A DNA stretch of 64,000 nt from Selaginella moellendorffii. Lineage: Eukaryota; Plantae; Lycopodiophyta. This document shows positions 1-64,000 of this stretch, one piece after another (the first letter of the stretch is position 1; each line of letters opens with the position of its first letter). The position numbers and the translations under genes were made by a program. The stretch is taken from NCBI RefSeq assembly GCF_000143415.4, contig NW_003314310.1, positions 738,611-802,610 on the forward strand, read 5' to 3'. The notes under the pieces are model-generated. The model saw only the letters and a program-made list of their open reading frames with translations. It did no database searches and had not been told where the DNA came from.

Positions 1-99
1 TAGCAACACAATTCATTGCAAAAGGCCTATAACAAGATTTTCTATAAGAAGACATTGGGATCCTGAATCAAGTGAAAGACCTTGATTGCCTCCAGTCTT

Positions 100-210
100 A
101 ACTTTACGAGTTAAAGTTTTTAGTCTAAAAGTGTTATGTTCATTACTTTAGCTATTGCGTTATAGATCATTTTCGGCTCCACTTTAGGACTTAGGGATTT
201 TTATCTTACA
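100..210 (-). mobile_element. Decayed terminal fragment of a family-A LTR
   Basis: ttttcggctccactttaggacttagggatttttatcttaca resembles the family-A terminus ggctccactttggggcctagggattttgtgtctcaca. The left boundary is approximate. Confidence 0.6.
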
Positions 211-829
211 ATTATGTTTTTTTTTCATACATAAAAACTGCATTTTAAATTCACAAGTCCAACCATAATAAAAATAATTATTTTTTGGTGATGGATTATC
301 ACATTCTTTTTCAAAATATGGATTTAAAAAAAATATAAAATCACTTCATAAAATTTAAATATCATAATATCTGCTTTACTGGGGACTTTATATTTTTACT
401 TAATTTATAATATATTTTAAAGTAACCTTGAGTCTTCTATTCATATATGTGTTAGTGTGCATAGAGAAGAACTTCATCTGTGTGGAGTCTACGATGGCTC
501 TACACATAAATAACCTTGTGGATAAACAATTATAATTGCATCATCAATAATTTGTGGATGATACTCATAGATAGCTCATATAAATATTACAATAATCTTT
601 ATCAACTCAAATGTATTAAGTCCACTCAAGTCAATAGCATACAGTCTCTCTCTTTAAAACCATCATAATGGTTTACATGACTAAAATGTTTGTTTAGAAG
701 AAAACCAGATTTAGAAGAAAGTATTATTTTAGGATATTTTATAAGTAGGATAAATCATTCAGTCAGATTTATCCTACTGACTGAATGATAAATGTTCACC
801 CTAAACCGGTTTTGGAGCAAATTCTTGAG

Positions 830-1345
830 AAATCTGAATTATGGTGATGGCATTGGTGCTAAAGAGATCTTAGAAGTAAGGAGTATACTCTTAGAACATT
901 ATGTTGACTCAAGGCTTTGATCAAAGCTTCTTTAGTTTAGAAAACTACTTAGACATAGTTTAAAAGTAGATTTATCCCAAGTTTAAGTCTACTATGTATA
1001 TTGCAAAATCTTATGAGATTTGAATAAGACTCACGAATTGAAAATTTGAAAGCGATTATCAGAAACCACTATAACTATTCGAACTACTTTATGCATAGTA
1101 CAACTAAGTGAATTAGTCAAGGCTCATCTCTTACATATAAAGAGCTGACTCAAACATTTGAGATTACAAACACTGCTTAATGTGAAAGGTGTCACTCTTT
1201 TATAGATTTTGAGAGCACTTATATCACACCTATTTATTTATATATTTGCTTTTTGTCTATGCCTCACTACAAGGGATATAAGGCATGTTTCATGTGATTG
1301 CCCTTGATTCCTCTTTATGGGGCTAGATGTGTGAAAATCTACCCT
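830..1345 (+). pseudogene. Possible highly decayed MULE-type transposase with SWIM zinc finger
   Basis: Frameshifted remnants: FMV-like (~840), TT-x-x-like (~1100) and C-D-C-P...M-C (1293-1340) resembling SWIM CxC...CxH. Many stops. Confidence 0.25.
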
Positions 1346-4300
1346 TCAGATTAGTTGAGTGACACTCAATTGATAGGGGAAACATTCACCACTCTATATG
1401 TGAAACACCCTTTACAAAACGTGGACCACAATTTGTGAAATATGATCCATAGTTGTATGTATGTCCTCACATAAGAGAATGAATATTTTCCATATAGGCA
1501 AAATTATATAAGTACTCTAGTAAAAGTTATAACTCAATTTCCACTTACATCTGGAATGCACAAATCACTCCATGTGCTAATAAAATTTTTGTTAGATGAA
1601 ACAGTTGAGAGGCTTCACACCATAAATGTAGAATAAAGAGCTATAGAGCTTGCTACTAAGCTTAGGCATTAGTTTTGGAAACACTACTACCATCACTTTA
1701 ATCTCTAAAGAACTAGAACAAGTTTAAAGGGGTTTTATCTAAAAAAGTGAAATAGCTATATATACTTCCAGAAATTTTGAAATATATTTCAAAGCTCAAG
1801 GATTTATCATACAAGATTTAGCAAAGATTTATATTGACCATTACTACTTGTTGGTGAAGAGGTTAAAGAGAACTTTTCCTTGAAAAGCAATTTTTATCTA
1901 GATATAAAATAAAGTCTTCCGTGAATTAGTTATTATATGTTTGATATGCTACCTAATGTCATTCCACAAGAAAATTAATCTAGAATAGGCTATCATGTGC
2001 TAGATAATATAACCCTTATATTAATTTCACAAGGCAATTTCACAGAATAATCTCCATGCCCCATTCAAATTAGTCTCTAATGTTGATCCATTTAAAAGAG
2101 GTTTTCCTAAAATTTGCCAAGAATAACAAGCCACTCTTTCTAATTTCAATTGTAAGGGCAAAGTTGATTGTAAACAAAAGGGTAAAACCCATTGTGAAAC
2201 AAACAAGTTACTCCAGAATTGACTCTTATATACCAAAGATCTTGCATTAAATTAATCTTAACCATATTAGGCACAAGCAAAAAAGGAAGGTCCTCCTATG
2301 CACATAGGTGGAAAGATTGAGAATTGATAACCCTCTATAGTCTTGATAAAAGTTGATTAGGGGAATTAGGATAGATAAAATAAGAATGTTTACTAACAAT
2401 TCACCACACCTATCAAAAGATATATTTTGCTTATAGATTAGAAGTTGGTTGATCCTCACTCTATGTGACTAGGCAAAAGTATAAAAAAGCAAAAATTAAA
2501 CTATTTTGTATGTTTAACTAAGCTAAGAAATGATAGATTTAATGAAATTGTCTAAACAACTTGATGAATTATCAAGTAAAATACTTGATAATATTTTGCT
2601 TAAGGTATATAGAAGTCTAACTCCTTGTACCTTTACTATTATCAAAGAAAGTGTAATAATACACCTAGATTACTTTGTAAGTATACAGTGTAAGCAAGAT
2701 TTATATCTATATAGTTACATATACAAAAAGAAAATAGTACCATAATTTTTCCTAGATAAAGAGATAATCTACCTATCTAAGTTAGATGCAAATCCTAAGT
2801 ATCATAACCTGTAAAGGATTTATAAAATTCTATCTAATAAAAAATTGCTAAAATTTTATGCAATCTTAGGCAAAAAAGCTATTATAGGATAATAAATCTT
2901 GGATACCCATATACAGAAATACACTTGCTAATAATTGGGCTAATAGACGTTGTATCAAATCAGAATCTAGATTGATAGGCAATAAAATTTTGTGGAGTAA
3001 AAGTCTTTTAAGATGGACCACACATAAGTAAGATAGATACGCTATGAAAAATAACATTTGTTATTTGAAATTTTTTTAGACTTTTGTATAAAAAATGTCC
3101 TAGACATTTGACTTCTAAAGGAAAGTGTGAGTGATTAATTTTTCTGTTCTACTTTAATCATTTAACTACACCTCTAACTACTTGAAAGAGTCTCATTCAC
3201 AACCTCCATAAGTCTAATCCAGGACTTAGGGCTTGCTAGCCCCGAGAATGGCATCCATGCCACTTAACTTTTGCACTTGCTCCAAGTGCTTCATGTGTCC
3301 AATCTCATGACTGACACCTAAAGGTACCACTAATATATCAGCCCATTACACTAAAGCCATACTTATTCACCTTTGTCACACTGGTGATCCAACACTATTG
3401 ACATCGTAGTCTATCTCCTAAAGATTGGGCTATCCATCTATGAGTGATCATCCCAGATCCACTCCTTAACATCTTTAGGATGCCTGTAGACATGGGGAAC
3501 AACCTTCCTCAATATCCTTTTTTCAATCCCCACTAAGTCTTTTTCTGTTCATGGCCGTGTTCGCCAATATTGCCACTGGGTCAAGGCCCACCGGCTAGAC
3601 CACTAAGTCCCATTATCCTTTAGGACTTCCTCACCATGTGACCATATCCTTGGTCACTACACTAAAGGATTGCCCCTCTTCCTTTCCACAGTCTAGGATT
3701 TTGGGATAACATTTCGGAACACCGTGGCCATACACGAGCCTCATGGGTACTCTCCCCACTTTCCGCTTTTGGGTGCTCTAGCCATGGGGCTAGAGCGAGG
3801 TTTCGTTGAGCCACACCAGGTATCCAAGTAAGTAGTGCCACCCATGCTTGGATTGGGAGCATTGGCCATTTGATCTCCCAGGGGAACTAGAGCTGGCTTT
3901 TGAACACTTCACCAAGCTACCCCGCTTGTCAGTCCGTAGTCACTCTAGCTTTGGACTTCTCAGTGGTTATCTCATCACCCAACACTTGCCTTCTTGGGCC
4001 AAACTAGCCTGTCCTAGCCAAATTGGCTCCATTGGGGTCCAACTCCCACACTCTCCCTACTATACTTTTGAAACCCCTTACAACTGCCCCCCCCCCCCCC
4101 CCTCGGGGGACGATTGCTTTGGGCTTTCACCCAACAGCATATATTAGTATTCGGACTCGGACTCAGTCTCAGTCTCGGTCTCGGTCTCGGTCTTAGTCTC
4201 GGTTCCATCTCAGACTCCATCTTGGACTCCATCTCAGGTCCACTTTGGACTCCATCTTGGGTCCATCTTGGACTCCATCTCAGGTCCATCTCGGACTCTG

Positions 4301-6791
4301 TCTCGGGTCCATCTTAGACTCTATCTTAGACTCTATCTTGGGTCCATCTTGAACTCTATCTCGGACTCCATCTTGAGTCCATATTGGACTCCATTTCAGA
4401 CTCCATCTCAAGTCCATCTTGGACTCCATCTTGGGTCCATCTCAGACTCCATCTTGGGTCCATCTCAAACTCCATCTTAGGTCCATCTCAGACTCTATCT
4501 TGGACTCCATCTCAGACTCCATCTCATGTCTATCTTATACTCCATCTTGGGTCCATCTCAAACTCTATCTCGGGTCCATCTTAGACTCCATCTTGAACTC
4601 CATCTTAAGTCCATCTCAGACTCCATCTTGGGTCCATCTCAGACTCCATCTTGGGTCCATCTCAAACTCCATCTTGGGTCCATCTCGGACTCCATCTTAA
4701 ACTCCATCTCGGACTCCATCTCGAGTCCTTCCATGTGTTATGTGTTGGTCCTTTTATGTCCTTTTTTTAGAGACTCATTTATTGCTTGCTTTGTGCTTAT
4801 TCCTCGAGTTCTGCGTTAGGAGTCCACTCCCGCTCTTGACTTTTCGAGTTGGAGATTTTAGTCCATATATGTTACACTCATTTGGCTTCTGCCTCAGCCA
4901 CTACCATGTGGCACCCTTTCAGCTCCTCTTTGGGGCCTAGGGATTTTATGTCTCACAACTCCACCACCCATAGACAAAGTTTGATGTCCTCATTGAATGG
5001 TAAACCATTTTATAAAGTAACACTAGCATATATTACCCTTTTCATCTTTAGCACCAAGCTAATATTTATCAATGGTTGGTCACTGAAGGCTCACTATGCC
5101 TTTCTTATCCTCTAAGGAGTATAGTCTCTCCAACTTAGAAACTCATTAGACCACTTATGGTGGTTTTTTTCCTTTATTAGTTTAGTTCTCGCTAAACCTG
5201 TTAGAGATACCTTTTCTATCTCAATCCCACTACTCATTCTTGAGTAGTTTCAACCTCTATCGATATAACCATTCCTCTTTAAAACTTTTAATCTTGACTT
5301 CTCGAAGTCAATTTTCTAAGTGTCTCCGACACCTTTCATTGCACATATTGTACAAATTCCATATCCCTATCCTAGGAAATTCTCTATTTGAGGGCACTAT
5401 TATCCTCTATTTTATTTCATGCCACCCTTGACACTAAATTTCAGTTATTATAAGTTGTGCTAGAACTGTCCATAGCCCTATCATTTGGCTATCTTGCTGC
5501 TCCCTCCCTTGGAGCTTTCACCTTTGCCAAATTGGAGTATTTTGGAATCCATCCTTGGAAACACACTTTCTTTCTCATAATTCGTTAGCATCCAACACAT
5601 TAGTGTTCCTTGCCTAACTTTATCATTTGGATTCCTTCTAATGAATTCCATGGCCCAAATTTGATCACCACTCTTTTGCTAATATCCATTGATTGTTGTA
5701 CAAAACAATATAAGATCACTACCTCCATCCTTAAGATATTTTTTTGGTTCCATGGCAACGGCTCCACTTTGCTAAGTCCGGAGGGCCTATGTAAGCGACT
5801 AAATTTTCCATTCTACTTTAGTCACTTAACCACACCTCTAACCACTTGGAGGAGTCTCATTCACAACCTCCATAAGTCCAATCCAGGACTTGGGACTTGC
5901 TAGCCCCGAGAATGGCATCCATGCCACTCAACATTTGCACTTGGTCCAAGTGCTCCACGTGTCCGATCCCATGACCGACACTCAAAGGTACCACCGACAT
6001 AGCAGCCCGTTACGCTAAGGCCATGCTCAATCACCTTTGCCACACTGGTAGTCCAATACCACTTGCATCACCGTCTTGGCTCTCCAAGACTAGGCAAACC
6101 ATCCGTCAGTGGTCATCTCAGATCCACTCCTTAGCATCCTTAGGATGCCCACCGACAAGGGGAATAGCCTTCCCCAATATCCCTCTGTCAGTCCCCACTA
6201 AGTCCCTTTCTGCCCCTGGCCATGTTTGCCAACACTGCCACTGGATCGAGACCCACAGGCCCGACCACTAAGTCCCACGATCCTCTGGGACTTCCTCACC
6301 CCACGACTGTGTCCTTGGTCACTACCCCAGAGGACTGCTCCTCTTCCTTTCCACAGTCTGGGCTTTCGGGGCAACATTTTGGAACACCGTGGCCTTACGC
6401 GAGCCACCTGGGTACTCTCCTCGTCTTCTGCCCTTGGGTGCTCTAGCCATGGGCTTAGAGCGAGGTTCCGTTGAGCCACGACAGGTATCCAAGTAGGTAG
6501 TGCCACCCACACTTGGACTGGGAGCATCGGCCAGTCGATCTCCCGGGGGAACTAGAGCCGGCTCTTGAACACTTCACCAAGCTACCCCGCTTGTCGGTCT
6601 GTGTTCACTCTAGTCTTGGACTTCCCAGTGGGCAGCTCATCACCCAACACTGGGTCCGGCCTTCCTGGGCCAAACTGGCCTTTCCTGGCCAAACTGGCTC
6701 CACTGCAGTCCTCCCCCTACTATACTTTTGGAGCTCACCAAACCCCCCAGGGTCTGGGAGACGAACGCTTTGGGCTTTCACCCTCTCAGGC

Positions 6792-6874
6792 TCCGGACTC
6801 GGACTCGGACTCGGACTCGGACTCAGACTCGGACTCGGACTCGGACTCGGGCTCGGTCTCGTTCTCGGTCCCGA

Positions 6875-6908
<34 letters not shown>

Positions 6909-7300
6909 AACTTCGGACTCCATCTCGGACTCCATCTCGGACTCCATCTCGGACTCCATCTCGGGTCCATCTCGGACTCCATCTCGGGTCCATCTCGGAC
7001 TCCATTTCGGGCCATCTCGGACTCCATCTCGGGTCCATCTCGGACTCCATCTCGGACTCCATTTCGGGTCCATCTCGGGTCCACCTCGGACTCCATCTCN
7101 NNNNNNNNNNNNNNNNNNNNNNNNNNNNNNNNNNNNNNNNNNNNNNNNNNNNNNNNNNNNNNNNNNNNNNNNNNNNNNNNNNNNNNNNNNNNNNNNNNNN
7201 NNNNNNNNNNNNNNNNNNNNNNNNNNNNNNNNNNNNNNNNNCTCCAACTCGGGTCCATCTCGGACTCCACTTCGGACTCCAACTTGAGTCCATCTCGGAC
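6792..7300. repeat. LTR-internal satellite: (GGACTC)n-(GGTCTC)n-(GGACTCCATCTC/GGGTCCATCTC)n
   Basis: Directly visible tandem units; contains N gap 7100-7241. Equivalent arrays at ~4150-4730, 12642-13150, 15770-16255, 24400-24712, 27098-27370, 30322-30890, 31795-32500, 39650-40458 and 55258-55395. Confidence 0.95.
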
Positions 7301-9066
7301 ACTTCCACATGTCATGTGTTGGTCCTTTTGGGTCCCTTTTTGGAGCCTCGCTTTTTGCTCGCTTCATGCTCGTTTCTCGAGCACTTCGTTGGGAGTTCCA
7401 CTCCCGCTCTTGACTTTTCAAGTTGGAGCTTTTGGTCCAAACGTGTTATGCTCGTTTGGCTTTCGCTTTGGCCAATACCACATGGCGCCCCTCCGGCTCC
7501 ACTTTGGGGCCTAGGGATTTTGTGTCTCACAACTCCACCACCCATAGACGAAGTTCGATGTCCTCATCGAACGGTAAACCATTTTATAAAGTAACATCCG
7601 CATGTGTTACCATTTCCATCCTTGGCACCTAGCCAATATTTGTCAATGGTTGACATTGAAGGCTCACCATGCCTTTTGCATATTCCTCAATGGTTTGACT
7701 CCAAAGGCTCACCATGCCTTGCCCATCCTCTAAGGAGGGTAGTCTCTCCAACTTAGAGACTGATTAGACCACATGTAGTGGTTCTCTCCTTTCCTTGGTT
7801 TAGTTCTCGCTAAACCTCTTAGAGACCCTTCTCTAAGTCAATCCCGCTACTCCTTCTCGAGTGGTCTCATTTTCCCTCGACATAATCCATGCACCTTGGA
7901 ACTTTTAATTCTGACTTCTCGAAGTCAATTTCCTAGGTGTCTCCGACACCTTGCATTGCACATATTGTGCAACTCCACTTCCTCATCCTAGGAAGTTCTC
8001 CACTTGAGGGCACCATCATCCTCTGTTCGATTTCATGCCACCTTTGTGCACTGAGTTCCAGTTATCATATTTTGGTGCTAGGGCTGTCCATGGCCCTATC
8101 TTTTGGCTACTTTGCCGCTCCCTCACTTGGAGCTTTTACTTCGCCAAATTGGAGCACTTAGGAATCCATCCTTAGAAGTCCACTTCCTTTCCCACAAACC
8201 GTTAGCATCAAACTCATTAGTGTTCCTTGGCTAACTTTGCCATTTGGATCCCTTCCATTAAATTCCATGGCCCAAACTTGGCCACCAGTCCTTTGCTCCT
8301 ACCCTTGATTGTTGCACCCAACAATATAGGATCGCTACCTCCATTTTTGAGGTATCCTTTCGGTTCCATAGCAAAGACTCTTCTTTGCCAAGTTCGGAGG
8401 ATGTTCACCCCTAGCACGTCTCTTTAGCATCTTTTGCTATGGGCTCTATCCACGGCCCAACTTCGTGACCCTCCCATGGGTCTCTTATAGAGACTACTTT
8501 CCTCGGATTCACTATGCCATCGCACGGACATAGTTTATTTCCGTTAGGTGCTCTTCCCACTTGGTCATCATGACCAAGCCACACCACCTTAAACAGTTCA
8601 ATTTTAACATTTTGAACCAGGAACTTCATTCCTTAGCCAACCAAGGACCTTGTCCTCATTTGGCCATAATATCACCTAGTGATCTCACCTTGGCACTTTA
8701 ACAGAGTTGCCAAGAGGTACTTGGTCTTCTAGACCTTCAAGTTGTTGACTATAACCCCGGGGGCATCCCCCACACTTGGCGATGCACCCAAGCCAGCCCT
8801 TACGGCCAAGGGTTCATAGCAACCGAGATTAGGTGTCCCCATCTCGCTCACCACGTCCTTGGTGCCACCTGCACCAAAGCGTTCAAGTTAGATATGCCGA
8901 GCTTTCACACTAAGCAATCTAACCGTGCATCACGACTCCGAGGCATCCCTCGCTTGGCGGTGTGCCCAAACCAGTCTCCCCACTGAGAGTCCATGACCAC
9001 CGAAATATGAGTGTCCTCATATTCCAAACCATCACCACGCCCTAGTGATTTGGGACTCGAACCCAA

Positions 9067-9159
9067 GCACTAGAGAGTCGGGACTCGAACCCAACCTCCG
9101 TATATGCATCTACGGACGGCATCACACAAGATGCCTGGCGTGACTCCCCACGCCGGTGC
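9067..9159 (-). other. tRNA-like four-hairpin RNA structure in the family-A interior
   Basis: Minus strand: GCAC c [GGCGTG-gggagt-CACGCC] a [GGCATC-ttgtgt-GATGCC] g [TCCGTA-gatgcata-TACGGA] g [GTTGGG-ttcgagt-CCCGAC] tctcta GTGC. A second GGTTCGAGTCC B-box/T-loop lies at 9052-9066. Confidence 0.6.
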
Positions 9160-12100
9160 ACCAACTTATTTTTAAAGCGCGCTACAGATCACAGCTTAGG
9201 AACCTAGTTCCTCCACACTGCCAAGTCCTCTCACTTGACATGTCTGTGATCATGCATGGACTCCTCCATGCTCGGCCCCATGGCCCACCCTTTTTGAAGT
9301 TATCACCTTCAACTAGGGTATTTGTTCCCCCGACGTGCCAATCTCGCTTGGCAAGTCCTTCGACCACTGTAACATGGTTCCTGCATAAGCGTGAAAGTCC
9401 TTGACCATCGACTTTCGTTCAAAGCCCTCTCTTTGAACACTCGGGAACTACTTCCCTAACCTTGATAGCCTTGCCTCATGGCAAGCTTCAAGACCACGCT
9501 TCTGCTGCGCCACTCTGATTTCGCGCGTTCCATGAACCATTTACACTTGGCCTTTCTAGGTACTAAGCTACCTAGAATCGTCTTTGGGAACCTTGAAGGA
9601 ACTCTGTCCCTCAGCTTGCTAAGGCCTCCCTTTTTGCAAGCCTTCCAAATGCCACATAGTCTAACATGGACAATCCCATAACTTAGACTCTCCATGGCAT
9701 CACGGTTGCTAGCGGCAACACCCTCGAGCCCCCACTTGATTCTCCACTCCCAGCTGGCATAACCAACCTTGGTTATGCCCTTCGATTTCTATGGTTCAGT
9801 TCCATCCCAATACTACTTGCCTTTTGGCCCCATATGTTTCTTTTGGTTATTCTCCTCCAGACCAGGAGGATAGCTTTGCACTTTCTATCATGCCTTAGCA
9901 AGTATTCTTAGGGATGAACCTACCCAATAGCCCAGGGAGTGGTTCCTCAATTCGGGTATGCTCACCTTATAATCCCATACACTGGGGTTACATTGTTGCT
10001 TATGGGCCTTTACATGCCCATCACTAGCCTTGCCAAAATTCCATTCTTGGCTTTGTCCAACTCGGGTAGACAGTCCTCTCCTGTCTCCGCAACCTTGGAC
10101 ATTTGGATAGCACCTTCTATCCATCATTCGCTAGGGACTTAGTCCCTTGGGCTTTATCCATTGCCCTCGCGACATCAAACACCACCTTCTGGTGTTCTAG
10201 AGTGTTCGGGTGTCCCAATGATGGCTTTCTTGACAATGAGTATTTCCTTTTATGACATTGACTTACTATATCGCAACACAAGCAACTTATCCCCCGTAAG
10301 GGTATATCCAACTTCCCTATGCTATTAAGAAGTCTTGGGTAGCTACTTTCTACCCGTTTAACCAGTTATTTTGCACCTCTTGCTTAGTTGCCTCATAGTT
10401 GTCAAGTCCTACAACTCATTGTTTGGTGCTTTCATACCTCCATCATTATCTGGGTCACCGCACTTCAACTGCATGCTCTGCAGCTTAGGCTATGCCATTC
10501 CCATTTCCATTGGGATTCCTTTGGCAAGGGGTTCTCATGAACCCACCAACATAGCCTCAAGGTATCACACCTTGGCACATTTGGTGTCTCCACACCATCG
10601 GCTCCACGAGCCTACCTCTATGACACTTCCCCTTGGTGTTTATGTCTTTGCCAAGACCAACACCGCTCTTTCTCATGCCAACCATCCGTTAACACTGCAC
10701 CATAGAGGTCACACACAACTTTGTGTCAAAGTTGTTTTCTTCTGGGAACACCTTTCCCATAACTTTAGCATGGCACATTTTGCCATCGATGAGATACCCT
10801 CTGTTCTCATCCCTGGATCCTATGATCCCCCCCCATCCTTTGTGGGGTACAACACACCTCAGTCCAAATGCTTCCTTTAGTCCTTTTAGGACCATCCCTT
10901 GACTCTACTTGAGTCATCAGCAGTTTTGGACTTGGTTAATCCACAGACCCTTAAGGTCCTACTTGTGAGGCACTAGCTCACTGGAATACACTTCTTGCAT
11001 TCCTGTCCTACTCAAAAGGACTATTTTCACAAGTGTTACTCCGACACTTGATTTTGTTCTCTGGGGGCAACTTTTGCCCCTTAGGACTACTTGTCCATGC
11101 GATGAGAATACCACTCATCTCTAAGTACACCCCCCAACTCCTTGGGTTGTTCCAGCATTTATTAAAGGTAGCCCCGGCTACCATTTCAAGGACTTGAGTC
11201 CTCTTCCGTATTTGACCTCCCACAGTCATTACCTCTGGTCTCACATTCATGAGCACCAACCCCAACTATATGAGGATAATCTTGTGACTCCTTTATTGTT
11301 TTGGAGTCTCTATCTTTCCCGTGATCCCAACTTTAGTTGTTTACCACAACAACTTTAGCCAATTTGCTGAGACAAATGCTCATCCGGATCACATCCTCAA
11401 CTCAATGAGGAAAACCTTGCACTGTTCCCAAGATCCCAAAGTCGTTCCATTATTGGCCCTTTTTTATCCACCACCTCGTCTACAAGTTCACACATGAACT
11501 GTAATGGAGAGCCATGTCTTCCCGACTTGCTGCTCCTCAAGGATAGGCCCACTCCTCGGACCTTCCGATGCCAACATCAATGGTGATATACTTGGGCACC
11601 AATAAAAGTCGGACTAAGGAACAGCTCCGATACCAAGTTGTAAGCGACTAAATTTTCCATTCTACTTTAGTCACTTAACCACACCTCTAACCACTTGGAG
11701 GAGTCTCATTCACAACCTCCATAAGTCCAATCTAGGACTTGGGACTTGCTAGCCCCGAGAATGGCATCCATGCCACTCAACATTTGCACTTGGTCCAAGT
11801 GCTCCACGTGTCCGATCCCATGACCGACACTCAAAGGTACCACCGACATAGCAGCCCGTTACGCTAAGGCCATGCCCAATCACCTTTGCCACACTGGTAG
11901 TCCAATACCACTTGCATCACCGTCTTGGCTCTCCAAGACTAGGCAAACCATCCGTCAGTGGTCATCTCAGATCCACTCCTTAGCATCCTTAGGATGCCCA
12001 CCGACAAGGGGAATAGCCTTCCCCAATATCCCTCTGTCAGTCCCCACTAAGTCCCTTTCTGCCCCTGGCCATGTTTGCCAACACTGCCACTGGATCGAGA

Positions 12101-12723
12101 CCCACAGGCCCGACTACTAAGTCCCACGGTCCTCTGGGACTTCCTCACCCCACGACTGTGTCCTTGGTCACTACCCCAGAGGACTGCTCCTCTTCCTTTC
12201 CACAGTCTGGGCCTTCGGGGCAACATTTTGGAACACCGTGGCCTTACGCGAGCCACCTGGGTACTCTCCTCGTCTTCTGCCCTTGGGTGCTCTAGCCATG
12301 GGCTTAGAGCGAGGTTCCGTTGAGCCACGACAGGTATCCAAGTAGGTAGTGCCACCCACACTTGGACTGGGAGCATCGGCCAGTCGATCTCCCGGGGGAA
12401 CTAGAGCCGGCTCTTGAACACTTCACCAAGTTACCCCGCTTGTCGGTCTGTGTTCACTCTAGTCTTGGACTTCCCAGTGGGCAGCTCATCACCCAACACT
12501 GGGTCCGGCCTTCCTGGGCCAAACTGGCCTTTCCTGGCCAAACTAGCTCCACTGCAGTCCTCCCCCTACTATACTTTTGGAGCTCACCAAACCCCCCAGG
12601 GTCTGGGAGACGAACGCTTTGGGCTTTCACCCTCTCAGGCTCCGGACTCGGACTCGGACTCGGACTCGGACTCAGACTCGGACTCGGACTCGGACTCGGG
12701 CTCGGTCTCGTTCTCGGTCCCGA

Positions 12724-12757
<34 letters not shown>

Positions 12758-15700
12758 AACTTCGGACTCCATCTCGGACTCCATCTCGGACTCCATCTCG
12801 GACTCCATCTCGGGTCCATCTCGGACTCCATCTCGGGTCCATCTCGGACTCCATTTTGGGTCCATCTCGGACTCCATTTCGGGTCCATCTCGGACTCCAT
12901 CTCGGACTCCATTTCGGGTCCATCTCGGGTCCACCTCGGACTCCATCTCGGACTCCATCTCGGACTCCATTTCGGGTCCATTTCGGGTCCATCTCGGGTC
13001 CACCTCGGACTCCATTTCGGACTCCATCTCGGGTCCATCTCGGACTCCATTTCGGACTCCATCTCGGGTCCATCTCGGACTCCACTTCGGACTCCAACTC
13101 GGGTCCATCTCGGACTCCACTTCGGACTCCAACTTGAGTCCATCTCGGACACTTCCACATGTCATGTGTTGGTCCTTTTGGGTCCCTTTTTGGAGCCTCG
13201 CTTTTTGCTCGCTTCGTGCTCGTTTCTCGAGCACTTCGTTGGGAGTTCCACTCCCGCTCTTGACTTTTCAAGTTGGAGCTTTTGGTCCAAACGTGTTATG
13301 CTCGTTTGGCTTTCGCTTTGGCCAATACCACATGGCGCCCCTCCGGCTCCACTTTGGGGCCTAGGGATTTTGTGTCTCACAGCCTAGTGACTACTTTTTT
13401 GGACTTACCATACCATTGCATTGACATCATTGATTTTCCTTTAGGTGTCTTTCCCATTTAGTCACTTTGACTAAGTCATACTATTACCAACAGTTCAAAT
13501 CACCACTTTGAACTAAAAATCTTATTTCTTAACCAAATAAGAACCTTGTCTTTATTTAGCCACAAGATCACTTAGTGATTTCACTTTAGCACCTTAACAG
13601 ATTTGCCAATAGGTACTAGGTTTTCCAAACTTTTAAATTGTTGACTATGACCCTGGGGGCATCTTCCACACTTGGCGGTGCACCTAAGCAAGCCCTTTCA
13701 ACCAAGGGTCCATAGCAACTGAGACTAAGTGTCTCATCTCATTTACCACGTTCTTGGTGCCACTTTCACCAAAGTGTTCAAATTAAATATGTTAAGCCAT
13801 ATTGAGCAATTTAATCGTGCATCACGACTTCGGGGCATCCCCCACTTGGTTGTGTGCCCAAGTCAATCTCCTTTCTAAAAGTCTATAACCACCGAAAAAA
13901 GAGTGTCCTTATATTCCAAACCATCACCATGCTCTAGTGAGTTGGGACTCAAACTCATGCACTAGAGGGTTGGGATTTGAATCTCTGTATATGCATTTAT
14001 GGATGGTATCACCCAGGATGCCTAGCGTGACTCCTCACGCTAGTGCACCAACTTATATTTAAAGTGCATTACAGATTACAACTTAGGAACTTAGTTCCTC
14101 CATATTGTCAAGTCTTATCATTTGACAAGTCTGTAATCATGCATGGACTTTTCTATGCTTGGCCCCATGGGCCACCCCTTTTGAAGTTAGCACTTTCAAC
14201 TAGGGTATTTGTTCTCCCAACTTGCCAATCTCACTTAGCAAGTCATCCAACCAACATAACATGGCTTCATGCATAAGTGTGAAAGTTCTTGATCATCGAC
14301 TTTCATTTAAAGCTATCCCTTTGAACACTTGGGAACTACTTCCCCAACTTTGATAGCCTTGCCTTATAGTAAGCCGCAAAACCACGCTTCTGCTGCGCCA
14401 CTTTGATTTTGTGCATTCTATGAACCATTTATATTTGGCTTTTTAGGTCTTAAGCTACCTAAAACTGTATTTGGGAACCTTGAAGGAACTCTGTCTCTTA
14501 GTTTGCTAATGTTTCTCATTTTGCAAACTGTTTAATTGCTATATAGTTTAATATGAACAATTCCATACTTTAGACACTCCATGGCATCACAGTTGCTAAT
14601 AAGAACACGCTCGAGCACCCACTTGATTCTCCACTCCGAACTTGCATAACCACCTTTGGTTATGCCTTTCAATTTCTATAGTTTGGTTCTATCCCTTTAC
14701 TACTTGTTTTTGGCTTTATACACTTCTTTCGGTTATTCCAAATTAAGAGGATAGCTTTGCACTTTCTACTATACCTTAGTAAGTATTCTTAGGGATGAAT
14801 TTACCCAATAGCCTAGAGAGTGGTTCCTCAATTTAGATATGCTCACTTTATAATCCCATATACCGGGATTAACATTACTACTTAAGGGCCTTTATATCCC
14901 ATACCAAAATCCCTTTTTGGCTTTGTCAAATTTGGATAGACGAACTTTTCGTGTCTCCGCAACCTTAAACGTTAGATAGCACCTTCTATTAAGGACTTAA
15001 TCCCTTAGGCCTTATCTAATGCCTTCCTGATACTAAACACCATTTCCTAGTGTTTTAGAGTGTTTGGGTGTCTCAATGATGGCCGTTTTTTGACAATGAA
15101 CATTCCCTTTACGACATTGATTTATTATATTACAACATAAACAATTTATCCCCCATAAGGTATATCTATCTTCCTTATCCCAATAAAAAGTTTTGGGTAG
15201 TTAATTTTTACTAATTTAATTAATTATTTTGCATCTTTTGCTTAGTTGCCTTATAATTGTCAAGTCCTACAACTCATTACTAGTGCTTTCACACTTTCAT
15301 CATTATTTGGGTCACCACACTTCAACCACATGCCTTTCAGCTTAAACTATGTCATTCCCATTTCCATTAAGATTCCTTTATGAAGGGGTTCTTATGAACC
15401 CACCAACTTGATCTTAAAGCATCACACTTTGGCCCATTCGGTGTTTCCATACCATTGACTCCACAAGTCTATCTTTATGATACTTCTGTGAGACATAAGA
15501 TCCTTAGGCCCCAAAGTGGAGCTAAAAGAGCACTGTGAGACACAAAATCCCTAGGCCCCAAAGTGGAGCCGAAAGGGTGCCATGTGGTAGTGGCCAAAGC
15601 GAAAGCCAAACGAGTATAACACGTTTGGACTAAAAGCTCCGACTTGAAAAAGTCAAGAATGGGAGTGGAACTCCCAACGAAGTGCTCAAGGAATGAGCAT

Positions 15701-16623
15701 AAAGCAAGCAATAAGCGAGGCTCCAAAAAGGGACCCAAAAGGACCAACACATGACACGTGGAAGTGTCCAAGATGGACCCGAGTTGGAGTTCGAAGTGGA
15801 GTCCGAGAAGGACCCCGAGATGGAGTCCGAGGTGGAGTCCGAGGTGGACCCGAGATGGACCCGAGATTGAGTCCAAGACGGACCCGAGATGGAGTCCAAG
15901 ATGGACCCGAAATGGACCCGAGATGGAGTCTGAGATGGAGTCCGAGATGGACCCGAGACGGACCCGAGATGGAGTCCGAGATGGAGTCCGAGATGGACCC
16001 GAGATGGAGTCCGAGATGGAGTCCGAGATGGACCCGAGATGGAGTTCGAGCTAGACCCGAGATGGAGTCCGAGATGGAGTCCGAGATGGAGTCCGAGATG
16101 GAGTCCGAGATGGAGTCCGAAGTCGAGACCGGGACCGAGACCGAGACCGGGGCTGAGACTGAGACCGGGGCCGAGACCGAGGCCGAGGCCGAGACTGAGG
16201 TCGAGCCCGAGCCCGAGTCCAAGTCCAAGTCCGAGTCCTAGTCCAAATTCGAGTCTGAGAGGGTGAAAGCCTAAAGTGTTCGTCTCCCAAACCCTGGGGG
16301 GTTTGGTGAGCTCCAAAAGTATAGAAGGGGGAGGACTGCAGTGGAGCCAGTTTAGCCAGGAAAGGCCAATTTGGCCCCAGAAGGCCGGACCCAGTGTTGG
16401 GTGATGAGTTTCCCACTGGGAAGTCCAAGACTAGAGTGAACACGGACCGACAAGCGGGATAGCTTGGTGAAGTGTTCAAGAGCCGGCTCTAGTTCCCTCG
16501 GGAGATCGACTGACCGATGCTCCCAGTCCAAGTGTGGGTGGCACTACCTACTTGGATACCTGGCGTGGCTCAACGGAACCTCGCTCTAAGCCCATGACTA
16601 AAGCACCTAAAGGCGAAAGGCAG

Positions 16624-17251
16624 TGTAGCGCATGTGATCATGGGATGAGATTTGGATATACTGTCACCGTGGATCCTTGGAACCTTGGAGGATAAATGGG
16701 GATAAAATAGCCACTAAGGGCTCTCTCATCAAGCAATTGCCCCTTTTCCAGTTGGCTTAAGAGGAGAGAGATAAGGTGCGCTACAATTGGTATCGGAGCA
16801 AATGGCACGGGTTCGATTCCCATTGATTAGTGGCTACTTAAAAGTATAATATACCCTTGAGCAAGGTATATTCCTTATATTCCTACGTGGAGTATCCACG
16901 GACGAAGGTATCCACCGTGGGACTGCGGTACAGGTGGATGACTAGTTGCCTCACATGGAATAGCTGGTCTACACAATGGAAGGATTGGTAGATTGAGTGC
17001 GGAAATGGAGGTGCTGGTTCCCCTTGGCTCAGTAGGGGTTGCTAGTCAATAGTCAATGAGGACATTGACATCTCTAAAGGGGGGGTGAGTGTAGCGCATG
17101 TGATCATGGGATGAGATTTGGATATACTGTCACCGTGGATCCTTGGAACCTTGGGGGATAAATGGGGATAAAATAGCCACTAAGGGCTCTCTCATTAAGC
17201 AATTGCCCCTTTTCCAGTTGGCTTAAGGGGAGAGAGATAAGGTGCGCTACA
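16624..17251 (+). mobile_element. TRIM (terminal-repeat retrotransposon in miniature), 628 bp
   Basis: 162-bp LTRs 16624-16785 and 17090-17251 with TGTAGCGCA...TGCGCTACA ends and ~3 differences. PBS TGGTATCGGAGC at 16788, G-rich PPT before 17090, TSD GGCAG/GGCGG. Confidence 0.93.
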
Positions 17252-20200
17252 GGCGGGGAGAGTACCCATGAGGCTTGCATAAGGTCACTGTGTTCCGAAA
17301 TGTTGTCCCAAAGTCCTAGATTGTGGAAAGGAAGAGGAGTAGCCCTCTGGTGTGGTGACCAAGGACACAGTCACACGGTGAGGAAGTCCCAAGGGACCAT
17401 GGGACTTAGTGGTCAGGCTTGTAAGCCTTGATCCAGTGGTAGTGTTGGCGAACACGGCCAAGGACAGAAAGGGACTTGGTGGGGACCAGAAAGGAGATAT
17501 TGGGGAAGGCTATTTCCCATGTTTGCGGGCATCTTGAGGATGCTAAGGAGTGGATTTGGGATGACCACTCATGGACGGATGGCCCAGTCTTTGAGAGACG
17601 GGACTATGATGCAGGTGGTGTTAGACCACCGGTATGACCAAAGTGAATGGGCATGGCCTAGCGTAATGGGCCGATATGTCGGGGGTACCTTGGGGTGTCA
17701 GTCATGGGGTCGGACACGTGGAGCACTTGGACCAAGTGCAAAGGCTGAGTGGCATGGATGCCATTCTTGGGGCTAGCATGCCCCAAGTTCTAACTGAGAC
17801 TTATGGAGGTTGTGAATAAGACTCCTCCAAGTGGTCGGAGGTGCGGTTAAGTGACTAAAGTAAAATGGAAAAATTAGTCACTTACAATTTGGTATCAAAG
17901 CTGTTCCTTAGTCTGACTTTTATTGGTGCTCAAATATATCACCACTGGTGTTGGCATTGGAAGGTCTGAGGAGTGCGTCTATCCTTGAGGAGTAGCAGGT
18001 CGGGAAGACATGGCTCTCTATTACAGTTCATGTGTGAATTGGTAGACAAGGTGGTAGATAGAAAAGGGCCAATAAAGGGAACGACTTTGGGATCTTGGGA
18101 ACAGTAGAAAGGTTTCCCTAGAGAGTTGAGGATGTGATCCAGATGAGCGTTTGATGTAGCAAACGGGCTAATGTAGTTGTGGTAAACAACTATAGTTGGG
18201 ATCACGGGGAAGATAGAGACTCCAAAAACAATAAAGGAGTCACAAAATTATCCTCACATAGTTGAGGCTGGTGCTCATGAAGGTGAGACCGGAATGAATG
18301 ACCATGACAGGTTAAGTATAGATGAGGACATGAGTCCTTGAAGTGGTAGCCAATGTTACCTTTTATAAATGTTGGAACAAACCCAAGGAGTTGGGGGTGT
18401 GCTCAAAGGATGAGTTGGTATTCTCATCACATGGATAAGTGGTCATAAGGGGCAAAAGGTTGCCCCTAGAGAACAAATCAAGTGTCGGAATAACACTTGC
18501 AAAGATGGTCCTTGTGAGTAGGACATAAATACAAGGAGTTGTATTCCAGTGAGCTAGCACCTCAAAAGTAGGACCTCATGGGTCGTCGAATTAGCAAAGT
18601 CCAAAAAGTTGAATGACTCCAATAAAGTCAAGGAATAATCCTAAGGGATTGATGGAAGCATTGGATTGAGGTGTGTGGTGCCCCACGAAGGATGGGGAGG
18701 ATCTTGAGATCCAAGCATAAGAATAGTGTGTATCTCATTGATGGCAAAAGGTGCCATGTTAAAGTCATGGGAAAGAGTTTCCTGAAAGTGCAGTGCTAAT
18801 GGATAATTGGCATAAAAGACAACCATATTGGTCTTGGCAAAAAGACTTAGACACAAGTAAGAAGTGTCATAAAGGTAGGCTTGTGGAGCCGATGGTGTGG
18901 AGACACCGAAGGTGCTAAGGTGTGTTGCCTTGAAGTCAAGTTGGTGGGTTTATGAGAACCCCTTGCTAAAGGAATCCCAATGGAAATGGGAATGGCATAG
19001 CCTAAGCTAAAAAGTATACGGTTAGAGTGTGGTGACCCAGATAATGATGGAGGTGTGGAAGCACCAGCAATGAGTTATAAGACTTGACAACTATGAGGCA
19101 ACTAAGTAAAAGGTGCAAAATAATTCGTTAAACTAGTAGAAGGCAACTACCTAAGACTTCTTATTGGGATAAGGAAGTTAAATATACCCTTATGGGGGAT
19201 AAATTGCTTATGTTGTGATATAGTAAATCAATGTTGAAAGGGGAATGCTCATTGTCAGAGAGACCATCATTGGGACACCCAAACACTCTAAAACACCAGA
19301 AGGTGGTGTTTGGTGTCATGAGGGCAATGGATAATGCCCAAGGGACAAAGTCCCTAGCGAATGATGGATAGAAGGTGCTATCCAAATGTCCAAGGTTGTA
19401 GAGACGAAAGAAGTCCGTCTACCCAAATTGGACAAAGCCAAAAAGAGGATTTTGGTGAGGCTAGTGATGGGCATATGAAGGCCCATAAGTAGCAACGGTA
19501 CTCCCAGGGTGTGGGATTACGAGGTGAGCAAACCCGAATTGAGGAACCACTCCCTAGGTGGTCGGGTAGGTTTATCCCTATGAATACTTGCCAAGGCATG
19601 GTAGAAAGTGCAAAGCTATCTTCCTAGTCTAAAGGAGAATGACCGAAGGAAATATATAAGGTCAAAAGGCAAGTAGTAAAGGGATAGAACCGAACCATAG
19701 GAATTGACAGGCATGACCAAGGGTGGTTATGCAAGTTGGGAGTGGAGAATCAAGTGGGCGCTCAAGCATGTTGTTACTAATGACTGGGATGCCATGGAGA
19801 GTCAAAAACAATGGGAGTGTCTATGTTAGACTATATGGCTATTGGAAAGCTTGTGAAAGGAGAGGCCTTAGCAAGCTAAAGGGGCAGAGTTCCTTTGAAA
19901 GGTTCTCAAAGACAATTCTAGGTAGTTGGATACCTAAAAAGCCAAGTGTAAATGGTTCATAGAATGTGCGAAATCAGAGTGGCACAGCAAAAGTGTGGTC
20001 TTGAAGCTTGTCATAAGGCGAGGCTATCAAGGTTGGAGAAGTAATTCCTGAGTGTTCAAAGAGAGGGCTTTGAACGAAAGTCGATAGTTAAGGACTTTCA
20101 CGCTTATGCATGAACCATATTACGGTGGCTGGATGACTTGCTAAGTAAGATTGACAAGTCGGGGGGAACAAATACCCTAGTTGAAGGTGCTAATTTAAAA

Positions 20201-22088
20201 AAGGGTGGCCCATGGGGCCAAGCATGGAGGAGTCCATGCATGATCATAGACATGTCAAGTGAGAGGACTTGGCAGTGTGGAGGAACTAGGTTCTTAAACT
20301 ATGATCTGTAGCACGCTTAAAATATAAGTTGGTGCACTGGCATGGGGAGTCACACCAGGCATCTTGTGTGATGCCGTCCGTAGATGCATATACGAAGGTT
20401 GGGTTTGAGTCCCAACCCTCTAGTGCTTGGGTTCAAGTCCCAAATCACTAGGGCGTGGTGATGGTTTGGAATATGAGGACACTCATATTTTAGTAGTCAT
20501 AGACTCTTAGTGGGGAGACTGGTTTGGGCACACCGCCAAGCGAGGGATGCCTCGGAGTCATGATGCACGGTTAGATTGCTTAGTGTGAAAGCTCAGCATA
20601 TCTAACTTGAACACTTTGGTGCAAGGGGGCACCAAGGACGAGGTGAATGAGATAGGGACACCCAGTCTCAGTTGCTATGGACCCTTGGCTGGAAGGGCTG
20701 GCTTGGGCGCACCGCCAAGCTTGGGGGATGCCCCCGGGGTCATAATCAACAACTTAAAGGTCGAAGAGACTTAGTACCTATTGACAAACTTATTAAGGTG
20801 TCGAGGTTAGATCACTAGGTGATCTTATGGCTAAAACAAGGATAAAGTCCTTGTGAGGTTAAGGGATAAAGTTCCAAGTTCAAAATGTTGATTGGAACTA
20901 TTGATGAAGGTGTGGCTTGGTCAAGGTGACCAAGTGGGAAGGACACCTAAGGGAAATGAGATATGTCAATACAATGACATAGTGAGTTCGAGGAAAGTAG
21001 TCTTTATAAGAGACCCATGGGAGGGTCACAAAGTTGGGTTGTGGATAGACCCCATAGCAAAAGATGCTAAAGAAACGTACTAGGGGTGAACACCCTCCGG
21101 ACATGGCAAAGGAAAGTTTTTGCTATGGAACCGAAAGGATACCTCGAAAATAGAGGTAGCGATCCTATGTTGCTGGGTGCAACAATCAAGGATAGGAGCA
21201 AAAGACTAGTGGCTAAGTAAAGAGCCATGGGAATTATGGGAAAGAATCGAAATGGCAAAGTTAGGCCAAACACTAAGGTGTTAGGTGCTAACGGATTGTG
21301 GGAAATGCAATGTGTTCCCAAGGATGGATTCCTAATTGCTCCAATGTGGCAAAAGTGGAAGCTCCAAGGGTGGGAGCGGTAAGGTAGCCAAATGATAGGG
21401 ACGTGGACAGCCCTAGCACAAATTATGATAACCGGAACTTAGTGCCAAAGGTGGCACGAAATCGAAGAGAGGATGATGTTGCCCTCGAATAGAGAACTTC
21501 CTAGGATGGGGAAGTGGAGTTGCACAATATGTGCAATGCAAGGTGTCAGAGACACCCAAGAAATTGACTTCGAGAAGTCAGAATTAAAAATTCCAAAGTG
21601 CAAGGGTTATATCGATGGAAAGTGAGACCACTTGAGAATAAATAGTGGGATTGAGTTAGAGAAGGTGTCTCTAATAGGTTTAGTAAGAACTAAACCAATA
21701 AAAGGAGAGACCCACCACAAGTGGTTGAATGAGCCTCTAAGTTCGAGAGGCTATGCTCCTTAGAGGATGGACAAGGCATGGTGAGCCTTTGGTGTCAAAC
21801 CATAGACAAATATTGGCTAGGTGCCAAGGATGGAAATGGTAACATGTGTGGGTGTTACTTTATAAAAGGGTTTACCGTTCGATGAGGACATCGAACTTCG
21901 TCTATGGGTGGTGGGGTTTGTTATGAAATGGGGACACCCAGCCTTGTGAGCACAGCAGCACTCCATGCTGGGTCCACCTTTATTGCAGAAGACGGATCAA
22001 GAACAGAATGTGTCGGGGGTGATCACCTACAGAACCTAAACGGACGTGTCCCTTCTGCTGACGTGGCATCCCAGCTTGAGATTGCGGC

Positions 22089-22875
22089 TTAAGTCCTCAA
22101 CACTCCCACTCGAGCTAAGCTGGGATCAGCCTTGAGCAACTGCACACCAAGAGCTTGGACATGCTTGGAGAATGCAGCTAGGGGTAGAGCTTTTGTGAAA
22201 ACATCTGCCACTTGATCTCCCGTCGCACAATACACTAGCTCCATTGTCTCCATGGCAACCTGCTCACGAATAAAATGAAACTGTACCTGTATGTGCTTGG
22301 TACGTCCGTGATACTTCAGGTTCTTCGTCAAGGCAATTGCTCCCTGATTATCACAGAAGATAATCGTTGGAGTCTTCTGTGGATAATATACTCCACTCAA
22401 TAGTTGCCTCAGCCAAACACACTCTTTGGCTGCTAAGGTAGTGGCCACGTACTCAGCTTCGGTGCTTGATAGTGCAATTGTTGGCTGCCTTTTACTGCAC
22501 CAAGTAACTGCTCCACTACCAAGGCTGAACATATAGCCTAAAGTGGACTTCCTCTTGTCAACTTCACCAGCCCAATCAGCATCTGAGTATCCAATGAGCT
22601 GAATACCCCTAGGCTGCTGCTTGTAAACAAGACTATAGTTGGCAGTCCCCTTCAAATATCTGAAAATCCGCTTTACTGCTAACCAGTGCTGGTAGCCAGG
22701 ATTTTCCAAGTGCTATGAAACTGCTCCCACTGCATAGGCTATGTCTGGCCTCGTACACACCATCAGGTACACTAAGCTTCCCACCATCTGCCTATATGGG
22801 ATCCGCTTCATATGTTCCTGTTCAGCTGGTGTTGTCGGTGACATATCCTGTGAGAGTTTTAGACCAACCTCCATA
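22089..22875 (-). pseudogene. pol: Copia RT C-terminus and RNase H (orphaned by deletion; one in-frame stop)
   Basis: PYRQMVGSLVYL..TRPDIAYAVG, GYSDADWAG, SSTEAEY, CDNQGAI, HGRTKHI, QVADVFTKAL. TAG at ~22714. The stop codon falls inside the 3' LTR. Confidence 0.9.
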
Positions 22876-23902
22876 GGTAAATCCTCTTGTCGTCTGGAAC
22901 TGGTCTCAGCTTGCCAAACAGCTCTCTGATGTATGTCATGTGCCTGTTTGCTCCTGAGTCCACCCAGATTACTTCTGCTTTCAACAGACCATGTTTTGTC
23001 ACCTGCTGATCCTCTAACGAAGCCATGAACAGACTGCCATGCTCGTCATCTGAATCAGCTGCTGCAAAGTTAGCCACTTGCTTGCCTTTGTCTCGCTTTC
23101 TAGCTTCCTTGGCTTTCTTTGCTTCTTCATTGGTGCAGTCTCTTGCCCAATGACCAGGTTTCTTGCAAATGTTGCAAAGGCCGTCGTTTTTCTTCTTCTT
23201 CTTCTTGGACTTGCTCCCACTGGTTCCATCAGTCCCTGGAGAATTCACTGGGCCCAACCTGTCCCACACTGTTGCAAATCGCTTGCCCTTTGAAGATTGA
23301 CCAGCAAATAGCGCTTGATCTTGAGATCCAACTCCCTCATTGGTCTCCATCAAGATCTCTGCTGACTTCAACTGAAGGACCATTTCGTCAAATTTCTTTG
23401 ACGAGTGAGTAGTCGCTGTTGTCAGAAGATACTTCGCCACGCCTTTGATGACAACCGACTTGAGCTTCGGTTCACTCACTGGTGTCTTCGTGATGCGTGC
23501 GATCTGGCTTGCTACCTTCCTCAACCTTCCAACAAAGGCTTGAATGGACTCACCTTCATGCTGTCTTACAGAACCGAGTTCTGTCTCTAAGTCCAGCAAT
23601 GTGGTCTCATTCTCCTTTCCGAGGGTTGCTTTCAGGTTTTCCCAGTTCTCGTGCGCAGTCTTCGTGATGTCGAGATGGCAACTGAACACCTTGCCCAGGC
23701 CTCTGCCTAGAATGCCCAAGGCCTTGATGTTCTTTCCATCCCACTCTTTGCGGTCAGCCTTGTCCGTTGTGGGAGGGCGCGTCCAGGAACCGTCGACCAC
23801 TGGCCACAGCTCCTTCTGCATAAAGTAGTACTCGAGTTGCTCCTGCCATCCGCTGAAATCCTTGCCATCAAAGATCTCTATGGCGTCGCGCACACTCCCC
23901 AT
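22859..23902 (-). CDS. gag: Copia Gag (CCHC knuckle) plus start of protease
   Basis: 347-aa ORF starting just after the PBS. F-D-G-x-x-F-x-x-W N-terminus, CNICKKPGHWARDC zinc knuckle, protease motif WVDSGANRHMT, then truncation at the deletion junction. Confidence 0.9.
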   Translation of the reverse strand: MGSVRDAIEIFDGKDFSGWQEQLEYYFMQKELWPVVDGSWTRPPTTDKADRKEWDGKNIKALGILGRGLGKVFSCHLDITKTAHENWENLKATLGKENETTLLDLETELGSVRQHEGESIQAFVGRLRKVASQIARITKTPVSEPKLKSVVIKGVAKYLLTTATTHSSKKFDEMVLQLKSAEILMETNEGVGSQDQALFAGQSSKGKRFATVWDRLGPVNSPGTDGTSGSKSKKKKKKNDGLCNICKKPGHWARDCTNEEAKKAKEARKRDKGKQVANFAAADSDDEHGSLFMASLEDQQVTKHGLLKAEVIWVDSGANRHMTYIRELFGKLRPVPDDKRIYLWRLV

Positions 23903-26900
23903 CTTCAGGATCGTTCTTCACACGGGCTCTGATACCATGTTATGAAATGGGGACACCCAGCCTTGTGAGAGCAGCAGCGCTCCATGCTGGGTCCACCTTT
24001 ATTGCAGAAGACGGATCAAGAACAGAATGTGTCGGGGGTGATCACCTACAGAACCTAAATGGACGTGTCCCTTCTGCTGACATGGCATCCCAGCTTGAGA
24101 TTGCGGCTTAAGTTGTGAGACACAACATCCCTAGGCCCCAAAGTGGAGCCGAAAGGTTGCTGTGAGACACAAAATCCCTAGGCCCCAAAGTGGAGCCGAA
24201 AGGGTGCCATGTGGTAGTGGCTGAAGTGAAAGCCAAACAAGCATAACACGTTTGGACTAAAAGCTCCGACTTGAAAAAGTCGAGAGTGGGAGTGGAACTC
24301 CCAACAAAGTGCTCGAGGAACGAGCATGAAGCTAGCAATAAGCGAGGCTCCAAAAAGAGACCCAAAAAGACCAACACATGACACGTGGAAGTGTCCAAGA
24401 TGGACCCGAGTTGGAGTCCGAAGTGGAGTCTGAGAAGGACCCCGAGATGGAGTCCGAGGTGGACCCGAGATGGAGTCCGAGATGGACCCGAGACGGACCC
24501 GAGATGGAGTCCGAGATGAACCCGAGATGGAGTCCGAGATGGAGTCCGAGCTGGACCCGAGATGGAGTTCGAGATGGAGTCTGAGATGGACCCGAGATGG
24601 AGTCCGAAGTCAAGATCGGGACCGAGACCGAGACCGGGGCTGAGACCGAGGACGAGGCCGAGACCGAGCCCGAGTCCGAGTCCGAGTCCGAGTCCGAGTC
24701 CGAGTCCGAGTTTGAGAGGGTGAAAGCCCAAAGCGTTCGTCTCCCAAACCCTGGAGGGTTTGGTGAGCTCCAAAAGTTAGTAGGGGGAGGACTGCAGTGG
24801 AGCCAGTTTGGCCAGGAAAGGCCAGTTTGGCCCCGGAAGGCCGGACCCAATGTTGGGTGATGAGCTGCCCATTGGGAAGTCCAAGACTAGAGTGAACATG
24901 GACTGACAAGCGGGATAACTTGGTGAAGTGTTCAAGAGCTGGCTCTAGTTCCCCCGGGAGATCAACTGGCCAATGCTCCCAGTCCAAGTGTGGGTGGCAC
25001 TACCTACTTGGATACCTAGCGTGGCTCAACGGAACCTCGCTCTAAGCCCATGGCTAGAGCACCTAAAGGCGAAAGGCGTGGAGAGTACCTATGAGGCTTG
25101 CGTAAGGTCACTGTGACTAAAGTAAAATGGAAAAATTAGTCACTTACAACTTCTTACTTGTGTTTAGGTCTATGCCAAAACCAATACAGTTGTTTCTCAT
25201 GCCAACTATTCGTTAGCATTGCACTATAGTGTTTACACACAGCTTTGTGTCAAAATTGCTTTTTTCTTGGATTTTATGATCCACTCCATCCTTCATGGGG
25301 CACAACACACTTCAATCCAAATGCTTCTACCAATCCTTTAGGACCATTTCTTGACTCTACTTGAGTTATCTAGCTTTTTGGACTTTGCTAATCCGATGAT
25401 CCGTAATGTCCTACTTTTGAGGTGCTAACTTGTTGGAATACAAATTCTTGTATTCATGTCTTACTCATAAGGACCATCTTTGCAAGTGTTACTCCAACAC
25501 TTGATTATTTTCCATTCTCTATGGGCTACCTTTGCCTCTTAGGACTATTCGTCCATATGTTGAAAATACCGATTCATCTTTTAAGTACACCCCTAACTTC
25601 TTATGTTTATTCTAGTATTTATAAAAGGTAACCCTGGTTACCATTTTAAGGACTTGTGTCCTCATCTATATTTGACCTCTCACGGTCATTAATTCCGGTC
25701 TCAAATTCATGAGCACCAACCTCAACTATATGAGGATAATCTTATGACTCCTTTATTATTTTGAAGTCTTTATATTTCCTATGATCCTAACAATAGTTGT
25801 TTACCACAATTACATTAGTCAGTTTGTTAAGTCAAATGCTCATTTGGATCACATCCTCAACTCTTTAAGGAAAATCTCATATTATTCCTAAGATCCCAAA
25901 ATTGTTCCCTTATTGGCCCTTTTCTATCCACCACCTTGCCTACAAGTTCCCACATGAATTATAATAGAGAGCCATGTCTTTTCAACATGCTACTCTTTGA
26001 GGATAGGCCCACTCCTGGAACCTTCCAATGCCAAGACAAATGATGATATACTTAATCACCAATAAGAGTTGAACTAAGGAATAGTTTTGATACCAAATTG
26101 TAAGCAACTAATTTTTCCATTCTATTTTAGTCACTTAACTACACCTCTGACCACTTAGAAGAGTCTCATTCACAACCTCCAAAAGTCCAGAGAATGGCAT
26201 CCATGCCACTCAACTTTTGCACTTGCTCCAAGTGCTTCACGTGTTTAATCCCATGACCGACACCTAAAGGTACCACCGATATATTAGCCTATTATGCTAA
26301 GGCCATGTTTATTCACCTTTGTCACATCGGTGATCCAACACCATTGACATCATAGTCTCATCTCCCAAAGATTGGGCCATCCATCCATGAGTGATCATCC
26401 TAGATCCACTTCTTAGCATTTTTAGAATGCCTACAGGCATGGGGAACAACATTCCTTAATATCCTTTTTTCAATCCCCACCAAATTTTTTTCTGTCCATA
26501 GCCATATTTGTCAATACTGCCACTGGGTCAAGGCCCACTGGCCCGACCACTAAGTCCCACTGTCCTTTGGGACTTTCTCACCATGTGATTGTATCCTTAG
26601 TCACTACACCAGAGGACTACCCCTCTTCCTTTCCATAGTCTAGGACTTTGGGACAACATTTCGGAACACCATAGCCCTACATGAGCTTCATGGGTACTCT
26701 CCCCACCTTCCGCCTTTGAGTGCTCTAGCCATGAGGCTAAAGCGAGGTTCTATTAAGCCACTCTAGGTATCCAAGTAGGTAGTGCCACCCATGCTTGGAT
26801 TGGGAGAATTGGCCATTCAATCTCCTGGGGGAACTATAGTCGGCTCTTGAATACCACCAAGCTACCCCACTTGTCGATATGTAGTCACTCTAGCTTTGGA

Positions 26901-29018
26901 CTTCCCAATGGTTATCTCATCACTCAACATCTGGGTACAACCTTCCTGGGCCAAACTAACTTTTCTTGGCCAAACTGGCTCCACTGGGGTCCAACCCCCA
27001 CACTCTCTCTACTATACTTTTGGAACCACCTACAATGCCCCCCCCCCATGGGGGACGATCGCTTTGGGCTTTCACCCAACAGCTTGTATTAGTATTTGGA
27101 CTTGGACTCGGACTTGGACTTGGACTCGGTCTCAATCTTGGTTTCAAACTTGGACCCAGTCTCAATCTCGGTCTCGGCTTTGGTTCCATCTTGGACACCA
27201 TCTCAGACTCTATCTTGGGTCCACCTTGGACTCCATCTAAGATCCATCTCAAACTTCATTTTGGGTCCATTTCAAACTCCATCTCGGACTTCATATCAAA
27301 CTCCATTTCAGACTCCATCTTGGGTCCATCTCGGACTCCATCTTGGACTCCATTTCGAGTCCATCTCGGGTCCTTCCATGTGTTATGTGTTGGTCCTTTT
27401 ATATCCCTTTTTTAGAGACTCACTTATTGCTTGCTTCATACTTGTTCTTCGAGCCCTTTGTTAGAAGTTCCATTCCCACTCTCAACTTTTTAAATCAGAG
27501 CTTTTAGTTTATATGTGTTACACTCATTTGGCTTCCGCCTCAGCCACTACCATGTAGCACCCTTTCGGCTCCTCTTTAGGGCCTAGGGATTTTATGTCTC
27601 ACAGAAAACCATCCCCATTTCAAAATTGATTAGGAAGTTAGGTGTTTACTCCTAAAAGTAATTGATAGGCCAATTTTCAAGGGGAACACATTACATACCA
27701 AAACCTTATACCACTCACTCTATAAACAAGGCATAATAATTAGGCTTGCCATAAATAAAATAGGTAAATATAAACCAACAATTGATTTTACTTATAAAGC
27801 TTTAGAGAGCATAGTCCTTATACATAAAATTGTCACTATTTATACCAAACAAGATGATAGATATATAACATTTCCCCTCACAATCTAATAAGAAGGCAGT
27901 CTAAAAAGAAGAATTCATAAAATCTAGAATGAGATTATAAGACACTTATTCGTGATATCTATGATCTTAACTTTTATTCAGAATAGACTAAATTATTGCT
28001 CAATTAAGCTAGAGAAAAGCTTGAAAGAGAGCGAGATGAAAGCATATTAGGTACACCTCAACGAAGTAAAGGAGATTAGAAATCCCAATATAAATTTAGT
28101 GGTCATCCAAAATATGTGAATCTATATGGTATTCCTTGGCAACATCAACACATAGAAAAATGCCTCTGCTTCAGTTGAGAGTAGTGGAACACTAAATAAT
28201 TATAATGATTCCCCACAAAAGGAAGAAAAACTAAATTTACAACCCTTACTTTTTGAACTTATGAACCAAGCATTTATTTTGCCTATATTAGTTGCAAAAT
28301 AGAGCATTTTTTGCTAAATTGCAATGAGCATGATAGCAATTGCAAGAATGGCAATAAACATTGTCATTATATATCCATTTTTTTCTATAATTAAGTAAGA
28401 GGATCCACAACTGCATATTGAGCAATACATAGAAGCAATTAAACTCAATCAAGCAGATGGTAAGAAAGGAATCTTTTCCTCTATATATTCAAAATTAAAG
28501 CCAAAGACTAGTACTATGATAATGAAGTTAAAAAGTTTAACATATTTGATAAGCAAAAAAAGTTTTTCCTTAAAACTTTCTCCATAGAAACAAACTTAGG
28601 AAAAAACTATCTGAAATAATCGAAGAATATACAACTTGATTCAACAAGCAAAACTTTGTCTAAGAAAAAATGCATCTACGCCTATACATACTAAACCTCA
28701 AGAAAATTTATCATGAACATACGATAAAAAGAGCTCATGCATATTTTAATGACTTAAAAAAAACCATGATTACCTACCAAAATCTCATAAAACAGTATGA
28801 CATGGTAAGTATGGTAAAGTCAGAAGAAAAGATAACTCTTATAAACAAGGAAATTAGTCATCTAAGAAGCCTCAAATTATAAACCAATTTTAAATAAAAG
28901 ATTTGGTACACTAAATGCAAAAATGAAGGCTATAGTAAGGAAGACTGTAAACTTTAACTAATCAAATGTCAAATTTGTGAGAAAAAAGGGGCATTTAGCT
29001 AAAGAGTGTAAAACCTTG

Positions 29019-30415
29019 TTTAAACAACTAATTTTTCCATTCTACTTTAGTCACTTAACCGCACCTCCAACCACTTGGAGCAATCTCATTCACAACCTCC
29101 ATAAGTCCCATTTAGGACTTGGGGCTTGCTAGCCCCGAGAATGGCATCTATGCCACTCAACCTTAAGTGCTCTATGTGTCCAATCCCCCAAGGTACCACC
29201 GACATATAAGCCCGTTACACTAGGCTATGCTCATTCACCTTGGTCACATCGGTGATCTAACACCACTTGCATTGCAATCCCGTCTCTCCAAGACTGGGCT
29301 ATTCGTCCATGAGTGGTCTGTAAGTGACTAAATTTTCCATTCTACTTTAGTCACTTAACCACACCTCCGACCACTTGGAGGAGTCTCAATCACAACCTCC
29401 ATAAGTCCAATTCAGGACTTAGGACTTGCTAGCCCCGAGAATGGCATCCATGCCACCCAACATTTGCACTTGGTCCAAGTGCTCCACGTGTCCGATCCCA
29501 CGACCGACACTCAAAGGTACCACCGACATAGTAGCCTGTTACGCTAAGGCCATGCCCAATCACCTTTGCCACACTGGTAGTCCAATACCACTTGCATCAC
29601 AGTCTTGGCTCTCCAAGACTAGGTAACCCATCCGTGAGTGGTCATCTCATATCTACTCTTTGGCATCCTTAGGATGCCCACCGACAAGGGGAATAGCCTT
29701 CCCAAATATCCCTCAGTCAGTCCCTATTAAGTCCCTTTCTGCCCCTGGCCGTGTTTGCTGACACTGCCACTGGATCGAGGCCCACAGGCTTGACCACTAA
29801 GTCCCACGGTCCTCTGGGACTTCCTCACCACACGACTGTGTCCTTGGTCACTACCCAGAGGACTGCTCCTCTTCCTTTCCACAGTCTGGGCCTTTGGGAC
29901 AACATTTCGAAACACCGTGGCCTTACGCGAGCCACCTGGGTACTCTCCCCGCCTTTTGCCTTTAGGTGCTCTAGCCATGGGCTTAGAGCGAGGTTCCGTT
30001 GAGCCACGACAGGTATCCAAGTAGGTAGTGCCACCCACACTTGGACTGGGAGCATCGGCCAGTCGATCTCCCGGGGGAACTAGAGCCGGCTCTTGAACAC
30101 TTCACCAAGCTACCCCACTTGTTGGTCTGTGTTCACTCTAGTCTTGGACTTCCCAGTGGGCAGCTCATCACCCAACACTGGGTCCGGCCTTCCTGGGCCA
30201 AACTGGCCTTTCCTGGCCAAACTGGCTCCACTGCAGTCCTCCCCCTTACTATACTTTTGGAGCTCACCAAACCCCCCAGGGTCTGGGAGACGAACGCTTT
30301 GGGCTTTCACCCTCTCAGGCTCTGGACTCGGACTCGGACTCGGACTCGGATTCGGACTCGGATTCGGACTCGGACTCGGACTTGGGCTCGGCCTCGGTCT
30401 CGGTCTCGGTCCCGA

Positions 30416-30447
<32 letters not shown>

Positions 30448-32732
30448 CCGGTCTCGGTCCCGGTCTCGGTCTCGACTTCGGACTCCATCTCGGGTCCATC
30501 TCGGAATCCATCTCGGACTCCATCTCGGGTCCATCTCGGACTCCATCTCGGACTCCATCTCGGGTCCACCTCAGACTCCACCTCGGACTCCATCTCGGGT
30601 CCATCTCGGACTCCATCTCGGACTCCACCTCGGACTCCACCTCGGACTCCATATCGGGTCCATCTCGGACTCCATCTCGGACTCCATTTTGGGTCCATCT
30701 CGGGTCCACCTCGGACTCCACCTCGAACTCCATCTTGGGCTCCATATCGGGTCCATCTCGGACTCCATCTCGGACTCCATTTTGGGTCCATCTCGGGTCC
30801 ACCTCGGACTCCACCTCGGACTCCATCTTGGGGTCCTTCTCAGACTCCACTTCGGACTCCACTTCGGACTCCAACTCGGGCCCATCTCGGACACTTCCAC
30901 GTGTCATGTGTTGGTCCTTTTGGGTCCCTTTTTGGAGCCTCGCCTATGGCTCGCTTCGTGCTCATTCCTCGAGCACTTCGTTGGGAGTTCCACTCCCGCT
31001 CTTGACTTTTTCAAGTCGGAGCTTTTGGTCCAAACGTGTTATGTTCGTTTGGCTTTCGCTTCAGCCACTACCACGTGGCACCCTTTCCGGCTCCACTTTG
31101 GGGCCTAGGGATTTTGTGTCTCACATGGTCATCCTAGATCCACTCCTTAGCATCTTTAGGATGCCGACAAACATGGGGAATAGCTTTTCCCAATATCTCC
31201 GTTTTGGTCCCCCCCAAGTTCCTTTCTGTCCTTGGCTGTGTTCGCCAACACTGCCACTGGGTCAAGGCTCACGGGCCTGACCACTAAGTCCCACTGTCCT
31301 CTAGGACTTCCTCACTGTATGACTGTGTCCTTGGTCACCACACCAAAGGGTTACTCCTCTTCCTTTCCACAATCTGGGACTTTGGGACAACATTTCGGAA
31401 CACCATGGCCCTACGCGGGCCTCATGGGTACTCTCCCCGCCTTCTGCTTTTAGGTGCTCTAGCCAGGGGCTTAGAGCAAGGTTCTATTGAGCCACACCAG
31501 GTATCCAAGTAGGTAGTGCCACCCACACTTGGACTGGGAGCATTAGCCAGTCGATCTCCCGGGGGAACTAGAGCTAGCTCTTAAACACTTCACCAAGCTA
31601 CGCTACTTGTCAATCTGTATTCACTCTAGCATTGGACTTCTCAGTGGTTATCCCATCACCTAGCACCTAGGCACAACCTTCTTGGGCCAAACTAGCATTT
31701 CCTGTCCAAACTAGCTCCACTAGAGTCCTCCCCCTCATTATACTTTTGGAGCTTACCAAACCCCCCTAGGGTCTGGTTTGGGCTTTCACCCTCTCAGACT
31801 CGAACTCCGACTTGGACTTGGACTCGGACTTCGACTCGAACTCAGGCTGGGGCTCGGTCTCGGCCTCAGCCTTGGTCTCAGCCTTGGTCTCGGTCTCGGT
31901 CCCAGTCTCGGTCTCGGTCTCGGTCTCGGTCTCGATCTCGATCTCGACTTTGAACTCCATCTTGGGTCCATCTCAGACTCTATCTCAGACTCCATCTCGG
32001 GTCCATCTCGGAGTCCATCTCGAACTCCATCTCAGACTCCACCTTAGGTCCATCTCGGGTCCATCTCGGACTCCATCTTGGGTCCATCTCAGACTCCACC
32101 TCGGGTCTATCTCGGATCCATCTCAGACTCCATCTTGGGTCCATCTCAGACTCCATCTTAGACTCCATCTTGGACTCCATCTCGGGTCCATCTCGAGTCC
32201 ATCTTGGACTCTATCTCGGACTCCATCTTGGGTCCATCTTAGACTCCATCTTGGACTCCAGCTCGGGTCCATCTCGGACTCCATCTTGGACTCCACCTCG
32301 GGTCCATCTTGGATCCATCTTGAACTCCATCTCAGGTCCATCTCGGACTCCATCTTAGACTCCATCTCAGACTCCATTTCGGGTCTATCTCGGGTCTATC
32401 TCGGACTCCATCTCAGACTCCATCTCGAATTCCATCTCGGACTCCATCTTGGGTCCATCTTGGACTCCATCTCGGACTCCATCTTGGGCCCATCTCAGAC
32501 ACTTCCACGTGTCATGTGTTGGTCCTCTTGTGTCCCTTTTTTAGAGACTCACTTATTGCTTGCTCCGTGCTTGTTCCTTGAGCACTTTGTTGAGAGTTTC
32601 ATTCCCGCTCTCGACCTTTCAAGTCGAAGCTTTTAGTCCAAACGTGTTACGCTTGTTTGGTTTTCGCTTTAGCCACTACCACATAGCACCCTTCTGGCTC
32701 TACTTTGGGGCCTAGGGATCTTGTGTCTCACA
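29019..32732 (-). mobile_element. Family-A solo LTR (host of a nested solo LTR)
   Basis: Starts tttaaacaactaatttttccattc (decayed TGTAAGCGACT), resumes at 31131 after the nested copy and ends tgtgtctcaca at 32732. No matching TSD. Confidence 0.85.
29319..31125 (-). mobile_element. Family-A solo LTR nested in another family-A LTR
   Basis: TGTAAGTGACT...GTCTCACA with perfect TSD TGGTC (29314-29318 / 31126-31130). Confidence 0.93.
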
Positions 32733-34211
32733 GCCAATAGGCAACCTAAATTGATAAAACAACATGTACTATTCACTTGATGATAGAAGTTATTGTAAGA
32801 GGAATGATTATAATAATAATCAAAGCGTCAAACATGAATACCCACATGTTGAAAAGAAAAGTGACCATCAAGATTATTTGCTTAAGGGTAATTTTCAAGA
32901 TTATCTGCCTAACCATGAGGAAAATAGGCCTAAAGACTAAAATTAGCTTAGAAATTACAATTAGTCTAGAGGTTTCAATATGCTTAAAGATTAAAAAAGG
33001 CCAAAAGAGTATGATCAACTTAAGACTTCTACTTGATATCCTAAGCTATACAATCAAGCTAAATCATCAAACAAGAATGATAGGCCTTTTAAAAATACGC
33101 AATCTATATCTAAGCAAGTTAGGGTAAAATAGTTAGATACAGAAAAGTTATTTAGCATTTATATCATGACTAAAGCCTAACAAAGAAAGGTTGAATCTAA
33201 AAGCCAAGATAAAAAGAGTGATGATGAAGTAGAAATTATCCTTAACTCTCAATAGAGCCAAAAGAAAAAAATCAATATAAAAATCACTCAACAACTCCAA
33301 GATTTACAACCACAAGTTGATTTGGAAAATAGTGATTTTAACATAGAGAGTCCCAAGTCTTTACAAGATGATATAAATTTCCCACTAGTACAAAAGGAAA
33401 TTCCATACTAAAGCTAAATGGCAAGGATGAGAAGAAGGTAGTAAAAAGCATTTTAAATGAAATTACATTCACTCTAGGCCAACTTCTCACTATAGCACTT
33501 TATCTTAAAGCTACATTGCTCAAAAAGCTCTCATCTAAGAAAGAAGAAACTTTAATCCCATTTATAGCCATTGCAATTGAGTTAAAGGATTGTGATTATA
33601 AAGTTTCTACAATTGATGTAAAAATTGGCAAAAATCTATTATTTAGAACTCTTATCGATGGTGGTTTAAGTATAAATATTTTAGAAGAGAGTATTTGCAA
33701 AGTTACTACCTAAGCCCAATTCAACTAGCCCTGTTTAATGTACAAATGGCAAATGATTGAAGTGTCAAGCCTATTGGAATTATTAAAAATGTTTTAACCA
33801 ATATGGCTGGCCTAAAGTACAAACTCAATTATGTCATATTTAAAATGACATCATGAGATTTTAGCTACAAAACTCTACTATGCAAACCTTAGCTATGCTA
33901 AATTGCTTGTACAAACTAAGACTGGAAAAATGGTTTTGTACATATAAAGTAGGACAACTAGAAAAAATTTGTGCTTATTACTTTTACCATATAATTGGAA
34001 AGGAAAGATCAACCCCTTAAAACTCAATTTTATGAAGGCTTAAATGATTTCCAAGAACAACAAATTTTAAAAGCTTTATCTAAAATTGAGTTAATTTCAA
34101 AAGTTGATCTCTATTCAATACTTAAAGAAGTACCTTGGTAAAAAACTCCTAGACTAGAGACTGGTATAGCTATAAGAGATTTCTCCCTAATAGATAGCAT
34201 AGGATTTAGGG

Positions 34212-34712
34212 TATAAGAATTTCTATTATTTTATTGCCTTTATTTGTGATAATTTCTTTAGACAAACCAAATCTTACAATGATGTTTTCATAAAGGAATT
34301 TGGTAATGTTAGCAACTGAGGCTTGTTTTATAAACATAACTTCTTACCATTTAGTCACATAATCAATAGCAACTAAAATGTATTTGTTCTTCTTACTAAT
34401 TGTTACCAAATAAACTATTTCCTAAAAAGTAAATCCATGAACTAAATCCTATCTATCCATATGAAGAATTTCATAAATGGGAATTGGATTTTATGGGATC
34501 TATGGTGATAAGCAATAAAAAGAATAAATACATTTTAATCGACACTGGTTAAATGACTAAATGGGTAAAAATTATGTCTATGAAACAAGCCTCAGTTGCT
34601 ACTACTACCAAATTCCTTTATGAAAACATCATTGTAAGATTTTGTTTGCATAAGGAGATTGTCACAAATAGAGGCATCTATTTCATCAATGAAACAATAG
34701 AAATTTTTATAT
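34212..34712. repeat. Fold-back inverted duplication of an integrase segment
   Basis: 34212-~34393 is the reverse complement of ~34515-34712 (e.g. aatcttacaatgatgttttcataaaggaatttggta vs taccaaattcctttatgaaaacatcattgtaagatt). The left arm reads KYILVAIDYVTKW on minus. Confidence 0.85.
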
Positions 34713-35299
34713 AAGAATTTATCCTTAAGCATAAAAAGTCCATGTTATATTACCCATATGTTGAATCTACTAATAAAGTATTTAAAAATATCTTTAAAAA
34801 GATTGTAAAGGACAATAAAAAAGACTAGGATGAGAAAATCCTAAATGTTTTATGGGTTTATAATACTACATATAAAGTATCCACAAGCATAACACCATTT
34901 CATCTTACCTATGACTAGAAAGTTTTAATGCCTATGGAAGTTATAATTCCCTCTTTGCGTATTGCAATTAAAAATGGCTTAAACGAAAAAGAAGCTCTTA
35001 AGCAAAGATTTGCCAAAATAGAAAATTTAAACAAGTTTAAGTTTAAAACAATTTAGACCCCATATACAATTCAAAAAGCCAGAAATGTTAAGCATGACAG
35101 ACAATTGAAAATCTCTTGCGAGCTTAAGCCAAGAGATAATGCTCTTTAGTATCAAGGCAAAATAGATGCTTTTGAAAATAAATTTGAGAGAAAATAGAAT
35201 GGTATATTAGCCCTAGAAAAAATTGAAGTGCACACTATGTGGACAATACTGCAATAGTAAATTTAAACTATTTAAGGAAGTACTATGAAGATATAAGCA

Positions 35300-38271
35300 T
35301 AAATATTATCTATATTTTAGAGTACAAAACTGTGGATAAGCTCATGGATAAAGCCCTCACAAATATTCATCATAATGAACTACTTAAGTGCATAGATATG
35401 GTGGTGAATTAGATGGAAAATAGGGGTCTAGAAAAATTCTACAAAGCTACATCAAAGTTTATAAGACCACAAAAAGGCAAACTAATTCTTCAATTATGGG
35501 ATCTTATAAAATTGACATTCAAAATGGATGGAAGGGATATTAAGATCATTTAAGATCTTATTTCCAAGCTTTTCTATCTCCTCATAGAGCTAAATTAATA
35601 AAATTGGATAGAAGGAGTAGTCTTTCTTGATAAGCTAAGATAAGGATTTATTAACCTAGAATAGAGGGAAAATACATGTCCTCTAGGAAAGATTCATCTT
35701 TATGCTAGAGAAACACTTATATATTTGAGTGCTTTCTTCAATAAAAGGTTCCAAAAAAAGAAATCAAAGGATATATTGGACAAATATTTCTTTCTAGAGT
35801 AAACCTTTCTTCAAAATTTTGTTGATATAGCTTATAGAATTTTTCTCCAAACAATACAAAACTTAGAGGAAAATAAAAGAAGAAGCGGATACTCTAAGAG
35901 CAATGTTTACATTTTTTTTGCCTTATTCTATAATCTTTGTTAGCAATCCACAAGGATTAATGAATAGAGATTACTAAGCCAACAAGGAAATTAAAATTCC
36001 ATAATATGTTTGCATACAAAAGCAAATAAAGGCAAAATGAATAAGCTTAGGGCTAACGTATTAAGGTAAAGTGACCTAAGTAAATTGAAGGCAATTAAGG
36101 AGCTCCTTTTTCTCTCTCACTCTTTCCCTCTCACTCACTCTACACTTACACTTACACCTCTCCCAAGATGTGCCAACACTGTAAGCTTAGTTTTAAAGTA
36201 ATGTATAGTAGCTCAAAGGCTGCATAAAAGCAAACACCATCACTACAGCCTACTGAGTTGAGTGCACCCTTGATTGGGTGGAGTGACCTTGTGCTCACGC
36301 CACCACCAAAAGCCATTAACTCCACTCTTGAAGCATCGTCGACGCAAGATCTCACTTGGGCACCTCTATCGGCACTGCACTACATCTCTCGATTGCTTAA
36401 TGCCGAGTGTTTTGCCTACAAATCTCCATAGACAGCAAAAATGCTTAAGCAAGAAAAACATATGGAAGAAATCTCATCTGGCAACAAAGAGCTTGACTAT
36501 ATCCAAGTGAAGTTACCTAAGGAGCTTGTGCTTTCTCCTTGTGACAAATTTTAACTTGATGTTTTTGGGTTACTCGCATATGTGGAGTTGCTCAAAGGAG
36601 AAATATCGATCAAGCAAGGGATTAAACTCATGTAGAAGTGGTACCCAATTGAGCATGCATTTCTCTTTTGTGAGCGAGTTCATCCCTTTAGACTCACTTA
36701 GTTTGCTTAGATTTTTTGCCTAAACAACAAGGGCAAAATAATCACTATGAGCAAAAAGGATTATATGCCCCATCCTCCTTAACTACACATTCGAATGGAA
36801 AGGCAACTTCATTTATTTAAAGCTTGATTATCATGTTAAGCTTAAAGTTTTGTGTGCCATCATTGACGGGTGGACAGTTGCACAAAATGCCAACATCAAG
36901 ATAGCACATCTTATCAAAATTGAACAGCAAATAAATATAGCTCATTTCACCTATAATGGATTTGTAACTAAAATGAAGCATGCTACCTTACAAGTAGGCA
37001 AGGAAAGGCAAGTGACAATAGGACTCTTCATCTTTTTACAATACATTTACTAGCATTACACAACTCAAGAGAATCCCATGCCTCTCTTTGCCATTGGTCC
37101 ACCACTTCTAGTATCTCCCCCGAGGGAGATAGCAAGGGAAGGGAAACTAGTGAGGGATGTGGATGCAAAATAAGCTTCCCAAAATCTCAATGATATAGAT
37201 TCAGGCAAGGAAAATTCTCCTGTCAAAAAGAAATTTTACCTAAATCTAAAAATCCAAGTTGCAAGACCTCCAAGGTTTGTTCCACAGAAATCCAATAGCT
37301 GAGTATACTGCAGGAAAGCTGGACACAGCAAGTACAGTGATAAAATGCCATGCCCGAATCAAGAACAAAGTCATGACTTGCCTACGTCTACAAAGATGAC
37401 CCCGATGTCGATGCAAATCTCTCTGAGCATCGGGGAAGTGACGAGCACACAAATGAACAACATTAGGCAAATGATAGATGCTAAAGTTGTGAAAGAAATT
37501 TCACAACTTAGGCCACAAAGTCTAACACACAATGTGCCTACAAATGCTGCAAAACCATTAGCTGTAGACACAACCAATGAGGTGAGTTTAGACCAAAAAA
37601 ATCATGGCCAAGAAACTCACCAGGATGAAAAGGATGAGGCTACAAAAGAGAGTCTAGGTGAATCGGAGGAGTATAGGCTTAGTCTTCTTTAGTCCACCTA
37701 TGCATTGGATAGTGACACACTCTCAGCCAATCAATCTAGTGAGACGAGGTAGCCACAGCAGCAATAGACACTACACAAGCACTACAAAGTCAAGGCTAGC
37801 CACACCTTCACTTAACAAAACCGCAAATCAGCTGAGCAAGCTAGAAATCTGAAGCTTCATAGAGGAGCTCGCTCAACACATCAAGGGAGGAGGCAAGCAG
37901 CCAGTTGATGAGCCAATACAACTAGTAGAAGATGAAGAAACAACAAAATACTGCATGTAGGTCTTGAGCTACTTCAAGACAATCATTAAGAAAGTGGATG
38001 GAGTTATGGGTGAGCAAAATCTTTAGTGCCACATAATCCAAGAACTCAAGAGTACGATTCTAGCTTCCACATCTACTGATGTAGAGCACATCAGCCACTA
38101 AGACCAATACATTGCAATGCTCGACCAAGAAAATCAGAACATACATCAGGAACTTGATGATTTGCACTAAAGCATTGAGCTTATCAATATGAAGAGCAAG
38201 CTCAATAGCCTGGATTAGGATTTGGAGAATTTGACTGCTTGAGGATAGACAATAGCTTTGTCGTGTGGGAG
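35300..38271 (+). pseudogene. Decayed extra ORF region (3' of integrase) of the Athila/Tat-like element, ending at a PPT-like gtgggag
   Basis: Broken protein-like frames with acidic/coiled-coil character (37345-38240), followed by ttgaggatagacaat...gtgggag|TGATGAAA, which resembles a PPT-LTR junction. Confidence 0.4.
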
Positions 38272-38440
38272 TGATGAAAAGGTAAATGTTTTATCTTATG
38301 TATCTTCTCAAACATAACAAAAGAAGGAAGCTTAAGTGAAATAGAGTTATGCTTAAGCTTAAGCATCTAAAAAAGAAAAACCTGATTGTCATAGACAAGC
38401 AAGAAACAGTTAGGAATGATTATAAAATCATGTGGTATAT

Positions 38441-40660
38441 TATAAACAACAAAATTTTCCATTCTACTTTAGTCACTTAACCACCCCTCCGACCATTTGA
38501 AGAAGTCTCACTTACAACGTCCATAAGTCCTATTCCGGACTTGGGGCTTGCTATCCCCAAGAATGGCATCCATGCCACTCAACTTTTGCACTTGGTCCAA
38601 GTGCTCCACATATTCGATCCCAAGACCGACACCCCAAGGTACCACTGACATATAAGCCTATTATGCTAAAGCCATGCCCCTTCACCTTGGTCACGCCGGT
38701 GGTCTAACACCACCTACATCATAGTCCCGTCTCTCAAAGACTAGGCCATCCATCCATGAGTGACCATCCCAAATCCACTCCTTATCATCTTTAAGATGCC
38801 CAAAAACATAGAGAATAGCCTTCCCCAATATCCCTTTTCCGGTCCCCTCCAAGTCCTTTTTTGTCTATAGCCATGTTCACTAACACTGCCACTGGATCAA
38901 GGCCCACAGGCCCAACCACTAAGTCCCATGGTCCTCTGGGACTTCCTCACCACATAACTATATCCTTGGTCACTACACCAGAGGATTGCTCTTCTTCCTT
39001 TCCACAATCTAGAACTTTGGGACAACGATTCGGAACACTGTTGTAAGCTCTTGAGTTTGGACTTCCCGGGAGGTCACCCAGCCCAGTACTATTCAAACCC
39101 AAGGACGCTTAACCCCAAATATCCCAAGACCCTTAACCGATTGGAAAAGGGGGTGCACTCTTTTTCATAGGCCTTTTCCCTCTATATTTGAACCCCATGG
39201 ATCGTCTCTCAAGTCGTTCCCTTTGGTTGCTTACAACTGTGGCCCTACACGAGCTTCGTGGGTACTCTCCCCACCTTCCACCTTTGGGTGCTCTAGCCAT
39301 GGGCTTAGAGCGAGGTTCCGTTGAGCCATGCCAAGTATTCAAGTAGGTAGTGCCCACCATGCTTGGATTTGGAGCATCAATTATTCGATCTCTTGGGGGG
39401 AACTAGAGTCAGCTTTTGAACATTTCACCAAATTACCCCACTTGTTAGTCCATATTCACTCTAGCCTTGGACTTCCTAGTGGTCATCCCATCACCCAACA
39501 GTTGGGAGTTGGGTATGGCCTTCCTAGGCCAAACTAGCATTTCCTGGCCAAACTAACTCCACTAGGTCCAACCCCCACACTCTCCTTATTATACTTTGGA
39601 ACCCCCTACAACAGCCCCCCCCCCCCCCCCCCCAAGCTTATTTTAGTATTCCGACTTGGACTCGGACTTAGACTCAGTCTTAGACTCAGACTTAGTCTCG
39701 GCCTCGGCCTTGGACTTGGTCTCAGTTCCATCTTGGACTTCATCTCAGACTCCATCTTGGACTTCATCTTGGGTCCATCTCGGACTCCATCTTGGACTCC
39801 ATCTTGGGTCCATCTCGGACTCCATCTTAGGTCCATCTCGGACTCCATCTCGGGTCCATCTCGAACTCCATCTCGGGTCCATCTCGGACTCCATCTCGGG
39901 TCCATCTCGAACTCCATCTCGGGTCTATCTCGGACTCCATCTTGGGTCCATCTCAGACTTCATCTCGGGTCTTTCTCAAACTCCATTTTGGACTCCATCT
40001 CAGACTCCATTTTGGACTCCATCTTAGACTCCATCTTGGGTCCATCTTGGACTCCATCTCGGGTCCATCTCGGACTCCATCTCGGGTCCATCTCGGACTC
40101 CATCTCGGACTCCATCTCAGACTCCATCTTGGCTCCATCTTGGACTCCATCTCGGACTCCATCTCGGGTCCATCTCGGGCTCCATCTTGGACTCCATCTC
40201 GAGTCTATCCCAGACTCCATCTCGGACTCCATCTCAGACTCCATCTTGGCTCCATCTCAAACTCCATCTCGGGTTCATCTTAGACTCTATCTCAAACTCC
40301 ATCTTGGGTCCATCTCGGGTTCATCTCAAACTCCATTTCGGACTCCATCTCAGGTCCATCTCGGACTCCATCTCGAGTCCATCTCAGACTCCATCTCGGG
40401 TCCATCTCAGAATCCGTCTCTGACTCCATCTTGGGTCCATCTCGGACTCCATCTTGGGCTCTTCCACGTGTCATGTGTTGGTCCACTTATGCTTCATGCT
40501 TATTCCTCGAGCACTTCGTTGGGAGTTCCACTCTCACTCTCGACCTTTCAAGTCAAATATTTTAGTCCAAATGTGTTACACTGGTTTCACTTTCGCTTCG
40601 GCCATTACCACGTGGCACCCTTTCAACTCCACTTTGGGGCTTAGGGATTTGTGTCTCACA
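38441..40660 (-). mobile_element. Family-A solo LTR (longest satellite, ~800 bp; hosts a Cassandra solo LTR)
   Basis: tataaacaacaaaattttccattc...gtgtctcaca with perfect TSD TATAT (38436-38440 / 40661-40665). Confidence 0.92.
39042..39235 (-). mobile_element. Cassandra TRIM solo LTR (5S rRNA-derived segment)
   Basis: 194 bp TGTAAG...CTTACA with perfect TSD ACTGT. The minus strand of ~39059-39113 reads GTTAAGCGTCCTTGGGTTTGAATAGTACTGGGCTGGGTGACCTCCCGGGAAGTCC, matching the plant 5S A-box/IE/C-box region. Confidence 0.92.
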
Positions 40661-42434
40661 TATATAAGTAGCACTTAGATGTGTTGCACTCATTAGTGTA
40701 TGCATTTACATTGAATTAACTATATTTTCTCTTGCTTATAATTGTTTATATAAAGTAGAGTTGAAAAAATGATATATGTTTATCCCTACTCACGTTTTAG
40801 AGTTCAAAGCTAAATTCTCTTCTATTTTCTTTTTATTGTTCTCTTCTCTACATTCTTATCTCTGTTTGTTTGTCATTACTTTGTAGGCAAGGGCAAAAAT
40901 GCAAGTATAAATAGAAAAAGCCTTACTTAAAAAGGATCTAGAGGAGTAAGAGTGGGTTTCTTCATAAAATACTCAGAGATCAATACTTGATCCTATTGAA
41001 CATTTGAATCCACACAATTGATCATTGATTACAATGGAATGCCACTTGATTCTAAATTCCACTATATTATAAACACATAAAAACATCTTTTATCCACAAT
41101 ATTATAAATAATTTTCTGTGTATTGTATGTAGTAACACTTGGTTTGCTTAATAGTAGTATTATTCCTATTTAATAATCAATAAATTAAAAATTATAAACA
41201 TTTTAAAAATTTATAAATACAATATTAATCTTAAATATCACACTATTTCCATAGTTAGAATGAACTGTGCAATATTTGACAACTGATCCACAACCACCAC
41301 CAAACCATTAGATGATAAAATAACCTAGAATATACTAGAAAGTGTTTAGGAAAGTTTCTAAATTATAAATACAGGATTAATCTAAACGAATAACAACCAT
41401 TAGATGGTAGAATATTCTAGAATATTTAAGCATATTTTAGATATATCCATTACCATCCCACTCCCCCTAAAGTTTTGCTTAAGCAAACAAAAAATACAGG
41501 AAATACTAGAAAAGATACATTAATATTCATCAAGTTTCTTAGCTCTATCCACATTAACTCAAATTTATATAGCTATTAATCAATACTATAAACTAATATA
41601 TGCTCATATGTTCATAAACAAAAGTTATAATCATTTTTAGTGCTCAATGTAGTTAACATATACTTTCTAGTACTGAATTAAGTATGCTTCATAGATAATC
41701 ATATCTAAAATAGTACATACAAGCATACATTCATATAATATGAATTCATACCTTATGGTCATCTAGTGTTAACTAGCTTGAGCCATGATAAAGAGCTTAT
41801 AAAGTATATAATCTCTTGCCAATATGGCAATAAAAGAAAAAGAACCTGTCAAAAAAAAGCTTTGCATACCTAGTGGTTAACAAATAGTTTTTGATACCTA
41901 AACTCACATTTGTGATATTTGGGACAGGTACTGAAAGTTTCATCTTCTGGTACATGATAAAGTTGTCTCTTTGAAATATTTTAATGTAAATTTTAAAAAG
42001 TTACTAGTATCCAGTGGCAAGTTTGAGAAGAAAGAAATGCCTATCCTATAACTATAGTAAAATTTTTTAATGCAAAACTTTAATTTCATCAAATTAGTCA
42101 TGAATCCAATCTGATTAAATCTTTAAATGGGATAAATACCCCTTCAAACTCAATAAATAATTGTGATTCAAAGGTTGTTGCAAAGTATTGAGACTTGAGA
42201 TGTCTTAAAGAGTTTGCTGTAAAGATGACTTATTCTCAACAACATCATAGAGCAATTCAAACCAGAAGCTATGAATTTTCTAATTGGTTAGAAATACATC
42301 TTCCAAATGACTATTTTACAATAAAGAAGTCTAATAATAATTTAAAATATATTAGAAAACAAAGAAGGAAAAAATAAAATAAAATACAAGAAAACCATAA
42401 AAAGTTTCCAAGAATTTGTCCTTTTTATTTGACT

Positions 42435-42440
42435 TATAAA
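42435..42440 (+). promoter_or_regulatory. Candidate TATA box of the secreted-protein gene
   Basis: TATAAA about 50 bp upstream of the ATG at 42487, followed by a purine-rich leader. Confidence 0.55.
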
Positions 42441-42486
42441 CCCACCACAAGCAAGAATTGAGAGGAAGAAGAAAGAAGAGCTTGGT

Positions 42487-42936
42487 ATGAAATCTCAAAA
42501 ACACCTTATGTTTATTTTTATTACTATATTTTTATTTTCTTATTACAAAGAAACCCACTCTTACTCTTCTGGATCCTTTCAAAGTTGCACTAGAACATTC
42601 CAGAGAGCAACAAATTATCAAGATTATTGCAGATGTGTGAGTTTGGTGTGGTCTAGATTTGCTTTTAATTTATCTGTACCAGGGATTTATACTGCTCGAG
42701 TTGGAAGTTTAGGTTGTTTCCTCAAGGTTAGGCAATCCCACCAATTCACATATAGTGATTATGTAGAAGCAGTTGGGGATATATGGAGCATTTGTCTATC
42801 ATATAATGATCCAGGAGGTGTAGTTACACTAGATGATAGATCAATGCGTTTTCGAGTAGAACATTCAAGAGATGAACTTCTTAAGATAAACTCTCGTATA
42901 AATACATCAACGATTTTAATTGGTTGTGATGTTTAA
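42487..42936 (+). CDS. Small secreted cysteine-rich protein, 149 aa, intronless
   Basis: ATG to TAA open in very AT-rich DNA. Basic N-terminus plus hydrophobic signal (LMFIFITIFLF), 6 Cys, upstream TATA. A diverged paralogue nearby keeps most Cys positions. Confidence 0.8.
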   Translation: MKSQKHLMFIFITIFLFSYYKETHSYSSGSFQSCTRTFQRATNYQDYCRCVSLVWSRFAFNLSVPGIYTARVGSLGCFLKVRQSHQFTYSDYVEAVGDIWSICLSYNDPGGVVTLDDRSMRFRVEHSRDELLKINSRINTSTILIGCDV

Positions 42937-43029
42937 TCTCTAAATTAAAAAGCCATTTTATATAGATAACTAGACCTTAGCCTTGTTAGAGAGACCATAA
43001 AGAAGAATGTTCCTGCTCTAAGAGGCTTG

Positions 43030-43645
43030 TCAACCTTGCTGTGTCATGCAAATAGAGGGCATTTGCTCACACCCATCAAACACGTCATTGACCCGGGCCA
43101 GGTCATAGTCTGCACAAGCAGTGATTATGGCTAATGGCATCACATCGAACAGCCTTGTGGTGTCATCTATGCAGCCGCCCTTGGAAAAACCACTAGCATT
43201 GCCAACCATGAAATGAGGCTCCTCTTGGGCATGCCATCGAATAGGTGTTGGATCAAGTGTTATAGTCAGTGGTAGTGACACTATAAGTTCAAGGCATCTA
43301 GGCTTATTGTTTATTAAGCGAACTAAATGGAACAAGTAGAGAACCTGGCTGAAAACTCTCCTGCCCCACCTCGTCTTGCTACAGCTGCTCCCATCCCAGC
43401 TCCTACTACTGCAGCTTGTCTTACCCCAGCTGCTCAAAATGTATGAAGGCAACTCCATCATGAGGATGTTTGAGAGAGTAAAATCATCATGGAAAGAATG
43501 ATTTGTACATTGGCACATAGAGTGGTGGCTGCATTCTCCCATATCTATCACATGACTTACCATCACGAAAGATCTATTCGAAATCAAGTTTTTACTCTCT
43601 TGAACATCCTTGGGATGGAGTTGCCTTCATACTTTTGAGCAGCTT
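43030..43645. pseudogene. Patchwork of PLS-class PPR gene fragments, including a fold-back
   Basis: Minus-strand GCIDDTTRLFDVMP; L-motif-like EGNSI...S...LISN...VIDM. 43428-43483 pairs with 43590-43644. Confidence 0.55.
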
Positions 43646-44929
43646 CTGGTTTGAATTGCTCTATGATGTTGTTGAGGGTAAGTCATCTTTATAGCAAAGT
43701 TTGAGGTATTTATCCCATTTAAAGATTTAATCAGATTGGGTTCATGACTAATTTGATGAAATTAAAGTTTTGCATTAAAAATTTACTATAGTTATAGGAT
43801 AGGGATTTCTTTCTTCTCAAACTTGCCACTGGATACTAGTAACTTTTTAAAATTTACATTAAAATATTTCAAAGATACAACTTTATCATGTACCACAAGA
43901 TGAAACTTTCAGTACCTGTTCCAAATATCACAAATGTGAGTTTAGGTATCAAAAACTATTTGTTAACCACTAGGTATGCAAAGCTTTTTTTTGACAGGTT
44001 CTTTTTCTTTTATTGCCATATTGGCATGAGATTATATACTTTATAAGCTCTTTATCATGGCTCAAGCTAGTTAACACTAGATGTAGCATAAGGTATGAAT
44101 TCATATTATATGAATGTATGCTTGTATGTACTATTTTAGATATGATTATCTATGAAGCATACTTAATTCAGTACTAGAAAGTATATGTTAACTACATTGA
44201 GCACTAAAAATGATTATAACTTTTGTTTATGGACATATGAGGATATATTAGTTTATAGTATTGATTAGTAGCATATTTGCATTAGTTTTATGATAGTTTT
44301 ATGTCTATCTTGCCATTTGAAATACCATAAAGTCTTGCCACTACAATAGAACAAAAATAAAAATTAACTGTATTAATGTATCTTTCTAGTATTTCCTGTA
44401 TTTTTGTTTGCTTAAGCAAAACTAATGGGGAAGTGGGGTGCTAATGGATATATCTAGAATATGCTTGAATATTCTAGAATATTCTACTATCTAATGATTG
44501 TTATTTATTTAGATTAATCTTGTATTTATAATTTAGAAACTTTTCTAAACACTTTCTAGTATATTCTAGTTTATTTTATCATCTAATGGTTTGATGGTGG
44601 TTGTGGATCAGTTGTCAAAAATTGCACACTTCATTTGAACTGTGTAAATAGTGTGATATTCAATAAGATTAATATTGTATTTATAAATTATAAAAATGTT
44701 TATAACTCTTTATTATTGATTATTAAATAGGAATAACACTATTATTAAGCAAACAAAGAGTTACTACATGTAATGTGCAGCAAATTATTTATAATATTGT
44801 GGATAAAAGATGTTTTTATGTGTTTATAATATGGTGGAATTTAGAATCAAGTGGCATTCCATTGAAATCAATGATCAGTTGTGTGGATTCAAATGCTTGA
44901 CAGGATCAAGCATTGATCTCTGAGTATCT

Positions 44930-45204
44930 TACAAAGAAACCCACTCTTACTCCTCTAGATCCTTTCAAAGTTGCACTAGGACATTTTATAAAGGAATGAT
45001 TTGTGGAGACTATTGTAGATGCATAAGTTTAGTGTGGTATAGCTTTTCTTCTAGTTTGTCTATCTTTATACCTTTAGTTGGAGTTTAGATTGCCTTTAAG
45101 AATTCAGCAGTCTCAATAGATTAACATTTAGTGATGTTGTGGAAGCACCTAATGATATATGGAATATATGTTTATCACAAGGAGGTTTAGTTGCACTAAA
45201 TGAT
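44930..45204 (+). pseudogene. 5'-truncated, frameshifted paralogue of the 149-aa secreted gene
   Basis: Reads YKETHSYSSRSFQSCTRTF...DYCRCISLVW, then after indels FSDVVEAPNDIWNICLSQGGLVALND, collinear with 42544-42840. The signal-peptide region is absent. Confidence 0.88.
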
Positions 45205-45469
45205 TATTTCATTGTAATTTTAATCTTATTAACTAAACTATAAATATGATAATTTTTTATATGCATTATACTTTTTGAATGATGGCATTCTCATTTTTTA
45301 TGAGAGATCATCATGTTCATTTTATTCTCCAACACCTTCAATAACATAGCCTTTTTGTAAATTTGAAAAAATGCTCATTAAATCAGAGTTTTTATTTTAT
45401 ATTATTTTAATCTTGCCAAAGTTTTCACTATTTTTGAGTAGTAGCACCCCAGTTGTATTTTTAATATCA

Positions 45470-45817
45470 AATGTTTTTTTGGCTTTGCGAACTTCTATAA
45501 GCCATCTCACACAGCACTAGCTTTTCAGCCTTGAGCACTAGACACCAGCCTAGAAATGCAGACCTGGAGGCTGACGTCCATAACATCATACTTTGTTCTA
45601 ACCCACTGTCAAAGAGTCTCTTGACCTGGTGGAGGAAACCACCATTGATACTGACACTGATATCAGGTACCATCTGATAGCAGTGGTGACACCATGTCCC
45701 ACGAGGATGTCCAAGAGAGTAAAAACTTGATTTCTAATAATCTTTCTTATTGTAATTCACTTGTAGATATGGGAGAATGCAGCCACCACTCTGTGTGCCA
45801 ATGTACAAATCATTCTT
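45470..45817. pseudogene. PPR gene remnants; 45700-45817 is an inverted copy of 43493-43612
   Basis: Minus-strand GFLHQVKRLFDSGLEQSMMLWT; plus-strand HEDVQESKNLISNNLSYCNSLVDM. gatatgggagaatgcagccaccactctgtgtgccaatgtacaaatcattc is the reverse complement of ~43497-43546. Confidence 0.6.
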
Positions 45818-47714
45818 CCATCCCTCCCCACCTCTATAGAGGCTGATGCAAGGGTTAGGAATGAACAATACCATTGGCATCAACCTTGCATTCTTTGACT
45901 TTTCCAATGGGTTGCACCTTTACAAAGTAACATTCCATCCTAGAATATCCTTCAACCAGATCATTTTTCTCAAAAGGTGGATGTGGCATCCAAGATTTTG
46001 TAATACAAAGGTATCATGTTAGTCATTCTTTCCCACTTTTTATTCTTTAGAGGTCTTCTTATGACGATGGTGAGAATGATGACTCTAGAGGCTACAGTTA
46101 AGTATCTCAAATGAAATAAAAGGTGTTGGTGGCTGAATTCAAAAGGTTTACATTTCCTTGTTTCTCATATCTTAGATTGATTGCCTCTTTATTGTCAATT
46201 TTAGCATGAAAATATCATGCATTTTGCCACTACTTCTTGATGTCACAATATTACATAGATTAGGGATCACAAGAGATAAGTTCGTAAGCAACTCCCCTCT
46301 TAAGATTGACCACTTGACACCCGTAGTTTCTCCCATCATCTTTTTGCTGGCTTTACTCAAGGCAAAGACCAAGGCTTGAGATAAAGGGCTGTAACAAAGT
46401 TTTTAAAAGTACCTCCAAGTGAAGACCCCTTTTTTCTCTTTGTTGGTTTTGTGTATAACAAAACTTTCTGTTGTGGCTCTTTACTGGTTTCATGCCTTAA
46501 TGAAACTAAGCTCTATTTCGTTAAAGTGGGAATTGTCATTATCCCACTTGTAAAATAAGGTTTCCAAACCTTTATATAGTATATAAATATAACAAAATTC
46601 AACTGCATTGAGGCACATGCCATTTTATTTTAAACAAGGAAATGTCTACTCAATCACTTCTCACTGCTTCACCTCTCTCTTCTCCTTGTCATTGTCGTCC
46701 AATTTCTTTCCATCCTTTTAATATTGGCTCAGTTGCTCCGAGTCTAGGTGGAGCCCAAGTCCCCATTCAATCTTTACTTTCCCCTTATTAATAAAACAAC
46801 TTCGTAGACTTCCAATAACATGCTGTAACACTTCTAGTATAATGCAAATCCTCTCAAAGAATTGTCTTTTAATATTNNNNNNNNNNNNNNNNNNNNNNNN
46901 NNNNNNNNNNNNNNNNNNNNNNNNNNNNNNNNNNNNNNNNNNNNNNNNNNNNNNNNNNNNNNNNNNNNNNNNNNNNNNNNNNNNNNNNNNNNNNNNNNNN
47001 NNNNNNNNNNNNNNNNNNNNNNNNNNNNNNNNNNNNNNNNNNNNNNNNNNNNNNNNNNNNNNNNNNNNNNNNNNNNNNNNNNNNNNNNNNNNNNNNNNNN
47101 NNNNNNNNNNNNNNNNNNNNNNNNNNNNNNNNNNNNNNNNNNNNNNNNNNNNNNNNNNNNNNNNNNNNNNNNNNNNNNNNNNNNNNNNNNNNNNNNNNNN
47201 NNNNNNNNNNNNNNNNNNNNNNNNNNNNNNNNNNNNNNNNNNNNNNNNNNNNNNNNNNNNNNNNNNNNNNNNNNNNNNNNNNNNNNNNNNNNNNNNNNNN
47301 NNNNNNNNNNNNNNNNNNNNNNNNNNNNNNNNNNNNNNNNNNNNNNNNNNNNNNNNNNNNNNNNNNNNNNNNNNNNNNNNNNNNNNNNNNNNNNNNNNNN
47401 NNNNNNNNNNNNNNNNNNNNNNNNNNNNNNNNNNNNNNNNNNNNNNNNNNNNNNNNNNNNNNNNNNNNNNNNNNNNNNNNNNNNNNNNNNNNNNNNNNNN
47501 NNNNNNNNNNNNNNNNNNNNNNNNNNNNNNNNNNNNNNNNNNNNNNNNNNNNNNNNNNNNNNNNNNNNNNNNNNNNNNNNNNNNNNNNNNNNNNNNNNNN
47601 NNNNNNNNNNNNNNNNNNNNNNNNNNNNNNNNNNNNNNNNNNNNNNNNNNNNNNNNNNNNNNNNNNNNNNNNNNNTGCCATAATAAGTACATTTTTAAAT
47701 AAATACATGCCATC

Positions 47715-48577
47715 TCAGACTGTTATTTTTTGCCTCCAACGCCTATACAATAATCTTGGAATTTCATCACTCTCCACACTATCAGGATTTAAACCCAATA
47801 GTAATGCCATCTCTTCTCTAATACGTCCACGCTCATGTTCAGTGGTCGAAGAACCCATCCGGTTGAGCAGATTATGGAGATGCGGATAGTGCTTGGCTAG
47901 ACAATATACATGCCATAAATGATGACTGGTGTCTGTCCGATCAAATGGCTTCTGATATACCGTTCCATCTGCCATTTGGTTGATTTCTGCAGCCACCTCC
48001 TGGACTGGCCGGTTCTCTATCACCATCGCTTCAAGCCGTTTTGCAAGGTCCCCCAGAACATACGGTTTCTTCTCCCTAGTTTCCATACTGCAAGAGATGG
48101 GGTGCACTGCATATGTGTGCGTGTTCGCTGCAGTTTTAATCGGCGAGTCATCGATGATGAGGATTTCACTTGACCTAGCAGTCCGGTTCATCACTACAGC
48201 CTCTGCCTTGACGAAGATGGGCTTGCTACCCCTCACATGGACCATAGTCAAGCAATCCTCCTGCGTTAGGAGAAAGTCAAATGGTAATATTACTCGCGTC
48301 TGATCGTGCATCATCTGTAGCAACGTTAATGCATTGTGGCGCATCATGGATGTCCAAACTCCCAATTGCAAATTGAACCCGGCCCTCTGTTTTAAGTGTC
48401 GCATGGTCATTATTAGATCCCGCAGTTTCTCCCGTGTGATTAATGTGAATCTGTCTCTTTTGACCAACTTGCGACCGCAGGCTTTGGAGGGTGCAGTGAC
48501 ATTCGAGGACGAGCCACGCTCATGGGAGAAAAGGACACCGTTCAGATCAAAAACGATACAGTACTTTCGCCGTGACT
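47715..48577 (-). CDS. FCP1/NIF-type HAD phosphatase-like domain exon (DLNG variant), upstream exon(s) not found
   Basis: IVFDLNGVL (motif I), GVWTS (II), FLLTQEDC, KPIFVK (III), ILIIDDSPIK (IV), uninterrupted to the stop. Preceded on minus by branch point GCTAAC, a pyrimidine tract and a TTTCAG acceptor (48578-48583). Confidence 0.8.
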
Positions 48578-48626
48578 CTGAAATGAAATGCGTTAGCATA
48601 AAAAATAGCAAGACCAGGAAAGTATA

Positions 48627-49320
48627 GTGGCCGGGATTAGACAGCATATTGCCTTCTGGAAGAGGGGGTTGGTGTTTGGTGGAGAATCCTATTTTCAGAG
48701 GTGCAAGCCTTTGCTCGAATACTGGGAGAAGATTATATCTGCTATCCAAAATGGGCCGGTTGTATATGAAGAATTGGAAGAGTCCTTTTGGCCAGAACCC
48801 AGAGCACCAGATAGTAGCGGAACAATGTCCTCTGGAAATGCAGTGACAGATAACGATGTTGAGGATCACTATTGTGGGCCGAGGAACAAGAAGCCGGATT
48901 CAGCATTCAATCCAGTACAGGTCTGCAAAGGAATGGTCGTGCTTGTCAGACCCAGTAATAAAAAACAAATGATATGGGTGGGGCGCTGCATCACTGATGC
49001 AGAGGAGGACGCGGAAACTAACTCCTTCAATGTAACTGTGGAGTGGTTCAAGCCAAGTTCCGGATATACGAAGGATTGCCTAGAAAAGAGATGGGTGCTG
49101 AATCCAAGGGATCCCAGCATGAGCATATCGGTGGATAATGTTGTGCATGGTTGGATGCGGAAGCAGAGTGCCACCATCACCTTGCCAGACCATGCAAGAG
49201 ATGCAGCAAGAGCATTCATAACTCGGGTTCAAGGTGAGATTCATTAATATTCCTTTACAAAGTTTCTAATGTATTTTTTTTCAAGGTGAACAATCCGAAT
49301 CTGAATCAGAGGAGGCTTGA
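48627..49320 (+). CDS. 3' portion of a transposon-borne gene (beta-rich BAH/Tudor-like C-terminal domain plus acidic tail), 5' end missing
   Basis: Open 206-codon frame without an ATG start (YW...FWP...YCGP...FNP...VVLVRP...IWVG...VEWF.P). A predicted GT-AG intron at 49234-49285 gives the C-terminus GEQSESESEEA*. Confidence 0.6.
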
Positions 49321-49535
49321 TATAGTGTGTGAGGTAAAACAAAGATGATGTGACATATGCATTTACCAATCACACATGCATAAATCTAATAATATGGCGT
49401 GTGGCCCATATTAATGGCACATAAACCCATATTGTGGGCTTACGTGCTTTATGTACCATCATTCCCTTGCAGCGTGTGTGTTGGTTTCCTTTTATAACAC
49501 AACGAACTCCATATTTTAGGGTGAAGAGCGTTCTC

Positions 49536-49793
49536 ATGGCAAGCACAAAATCTGTAAGTGAGGCAGAAAAGGAGACAGAGAAGGAGATAGGTGAAGATGT
49601 AGAATATATAAGTCTTCCAAACTCCCCGTACTATACTCCAGGTGATCATTTTTCTGAACAAATGGCAACATTAACAACTATCGAGAACGCCCCAGTAACG
49701 TCAGAGACAACAATCCAAAGCAAAACAACTGACCCGGAGAAGGATGATAGTACTGCCGAGAGTACCAAAAAGGAGGTGTCCACTAGCGCTTAG
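49536..49793 (+). CDS. Short acidic S/T/E-rich ORF (85 aa), possibly a truncated third gene of the TIR element
   Basis: ATG in good context (ctcATGG); protein-like composition MASTKSVSEAEKETEKEIGEDVEY... Confidence 0.35.
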   Translation: MASTKSVSEAEKETEKEIGEDVEYISLPNSPYYTPGDHFSEQMATLTTIENAPVTSETTIQSKTTDPEKDDSTAESTKKEVSTSA

Positions 49794-52318
49794 GCTTATA
49801 ATGGCGTGTGCCCTCATGCCATTTACTTGATCACCAAATACCTTTTTCCCTTTGCACTAGTATATCTTAATACCGGTCTGAGAAATAGAATGGCATGTGC
49901 CCTCAGGCCTTTTACTAAATCACCTTTGAAAGAAATGCAAGCCTCTATGTCGTAAAAAAAAGGTACTAGAGAAATTCCTTAATAATATGAATGTTATTTA
50001 GTTTCATGAAAATACACTAAGGGTCAAATGAGTTAAATGACTTCTCCAGACTAGCAATGCCTCTTGCTACACCTTCACAATTAGATTCGTTAGAAAAAGA
50101 TAACATTGAATAATATCTAAATGTTCTCACCATTAAGTTATATGTCTGGCTAATAGGAATGATGTTCATCTTGGAAAGCTCACCACACGCTCAATGAACA
50201 AACAAATAGTGTGTGCGCGCATGCCATCGCTCTTCTTTAGCTTCAGATTCGGCTTGTTCACCTTGACAATGAGATTTATTATACAACTAGATGGACTCAG
50301 TCTGGACATAAGGTCACCGCGCTAGTCACCATGCCCCAGATATGTCTAGCCCCTGGACAAAAAACATATAATTTCACGTCATTTTCAAATACTTGAAAAT
50401 TTGTACCTAGTCCCATTTTACTGAATAAATCCCACTTTAACGAAATAGAGCTTAACTCAGCTTAGAGTTGGTTTTTCTAGTGAATAAAATACTTATCTAA
50501 CAATATTACACAAGCTGATGAGTATGCAAGCTTGGCACTACCAAGATATGATAGCTCAACAAACATCATCCCAAATGTCATTGGTAAGGACCCTTATCCA
50601 AAGTTCCTTGGCTATCAACACTATTCACCATAGACAACACAAATCCTAGAGCTGGATTATGTTTGATGCTATAATGGATTTTGGCTTGATGGTGTTAGTG
50701 GCTAAGGAGATAAGTTTTGCATTGAAGAGGGAGAGGTGTTCTTGGGACATTTTTAAAAGGTGATAATAAAATTTAAATTTTTCATTATAATAATTTTATC
50801 AATATTAGGTAGATTGACAATATGGGCTATGATTTGCCATGCTATGCAGAAGCAATGGCATAAGCTCACATACAACAAAAGCCCATAATTAGAAGAAAGG
50901 AGTGGATGCTTGCTACTATACTTGCTTGACTTGATCTTACATCCTCTAAAACAACTCCAATTTTACCTCTCTATAACAAGCATACCCATTCCATGAAATG
51001 AGGATTGAAGGACTTGAGTCACTCTTCTCTCTCATTCTTTATGTGATTGTTTGTGTCTAGCTAAAGTAGAGTGCAAGAAGGCTTTTATTGAGGTTGTGAA
51101 CAATGATAGGTTTGGTATCACTTGAGAACTTTGGATTTTGAGCGTGTGGATGTATATTGATGATGGAAGGCCAAAATACAAAAGAAGTGGGATAGGGTTT
51201 GAGTGTTAACTTGCCCTCTTAACTAATCTAACATGGTGGCAACCGCCACTTTTTCTTGTTCTTGAGTCTCAAAGTTGGAGTCTTGAGACTCAAAATGATG
51301 CTTCTAAATGTAAGGTTGATTTCTTGTGCTCCACTTTTCTCCTACGATTGAATTGAGTTTCATCTCAAAGCTCTTATTACTCCATAGCATCAGGCTGTTT
51401 TGTTGCTATTGGGACTCTAGAGAGTTCGTTCTTGAACTTGTCGAGCTTCTATCGGAACTCATCATTGTCATCGTTATGATCACTCTCATTATCAGCATCC
51501 ATGACAATTGGTGGCTGCTTCACCTTGAGCTATCAGATCTTGTTGTGAAGTTCTACATTCTCCTCAAATACTCTTCTTGAGCTGGAGAATGTCACTCTAG
51601 ATCTTCTTCGTGAGCTTTGCGTCAAGGGGCTAGTAGACAATGGCATTGATCATAGCCTGGACTCTGTCTTACATGAAAACACTCATCTACTTATTGTGGA
51701 AAAGCCTTGTAAAATCTGCTGGTATCAACATCTATAGCGTTGGTTGGAGACACTACATTTCGTCCACAAACTAAAGAAATGCTGAGCTTAAAATCCAGGG
51801 AGTTAATCTCTAGGTCAAGCTTAAAACTTAATAAATATGGAATGGTGCTAAATTACAAAATTAGAAGTAAAAATAACATTGTTGTGTTCAAAAAATTCTC
51901 TATATTCTATAGATATACCCAACTAGCAGATTTAAACACTTTCCATAAATAACCAATAGGACTGGAATGGGATCAACACAAAAGGCATGATCGTGAGAGT
52001 AAATACGGTAAACTATCATTTAATAGGTATTAAAGGATAAATCTCAATATCACAGGGGCTCCTACCACTAATAAGCCAAAAACATGAGTTTCTCATCACC
52101 ATATCAAATATGTTTGATTAATGACAACTTAGGATTTCCTTTTTTAGTGTCCTTCCAGTCTAAGTGCATATATAATGACTAGTTTCTCAATTAACTTATG
52201 TGGAGACTAATAAAGGGTCTAACAATACTGACCTCATGTTGTTGTGGCAATAAAAAAAGAATATCTAAAAGGACTAGTTAATAGGTAACTTTTGATATCT
52301 ACAATCACATTCGTAACA

Positions 52319-55300
52319 CTCTCCCCCCCCTTAGAAAAGATTGAAGTCATTGTTAATGCATACTTTAGTCTAAATCACTGCCAAAGAAATAACTCTAAAA
52401 AGAGTTATGATGTTCACACTTTGTGAGAAATGAACCAACTTAAATGAACTAGAAGGCAATCTCTTTGTCTTATGCAAATGCACTACAACTCAAACACCTC
52501 TCAACCGTCACTAATAAGGAAATGACTAATGGAGTTAACCATCTTTACTATTCTAGATGTCATCTAATTTATAAAAAATGATATGTTTATACTTACAAGT
52601 GATATAAAAAGTGAAGCCAAAGGCCCCAAACCTCTTGAGCAAATAAAATAAACCCGTCAATAAGGTTTAGATAGATTACTGTAAGTAAGTACTTAGTGGT
52701 CACACCCTTTTAAACAAAATAAGGAACATCAAAAGAGCAATAGTAGCTACCTTATGACTAAATATTTCACTATACATCTAAAATGTCCAAGCTAATTTAT
52801 CTATACTAACCTAAATGGAAAGATCACAAGATGGATAATATCAAAGTCAAAGACAATAATATCTTAGAGACTAAATTATTAATGAATAAATTTTATATTA
52901 GAACACAAAATTATTCCAAGTAAGTTATCACCTAATAAACAAGTATTATAGAAACCATCAAGATCACTATAATTTGAAGATATAGGATTAATGATCCAAT
53001 AAAATTTAATAGCAAGTGTATCATCAAGAAAACTCAAAGCTTAACTACTAAAAAATTGCAGACAATATGTCAAACAATTTACAAAAGACAACTAAAAGAA
53101 CATAAAGTATAATTGATAGATAAGCAAAATGCTTATGAATATATCACCCAAATGAAATAACATCCTAATTTATCAAAATCAACTCAAGTAACAATCAATA
53201 GAACATAATGAATGTTGCAAAATAAATAAACACTTATTCATGCCAACCATTGCATCAACTAATCTAAATAGATCTTAGTTAACCATACAAAAAAACTCAA
53301 GTTTCTTAAGCAAGTGTTAATAATATTCTACTTATGTCTTAAACCTAAAAAACTAATCTAGAGCAAACCATAAAAAATATGTGGTAATGAGAAAAACCAT
53401 AAATCATCAAAGAGAACTAACCGTCATAAAAAATCATCTATCATCTCATCAATAAATAGATGCATAATCATCATTGAAGAAACAATCCACCACCCCAAAT
53501 AATGGTAAATTATTCTATATCAACAATAATCAAGAAAAACTTTTGACAAGGATAATCAACTATCCTAAATAATAGTCAATTATCACCAATGATTGCTAGA
53601 TACAAATATTAATTTCAATATCGAAGCTAATAAACCAAAATGCCTTCCCCTACAACTTTTAACAAACGGATTAATGAATATAAAAACTCAAAGAACCAAA
53701 AGCTCGAAGAAGCTTATAGGTAAATCTCCCCTAATAATGACTATGAGTCTTACATGAACTAATATCAATGCTAAAGAAGAAACCAAGAAAAATAAAGCTA
53801 TGCTCAATTAGTGATTGCCAAATGATTCTCTATTCCATTTTCTATAGTAAGATGAAACTCACTTCATCACAAGTATAAAAAAATATATTCTCAACTCAAA
53901 TCTAACAAAGAATTAATAATTTTAATATCAATTACTAACTCTTCCTCTAGTGAAGTTAGTATTTTTTTTGACTAAATCACTTTTCAAGGAAAAGCTAGAG
54001 CTCAACCTATACTAAATAATCTCATCTAGAACACAATTAACTCAACTTACTACTAAGCTCATTTGAATGTCAACTTAATTATTAACTAGCAATATGCACA
54101 AATACCAATGATACAAAAGTAGAACTAACTATCAACACCATCTTTATTAAGATTAATAAAAAGCAAGAGTGAATCACCACTCAAAACTTTTCTCTTCTTT
54201 TAGCAACTAAATTAGCTAAAGTCAAAGATACTAAACATAGTACTTAAGACCAATCAGTCAGCAAAACTTAGTCATAGATAACACATCATCAAAGAATGAT
54301 TCACCATATCCAAGACTTCATAAAATCCAACACTATAAACTAAATGCAACCAAATGATTTTGATAGAGGTAGAATTAACATACCAACGTGGAAAAACTAT
54401 GCAAGGATAATGACACAATCCTCCACAATACTATTCAGCAAATCAAGCCCATCACTACTTAATCATCATCGAATGAAGCAAATATCAATAGTCTTCAATG
54501 AAGTCTACAAGCAATCATTAGTTGTAAAACAACCCACAATCACTCATCAACTTGCCTTTATAAGACCCAAACATTAAACTCACATTATTGAGTCATAAAC
54601 TTGTCTAATAAGAAGGTAACATCCCAGGTATGAAATATAGGAATATGGATAAGCATAGACTAAATGACCACTCGAATCTAATTGTACAACAATAAGCTCA
54701 TTAATATGTTTAGTGAACAGTTCTAAGCATGCATGAAGGGGCTAGCTATGCATGATCAACATTCAGTCGAAACTAAAATGAAGACCATGAGATGGACTCA
54801 TATAATACATAACTTCCTAATAGACAAATCTATAGTATAGGTACCAATACCTTAACCTCATATAACTAAATTGGATATCACTCTCCTTAGCCAAGGAATA
54901 GGGCCACCAAGACCAAGTCAAGATCAGTGAGAGCTCATTACTCTCATAAAGTCTAATAAAATGTAAGGTGCAACCTGCCACTAAGTATAATGCTACAAAA
55001 GAAAAGCATAAGAGTCACCTTTTGTGAGACACAAATCTTAAAGCCCCAAAAGTGGAGTCGAAAGGGTGCCATGTAGTAGCGGCCGAAGCAGAGGCCAAAT
55101 GAGCATAACACATTAGGATTAAAAGCTCTAGCTTGAAAGGTCAAAAGCAGGAGTGAAACTCTCAACAAAGTGCTTAAAGAACGAGCATGAAACAAGTAAT
55201 AAGTGAGTCTCTAGAAAAGGGATACAAGAGGACCAACATATGACACGTGGAAGTGTCGAGATGGACCCGAGACGAAGTCTAAAATGGAGTCCGAGATGGA

Positions 55301-56930
55301 GTTTGAGATGGAACTAAAATTGAGGCTGAGTCCAAGATTGAGTTTAAATCCAAGTCTGAGTTTGAGTCCAAGTCAGAGGTAGAGTCAAAGTCTGAGCCCA
55401 AACACTAATACAGGTTATTAGGTGAAAGCCCAAAGCAATTGTCCCTCGGGTGGGGGGGGCAGGGGCTACAGGGGGTTCCAAAAGTATCGTAGGGAGAGTG
55501 TAGGGGTTGGACTCTAGTGGAACCAGTTTGGCCAAAAAAGGCAGTGTGACCAAGGAAAACTATACCCACGTGTTAGGTGATGAAATATATACTGAGGAGT
55601 CTAAGGCTAGAGTGAATACAAACAGAAAAACAAGGTAACTTGGTGATGTATTCAAAAGCCAACTCTAACTCCCTTTGGAGATTGAATGGTCGATGCTCCT
55701 AATGTAAATGTAAATGGCACTACCTACTTAGATATTTGGTGTGGCTTAACAAAACCTTGCTCTAGCCTCAAAGCTAGGGCACCCAAAGGTGGAAGGTGGA
55801 GAGAGTACCCATGAGGCTCGTGTAGGGCTATGGTATTTCCAAATATTGTCCTAAAGTCTTAGATTGAGGAAAGGAAGAGGAGCAATCCTCTTGTGTGGTG
55901 ACTAAGGATGTGGTCATATGGCAAGGAAGTCCTATAAGTCAATGTGACATAGTGGTCGAGCTTGTGAACCTTGACCCAACAGTAATGTTGGCAAACACGG
56001 CCGTGGATGGAAAGAGACTTAGTGGGGACCGAAAAAGGGATATTGGGGAAGGTTGTTCCCCATGTCTACAAGCATCTTAATGATGCTAAGGAGTGGATCT
56101 GGGATTATCACTCATGGATGGATGGCCCAGTCTTTGAGAGACAGGACTGTGATGTAAGTGTGTTAAATTATCGTATGACAAAGGTGAATGGGCATGGCTT
56201 TAGCATAACAGGTTGATATGTTGGTGGTACCTTTGGAAATCTATCAGGGGATTGGACACGTGGAGCACTTGGACTAAGTGCAAAAATTGAATGGCATGGA
56301 TGCTATTCTCGGGGCTAGCAAGCCCCCAAGTCTGGAATAGGATTTATGAAGGTTATGAGTGAGACTCTTCCAAGTAGTCGGAGGTGTGGTTAAATGACTA
56401 AAGTAAAATGGAAAATTTAATCACTTATACCTTTTAAGAAAAGCTCAATGGTTACTTTTCTACACCAATTCTAGACTTTATTCAACTCAATTGCCTTAGC
56501 CCTAAAAGTTAACATCCCTTTCAAGTTGCATCATACAAACTACCTACTAAAGTTTAATCCAACCAAAGTCAACTTTAACCCCTTCACTAGTTTGTATTAA
56601 CTTATGAAAATGGGATGCTTTTTGGGCAAAGTGATTAATAGATTAACCATTGGAAAAGCTTAAGAAAATTTATAGAAATTTTTCATCTCAGTTAAAGAAA
56701 AACTCTCAATCTAAGAATGCAAACTTTCAAGACTCAACCATTTGCAACTTCCTTCTACTTGCAACTTCAATACAAATTCTTATAACCCAATAAAATGTAT
56801 AAGTGTCTAACCACATACCTATATAACCAACATCCATACATGTAAAATAAACACTTTAAATTCAATCACAAAGACCATGTCTTTAGATATCCATATTGCA
56901 CTAACACTTTTTTTCAATTACATTCAAAAT
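52319..56930 (-). pseudogene. Heavily decayed Copia pol with PPT, interrupted by a family-A solo LTR
   Basis: PPT complement ctctcccccccc at 52319 next to a ...TAACA LTR-like end (52318). RT KARLV..GF-like remnant at ~54500-54570; integrase C-terminal ILLGY / VYGC remnants at ~56780-56842. Confidence 0.5.
55023..56429 (+). mobile_element. Family-A solo LTR (old, very short satellite)
   Basis: TGTGAGACAC...tcacttata with perfect TSD CCTTT (55018-55022 / 56430-56434). Confidence 0.9.
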
Positions 56931-56974
56931 CAAATGTAAAGCTAAAACACTAATAAGAAAAATGATAAAAGATA

Positions 56975-57705
56975 GAGTCCAAAATAGAGTTCGAGACTGG
57001 ATATAAGATTGAAACTAAGATTGAGACCAAGACTGAGTTTAAGTTCGAATTCAAGTATGAGTTTGAACACTAGTATAGGTTGTGGGGTGAAAGCCCAAAG
57101 CAATCATCCTTTAGTGGGGGGGAGGGGGGTTCCAAAAGCATATAATAGGAAGAGTATGGGGGTTGGACTTCAGTGGAACTAGGAAAGATTAGTATGACTT
57201 AAGAATAAGGAACATTACACCTATATGGTGGGTGATGATATAACCATAAAGGAGTCAAAAGCTAGAGTGAATATGGATGGACAAGTGGGGTAGCTTGGTG
57301 AAGTGTTCAAGAGCCCACTTTAGCTCCACTGGGAAATCAAATAGTTAATACTTCCAATCCAAGTATGGGTGGCATTACCTACTTGGATATTTGGTGTGGC
57401 TTATCAGAACTTCACTCTAGCCACATGGATAGGACACCCAAAGGTGGAAAGTGGGGAGAGTACCCACAAAGCTCATATTGGGCTGTAGTGTTTTGAAATA
57501 TTATCCCAAAGTCCTAGATTGTGGAAAAAAAGAGGAACAATCCTTTTGTATAGTGACCAAGGATATGGTTATATGGCGAGGAAGTGTTAAAGGTCAATAA
57601 GACTTAGTGGTCAGGGTTTTAGACTCTAACCCATTGGCGATCTTGGCAAGCATAGCCATGGACGAAAAGGGACTTGGTGGGGACTAAAGAAAGGAGATTG
57701 GGGAC
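56975..57705 (+). mobile_element. Truncated, diverged family-A LTR fragment
   Basis: Degenerate hexamer array, ggggtgaaagcccaaagc, gcttggtgaagtgttcaagag and ggagagtaccc. Both termini are absent. Confidence 0.8.
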
Positions 57706-57779
57706 AGCTTTTGCAATCAATCTTAGGATTTGGATAATAGTTAGAAACTCTTGCACTTTCTAGCCAACCTCTTCTTTAT

Positions 57780-58200
57780 GCTGAAGAGGAGATTCACATT
57801 ATGGATACCATGGCAACACAAAATCTAAGAGCTTTTATGGCATTATTCACTTTGCAAGATACTGTCATAGTAGAAGCACTCTTAGATTTGAGATTAGGGA
57901 GTAATGTCATCTCTTTGGCATTAACAAAGTCTACTGGGCTCCAGATCCATGACAACACAGCAGTCATCCTCAAAACCTTTACAAATCATATTATGATCCC
58001 CGCAAGTATATGTTGCTAAGTGCCAATATTAGTCCACAGGATATCATCATTGGTGGATTTCATGGTGATGAATTTCCAGTAAGTGAACTCACACTCCCTC
58101 ACCAACCTTATCACCTTGGGACACTCTTGGTATCTCCAAGCCAACACTGAGACATACTAGAAGAAGGGGATGATGCAAATCAGTGACAAAGTCACTATTA
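57780..58200 (+). pseudogene. Gypsy-type retropepsin remnant
   Basis: VEALLDLRLGSNVIS...GL...VDFMVM...LG pattern with stops. Confidence 0.55.
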
Positions 58201-58356
58201 GGAAGCTCTACAATGCTCATGGATGTTCTTTGATGGAGAAGATTTTACTCCTTTACAACTTGAGCCTACTCTTGTGCCCATCTAGACTGCTTTTCCAGCT
58301 AAGTTGGTTGTTTGTCTTCTCTTAGCTCCTCAATGATCCATCACTAATGGAAATGG

Positions 58357-59082
58357 TGTAAACTCCTGAGTTTGAACTTCTTAGAAGGTCACCCAACTTA
58401 GTACTATTCAAACCTAAAGACACTTAACCCCAAGTATCCTAAGACCCTTAACCGATTGGAAAAAAGGGTGCACTTTTATTCATGGCTTCTTTCCCTCTAT
58501 ATTTGAACCCCATAGATCGTCTCTCGAGTCGTTCCCTTTGGTTGCTTACAATCCACCACGCTTCCTTGCAAGTTCACGCCCTCGTGAATGGAAGCTGAGA
58601 GCCACAACTCTCCTGAGAGCCCTACACTTTTGACACCCTGTACCTCGAGTCAAGCCCAGCGGGAGCAAACTGGACCTACCAGATGTCACCACGCTTCCTT
58701 GCAAGTTCACGCCCTCATGAATGGAAGCTGAGAGCCACAACTCTCCTGAGAGCCCTACACTTTTGACACCCTGTACCTCGAGTCAAGCCCAGCGGGAGCA
58801 AACTGGACCTACCAGATGTCAATCAACATGTGGTGCAACTCCCTTAGCCAATCAATAGAGTCGAAGCCAAGACCCCTTTGATACCAAATGTAAGCTCTTG
58901 AGTTTGGACTTCCCGAGAGGTCACCCAACCCAGTACTATTCAAACCCAAGGACGCTTAACCCCACATATCCCAAGACCCTTAACCGATTGGAAAAGGGGG
59001 TGCACTCTTGTTCATGGGCCCTTTCCCTCTATATTTGAACCCTATAAATCGTTTCTTAAGTCGTTCCCTTTGGTTGCTTACA
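58357..59082 (-). mobile_element. Complete Cassandra TRIM with a 133-bp internal tandem duplication
   Basis: LTRs 58357-58550 and 58889-59082 with the 5S segment. Perfect TSD AATGG. PBS complement tttgatacca before 58889. Duplicated unit 58554-58686 / 58687-58820. Confidence 0.93.
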
Positions 59083-59499
59083 AATGGGGGGTATTTAGCA
59101 TCCACACTCAGTGCTACTTTTGAACCATCCATGGCCATCTTCTCCAATTCTATACAGTCCTTGTCACAATCAGAACTTCAAGCTTCAACCATAATTCCAT
59201 AGATTTGTCACATGATTGAGGAAACAAAACTTGATTAAACTATTTTGTCATGGGCGCTTCTAATGATTCAAGAGGTATTTAGGAGGCTCTTATCCAACCA
59301 CATGCCTGTATATGGATCTTCTCCTGGTTCTATTCTATAGTACGTGCTCACAAAATGTAGTGCACATGAATTTGGAGTTGAACTCTAAGCCTATTACACT
59401 ATCAAATGAGGGTCCAGTACAATCCCATAAGCACCAACTCCCAGTATCCAGCACCTACATGCAAAATAGTGTTAGATAGTGTCTAGCATAATTTTGGCA

Positions 59500-60150
59500 T
59501 ACCGGTGGCCTAACGCAAGAAGGAAGGTACCCCACTGACTAAAGTAGTGTAGAGCTTGGGTTTAAACCCAAACCAAATGTAAAACAAGGAATGACACAAC
59601 CCAACGGGAGCCAAACTAATGTTTTAAGTGGTCGGACATGCATTCTAACCACTATTCCCTATTATATATTTGGAACCCCCCTTGTTAAGGAACACACACT
59701 TTGGGCTTTCACCCCAAGCCTCCTTTAGTACCAGGAGTTAGTCTCTGGGACTAACTCAAAATTTACTAAATATAGAATGATGTTAGATTGCAAATTTGGA
59801 CATGGACAAACACCATTGTGTTCATGCCAATCTCTACATTCTATAAATATGCCAAATTAGCAAATCTAAACACTTTCCATAATTAGCCAATAGAACGAAA
59901 TAAAACCAATACAAAGGGCATGATAGTGAGAGTGTTTGGCAAACACAGTAAGCTATTATGTAACGATATTGAAGGACTAAACTTAATATCGAAGGGGTTC
60001 CCAACACTAGCAAGTGCAAGTCAATGAATGAATTTCTCTAACTAGGTCAAGTATGCTTGACCAATAGCATTTAGGAATTCCGTTCTTATGCTCATTTGGT
60101 CAAGTGCATATGCAACCAATTTCTCAACTAACTTAAGTGGAGACTATAAA
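59500..60150. repeat. Second dispersed LTR-like family; other pieces at ~51850-52220 and ~63615-63890
   Basis: Shared blocks gtggc.taacgcaag, tagagcttgggttt, ttatatatttggaacccccc, ctttcacccc and tagca.at.taaacactttccataa. The ttggaaccccc...gggctttcaccc core also occurs in family-A LTRs. Confidence 0.6.
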
Positions 60151-60164
60151 AGGAACCAAGAGTG

Positions 60165-60505
60165 CTCTGTGAACTAAGAAACCAGGAAAAGTCCTTTATG
60201 AGTGTGGAATGTTGTTTTATGTTGATCCTCATTGACTACTCCAATCTAATAATAACCAGAATGGAGATCAATCTTGCTAAAGATGTGCACTTGGCCCAAC
60301 TCATCCATGAGGTTGTCAATGCAAGGAATTGGAAATCTATTTTTGATGGTCACCTTGTTAAGAGCATGGTAATCCATACATAGTCTCTATGAACCATTCT
60401 TTTTAGCACCAACATAGGTGATGCAAAAGTGCTAGTGCTCTCTATGAGTAGTCCTTGTTGTAGAAGATCCTCCACCATCTTATCAACAATTTCTTGCTCC
60501 TCCCT
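60165..60505 (-). pseudogene. Ty3/Gypsy reverse transcriptase fragment
   Basis: [50 protein letters not shown]...[10 protein letters not shown] (one frameshift, stops). Confidence 0.85.
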
Positions 60506-60523
60506 TTGTTGTAGCACACACAT

Positions 60524-60600
60524 AACTCCTACTCCCACTCTTGCTCCCACTCCTACTTTTGCTCTTACTCTTACTCTTACTCTTGCTCTTGCTCTTGCTC
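60524..60600. repeat. Hexamer microsatellite (ACTCCY/ACTCTT/GCTCTT)
   Basis: Visible tandem hexamers. Confidence 0.8.
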
Positions 60601-62796
60601 CCTGGTCACAGCCATGGGCATCTTGAGAGAGAGAGAGGGAATATTCTAATGCTTGGAATATTCTAAATGGTTGTATAAAAACCCTAGAAGGGCAAAATAT
60701 TAAGGGTTCTACACTTTATATCCGGAGCTATAGCATGAAGAGAGAGCTTAGGATGTGAGTAGAGCCACAGAAAAGAGGAGGATTGAGGTACTACACCTTA
60801 ACACTTTATCCTGTTGAGTCAAGTGAGAGATGTTACCCTTGGTTCTAAGTTTATAAGATGCTATACCCTTGTGCAAGCACTCACCAATTCTAACATTGAG
60901 TGTTGGAAAACTAGAAGATGGTGCAAGAGAAGTGACTAGATGTTATTATGTAAGGTTGCACTTTCAATGTCATGTCATACCAGCTCTAACTCCTTGTCTT
61001 CTTAATATTCCCCAAAGTTATCAATGGCTGCTTTTTTCATGTCTGCTTTTTTCTGGTTTGCTTTCTTCAAGGTTGCTTATTTCTTGTTGACAACTCCTAG
61101 GTTTGTTTCAGTCTCTACTTTCCTCTCTACTTTCTTCAAACCCAAGCAACTGGATTTGGCAAAGACTTGTAACTCCTCATCAACTACAAGGTTTGTATAA
61201 CCTACTTTCTTCCTGTTTGCTTTTTTTGAAGCTCTTACTTTCATGCTAGGAACCTTGCCAACCTCCACAAATTTGCCACTGAGTTTCACTCCCAGTCCAA
61301 ACCAATCTTCTACACAAAAACTCCTGATCATAAAAGGACCTCCACTCCTTTACTGTGCAAGCAATCACACTATGCCAAGGTTACTATCGAAAGACTATTA
61401 GCTGGTCCATTCTACTTGCTACCCATTTGAAATAAAAAAAAAGTCACTACTCTTGGAAATTAACAACAGTGTCTCTTAGCTGTGCCAATGCCTCTACTCC
61501 TAGAACAATATCAATTGCTCCCATGCCCAAAATATAAAAAATCTCCTTGAATATTATATTTGTTCACATTGAAGGAGCACCAAGCTTGCTCATATGCACT
61601 TACAGTCTTGCCATCTACAATCTCCACCTCTAAAGAACAACAAAGTAGATAAGTCTAGTGTTGAGGTATGGCATCTTGATCCTCCTCCTCTTTATGGTTT
61701 TGCTCACATCCTAACCTCTCTCTCCATAGCTCTAGCTCAAAACACTAAGTGCAAAACCTTTGATATTTTGCCCTTGTGGGTTTTTTTATACAACCATTTA
61801 GAATATTTTGAGAATCAGAATATTTCCTCCTTTTTGTGTGTGTGCCTATAATAAGCAACTACAATGGATCACCACATATTCCAACTTGGCAAGAATCCAC
61901 AACCAAGCTAAAGAAATCTAATGCCAAGAGCTGATAACTACTGCAAGTGATAAAAACAAGAAAAGACAAAAGAAAAGAAAAAGAAAAAAATAAAAAAAGT
62001 GAAAGGGAAATGAAGTGTGGAGTTTAGGGTTAGAGGGAAAACCTCTAAGCTAGAATTGGATGCTCAAATTGGGAAAAGTGATAAAAAAAGTAAAATAAAA
62101 AATAAGAAAAAACAAAAGGGAAAACAAGGCATGAACCTAGACTCTAATCTCATAGGTATTCACACTTTGAACACACCCAACTCATCCCTAAAATTCTAGA
62201 GAAGAAAGTGAAGTGAAGTGAATGCATTACACAATGAAGGTATGTGTGGAAAGAGATGAAAATTGCAGCCCAAAAAGTGATGAGATGGATGGGATTGGAA
62301 TCTGCCTTATAGTGAATAATGGAGAGAACCATTTCTAATGTGATGTAGTAAGACTAGAAGTAGCAATCAATATATTGTCAAGATTTTATGAAGAGCATGT
62401 TGCGACCCAAGATGAACTGGCTTCTATGGCCAATGCAACTGGAAGAATGTGGATGTAGGAGACTTTTCTACTCTAGTGATGAATGTTTGGATGTCTATTC
62501 CATGCAAGCCCAATCAACTAAAGAAAAGAGTTGGAATGCCCCTGCATTTACTGCAAATCTCATGCAATGATGGTTCAAGTTGTATTTTTTGTCTCTAACA
62601 TCCAAAAGTTTAATTTCTACTGTGTTTGAAAGTCTTCTTGATATAGTAATGTTGGAAGATCCTAAGTACCATGTGTGAATGGTGCAAAACTAATAAAAAA
62701 CCAAGATTGAGCATGTGTGATAATGGAATGTAGTGACTATGAAATTGAATAGAGTGATTTTTGAAATTGTAGTGACTATGAAATTAAATAGAGTGA

Positions 62797-63248
62797 TTCT
62801 CTCTATATTTGAACCCCATGGATTGTCTTTTAAGTTGTTCTCTTTGGTTGCTTACAATCTACCACGCTTTCCTGCAAGTTCACGCCCTCGTGAACGGAAG
62901 CTAAGAGCTGCAACTCTCCCGAGAGCTCTGCTCTCCTGACACCCTACCCCTCGGGTTAAGCCCAGCTGGAGCATGGACCCTTGCCAAATATCAATCAACA
63001 TGTGGTATGATTCCCCTAGTCAACCAACAGAGTTGAACTTAAAACCTCTGATACCAAATATAAGCTCCTGAATTTGGACTTCTTGGGAGGTCACCTAGCC
63101 TAATATTCAAACCCAAGGACTTTTAACCCTAATATCCCAAGACCTTTAACCGATTGAAAAAGGGGGTGCACTCTTGTTTATAAGCCCTTTCTCTTTATAT
63201 TTAAATCCTATAGATCATCTATCAAATCATTCTTTTTGGTTGCTTATA
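62797..63248 (-). mobile_element. Truncated Cassandra TRIM
   Basis: Partial LTR to 62856, single-copy interior, PBS complement ctctgatacca, and LTR 63059-63248 with the 5S segment. A 39-bp-period duplication (62729-62798) abuts the truncation. Confidence 0.85.
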
Positions 63249-64000
63249 GCATGGTATTGATTACTTAAACCAAAAAACTAATCCTTACAATCTTGATTGA
63301 TCCACTTATAATTATGCCTAAGAAGGATCCACTAATGCTATACTAAATAGCTACAAACCAGCTTATTTACCACTCATAGCAAACCTAAGAAAGGTTTACT
63401 TTTATTCATGGTAATATGGAATAACTCATAGAACTAATGATAGGCTAATATTAATCTTGCCAACTAAAAATGTAACCTTGAATTGCTAATGTGTCTCACT
63501 TACAAAAACTCATGCAAATGCATACAGCCAAGGAGCGAAGGAACTGAAGCACAAAATAACTCTTGAGTGTTTAATTTAAGAAGTGAAGGGACAAAAGCAC
63601 AAAGTGAAGAAACAAGTGGTGGCTTAACGCAAGGATATGAATACTTTATTAGTTAATATGGTATAGAGCTTGGGTTTGAACTCAAAATAAAAATAGGCAT
63701 GTAACCATGGAGTTAAACTGAAGTTCAAGTTAGTTGCCACCTACCCACTATCTTTATTATATATTTGGAACCCCCCCCAACCCCTGCCCCCCCACCCCCC
63801 CAAAGGTAATCCACACTTTAGGATATCACCCTAATCCCAAAAATGCACACTTTAAACTTTCACCCCAATCCTAGGAGTTAGTCTCTAGGACATGGGATTA
63901 ACACCATGGGGTTTAGGACACTCTCTATATTTAGTATTAGTAGATATGTCTCTTAAGCAAATCTAAAAACTTACCATAAATAACATATGGATTTGGAACG

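Follow-up and report, generated by a model that had tools for sequence, protein, structure and literature searches.

A NIF/FCP1-fold exon in a probable internally deleted, Sola1-like DNA transposon of Selaginella moellendorffii

To our knowledge, few accessory genes of transposons act on the chromatin of their own element; the known examples are the VANDAL anti-silencing factors and the algal ParB-methylase genes. Sola1-1_Ec32 of Ectocarpus, reported in 2025, is a Sola1 element with a divergent ParB-like/DNA-methylase accessory gene (PMC12477816), and Plavaka elements of red algae carry related accessory genes together with arrays of inverted repeats (bioRxiv 10.1101/2025.02.11.637652). Insect Sola1 elements and MITEs (Sola1_NA) include non-autonomous derivatives with terminal inverted repeats (TIRs) of ~28–36 nt, a 4-bp target duplication and a target preference of AWWT/AWDT (PMC3845634).

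We analyzed a 64,000-nt stretch of the Selaginella moellendorffii genome (hereafter the window). We consider it fairly probable that positions 46508–50453 (~3.9 kb as assembled, including a gap of 799 N) are one insertion, a non-autonomous copy, reduced by internal deletion, of a two-gene cut-and-paste DNA transposon whose parent was probably Sola1-like. Its ends, its sites, the fold and subfamily signature of its NIF exon and the absence of the 5' parts of its genes are shown here, whereas its deletion history, its superfamily, site binding and any role in transcription or silencing are what we infer. Like Sola1-1_Ec32, it is a TIR element that has one gene on each strand, carries repeated palindromic sites of its own and possibly has a 4-bp duplication; in both, the proposed target of the accessory protein is the DNA or chromatin of the element itself (PMC12477816). 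Unlike Sola1-1_Ec32, this copy appears to have lost its centre and lacks a transposase core and any ParB-like or methylase domain; in the surviving last exon of the accessory gene, Pfam finds NIF alone. In contrast to the algal Sola1 and Plavaka elements, the surviving module is a NIF/FCP1-like HAD domain and the host is a land plant; neither PMC12477816 nor bioRxiv 10.1101/2025.02.11.637652 mentions such a module. The insect derivatives have no coding remnants, whereas the present copy keeps exons of two genes (PMC3845634). Its features, in window coordinates, are:

46504–46507, no strand: candidate 4-bp target-site duplication (TSD) AACT, left copy, if the element proper is 46508–50453
46507–46534, plus: left TIR, 28 nt, 27/28 complementary to 50427–50454
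46601–46624, minus: decayed left subterminal 24-nt site, 5 mismatches to the site consensus
46877–47675, no strand: assembly gap, 799 N, downstream of the NIF stop codon
47715–48578, minus: last exon of the accessory gene, NIF/FCP1-fold HAD domain, stop codon 47715–47717
48579–48612, no strand: 34-nt junction between two acceptor sites, presumed deletion scar with abutting intron remnants, placed from the exon starts
48613–49233, plus: penultimate exon of the transposase-side gene, open, 206/207 residues matching the database protein P0001
49234–49285, plus: candidate 52-nt GT..AG intron, read from sequence; the P0001 model reads through it
49286–49320, plus: candidate last exon in which the frame continues after the candidate intron, acidic tail ...EQSESESEEA and stop
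49800–49823, plus: best copy of the 24-nt quasi-palindromic site
49889–49912, plus: second copy of the 24-nt site, 2 mismatches
50205–50228, plus: decayed third right-hand copy of the 24-nt site
50427–50454, minus: right TIR, pairing with 46507–46534 (27/28)
50454–50457, no strand: candidate TSD, right copy, the same AACT as at 46504–46507

Termini, subterminal sites and composition

The preliminary description proposed a TIR transposon with perfect 25-bp termini, and the TIRs, the element-enriched sites and the flanking AACT all support it. The arms are 28 nt long and complementary at 27/28 positions, the first 25 perfectly; the 25-mer occurs at two places in the window, both of them element ends (expected 0), and a perfect inverted repeat of 25 nt arose in 0 of 100 shuffles. 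Across the assembly gap, the case for a single insertion that includes both ends consists of two observations, the TIR match and the AACT shared by the flanks. Neither an empty site nor a second copy was found within the 64,000-nt window, and the TIR pattern had no match in metagenome contigs.

Read as AAGCTC...GAGCTT, the termini are flanked on both sides by a perfect 4-bp TSD, AACT, a reading taken from a single copy to which 2-bp duplications also fit. The two earlier proposals, AGCT termini next to a TA duplication and TAAG termini next to AC, both agree with the flanks, and AACT joins them as a third. By eye, the flanking bases do not accommodate the duplications of hAT (8 bp), Mutator (9–11 bp) or CACTA/PIF (3 bp), in line with the initial view that the termini follow none of these conventions.

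The oriented subterminal repeats noted before were confirmed, the motif first recognized being the left arm of a 24-nt quasi-palindrome with arms AATGGCRTG / CATGCCATT separated by a 6-nt spacer. The element carries four such sites and eight half-sites. One site lies on the minus strand near the left end and three on the plus strand near the right, so that the left-end site is inverted relative to the others; the decayed left site still contains an exact half-site at 46616–46623. Within the element, 3,149 read bases hold 8 copies of the half-site ATGGCRTG, compared with 2 in the remaining 59,910 bases (Poisson P ~3e-13). These sites are probably bound by one of the element's proteins.

The gap lies in non-coding left-end sequence, separated from the NIF stop codon by 37 bases (47676–47712); it cuts no reading frame, and no real ORF crosses it. 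CpG observed/expected is 0.63 over 47676–50454, with 0.79 in the NIF exon and 0.40 in the left end, compared with 0.45 upstream and 0.20 downstream. The interior, previously called CpG-rich, is so relative to its flanks but not in absolute terms.

A NIF/FCP1-fold exon of the D-x-N-G type

The minus-strand exon runs without stops over 287 codons to its stop codon, as first described, and begins at an acceptor (...tttcag|) at 48579/48578, preceded by a CTAAC that resembles a branch site. Its assignment as an FCP1/NIF-type HAD domain is upheld. It matches Pfam NIF (PF03031) at 26.2 bits (cutoff 21.8, E 7.5e-6), and all phmmer hits scanned are PF03031 NIF proteins. With an AF2 model of the exon (pLDDT 73.5), Foldseek returned Scp1 as the best match (E 5.9e-9), followed by CTDNEP1, UBLCP1, Fcp1 and Tim50 (TM by target 0.6–0.7). 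On the Pfam match and the fold search, the exon is a genuine NIF/FCP1-fold domain. A word search covering candidates of 158–504 aa and a PDB sequence search both returned no match.

The HAD domain occupies residues 1–165 and is followed by a helical C-terminal extension of ~120 aa. The exon shares with the small CTD phosphatases of the FCP1/SCP family (Scp1, CTDNEP1, UBLCP1, Fcp1) and with Tim50, a pseudo-phosphatase, the fold and, within it, the beta-hairpin inserted behind motif I. Like the FCP1/SCP phosphatases, it has the nucleophile Asp, the motif II Ser (S77), the motif III Lys (K119/K124) and the motif IV DD (D143-D144). It differs from them in its C-terminal extension, in having no sequence-level match in the PDB and in motif I, which reads DLNGV where the canonical motif is D-x-D-x-T/V, the second, general acid/base Asp being replaced by Asn. 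The domain thus has the FCP/SCP fold but not the canonical catalytic signature. With its nucleophile and its motif II–IV residues retained and the general acid/base exchanged for Asn, the domain would be either a phosphatase whose turnover is altered or slowed, or a module that binds phosphorylated substrates.

DLNGV had been linked to a poorly characterized plant/fungal subfamily, and the relatives show it to be the mark of a distinct, uncharacterized one: D-x-N-G is carried by all 10 independent NIF relatives, and the exon keeps all 14 columns that are invariant among them. The D-x-N-G branch is a eukaryote-wide, uncharacterized part of the FCP1/SCP family, present in plants (matches in Morus and Sphagnum). 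Its cellular members, such as a Morus 'FCP1-like domain-containing protein' and unnamed 200–280-aa proteins on marine picoeukaryote contigs, share all 14 invariant residues with the exon. In contrast to the present transposon gene's last exon, to which they are 23–33% identical, they are stand-alone host genes that sit among ordinary cellular, housekeeping neighbours. Among 1.84 billion representatives, the best identity to any protein is 27–41% with E no better than 7e-7, and no relative exceeds 41% identity or reaches E < 1e-10. Judged from these comparisons, the domain appears to be an old recruitment from the cellular D-x-N-G subfamily and not a recent host capture.

The transposase-side gene and the junction

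The spliced 3' end predicted on the plus strand is borne out by an open exon at 48613–49233, the candidate intron and the short last exon, a model that we searched exon by exon. The penultimate exon is 99% identical to P0001 (206/207 residues), a protein with 41 further N-terminal residues that the window lacks. Word searches with the exon and with P0001 returned P0001 itself only, a PDB sequence search with the plus-strand protein found no match, and Pfam gave nothing meaningful for the exon, P0001 or a 119-aa ORF at 49434–49793. An AF2 model of P0001 made without an alignment reached pLDDT 42 and was kept out of the fold search. The predicted architecture is a helical linker followed by a beta-barrel, possibly PWWP/BAH-like, and over its final 120 residues the protein is structurally similar to the C-terminal end of plant proteins in a DUF7869 cluster (Atlas structure, TM 0.79 by query). 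The Atlas taxa (Streptophyta), like the short candidate intron, are compatible with a Selaginella host. With no Pfam, PDB or sequence relatives beyond P0001 and a pLDDT of 42, the link to a transposase comes from this one Atlas structural match. The transposase catalytic region is absent from the copy at 46507–50454.

The two genes, reported before as meeting back-to-back near 48625, instead lie head to head with their 5' ends facing across 48579–48612. With each gene beginning at a splice acceptor and 34 nt between the two, the 5' exons and promoters of both are missing; as read from the sequence, neither gene would be expressible from its own promoter in this copy. The earlier interpretation, an internal-deletion derivative of a multi-gene divergent element, remains the best reading, given the spacing of the acceptors and the absence of the first 41 residues of P0001. 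Against it, a random deletion would have had to place both breakpoints within ~34 nt of two acceptor sites by coincidence, and P0001 could be an allele or another assembly of the same locus with its first exon in the gap.

Under the deletion reading, the parent element would have carried two divergently transcribed genes, one for a transposase and one, the accessory gene, for a protein ending in a CTD-phosphatase-like (NIF/FCP1-fold) domain, along with repeated 24-nt quasi-palindromic sites, probably bound by one of its proteins. The deletion would have removed the whole centre: the two promoters, the exons for the catalytic part of the transposase and the N-terminal part of the accessory protein. 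It would have left both site-bearing ends of the element and, between them, the final exon of the accessory gene head to head with the final two exons of the transposase-side gene, 34 nt apart. With its centre gone, such a copy could move only if a full copy supplied transposase, and would make neither protein alone.

Alternative readings and significance

The label 'unclassified' is probably too strong, since AACT, as a candidate 4-bp duplication, has the length characteristic of the Sola superfamily, and AAAGTGG within the TIR and the DUF7869-like C-terminus are leads in the same direction. The TIR is identical to that of insect Sola1 at 13/28 positions, with AAAGTGG in register at positions 16–22 of both (chance ~8e-4 per position). 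The target AACT departs from the AWWT/AWDT preference of Sola1 by its C at the third position, in what is a single insertion (PMC3845634). The element might instead belong to another or an undescribed superfamily with a 2-bp duplication (TA with AGCT or AC with TAAG termini), its likeness to Sola1 being coincidental, in which case an internal deletion could still hold. Both 2-bp readings fit the flanks, the target violates the Sola1 preference, the TIR agreement amounts to 13/28 with one 7-mer in register, and this copy has no transposase catalytic domain; on the other hand, the 4-bp reading demands two extra matching bases, both of which match, and there is the structural lead to DUF7869 proteins. 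We think such a placement unlikely. We regard as clearly unlikely a compact, undeleted element with interleaved genes, in which the first exon or exons of the plus-strand gene lie in the gap, the NIF exon sits in its long intron, and the NIF 5' exons lie to the right of 49320. The 41 extra N-terminal residues of P0001 could fit in the 799 unread bases and the acceptor sites are intact, but the arrangement needs introns of ~1 kb or more, compared with 52 nt for the one visible candidate, and there are no plausible minus-strand exons to the right of 49320.

A single NIF gene exon without a promoter, and the existence of the cellular D-x-N-G subfamily in plants (Morus and Sphagnum), would also suit a Pack-type capture, in which an unrelated TIR element once took a fragment of a host NIF gene that now drifts neutrally. 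Pack-type cargo is highly similar to a host gene, whereas the best identity here is 27–41%, with no match of E < 1e-10 among the 1.84 billion representatives and none better than 7e-7; the exon has also kept 14/14 subfamily-invariant residues and an open frame of 287 codons. This makes capture very unlikely. That there is no transposon at all, and that a fortuitous inverted repeat encloses two host gene fragments, agrees with the single copy visible in the window, but is hardly credible against a perfect 25-nt inverted repeat seen in 0 of 100 shuffles, the enriched own sites, the matching flanking bases and a 99% identical protein, P0001, with a different 5' part. We retain an internally deleted, probably Sola1-like transposon as the preferred reading.

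The biology of this element family is to be worked out on full copies; the present copy contributes a clean NIF exon, a proposal for its boundaries and duplication, and an example of decay into non-autonomous derivatives. The earlier suggestion of a phosphatase that modulates transcription or silencing is speculative. One form that it could take, which we consider improbable as it stands, is that the D-x-N-G NIF-like domain would be a working module of the accessory protein, tethered to the element via the 24-nt palindromes and acting there on the phosphorylated Pol II CTD or chromatin proteins to favour transcription or blunt silencing. In the literature searched, we found nothing relevant on DUF7869, the DLNG motif or NIF domains in transposable elements, and no paper describing a NIF-like module in such elements; if true, the transposon would encode a counter-defence based on phospho-signalling that this literature does not yet describe. 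A CTD-phosphatase-like module in the accessory gene of a land-plant transposon would extend the short list of chromatin-acting accessory genes, and would give a handle on the uncharacterized D-x-N-G branch of the FCP1/SCP family.

Element ends and internal repeats

The element is truly the remnant of a transposon, and the NIF-like exon in it is genuine and well preserved. The terminal inverted repeats (TIRs) reported at both ends in the preliminary description are real: the arms at 46507-46534 and 50427-50454 are complementary at 27 of 28 positions, perfectly so over the first 25 bases, and this 25-mer is confined to the two ends within the 64-kb window, where shuffles expect none. The TIR pair and the identical flanking bases are the sole support for reading the two ends as one insertion.

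For the termini, AGCT with a TA duplication or TAAG with AC had been proposed, and both are possible, but a third reading also fits: with termini AAGCTC...GAGCTT (46508-50453), the flanks are AACT on both sides (46504-46507 and 50454-50457). The flanks of the element do not agree with a target duplication of 3, 8 or 9-11 bp. A four-base target duplication is that of the Sola superfamily (PMC3627910, PMC3845634), and the TIR counted from 46508 carries AAAGTGG at positions 16-22, in exactly the same register as in the insect Sola1 TIR that PMC3845634 gives. Because this TIR and the insect one agree overall at only 13 of 28 positions, such a match has a chance rate in the window of ~8e-4 per position, and AACT deviates from the Sola1 AWWT/AWDT preference (PMC3845634), a 4-bp boundary and assignment to the Sola superfamily are suggested rather than settled. 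Just inside the left TIR (46525-46548), AAGTGGGA and, 8 nt on, its reverse complement TCCCACTT make up a short hairpin, which is absent at the right end owing to an indel of ~10 nt between the ends; past this indel, GTAAAAT is common to both.

The subterminal ATGGCRTGTGCCCTCA repeat noted previously exists, but as part of a 24-nt quasi-palindrome (arms AATGGCRTG and CATGCCATT, 6-nt spacer), of which it covers the left arm and the spacer.

Copies of the 24-nt quasi-palindrome in the element
49800-49823, good copy
49889-49912, good copy
50205-50228, decayed copy
46601-46624, decayed copy, on the strand opposite that of the other three

The element has 8 copies of its 8-nt half-site in 3,149 read bases, whereas the remaining 59,910 bases have two (Poisson P ~3e-13). 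A 28-nt inverted repeat also lies inside the element (49278-49305 vs 50242-50269, 26/28 matching). Its first arm covers the end of a candidate intron and the first bases of the last plus-strand exon, and the reverse complement of this arm is met again 185 nt short of the right end; the pair may represent a regulatory hairpin or a small inverted duplication.

For 47676-50454 the CpG observed/expected ratio is 0.63, and for the NIF exon 0.79, compared with 0.45 and 0.20 for the flanks. The interior, previously called CpG-rich, is less decayed than its surroundings but not rich in absolute terms. In the left flank, ~125 nt (45697-45821) match the reverse complement of 43489-43615 at 89% identity; that stretch lies 2 kb upstream, within a kilobase inverted repeat at 40931-44965. 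Farther away, a minus-strand ORF at 22859-23902, which encodes a copia-type gag, a CCHC zinc knuckle and the first part of a Pol beta-barrel domain, is an LTR retrotransposon remnant. GC-rich stretches at 6513-7594, 12362-13387 and 30041-31280 show strong negative GC skew and have, on either strand, long ORFs in several frames without a Pfam match; near-identical peptides encoded at 6675-6737 and 12524-12586 mark repeat copies ~5.85 kb apart. The assembly has a second gap at 7100-7241.

The minus-strand NIF exon and its relatives

The NIF exon (47715-48578, minus strand) is stop-free for 287 codons and begins directly after a ...tttcag acceptor, with a CTAAC branch-like site upstream. Its stop codon (47715-47717) is separated by only 37 read bases (47676-47712) from an assembly gap of 799 N lying 3' of it (46877-47675). 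The "ORFs" crossing this gap all consist of X, and none of the reading frames described here requires continuity across it.

The FCP1/NIF-type domain originally proposed is borne out by Pfam, sequence relatives and predicted structure. NIF (PF03031) scores 26.2 bits, above the cutoff of 21.8. Since a word search and a PDB sequence search with the exon returned no match, we ran phmmer exhaustively, which gave only 12 matches at E ≤ 1e-3 (best 7e-7; 27-41% identity), and all 10 of those scanned are NIF proteins. An AlphaFold model built on the relatives' alignment (pLDDT 73.5, pTM 0.69) matches Scp1 (E 5.9e-9), CTDNEP1, UBLCP1, Fcp1 and Tim50.

Motif I reads D-x-N-G instead of D-x-D-x-T in every aligned relative, and the window protein keeps 14 of the 14 columns invariant in ten relatives (D11, N13, G14, R49, W75, N82, Q106, K119, K124, D143, D144, K148, N152 and P160). 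Judged from its register with motif I in the alignment, N13 would stand in place of the general acid/base Asp; such a change predicts that turnover is slow or altered, or that the domain serves in binding. The relatives are named "FCP1-like domain-containing" or TIM50-like (Morus, Sphagnum) and are otherwise unnamed metagenome proteins. D-x-N-G NIF proteins are encoded at 37 metagenome loci, which were chosen by the motif itself and so add no weight to the motif evidence. Three loci were examined, and the genes next to the NIF gene there are of ordinary cellular kinds (short-chain dehydrogenase, CCHC protein, ankyrin protein, PCO_ADO and ThiF). In two marine picoeukaryote-like contigs, L001 and L008, a PCO_ADO gene (cysteine oxidase family) is found at a distance of 1.4-2.2 kb from the NIF gene; this proximity in two different contigs is a hint of a cellular gene in conserved synteny. 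The element's NIF domain is thus a descendant of a cellular D-x-N-G branch of the family, distant from every known host gene and still in good shape.

The plus-strand gene end and the origin of the copy

An open reading frame at 48613-49233 (plus strand) is followed by a candidate 52-nt GT..AG intron and then by 49286-49320, encoding ...EQSESESEEA and a stop. The sole relative found for this exon, P0001, is a 253-aa UniParc entry identical to it at 206 of 207 residues, whose model runs straight through the candidate intron. Searched exon by exon and as P0001, the plus-strand protein gave nothing in Pfam or PDB sequence searches, and its single-sequence AlphaFold model (P0001) was too poor for use. 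The protein Atlas provides no more than leads: the C-terminus of a 550-aa plant cluster, of which 85% carry DUF7869, can be superposed on residues 130-253 (TM 0.79 by query), BAH domains superpose more weakly, and language-model features point weakly to PWWP. These leads fit a beta-barrel, chromatin-reader-like tail of the family's transposase, which is the weakest link in the argument. Between this gene's stop and the first palindromic site, a 119-aa plus-strand ORF rich in Ser/Thr/Glu (49434-49793), with no Pfam match, may have arisen by chance or serve as an alternative 3' exon.

The acceptor sites of the two surviving genes face each other across 34 nt (48579-48612), and the 5' exons and promoters of both are absent from the window. 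The simplest history is that a parent, whose transposase and accessory genes were divergently transcribed, underwent an internal deletion, which is the usual outcome of interrupted gap repair after excision in cut-and-paste elements. The first 41 residues of P0001 match nothing in the window. P0001 might be the allele of this locus, its first exon hidden in the gap; a layout of interleaved genes would then be favoured. The element is an ordinary non-autonomous derivative.

Comparison with known elements

Accessory genes of this kind have published precedents: in Ectocarpus Sola1-1_Ec32, a ParB-methylase gene and the transposase are encoded on opposite strands (PMC12477816), and in red-algal Plavaka elements a ParB-like accessory gene goes together with arrays of inverted repeats (bioRxiv 10.1101/2025.02.11.637652). 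Neither paper mentions a phosphatase-like domain, and a search of the literature for transposons with NIF domains gave no result. What is new at the family level is a CTD-phosphatase-like module in a two-gene land-plant element, probably of Sola1 type, a module worth following in full copies rather than in the present one.
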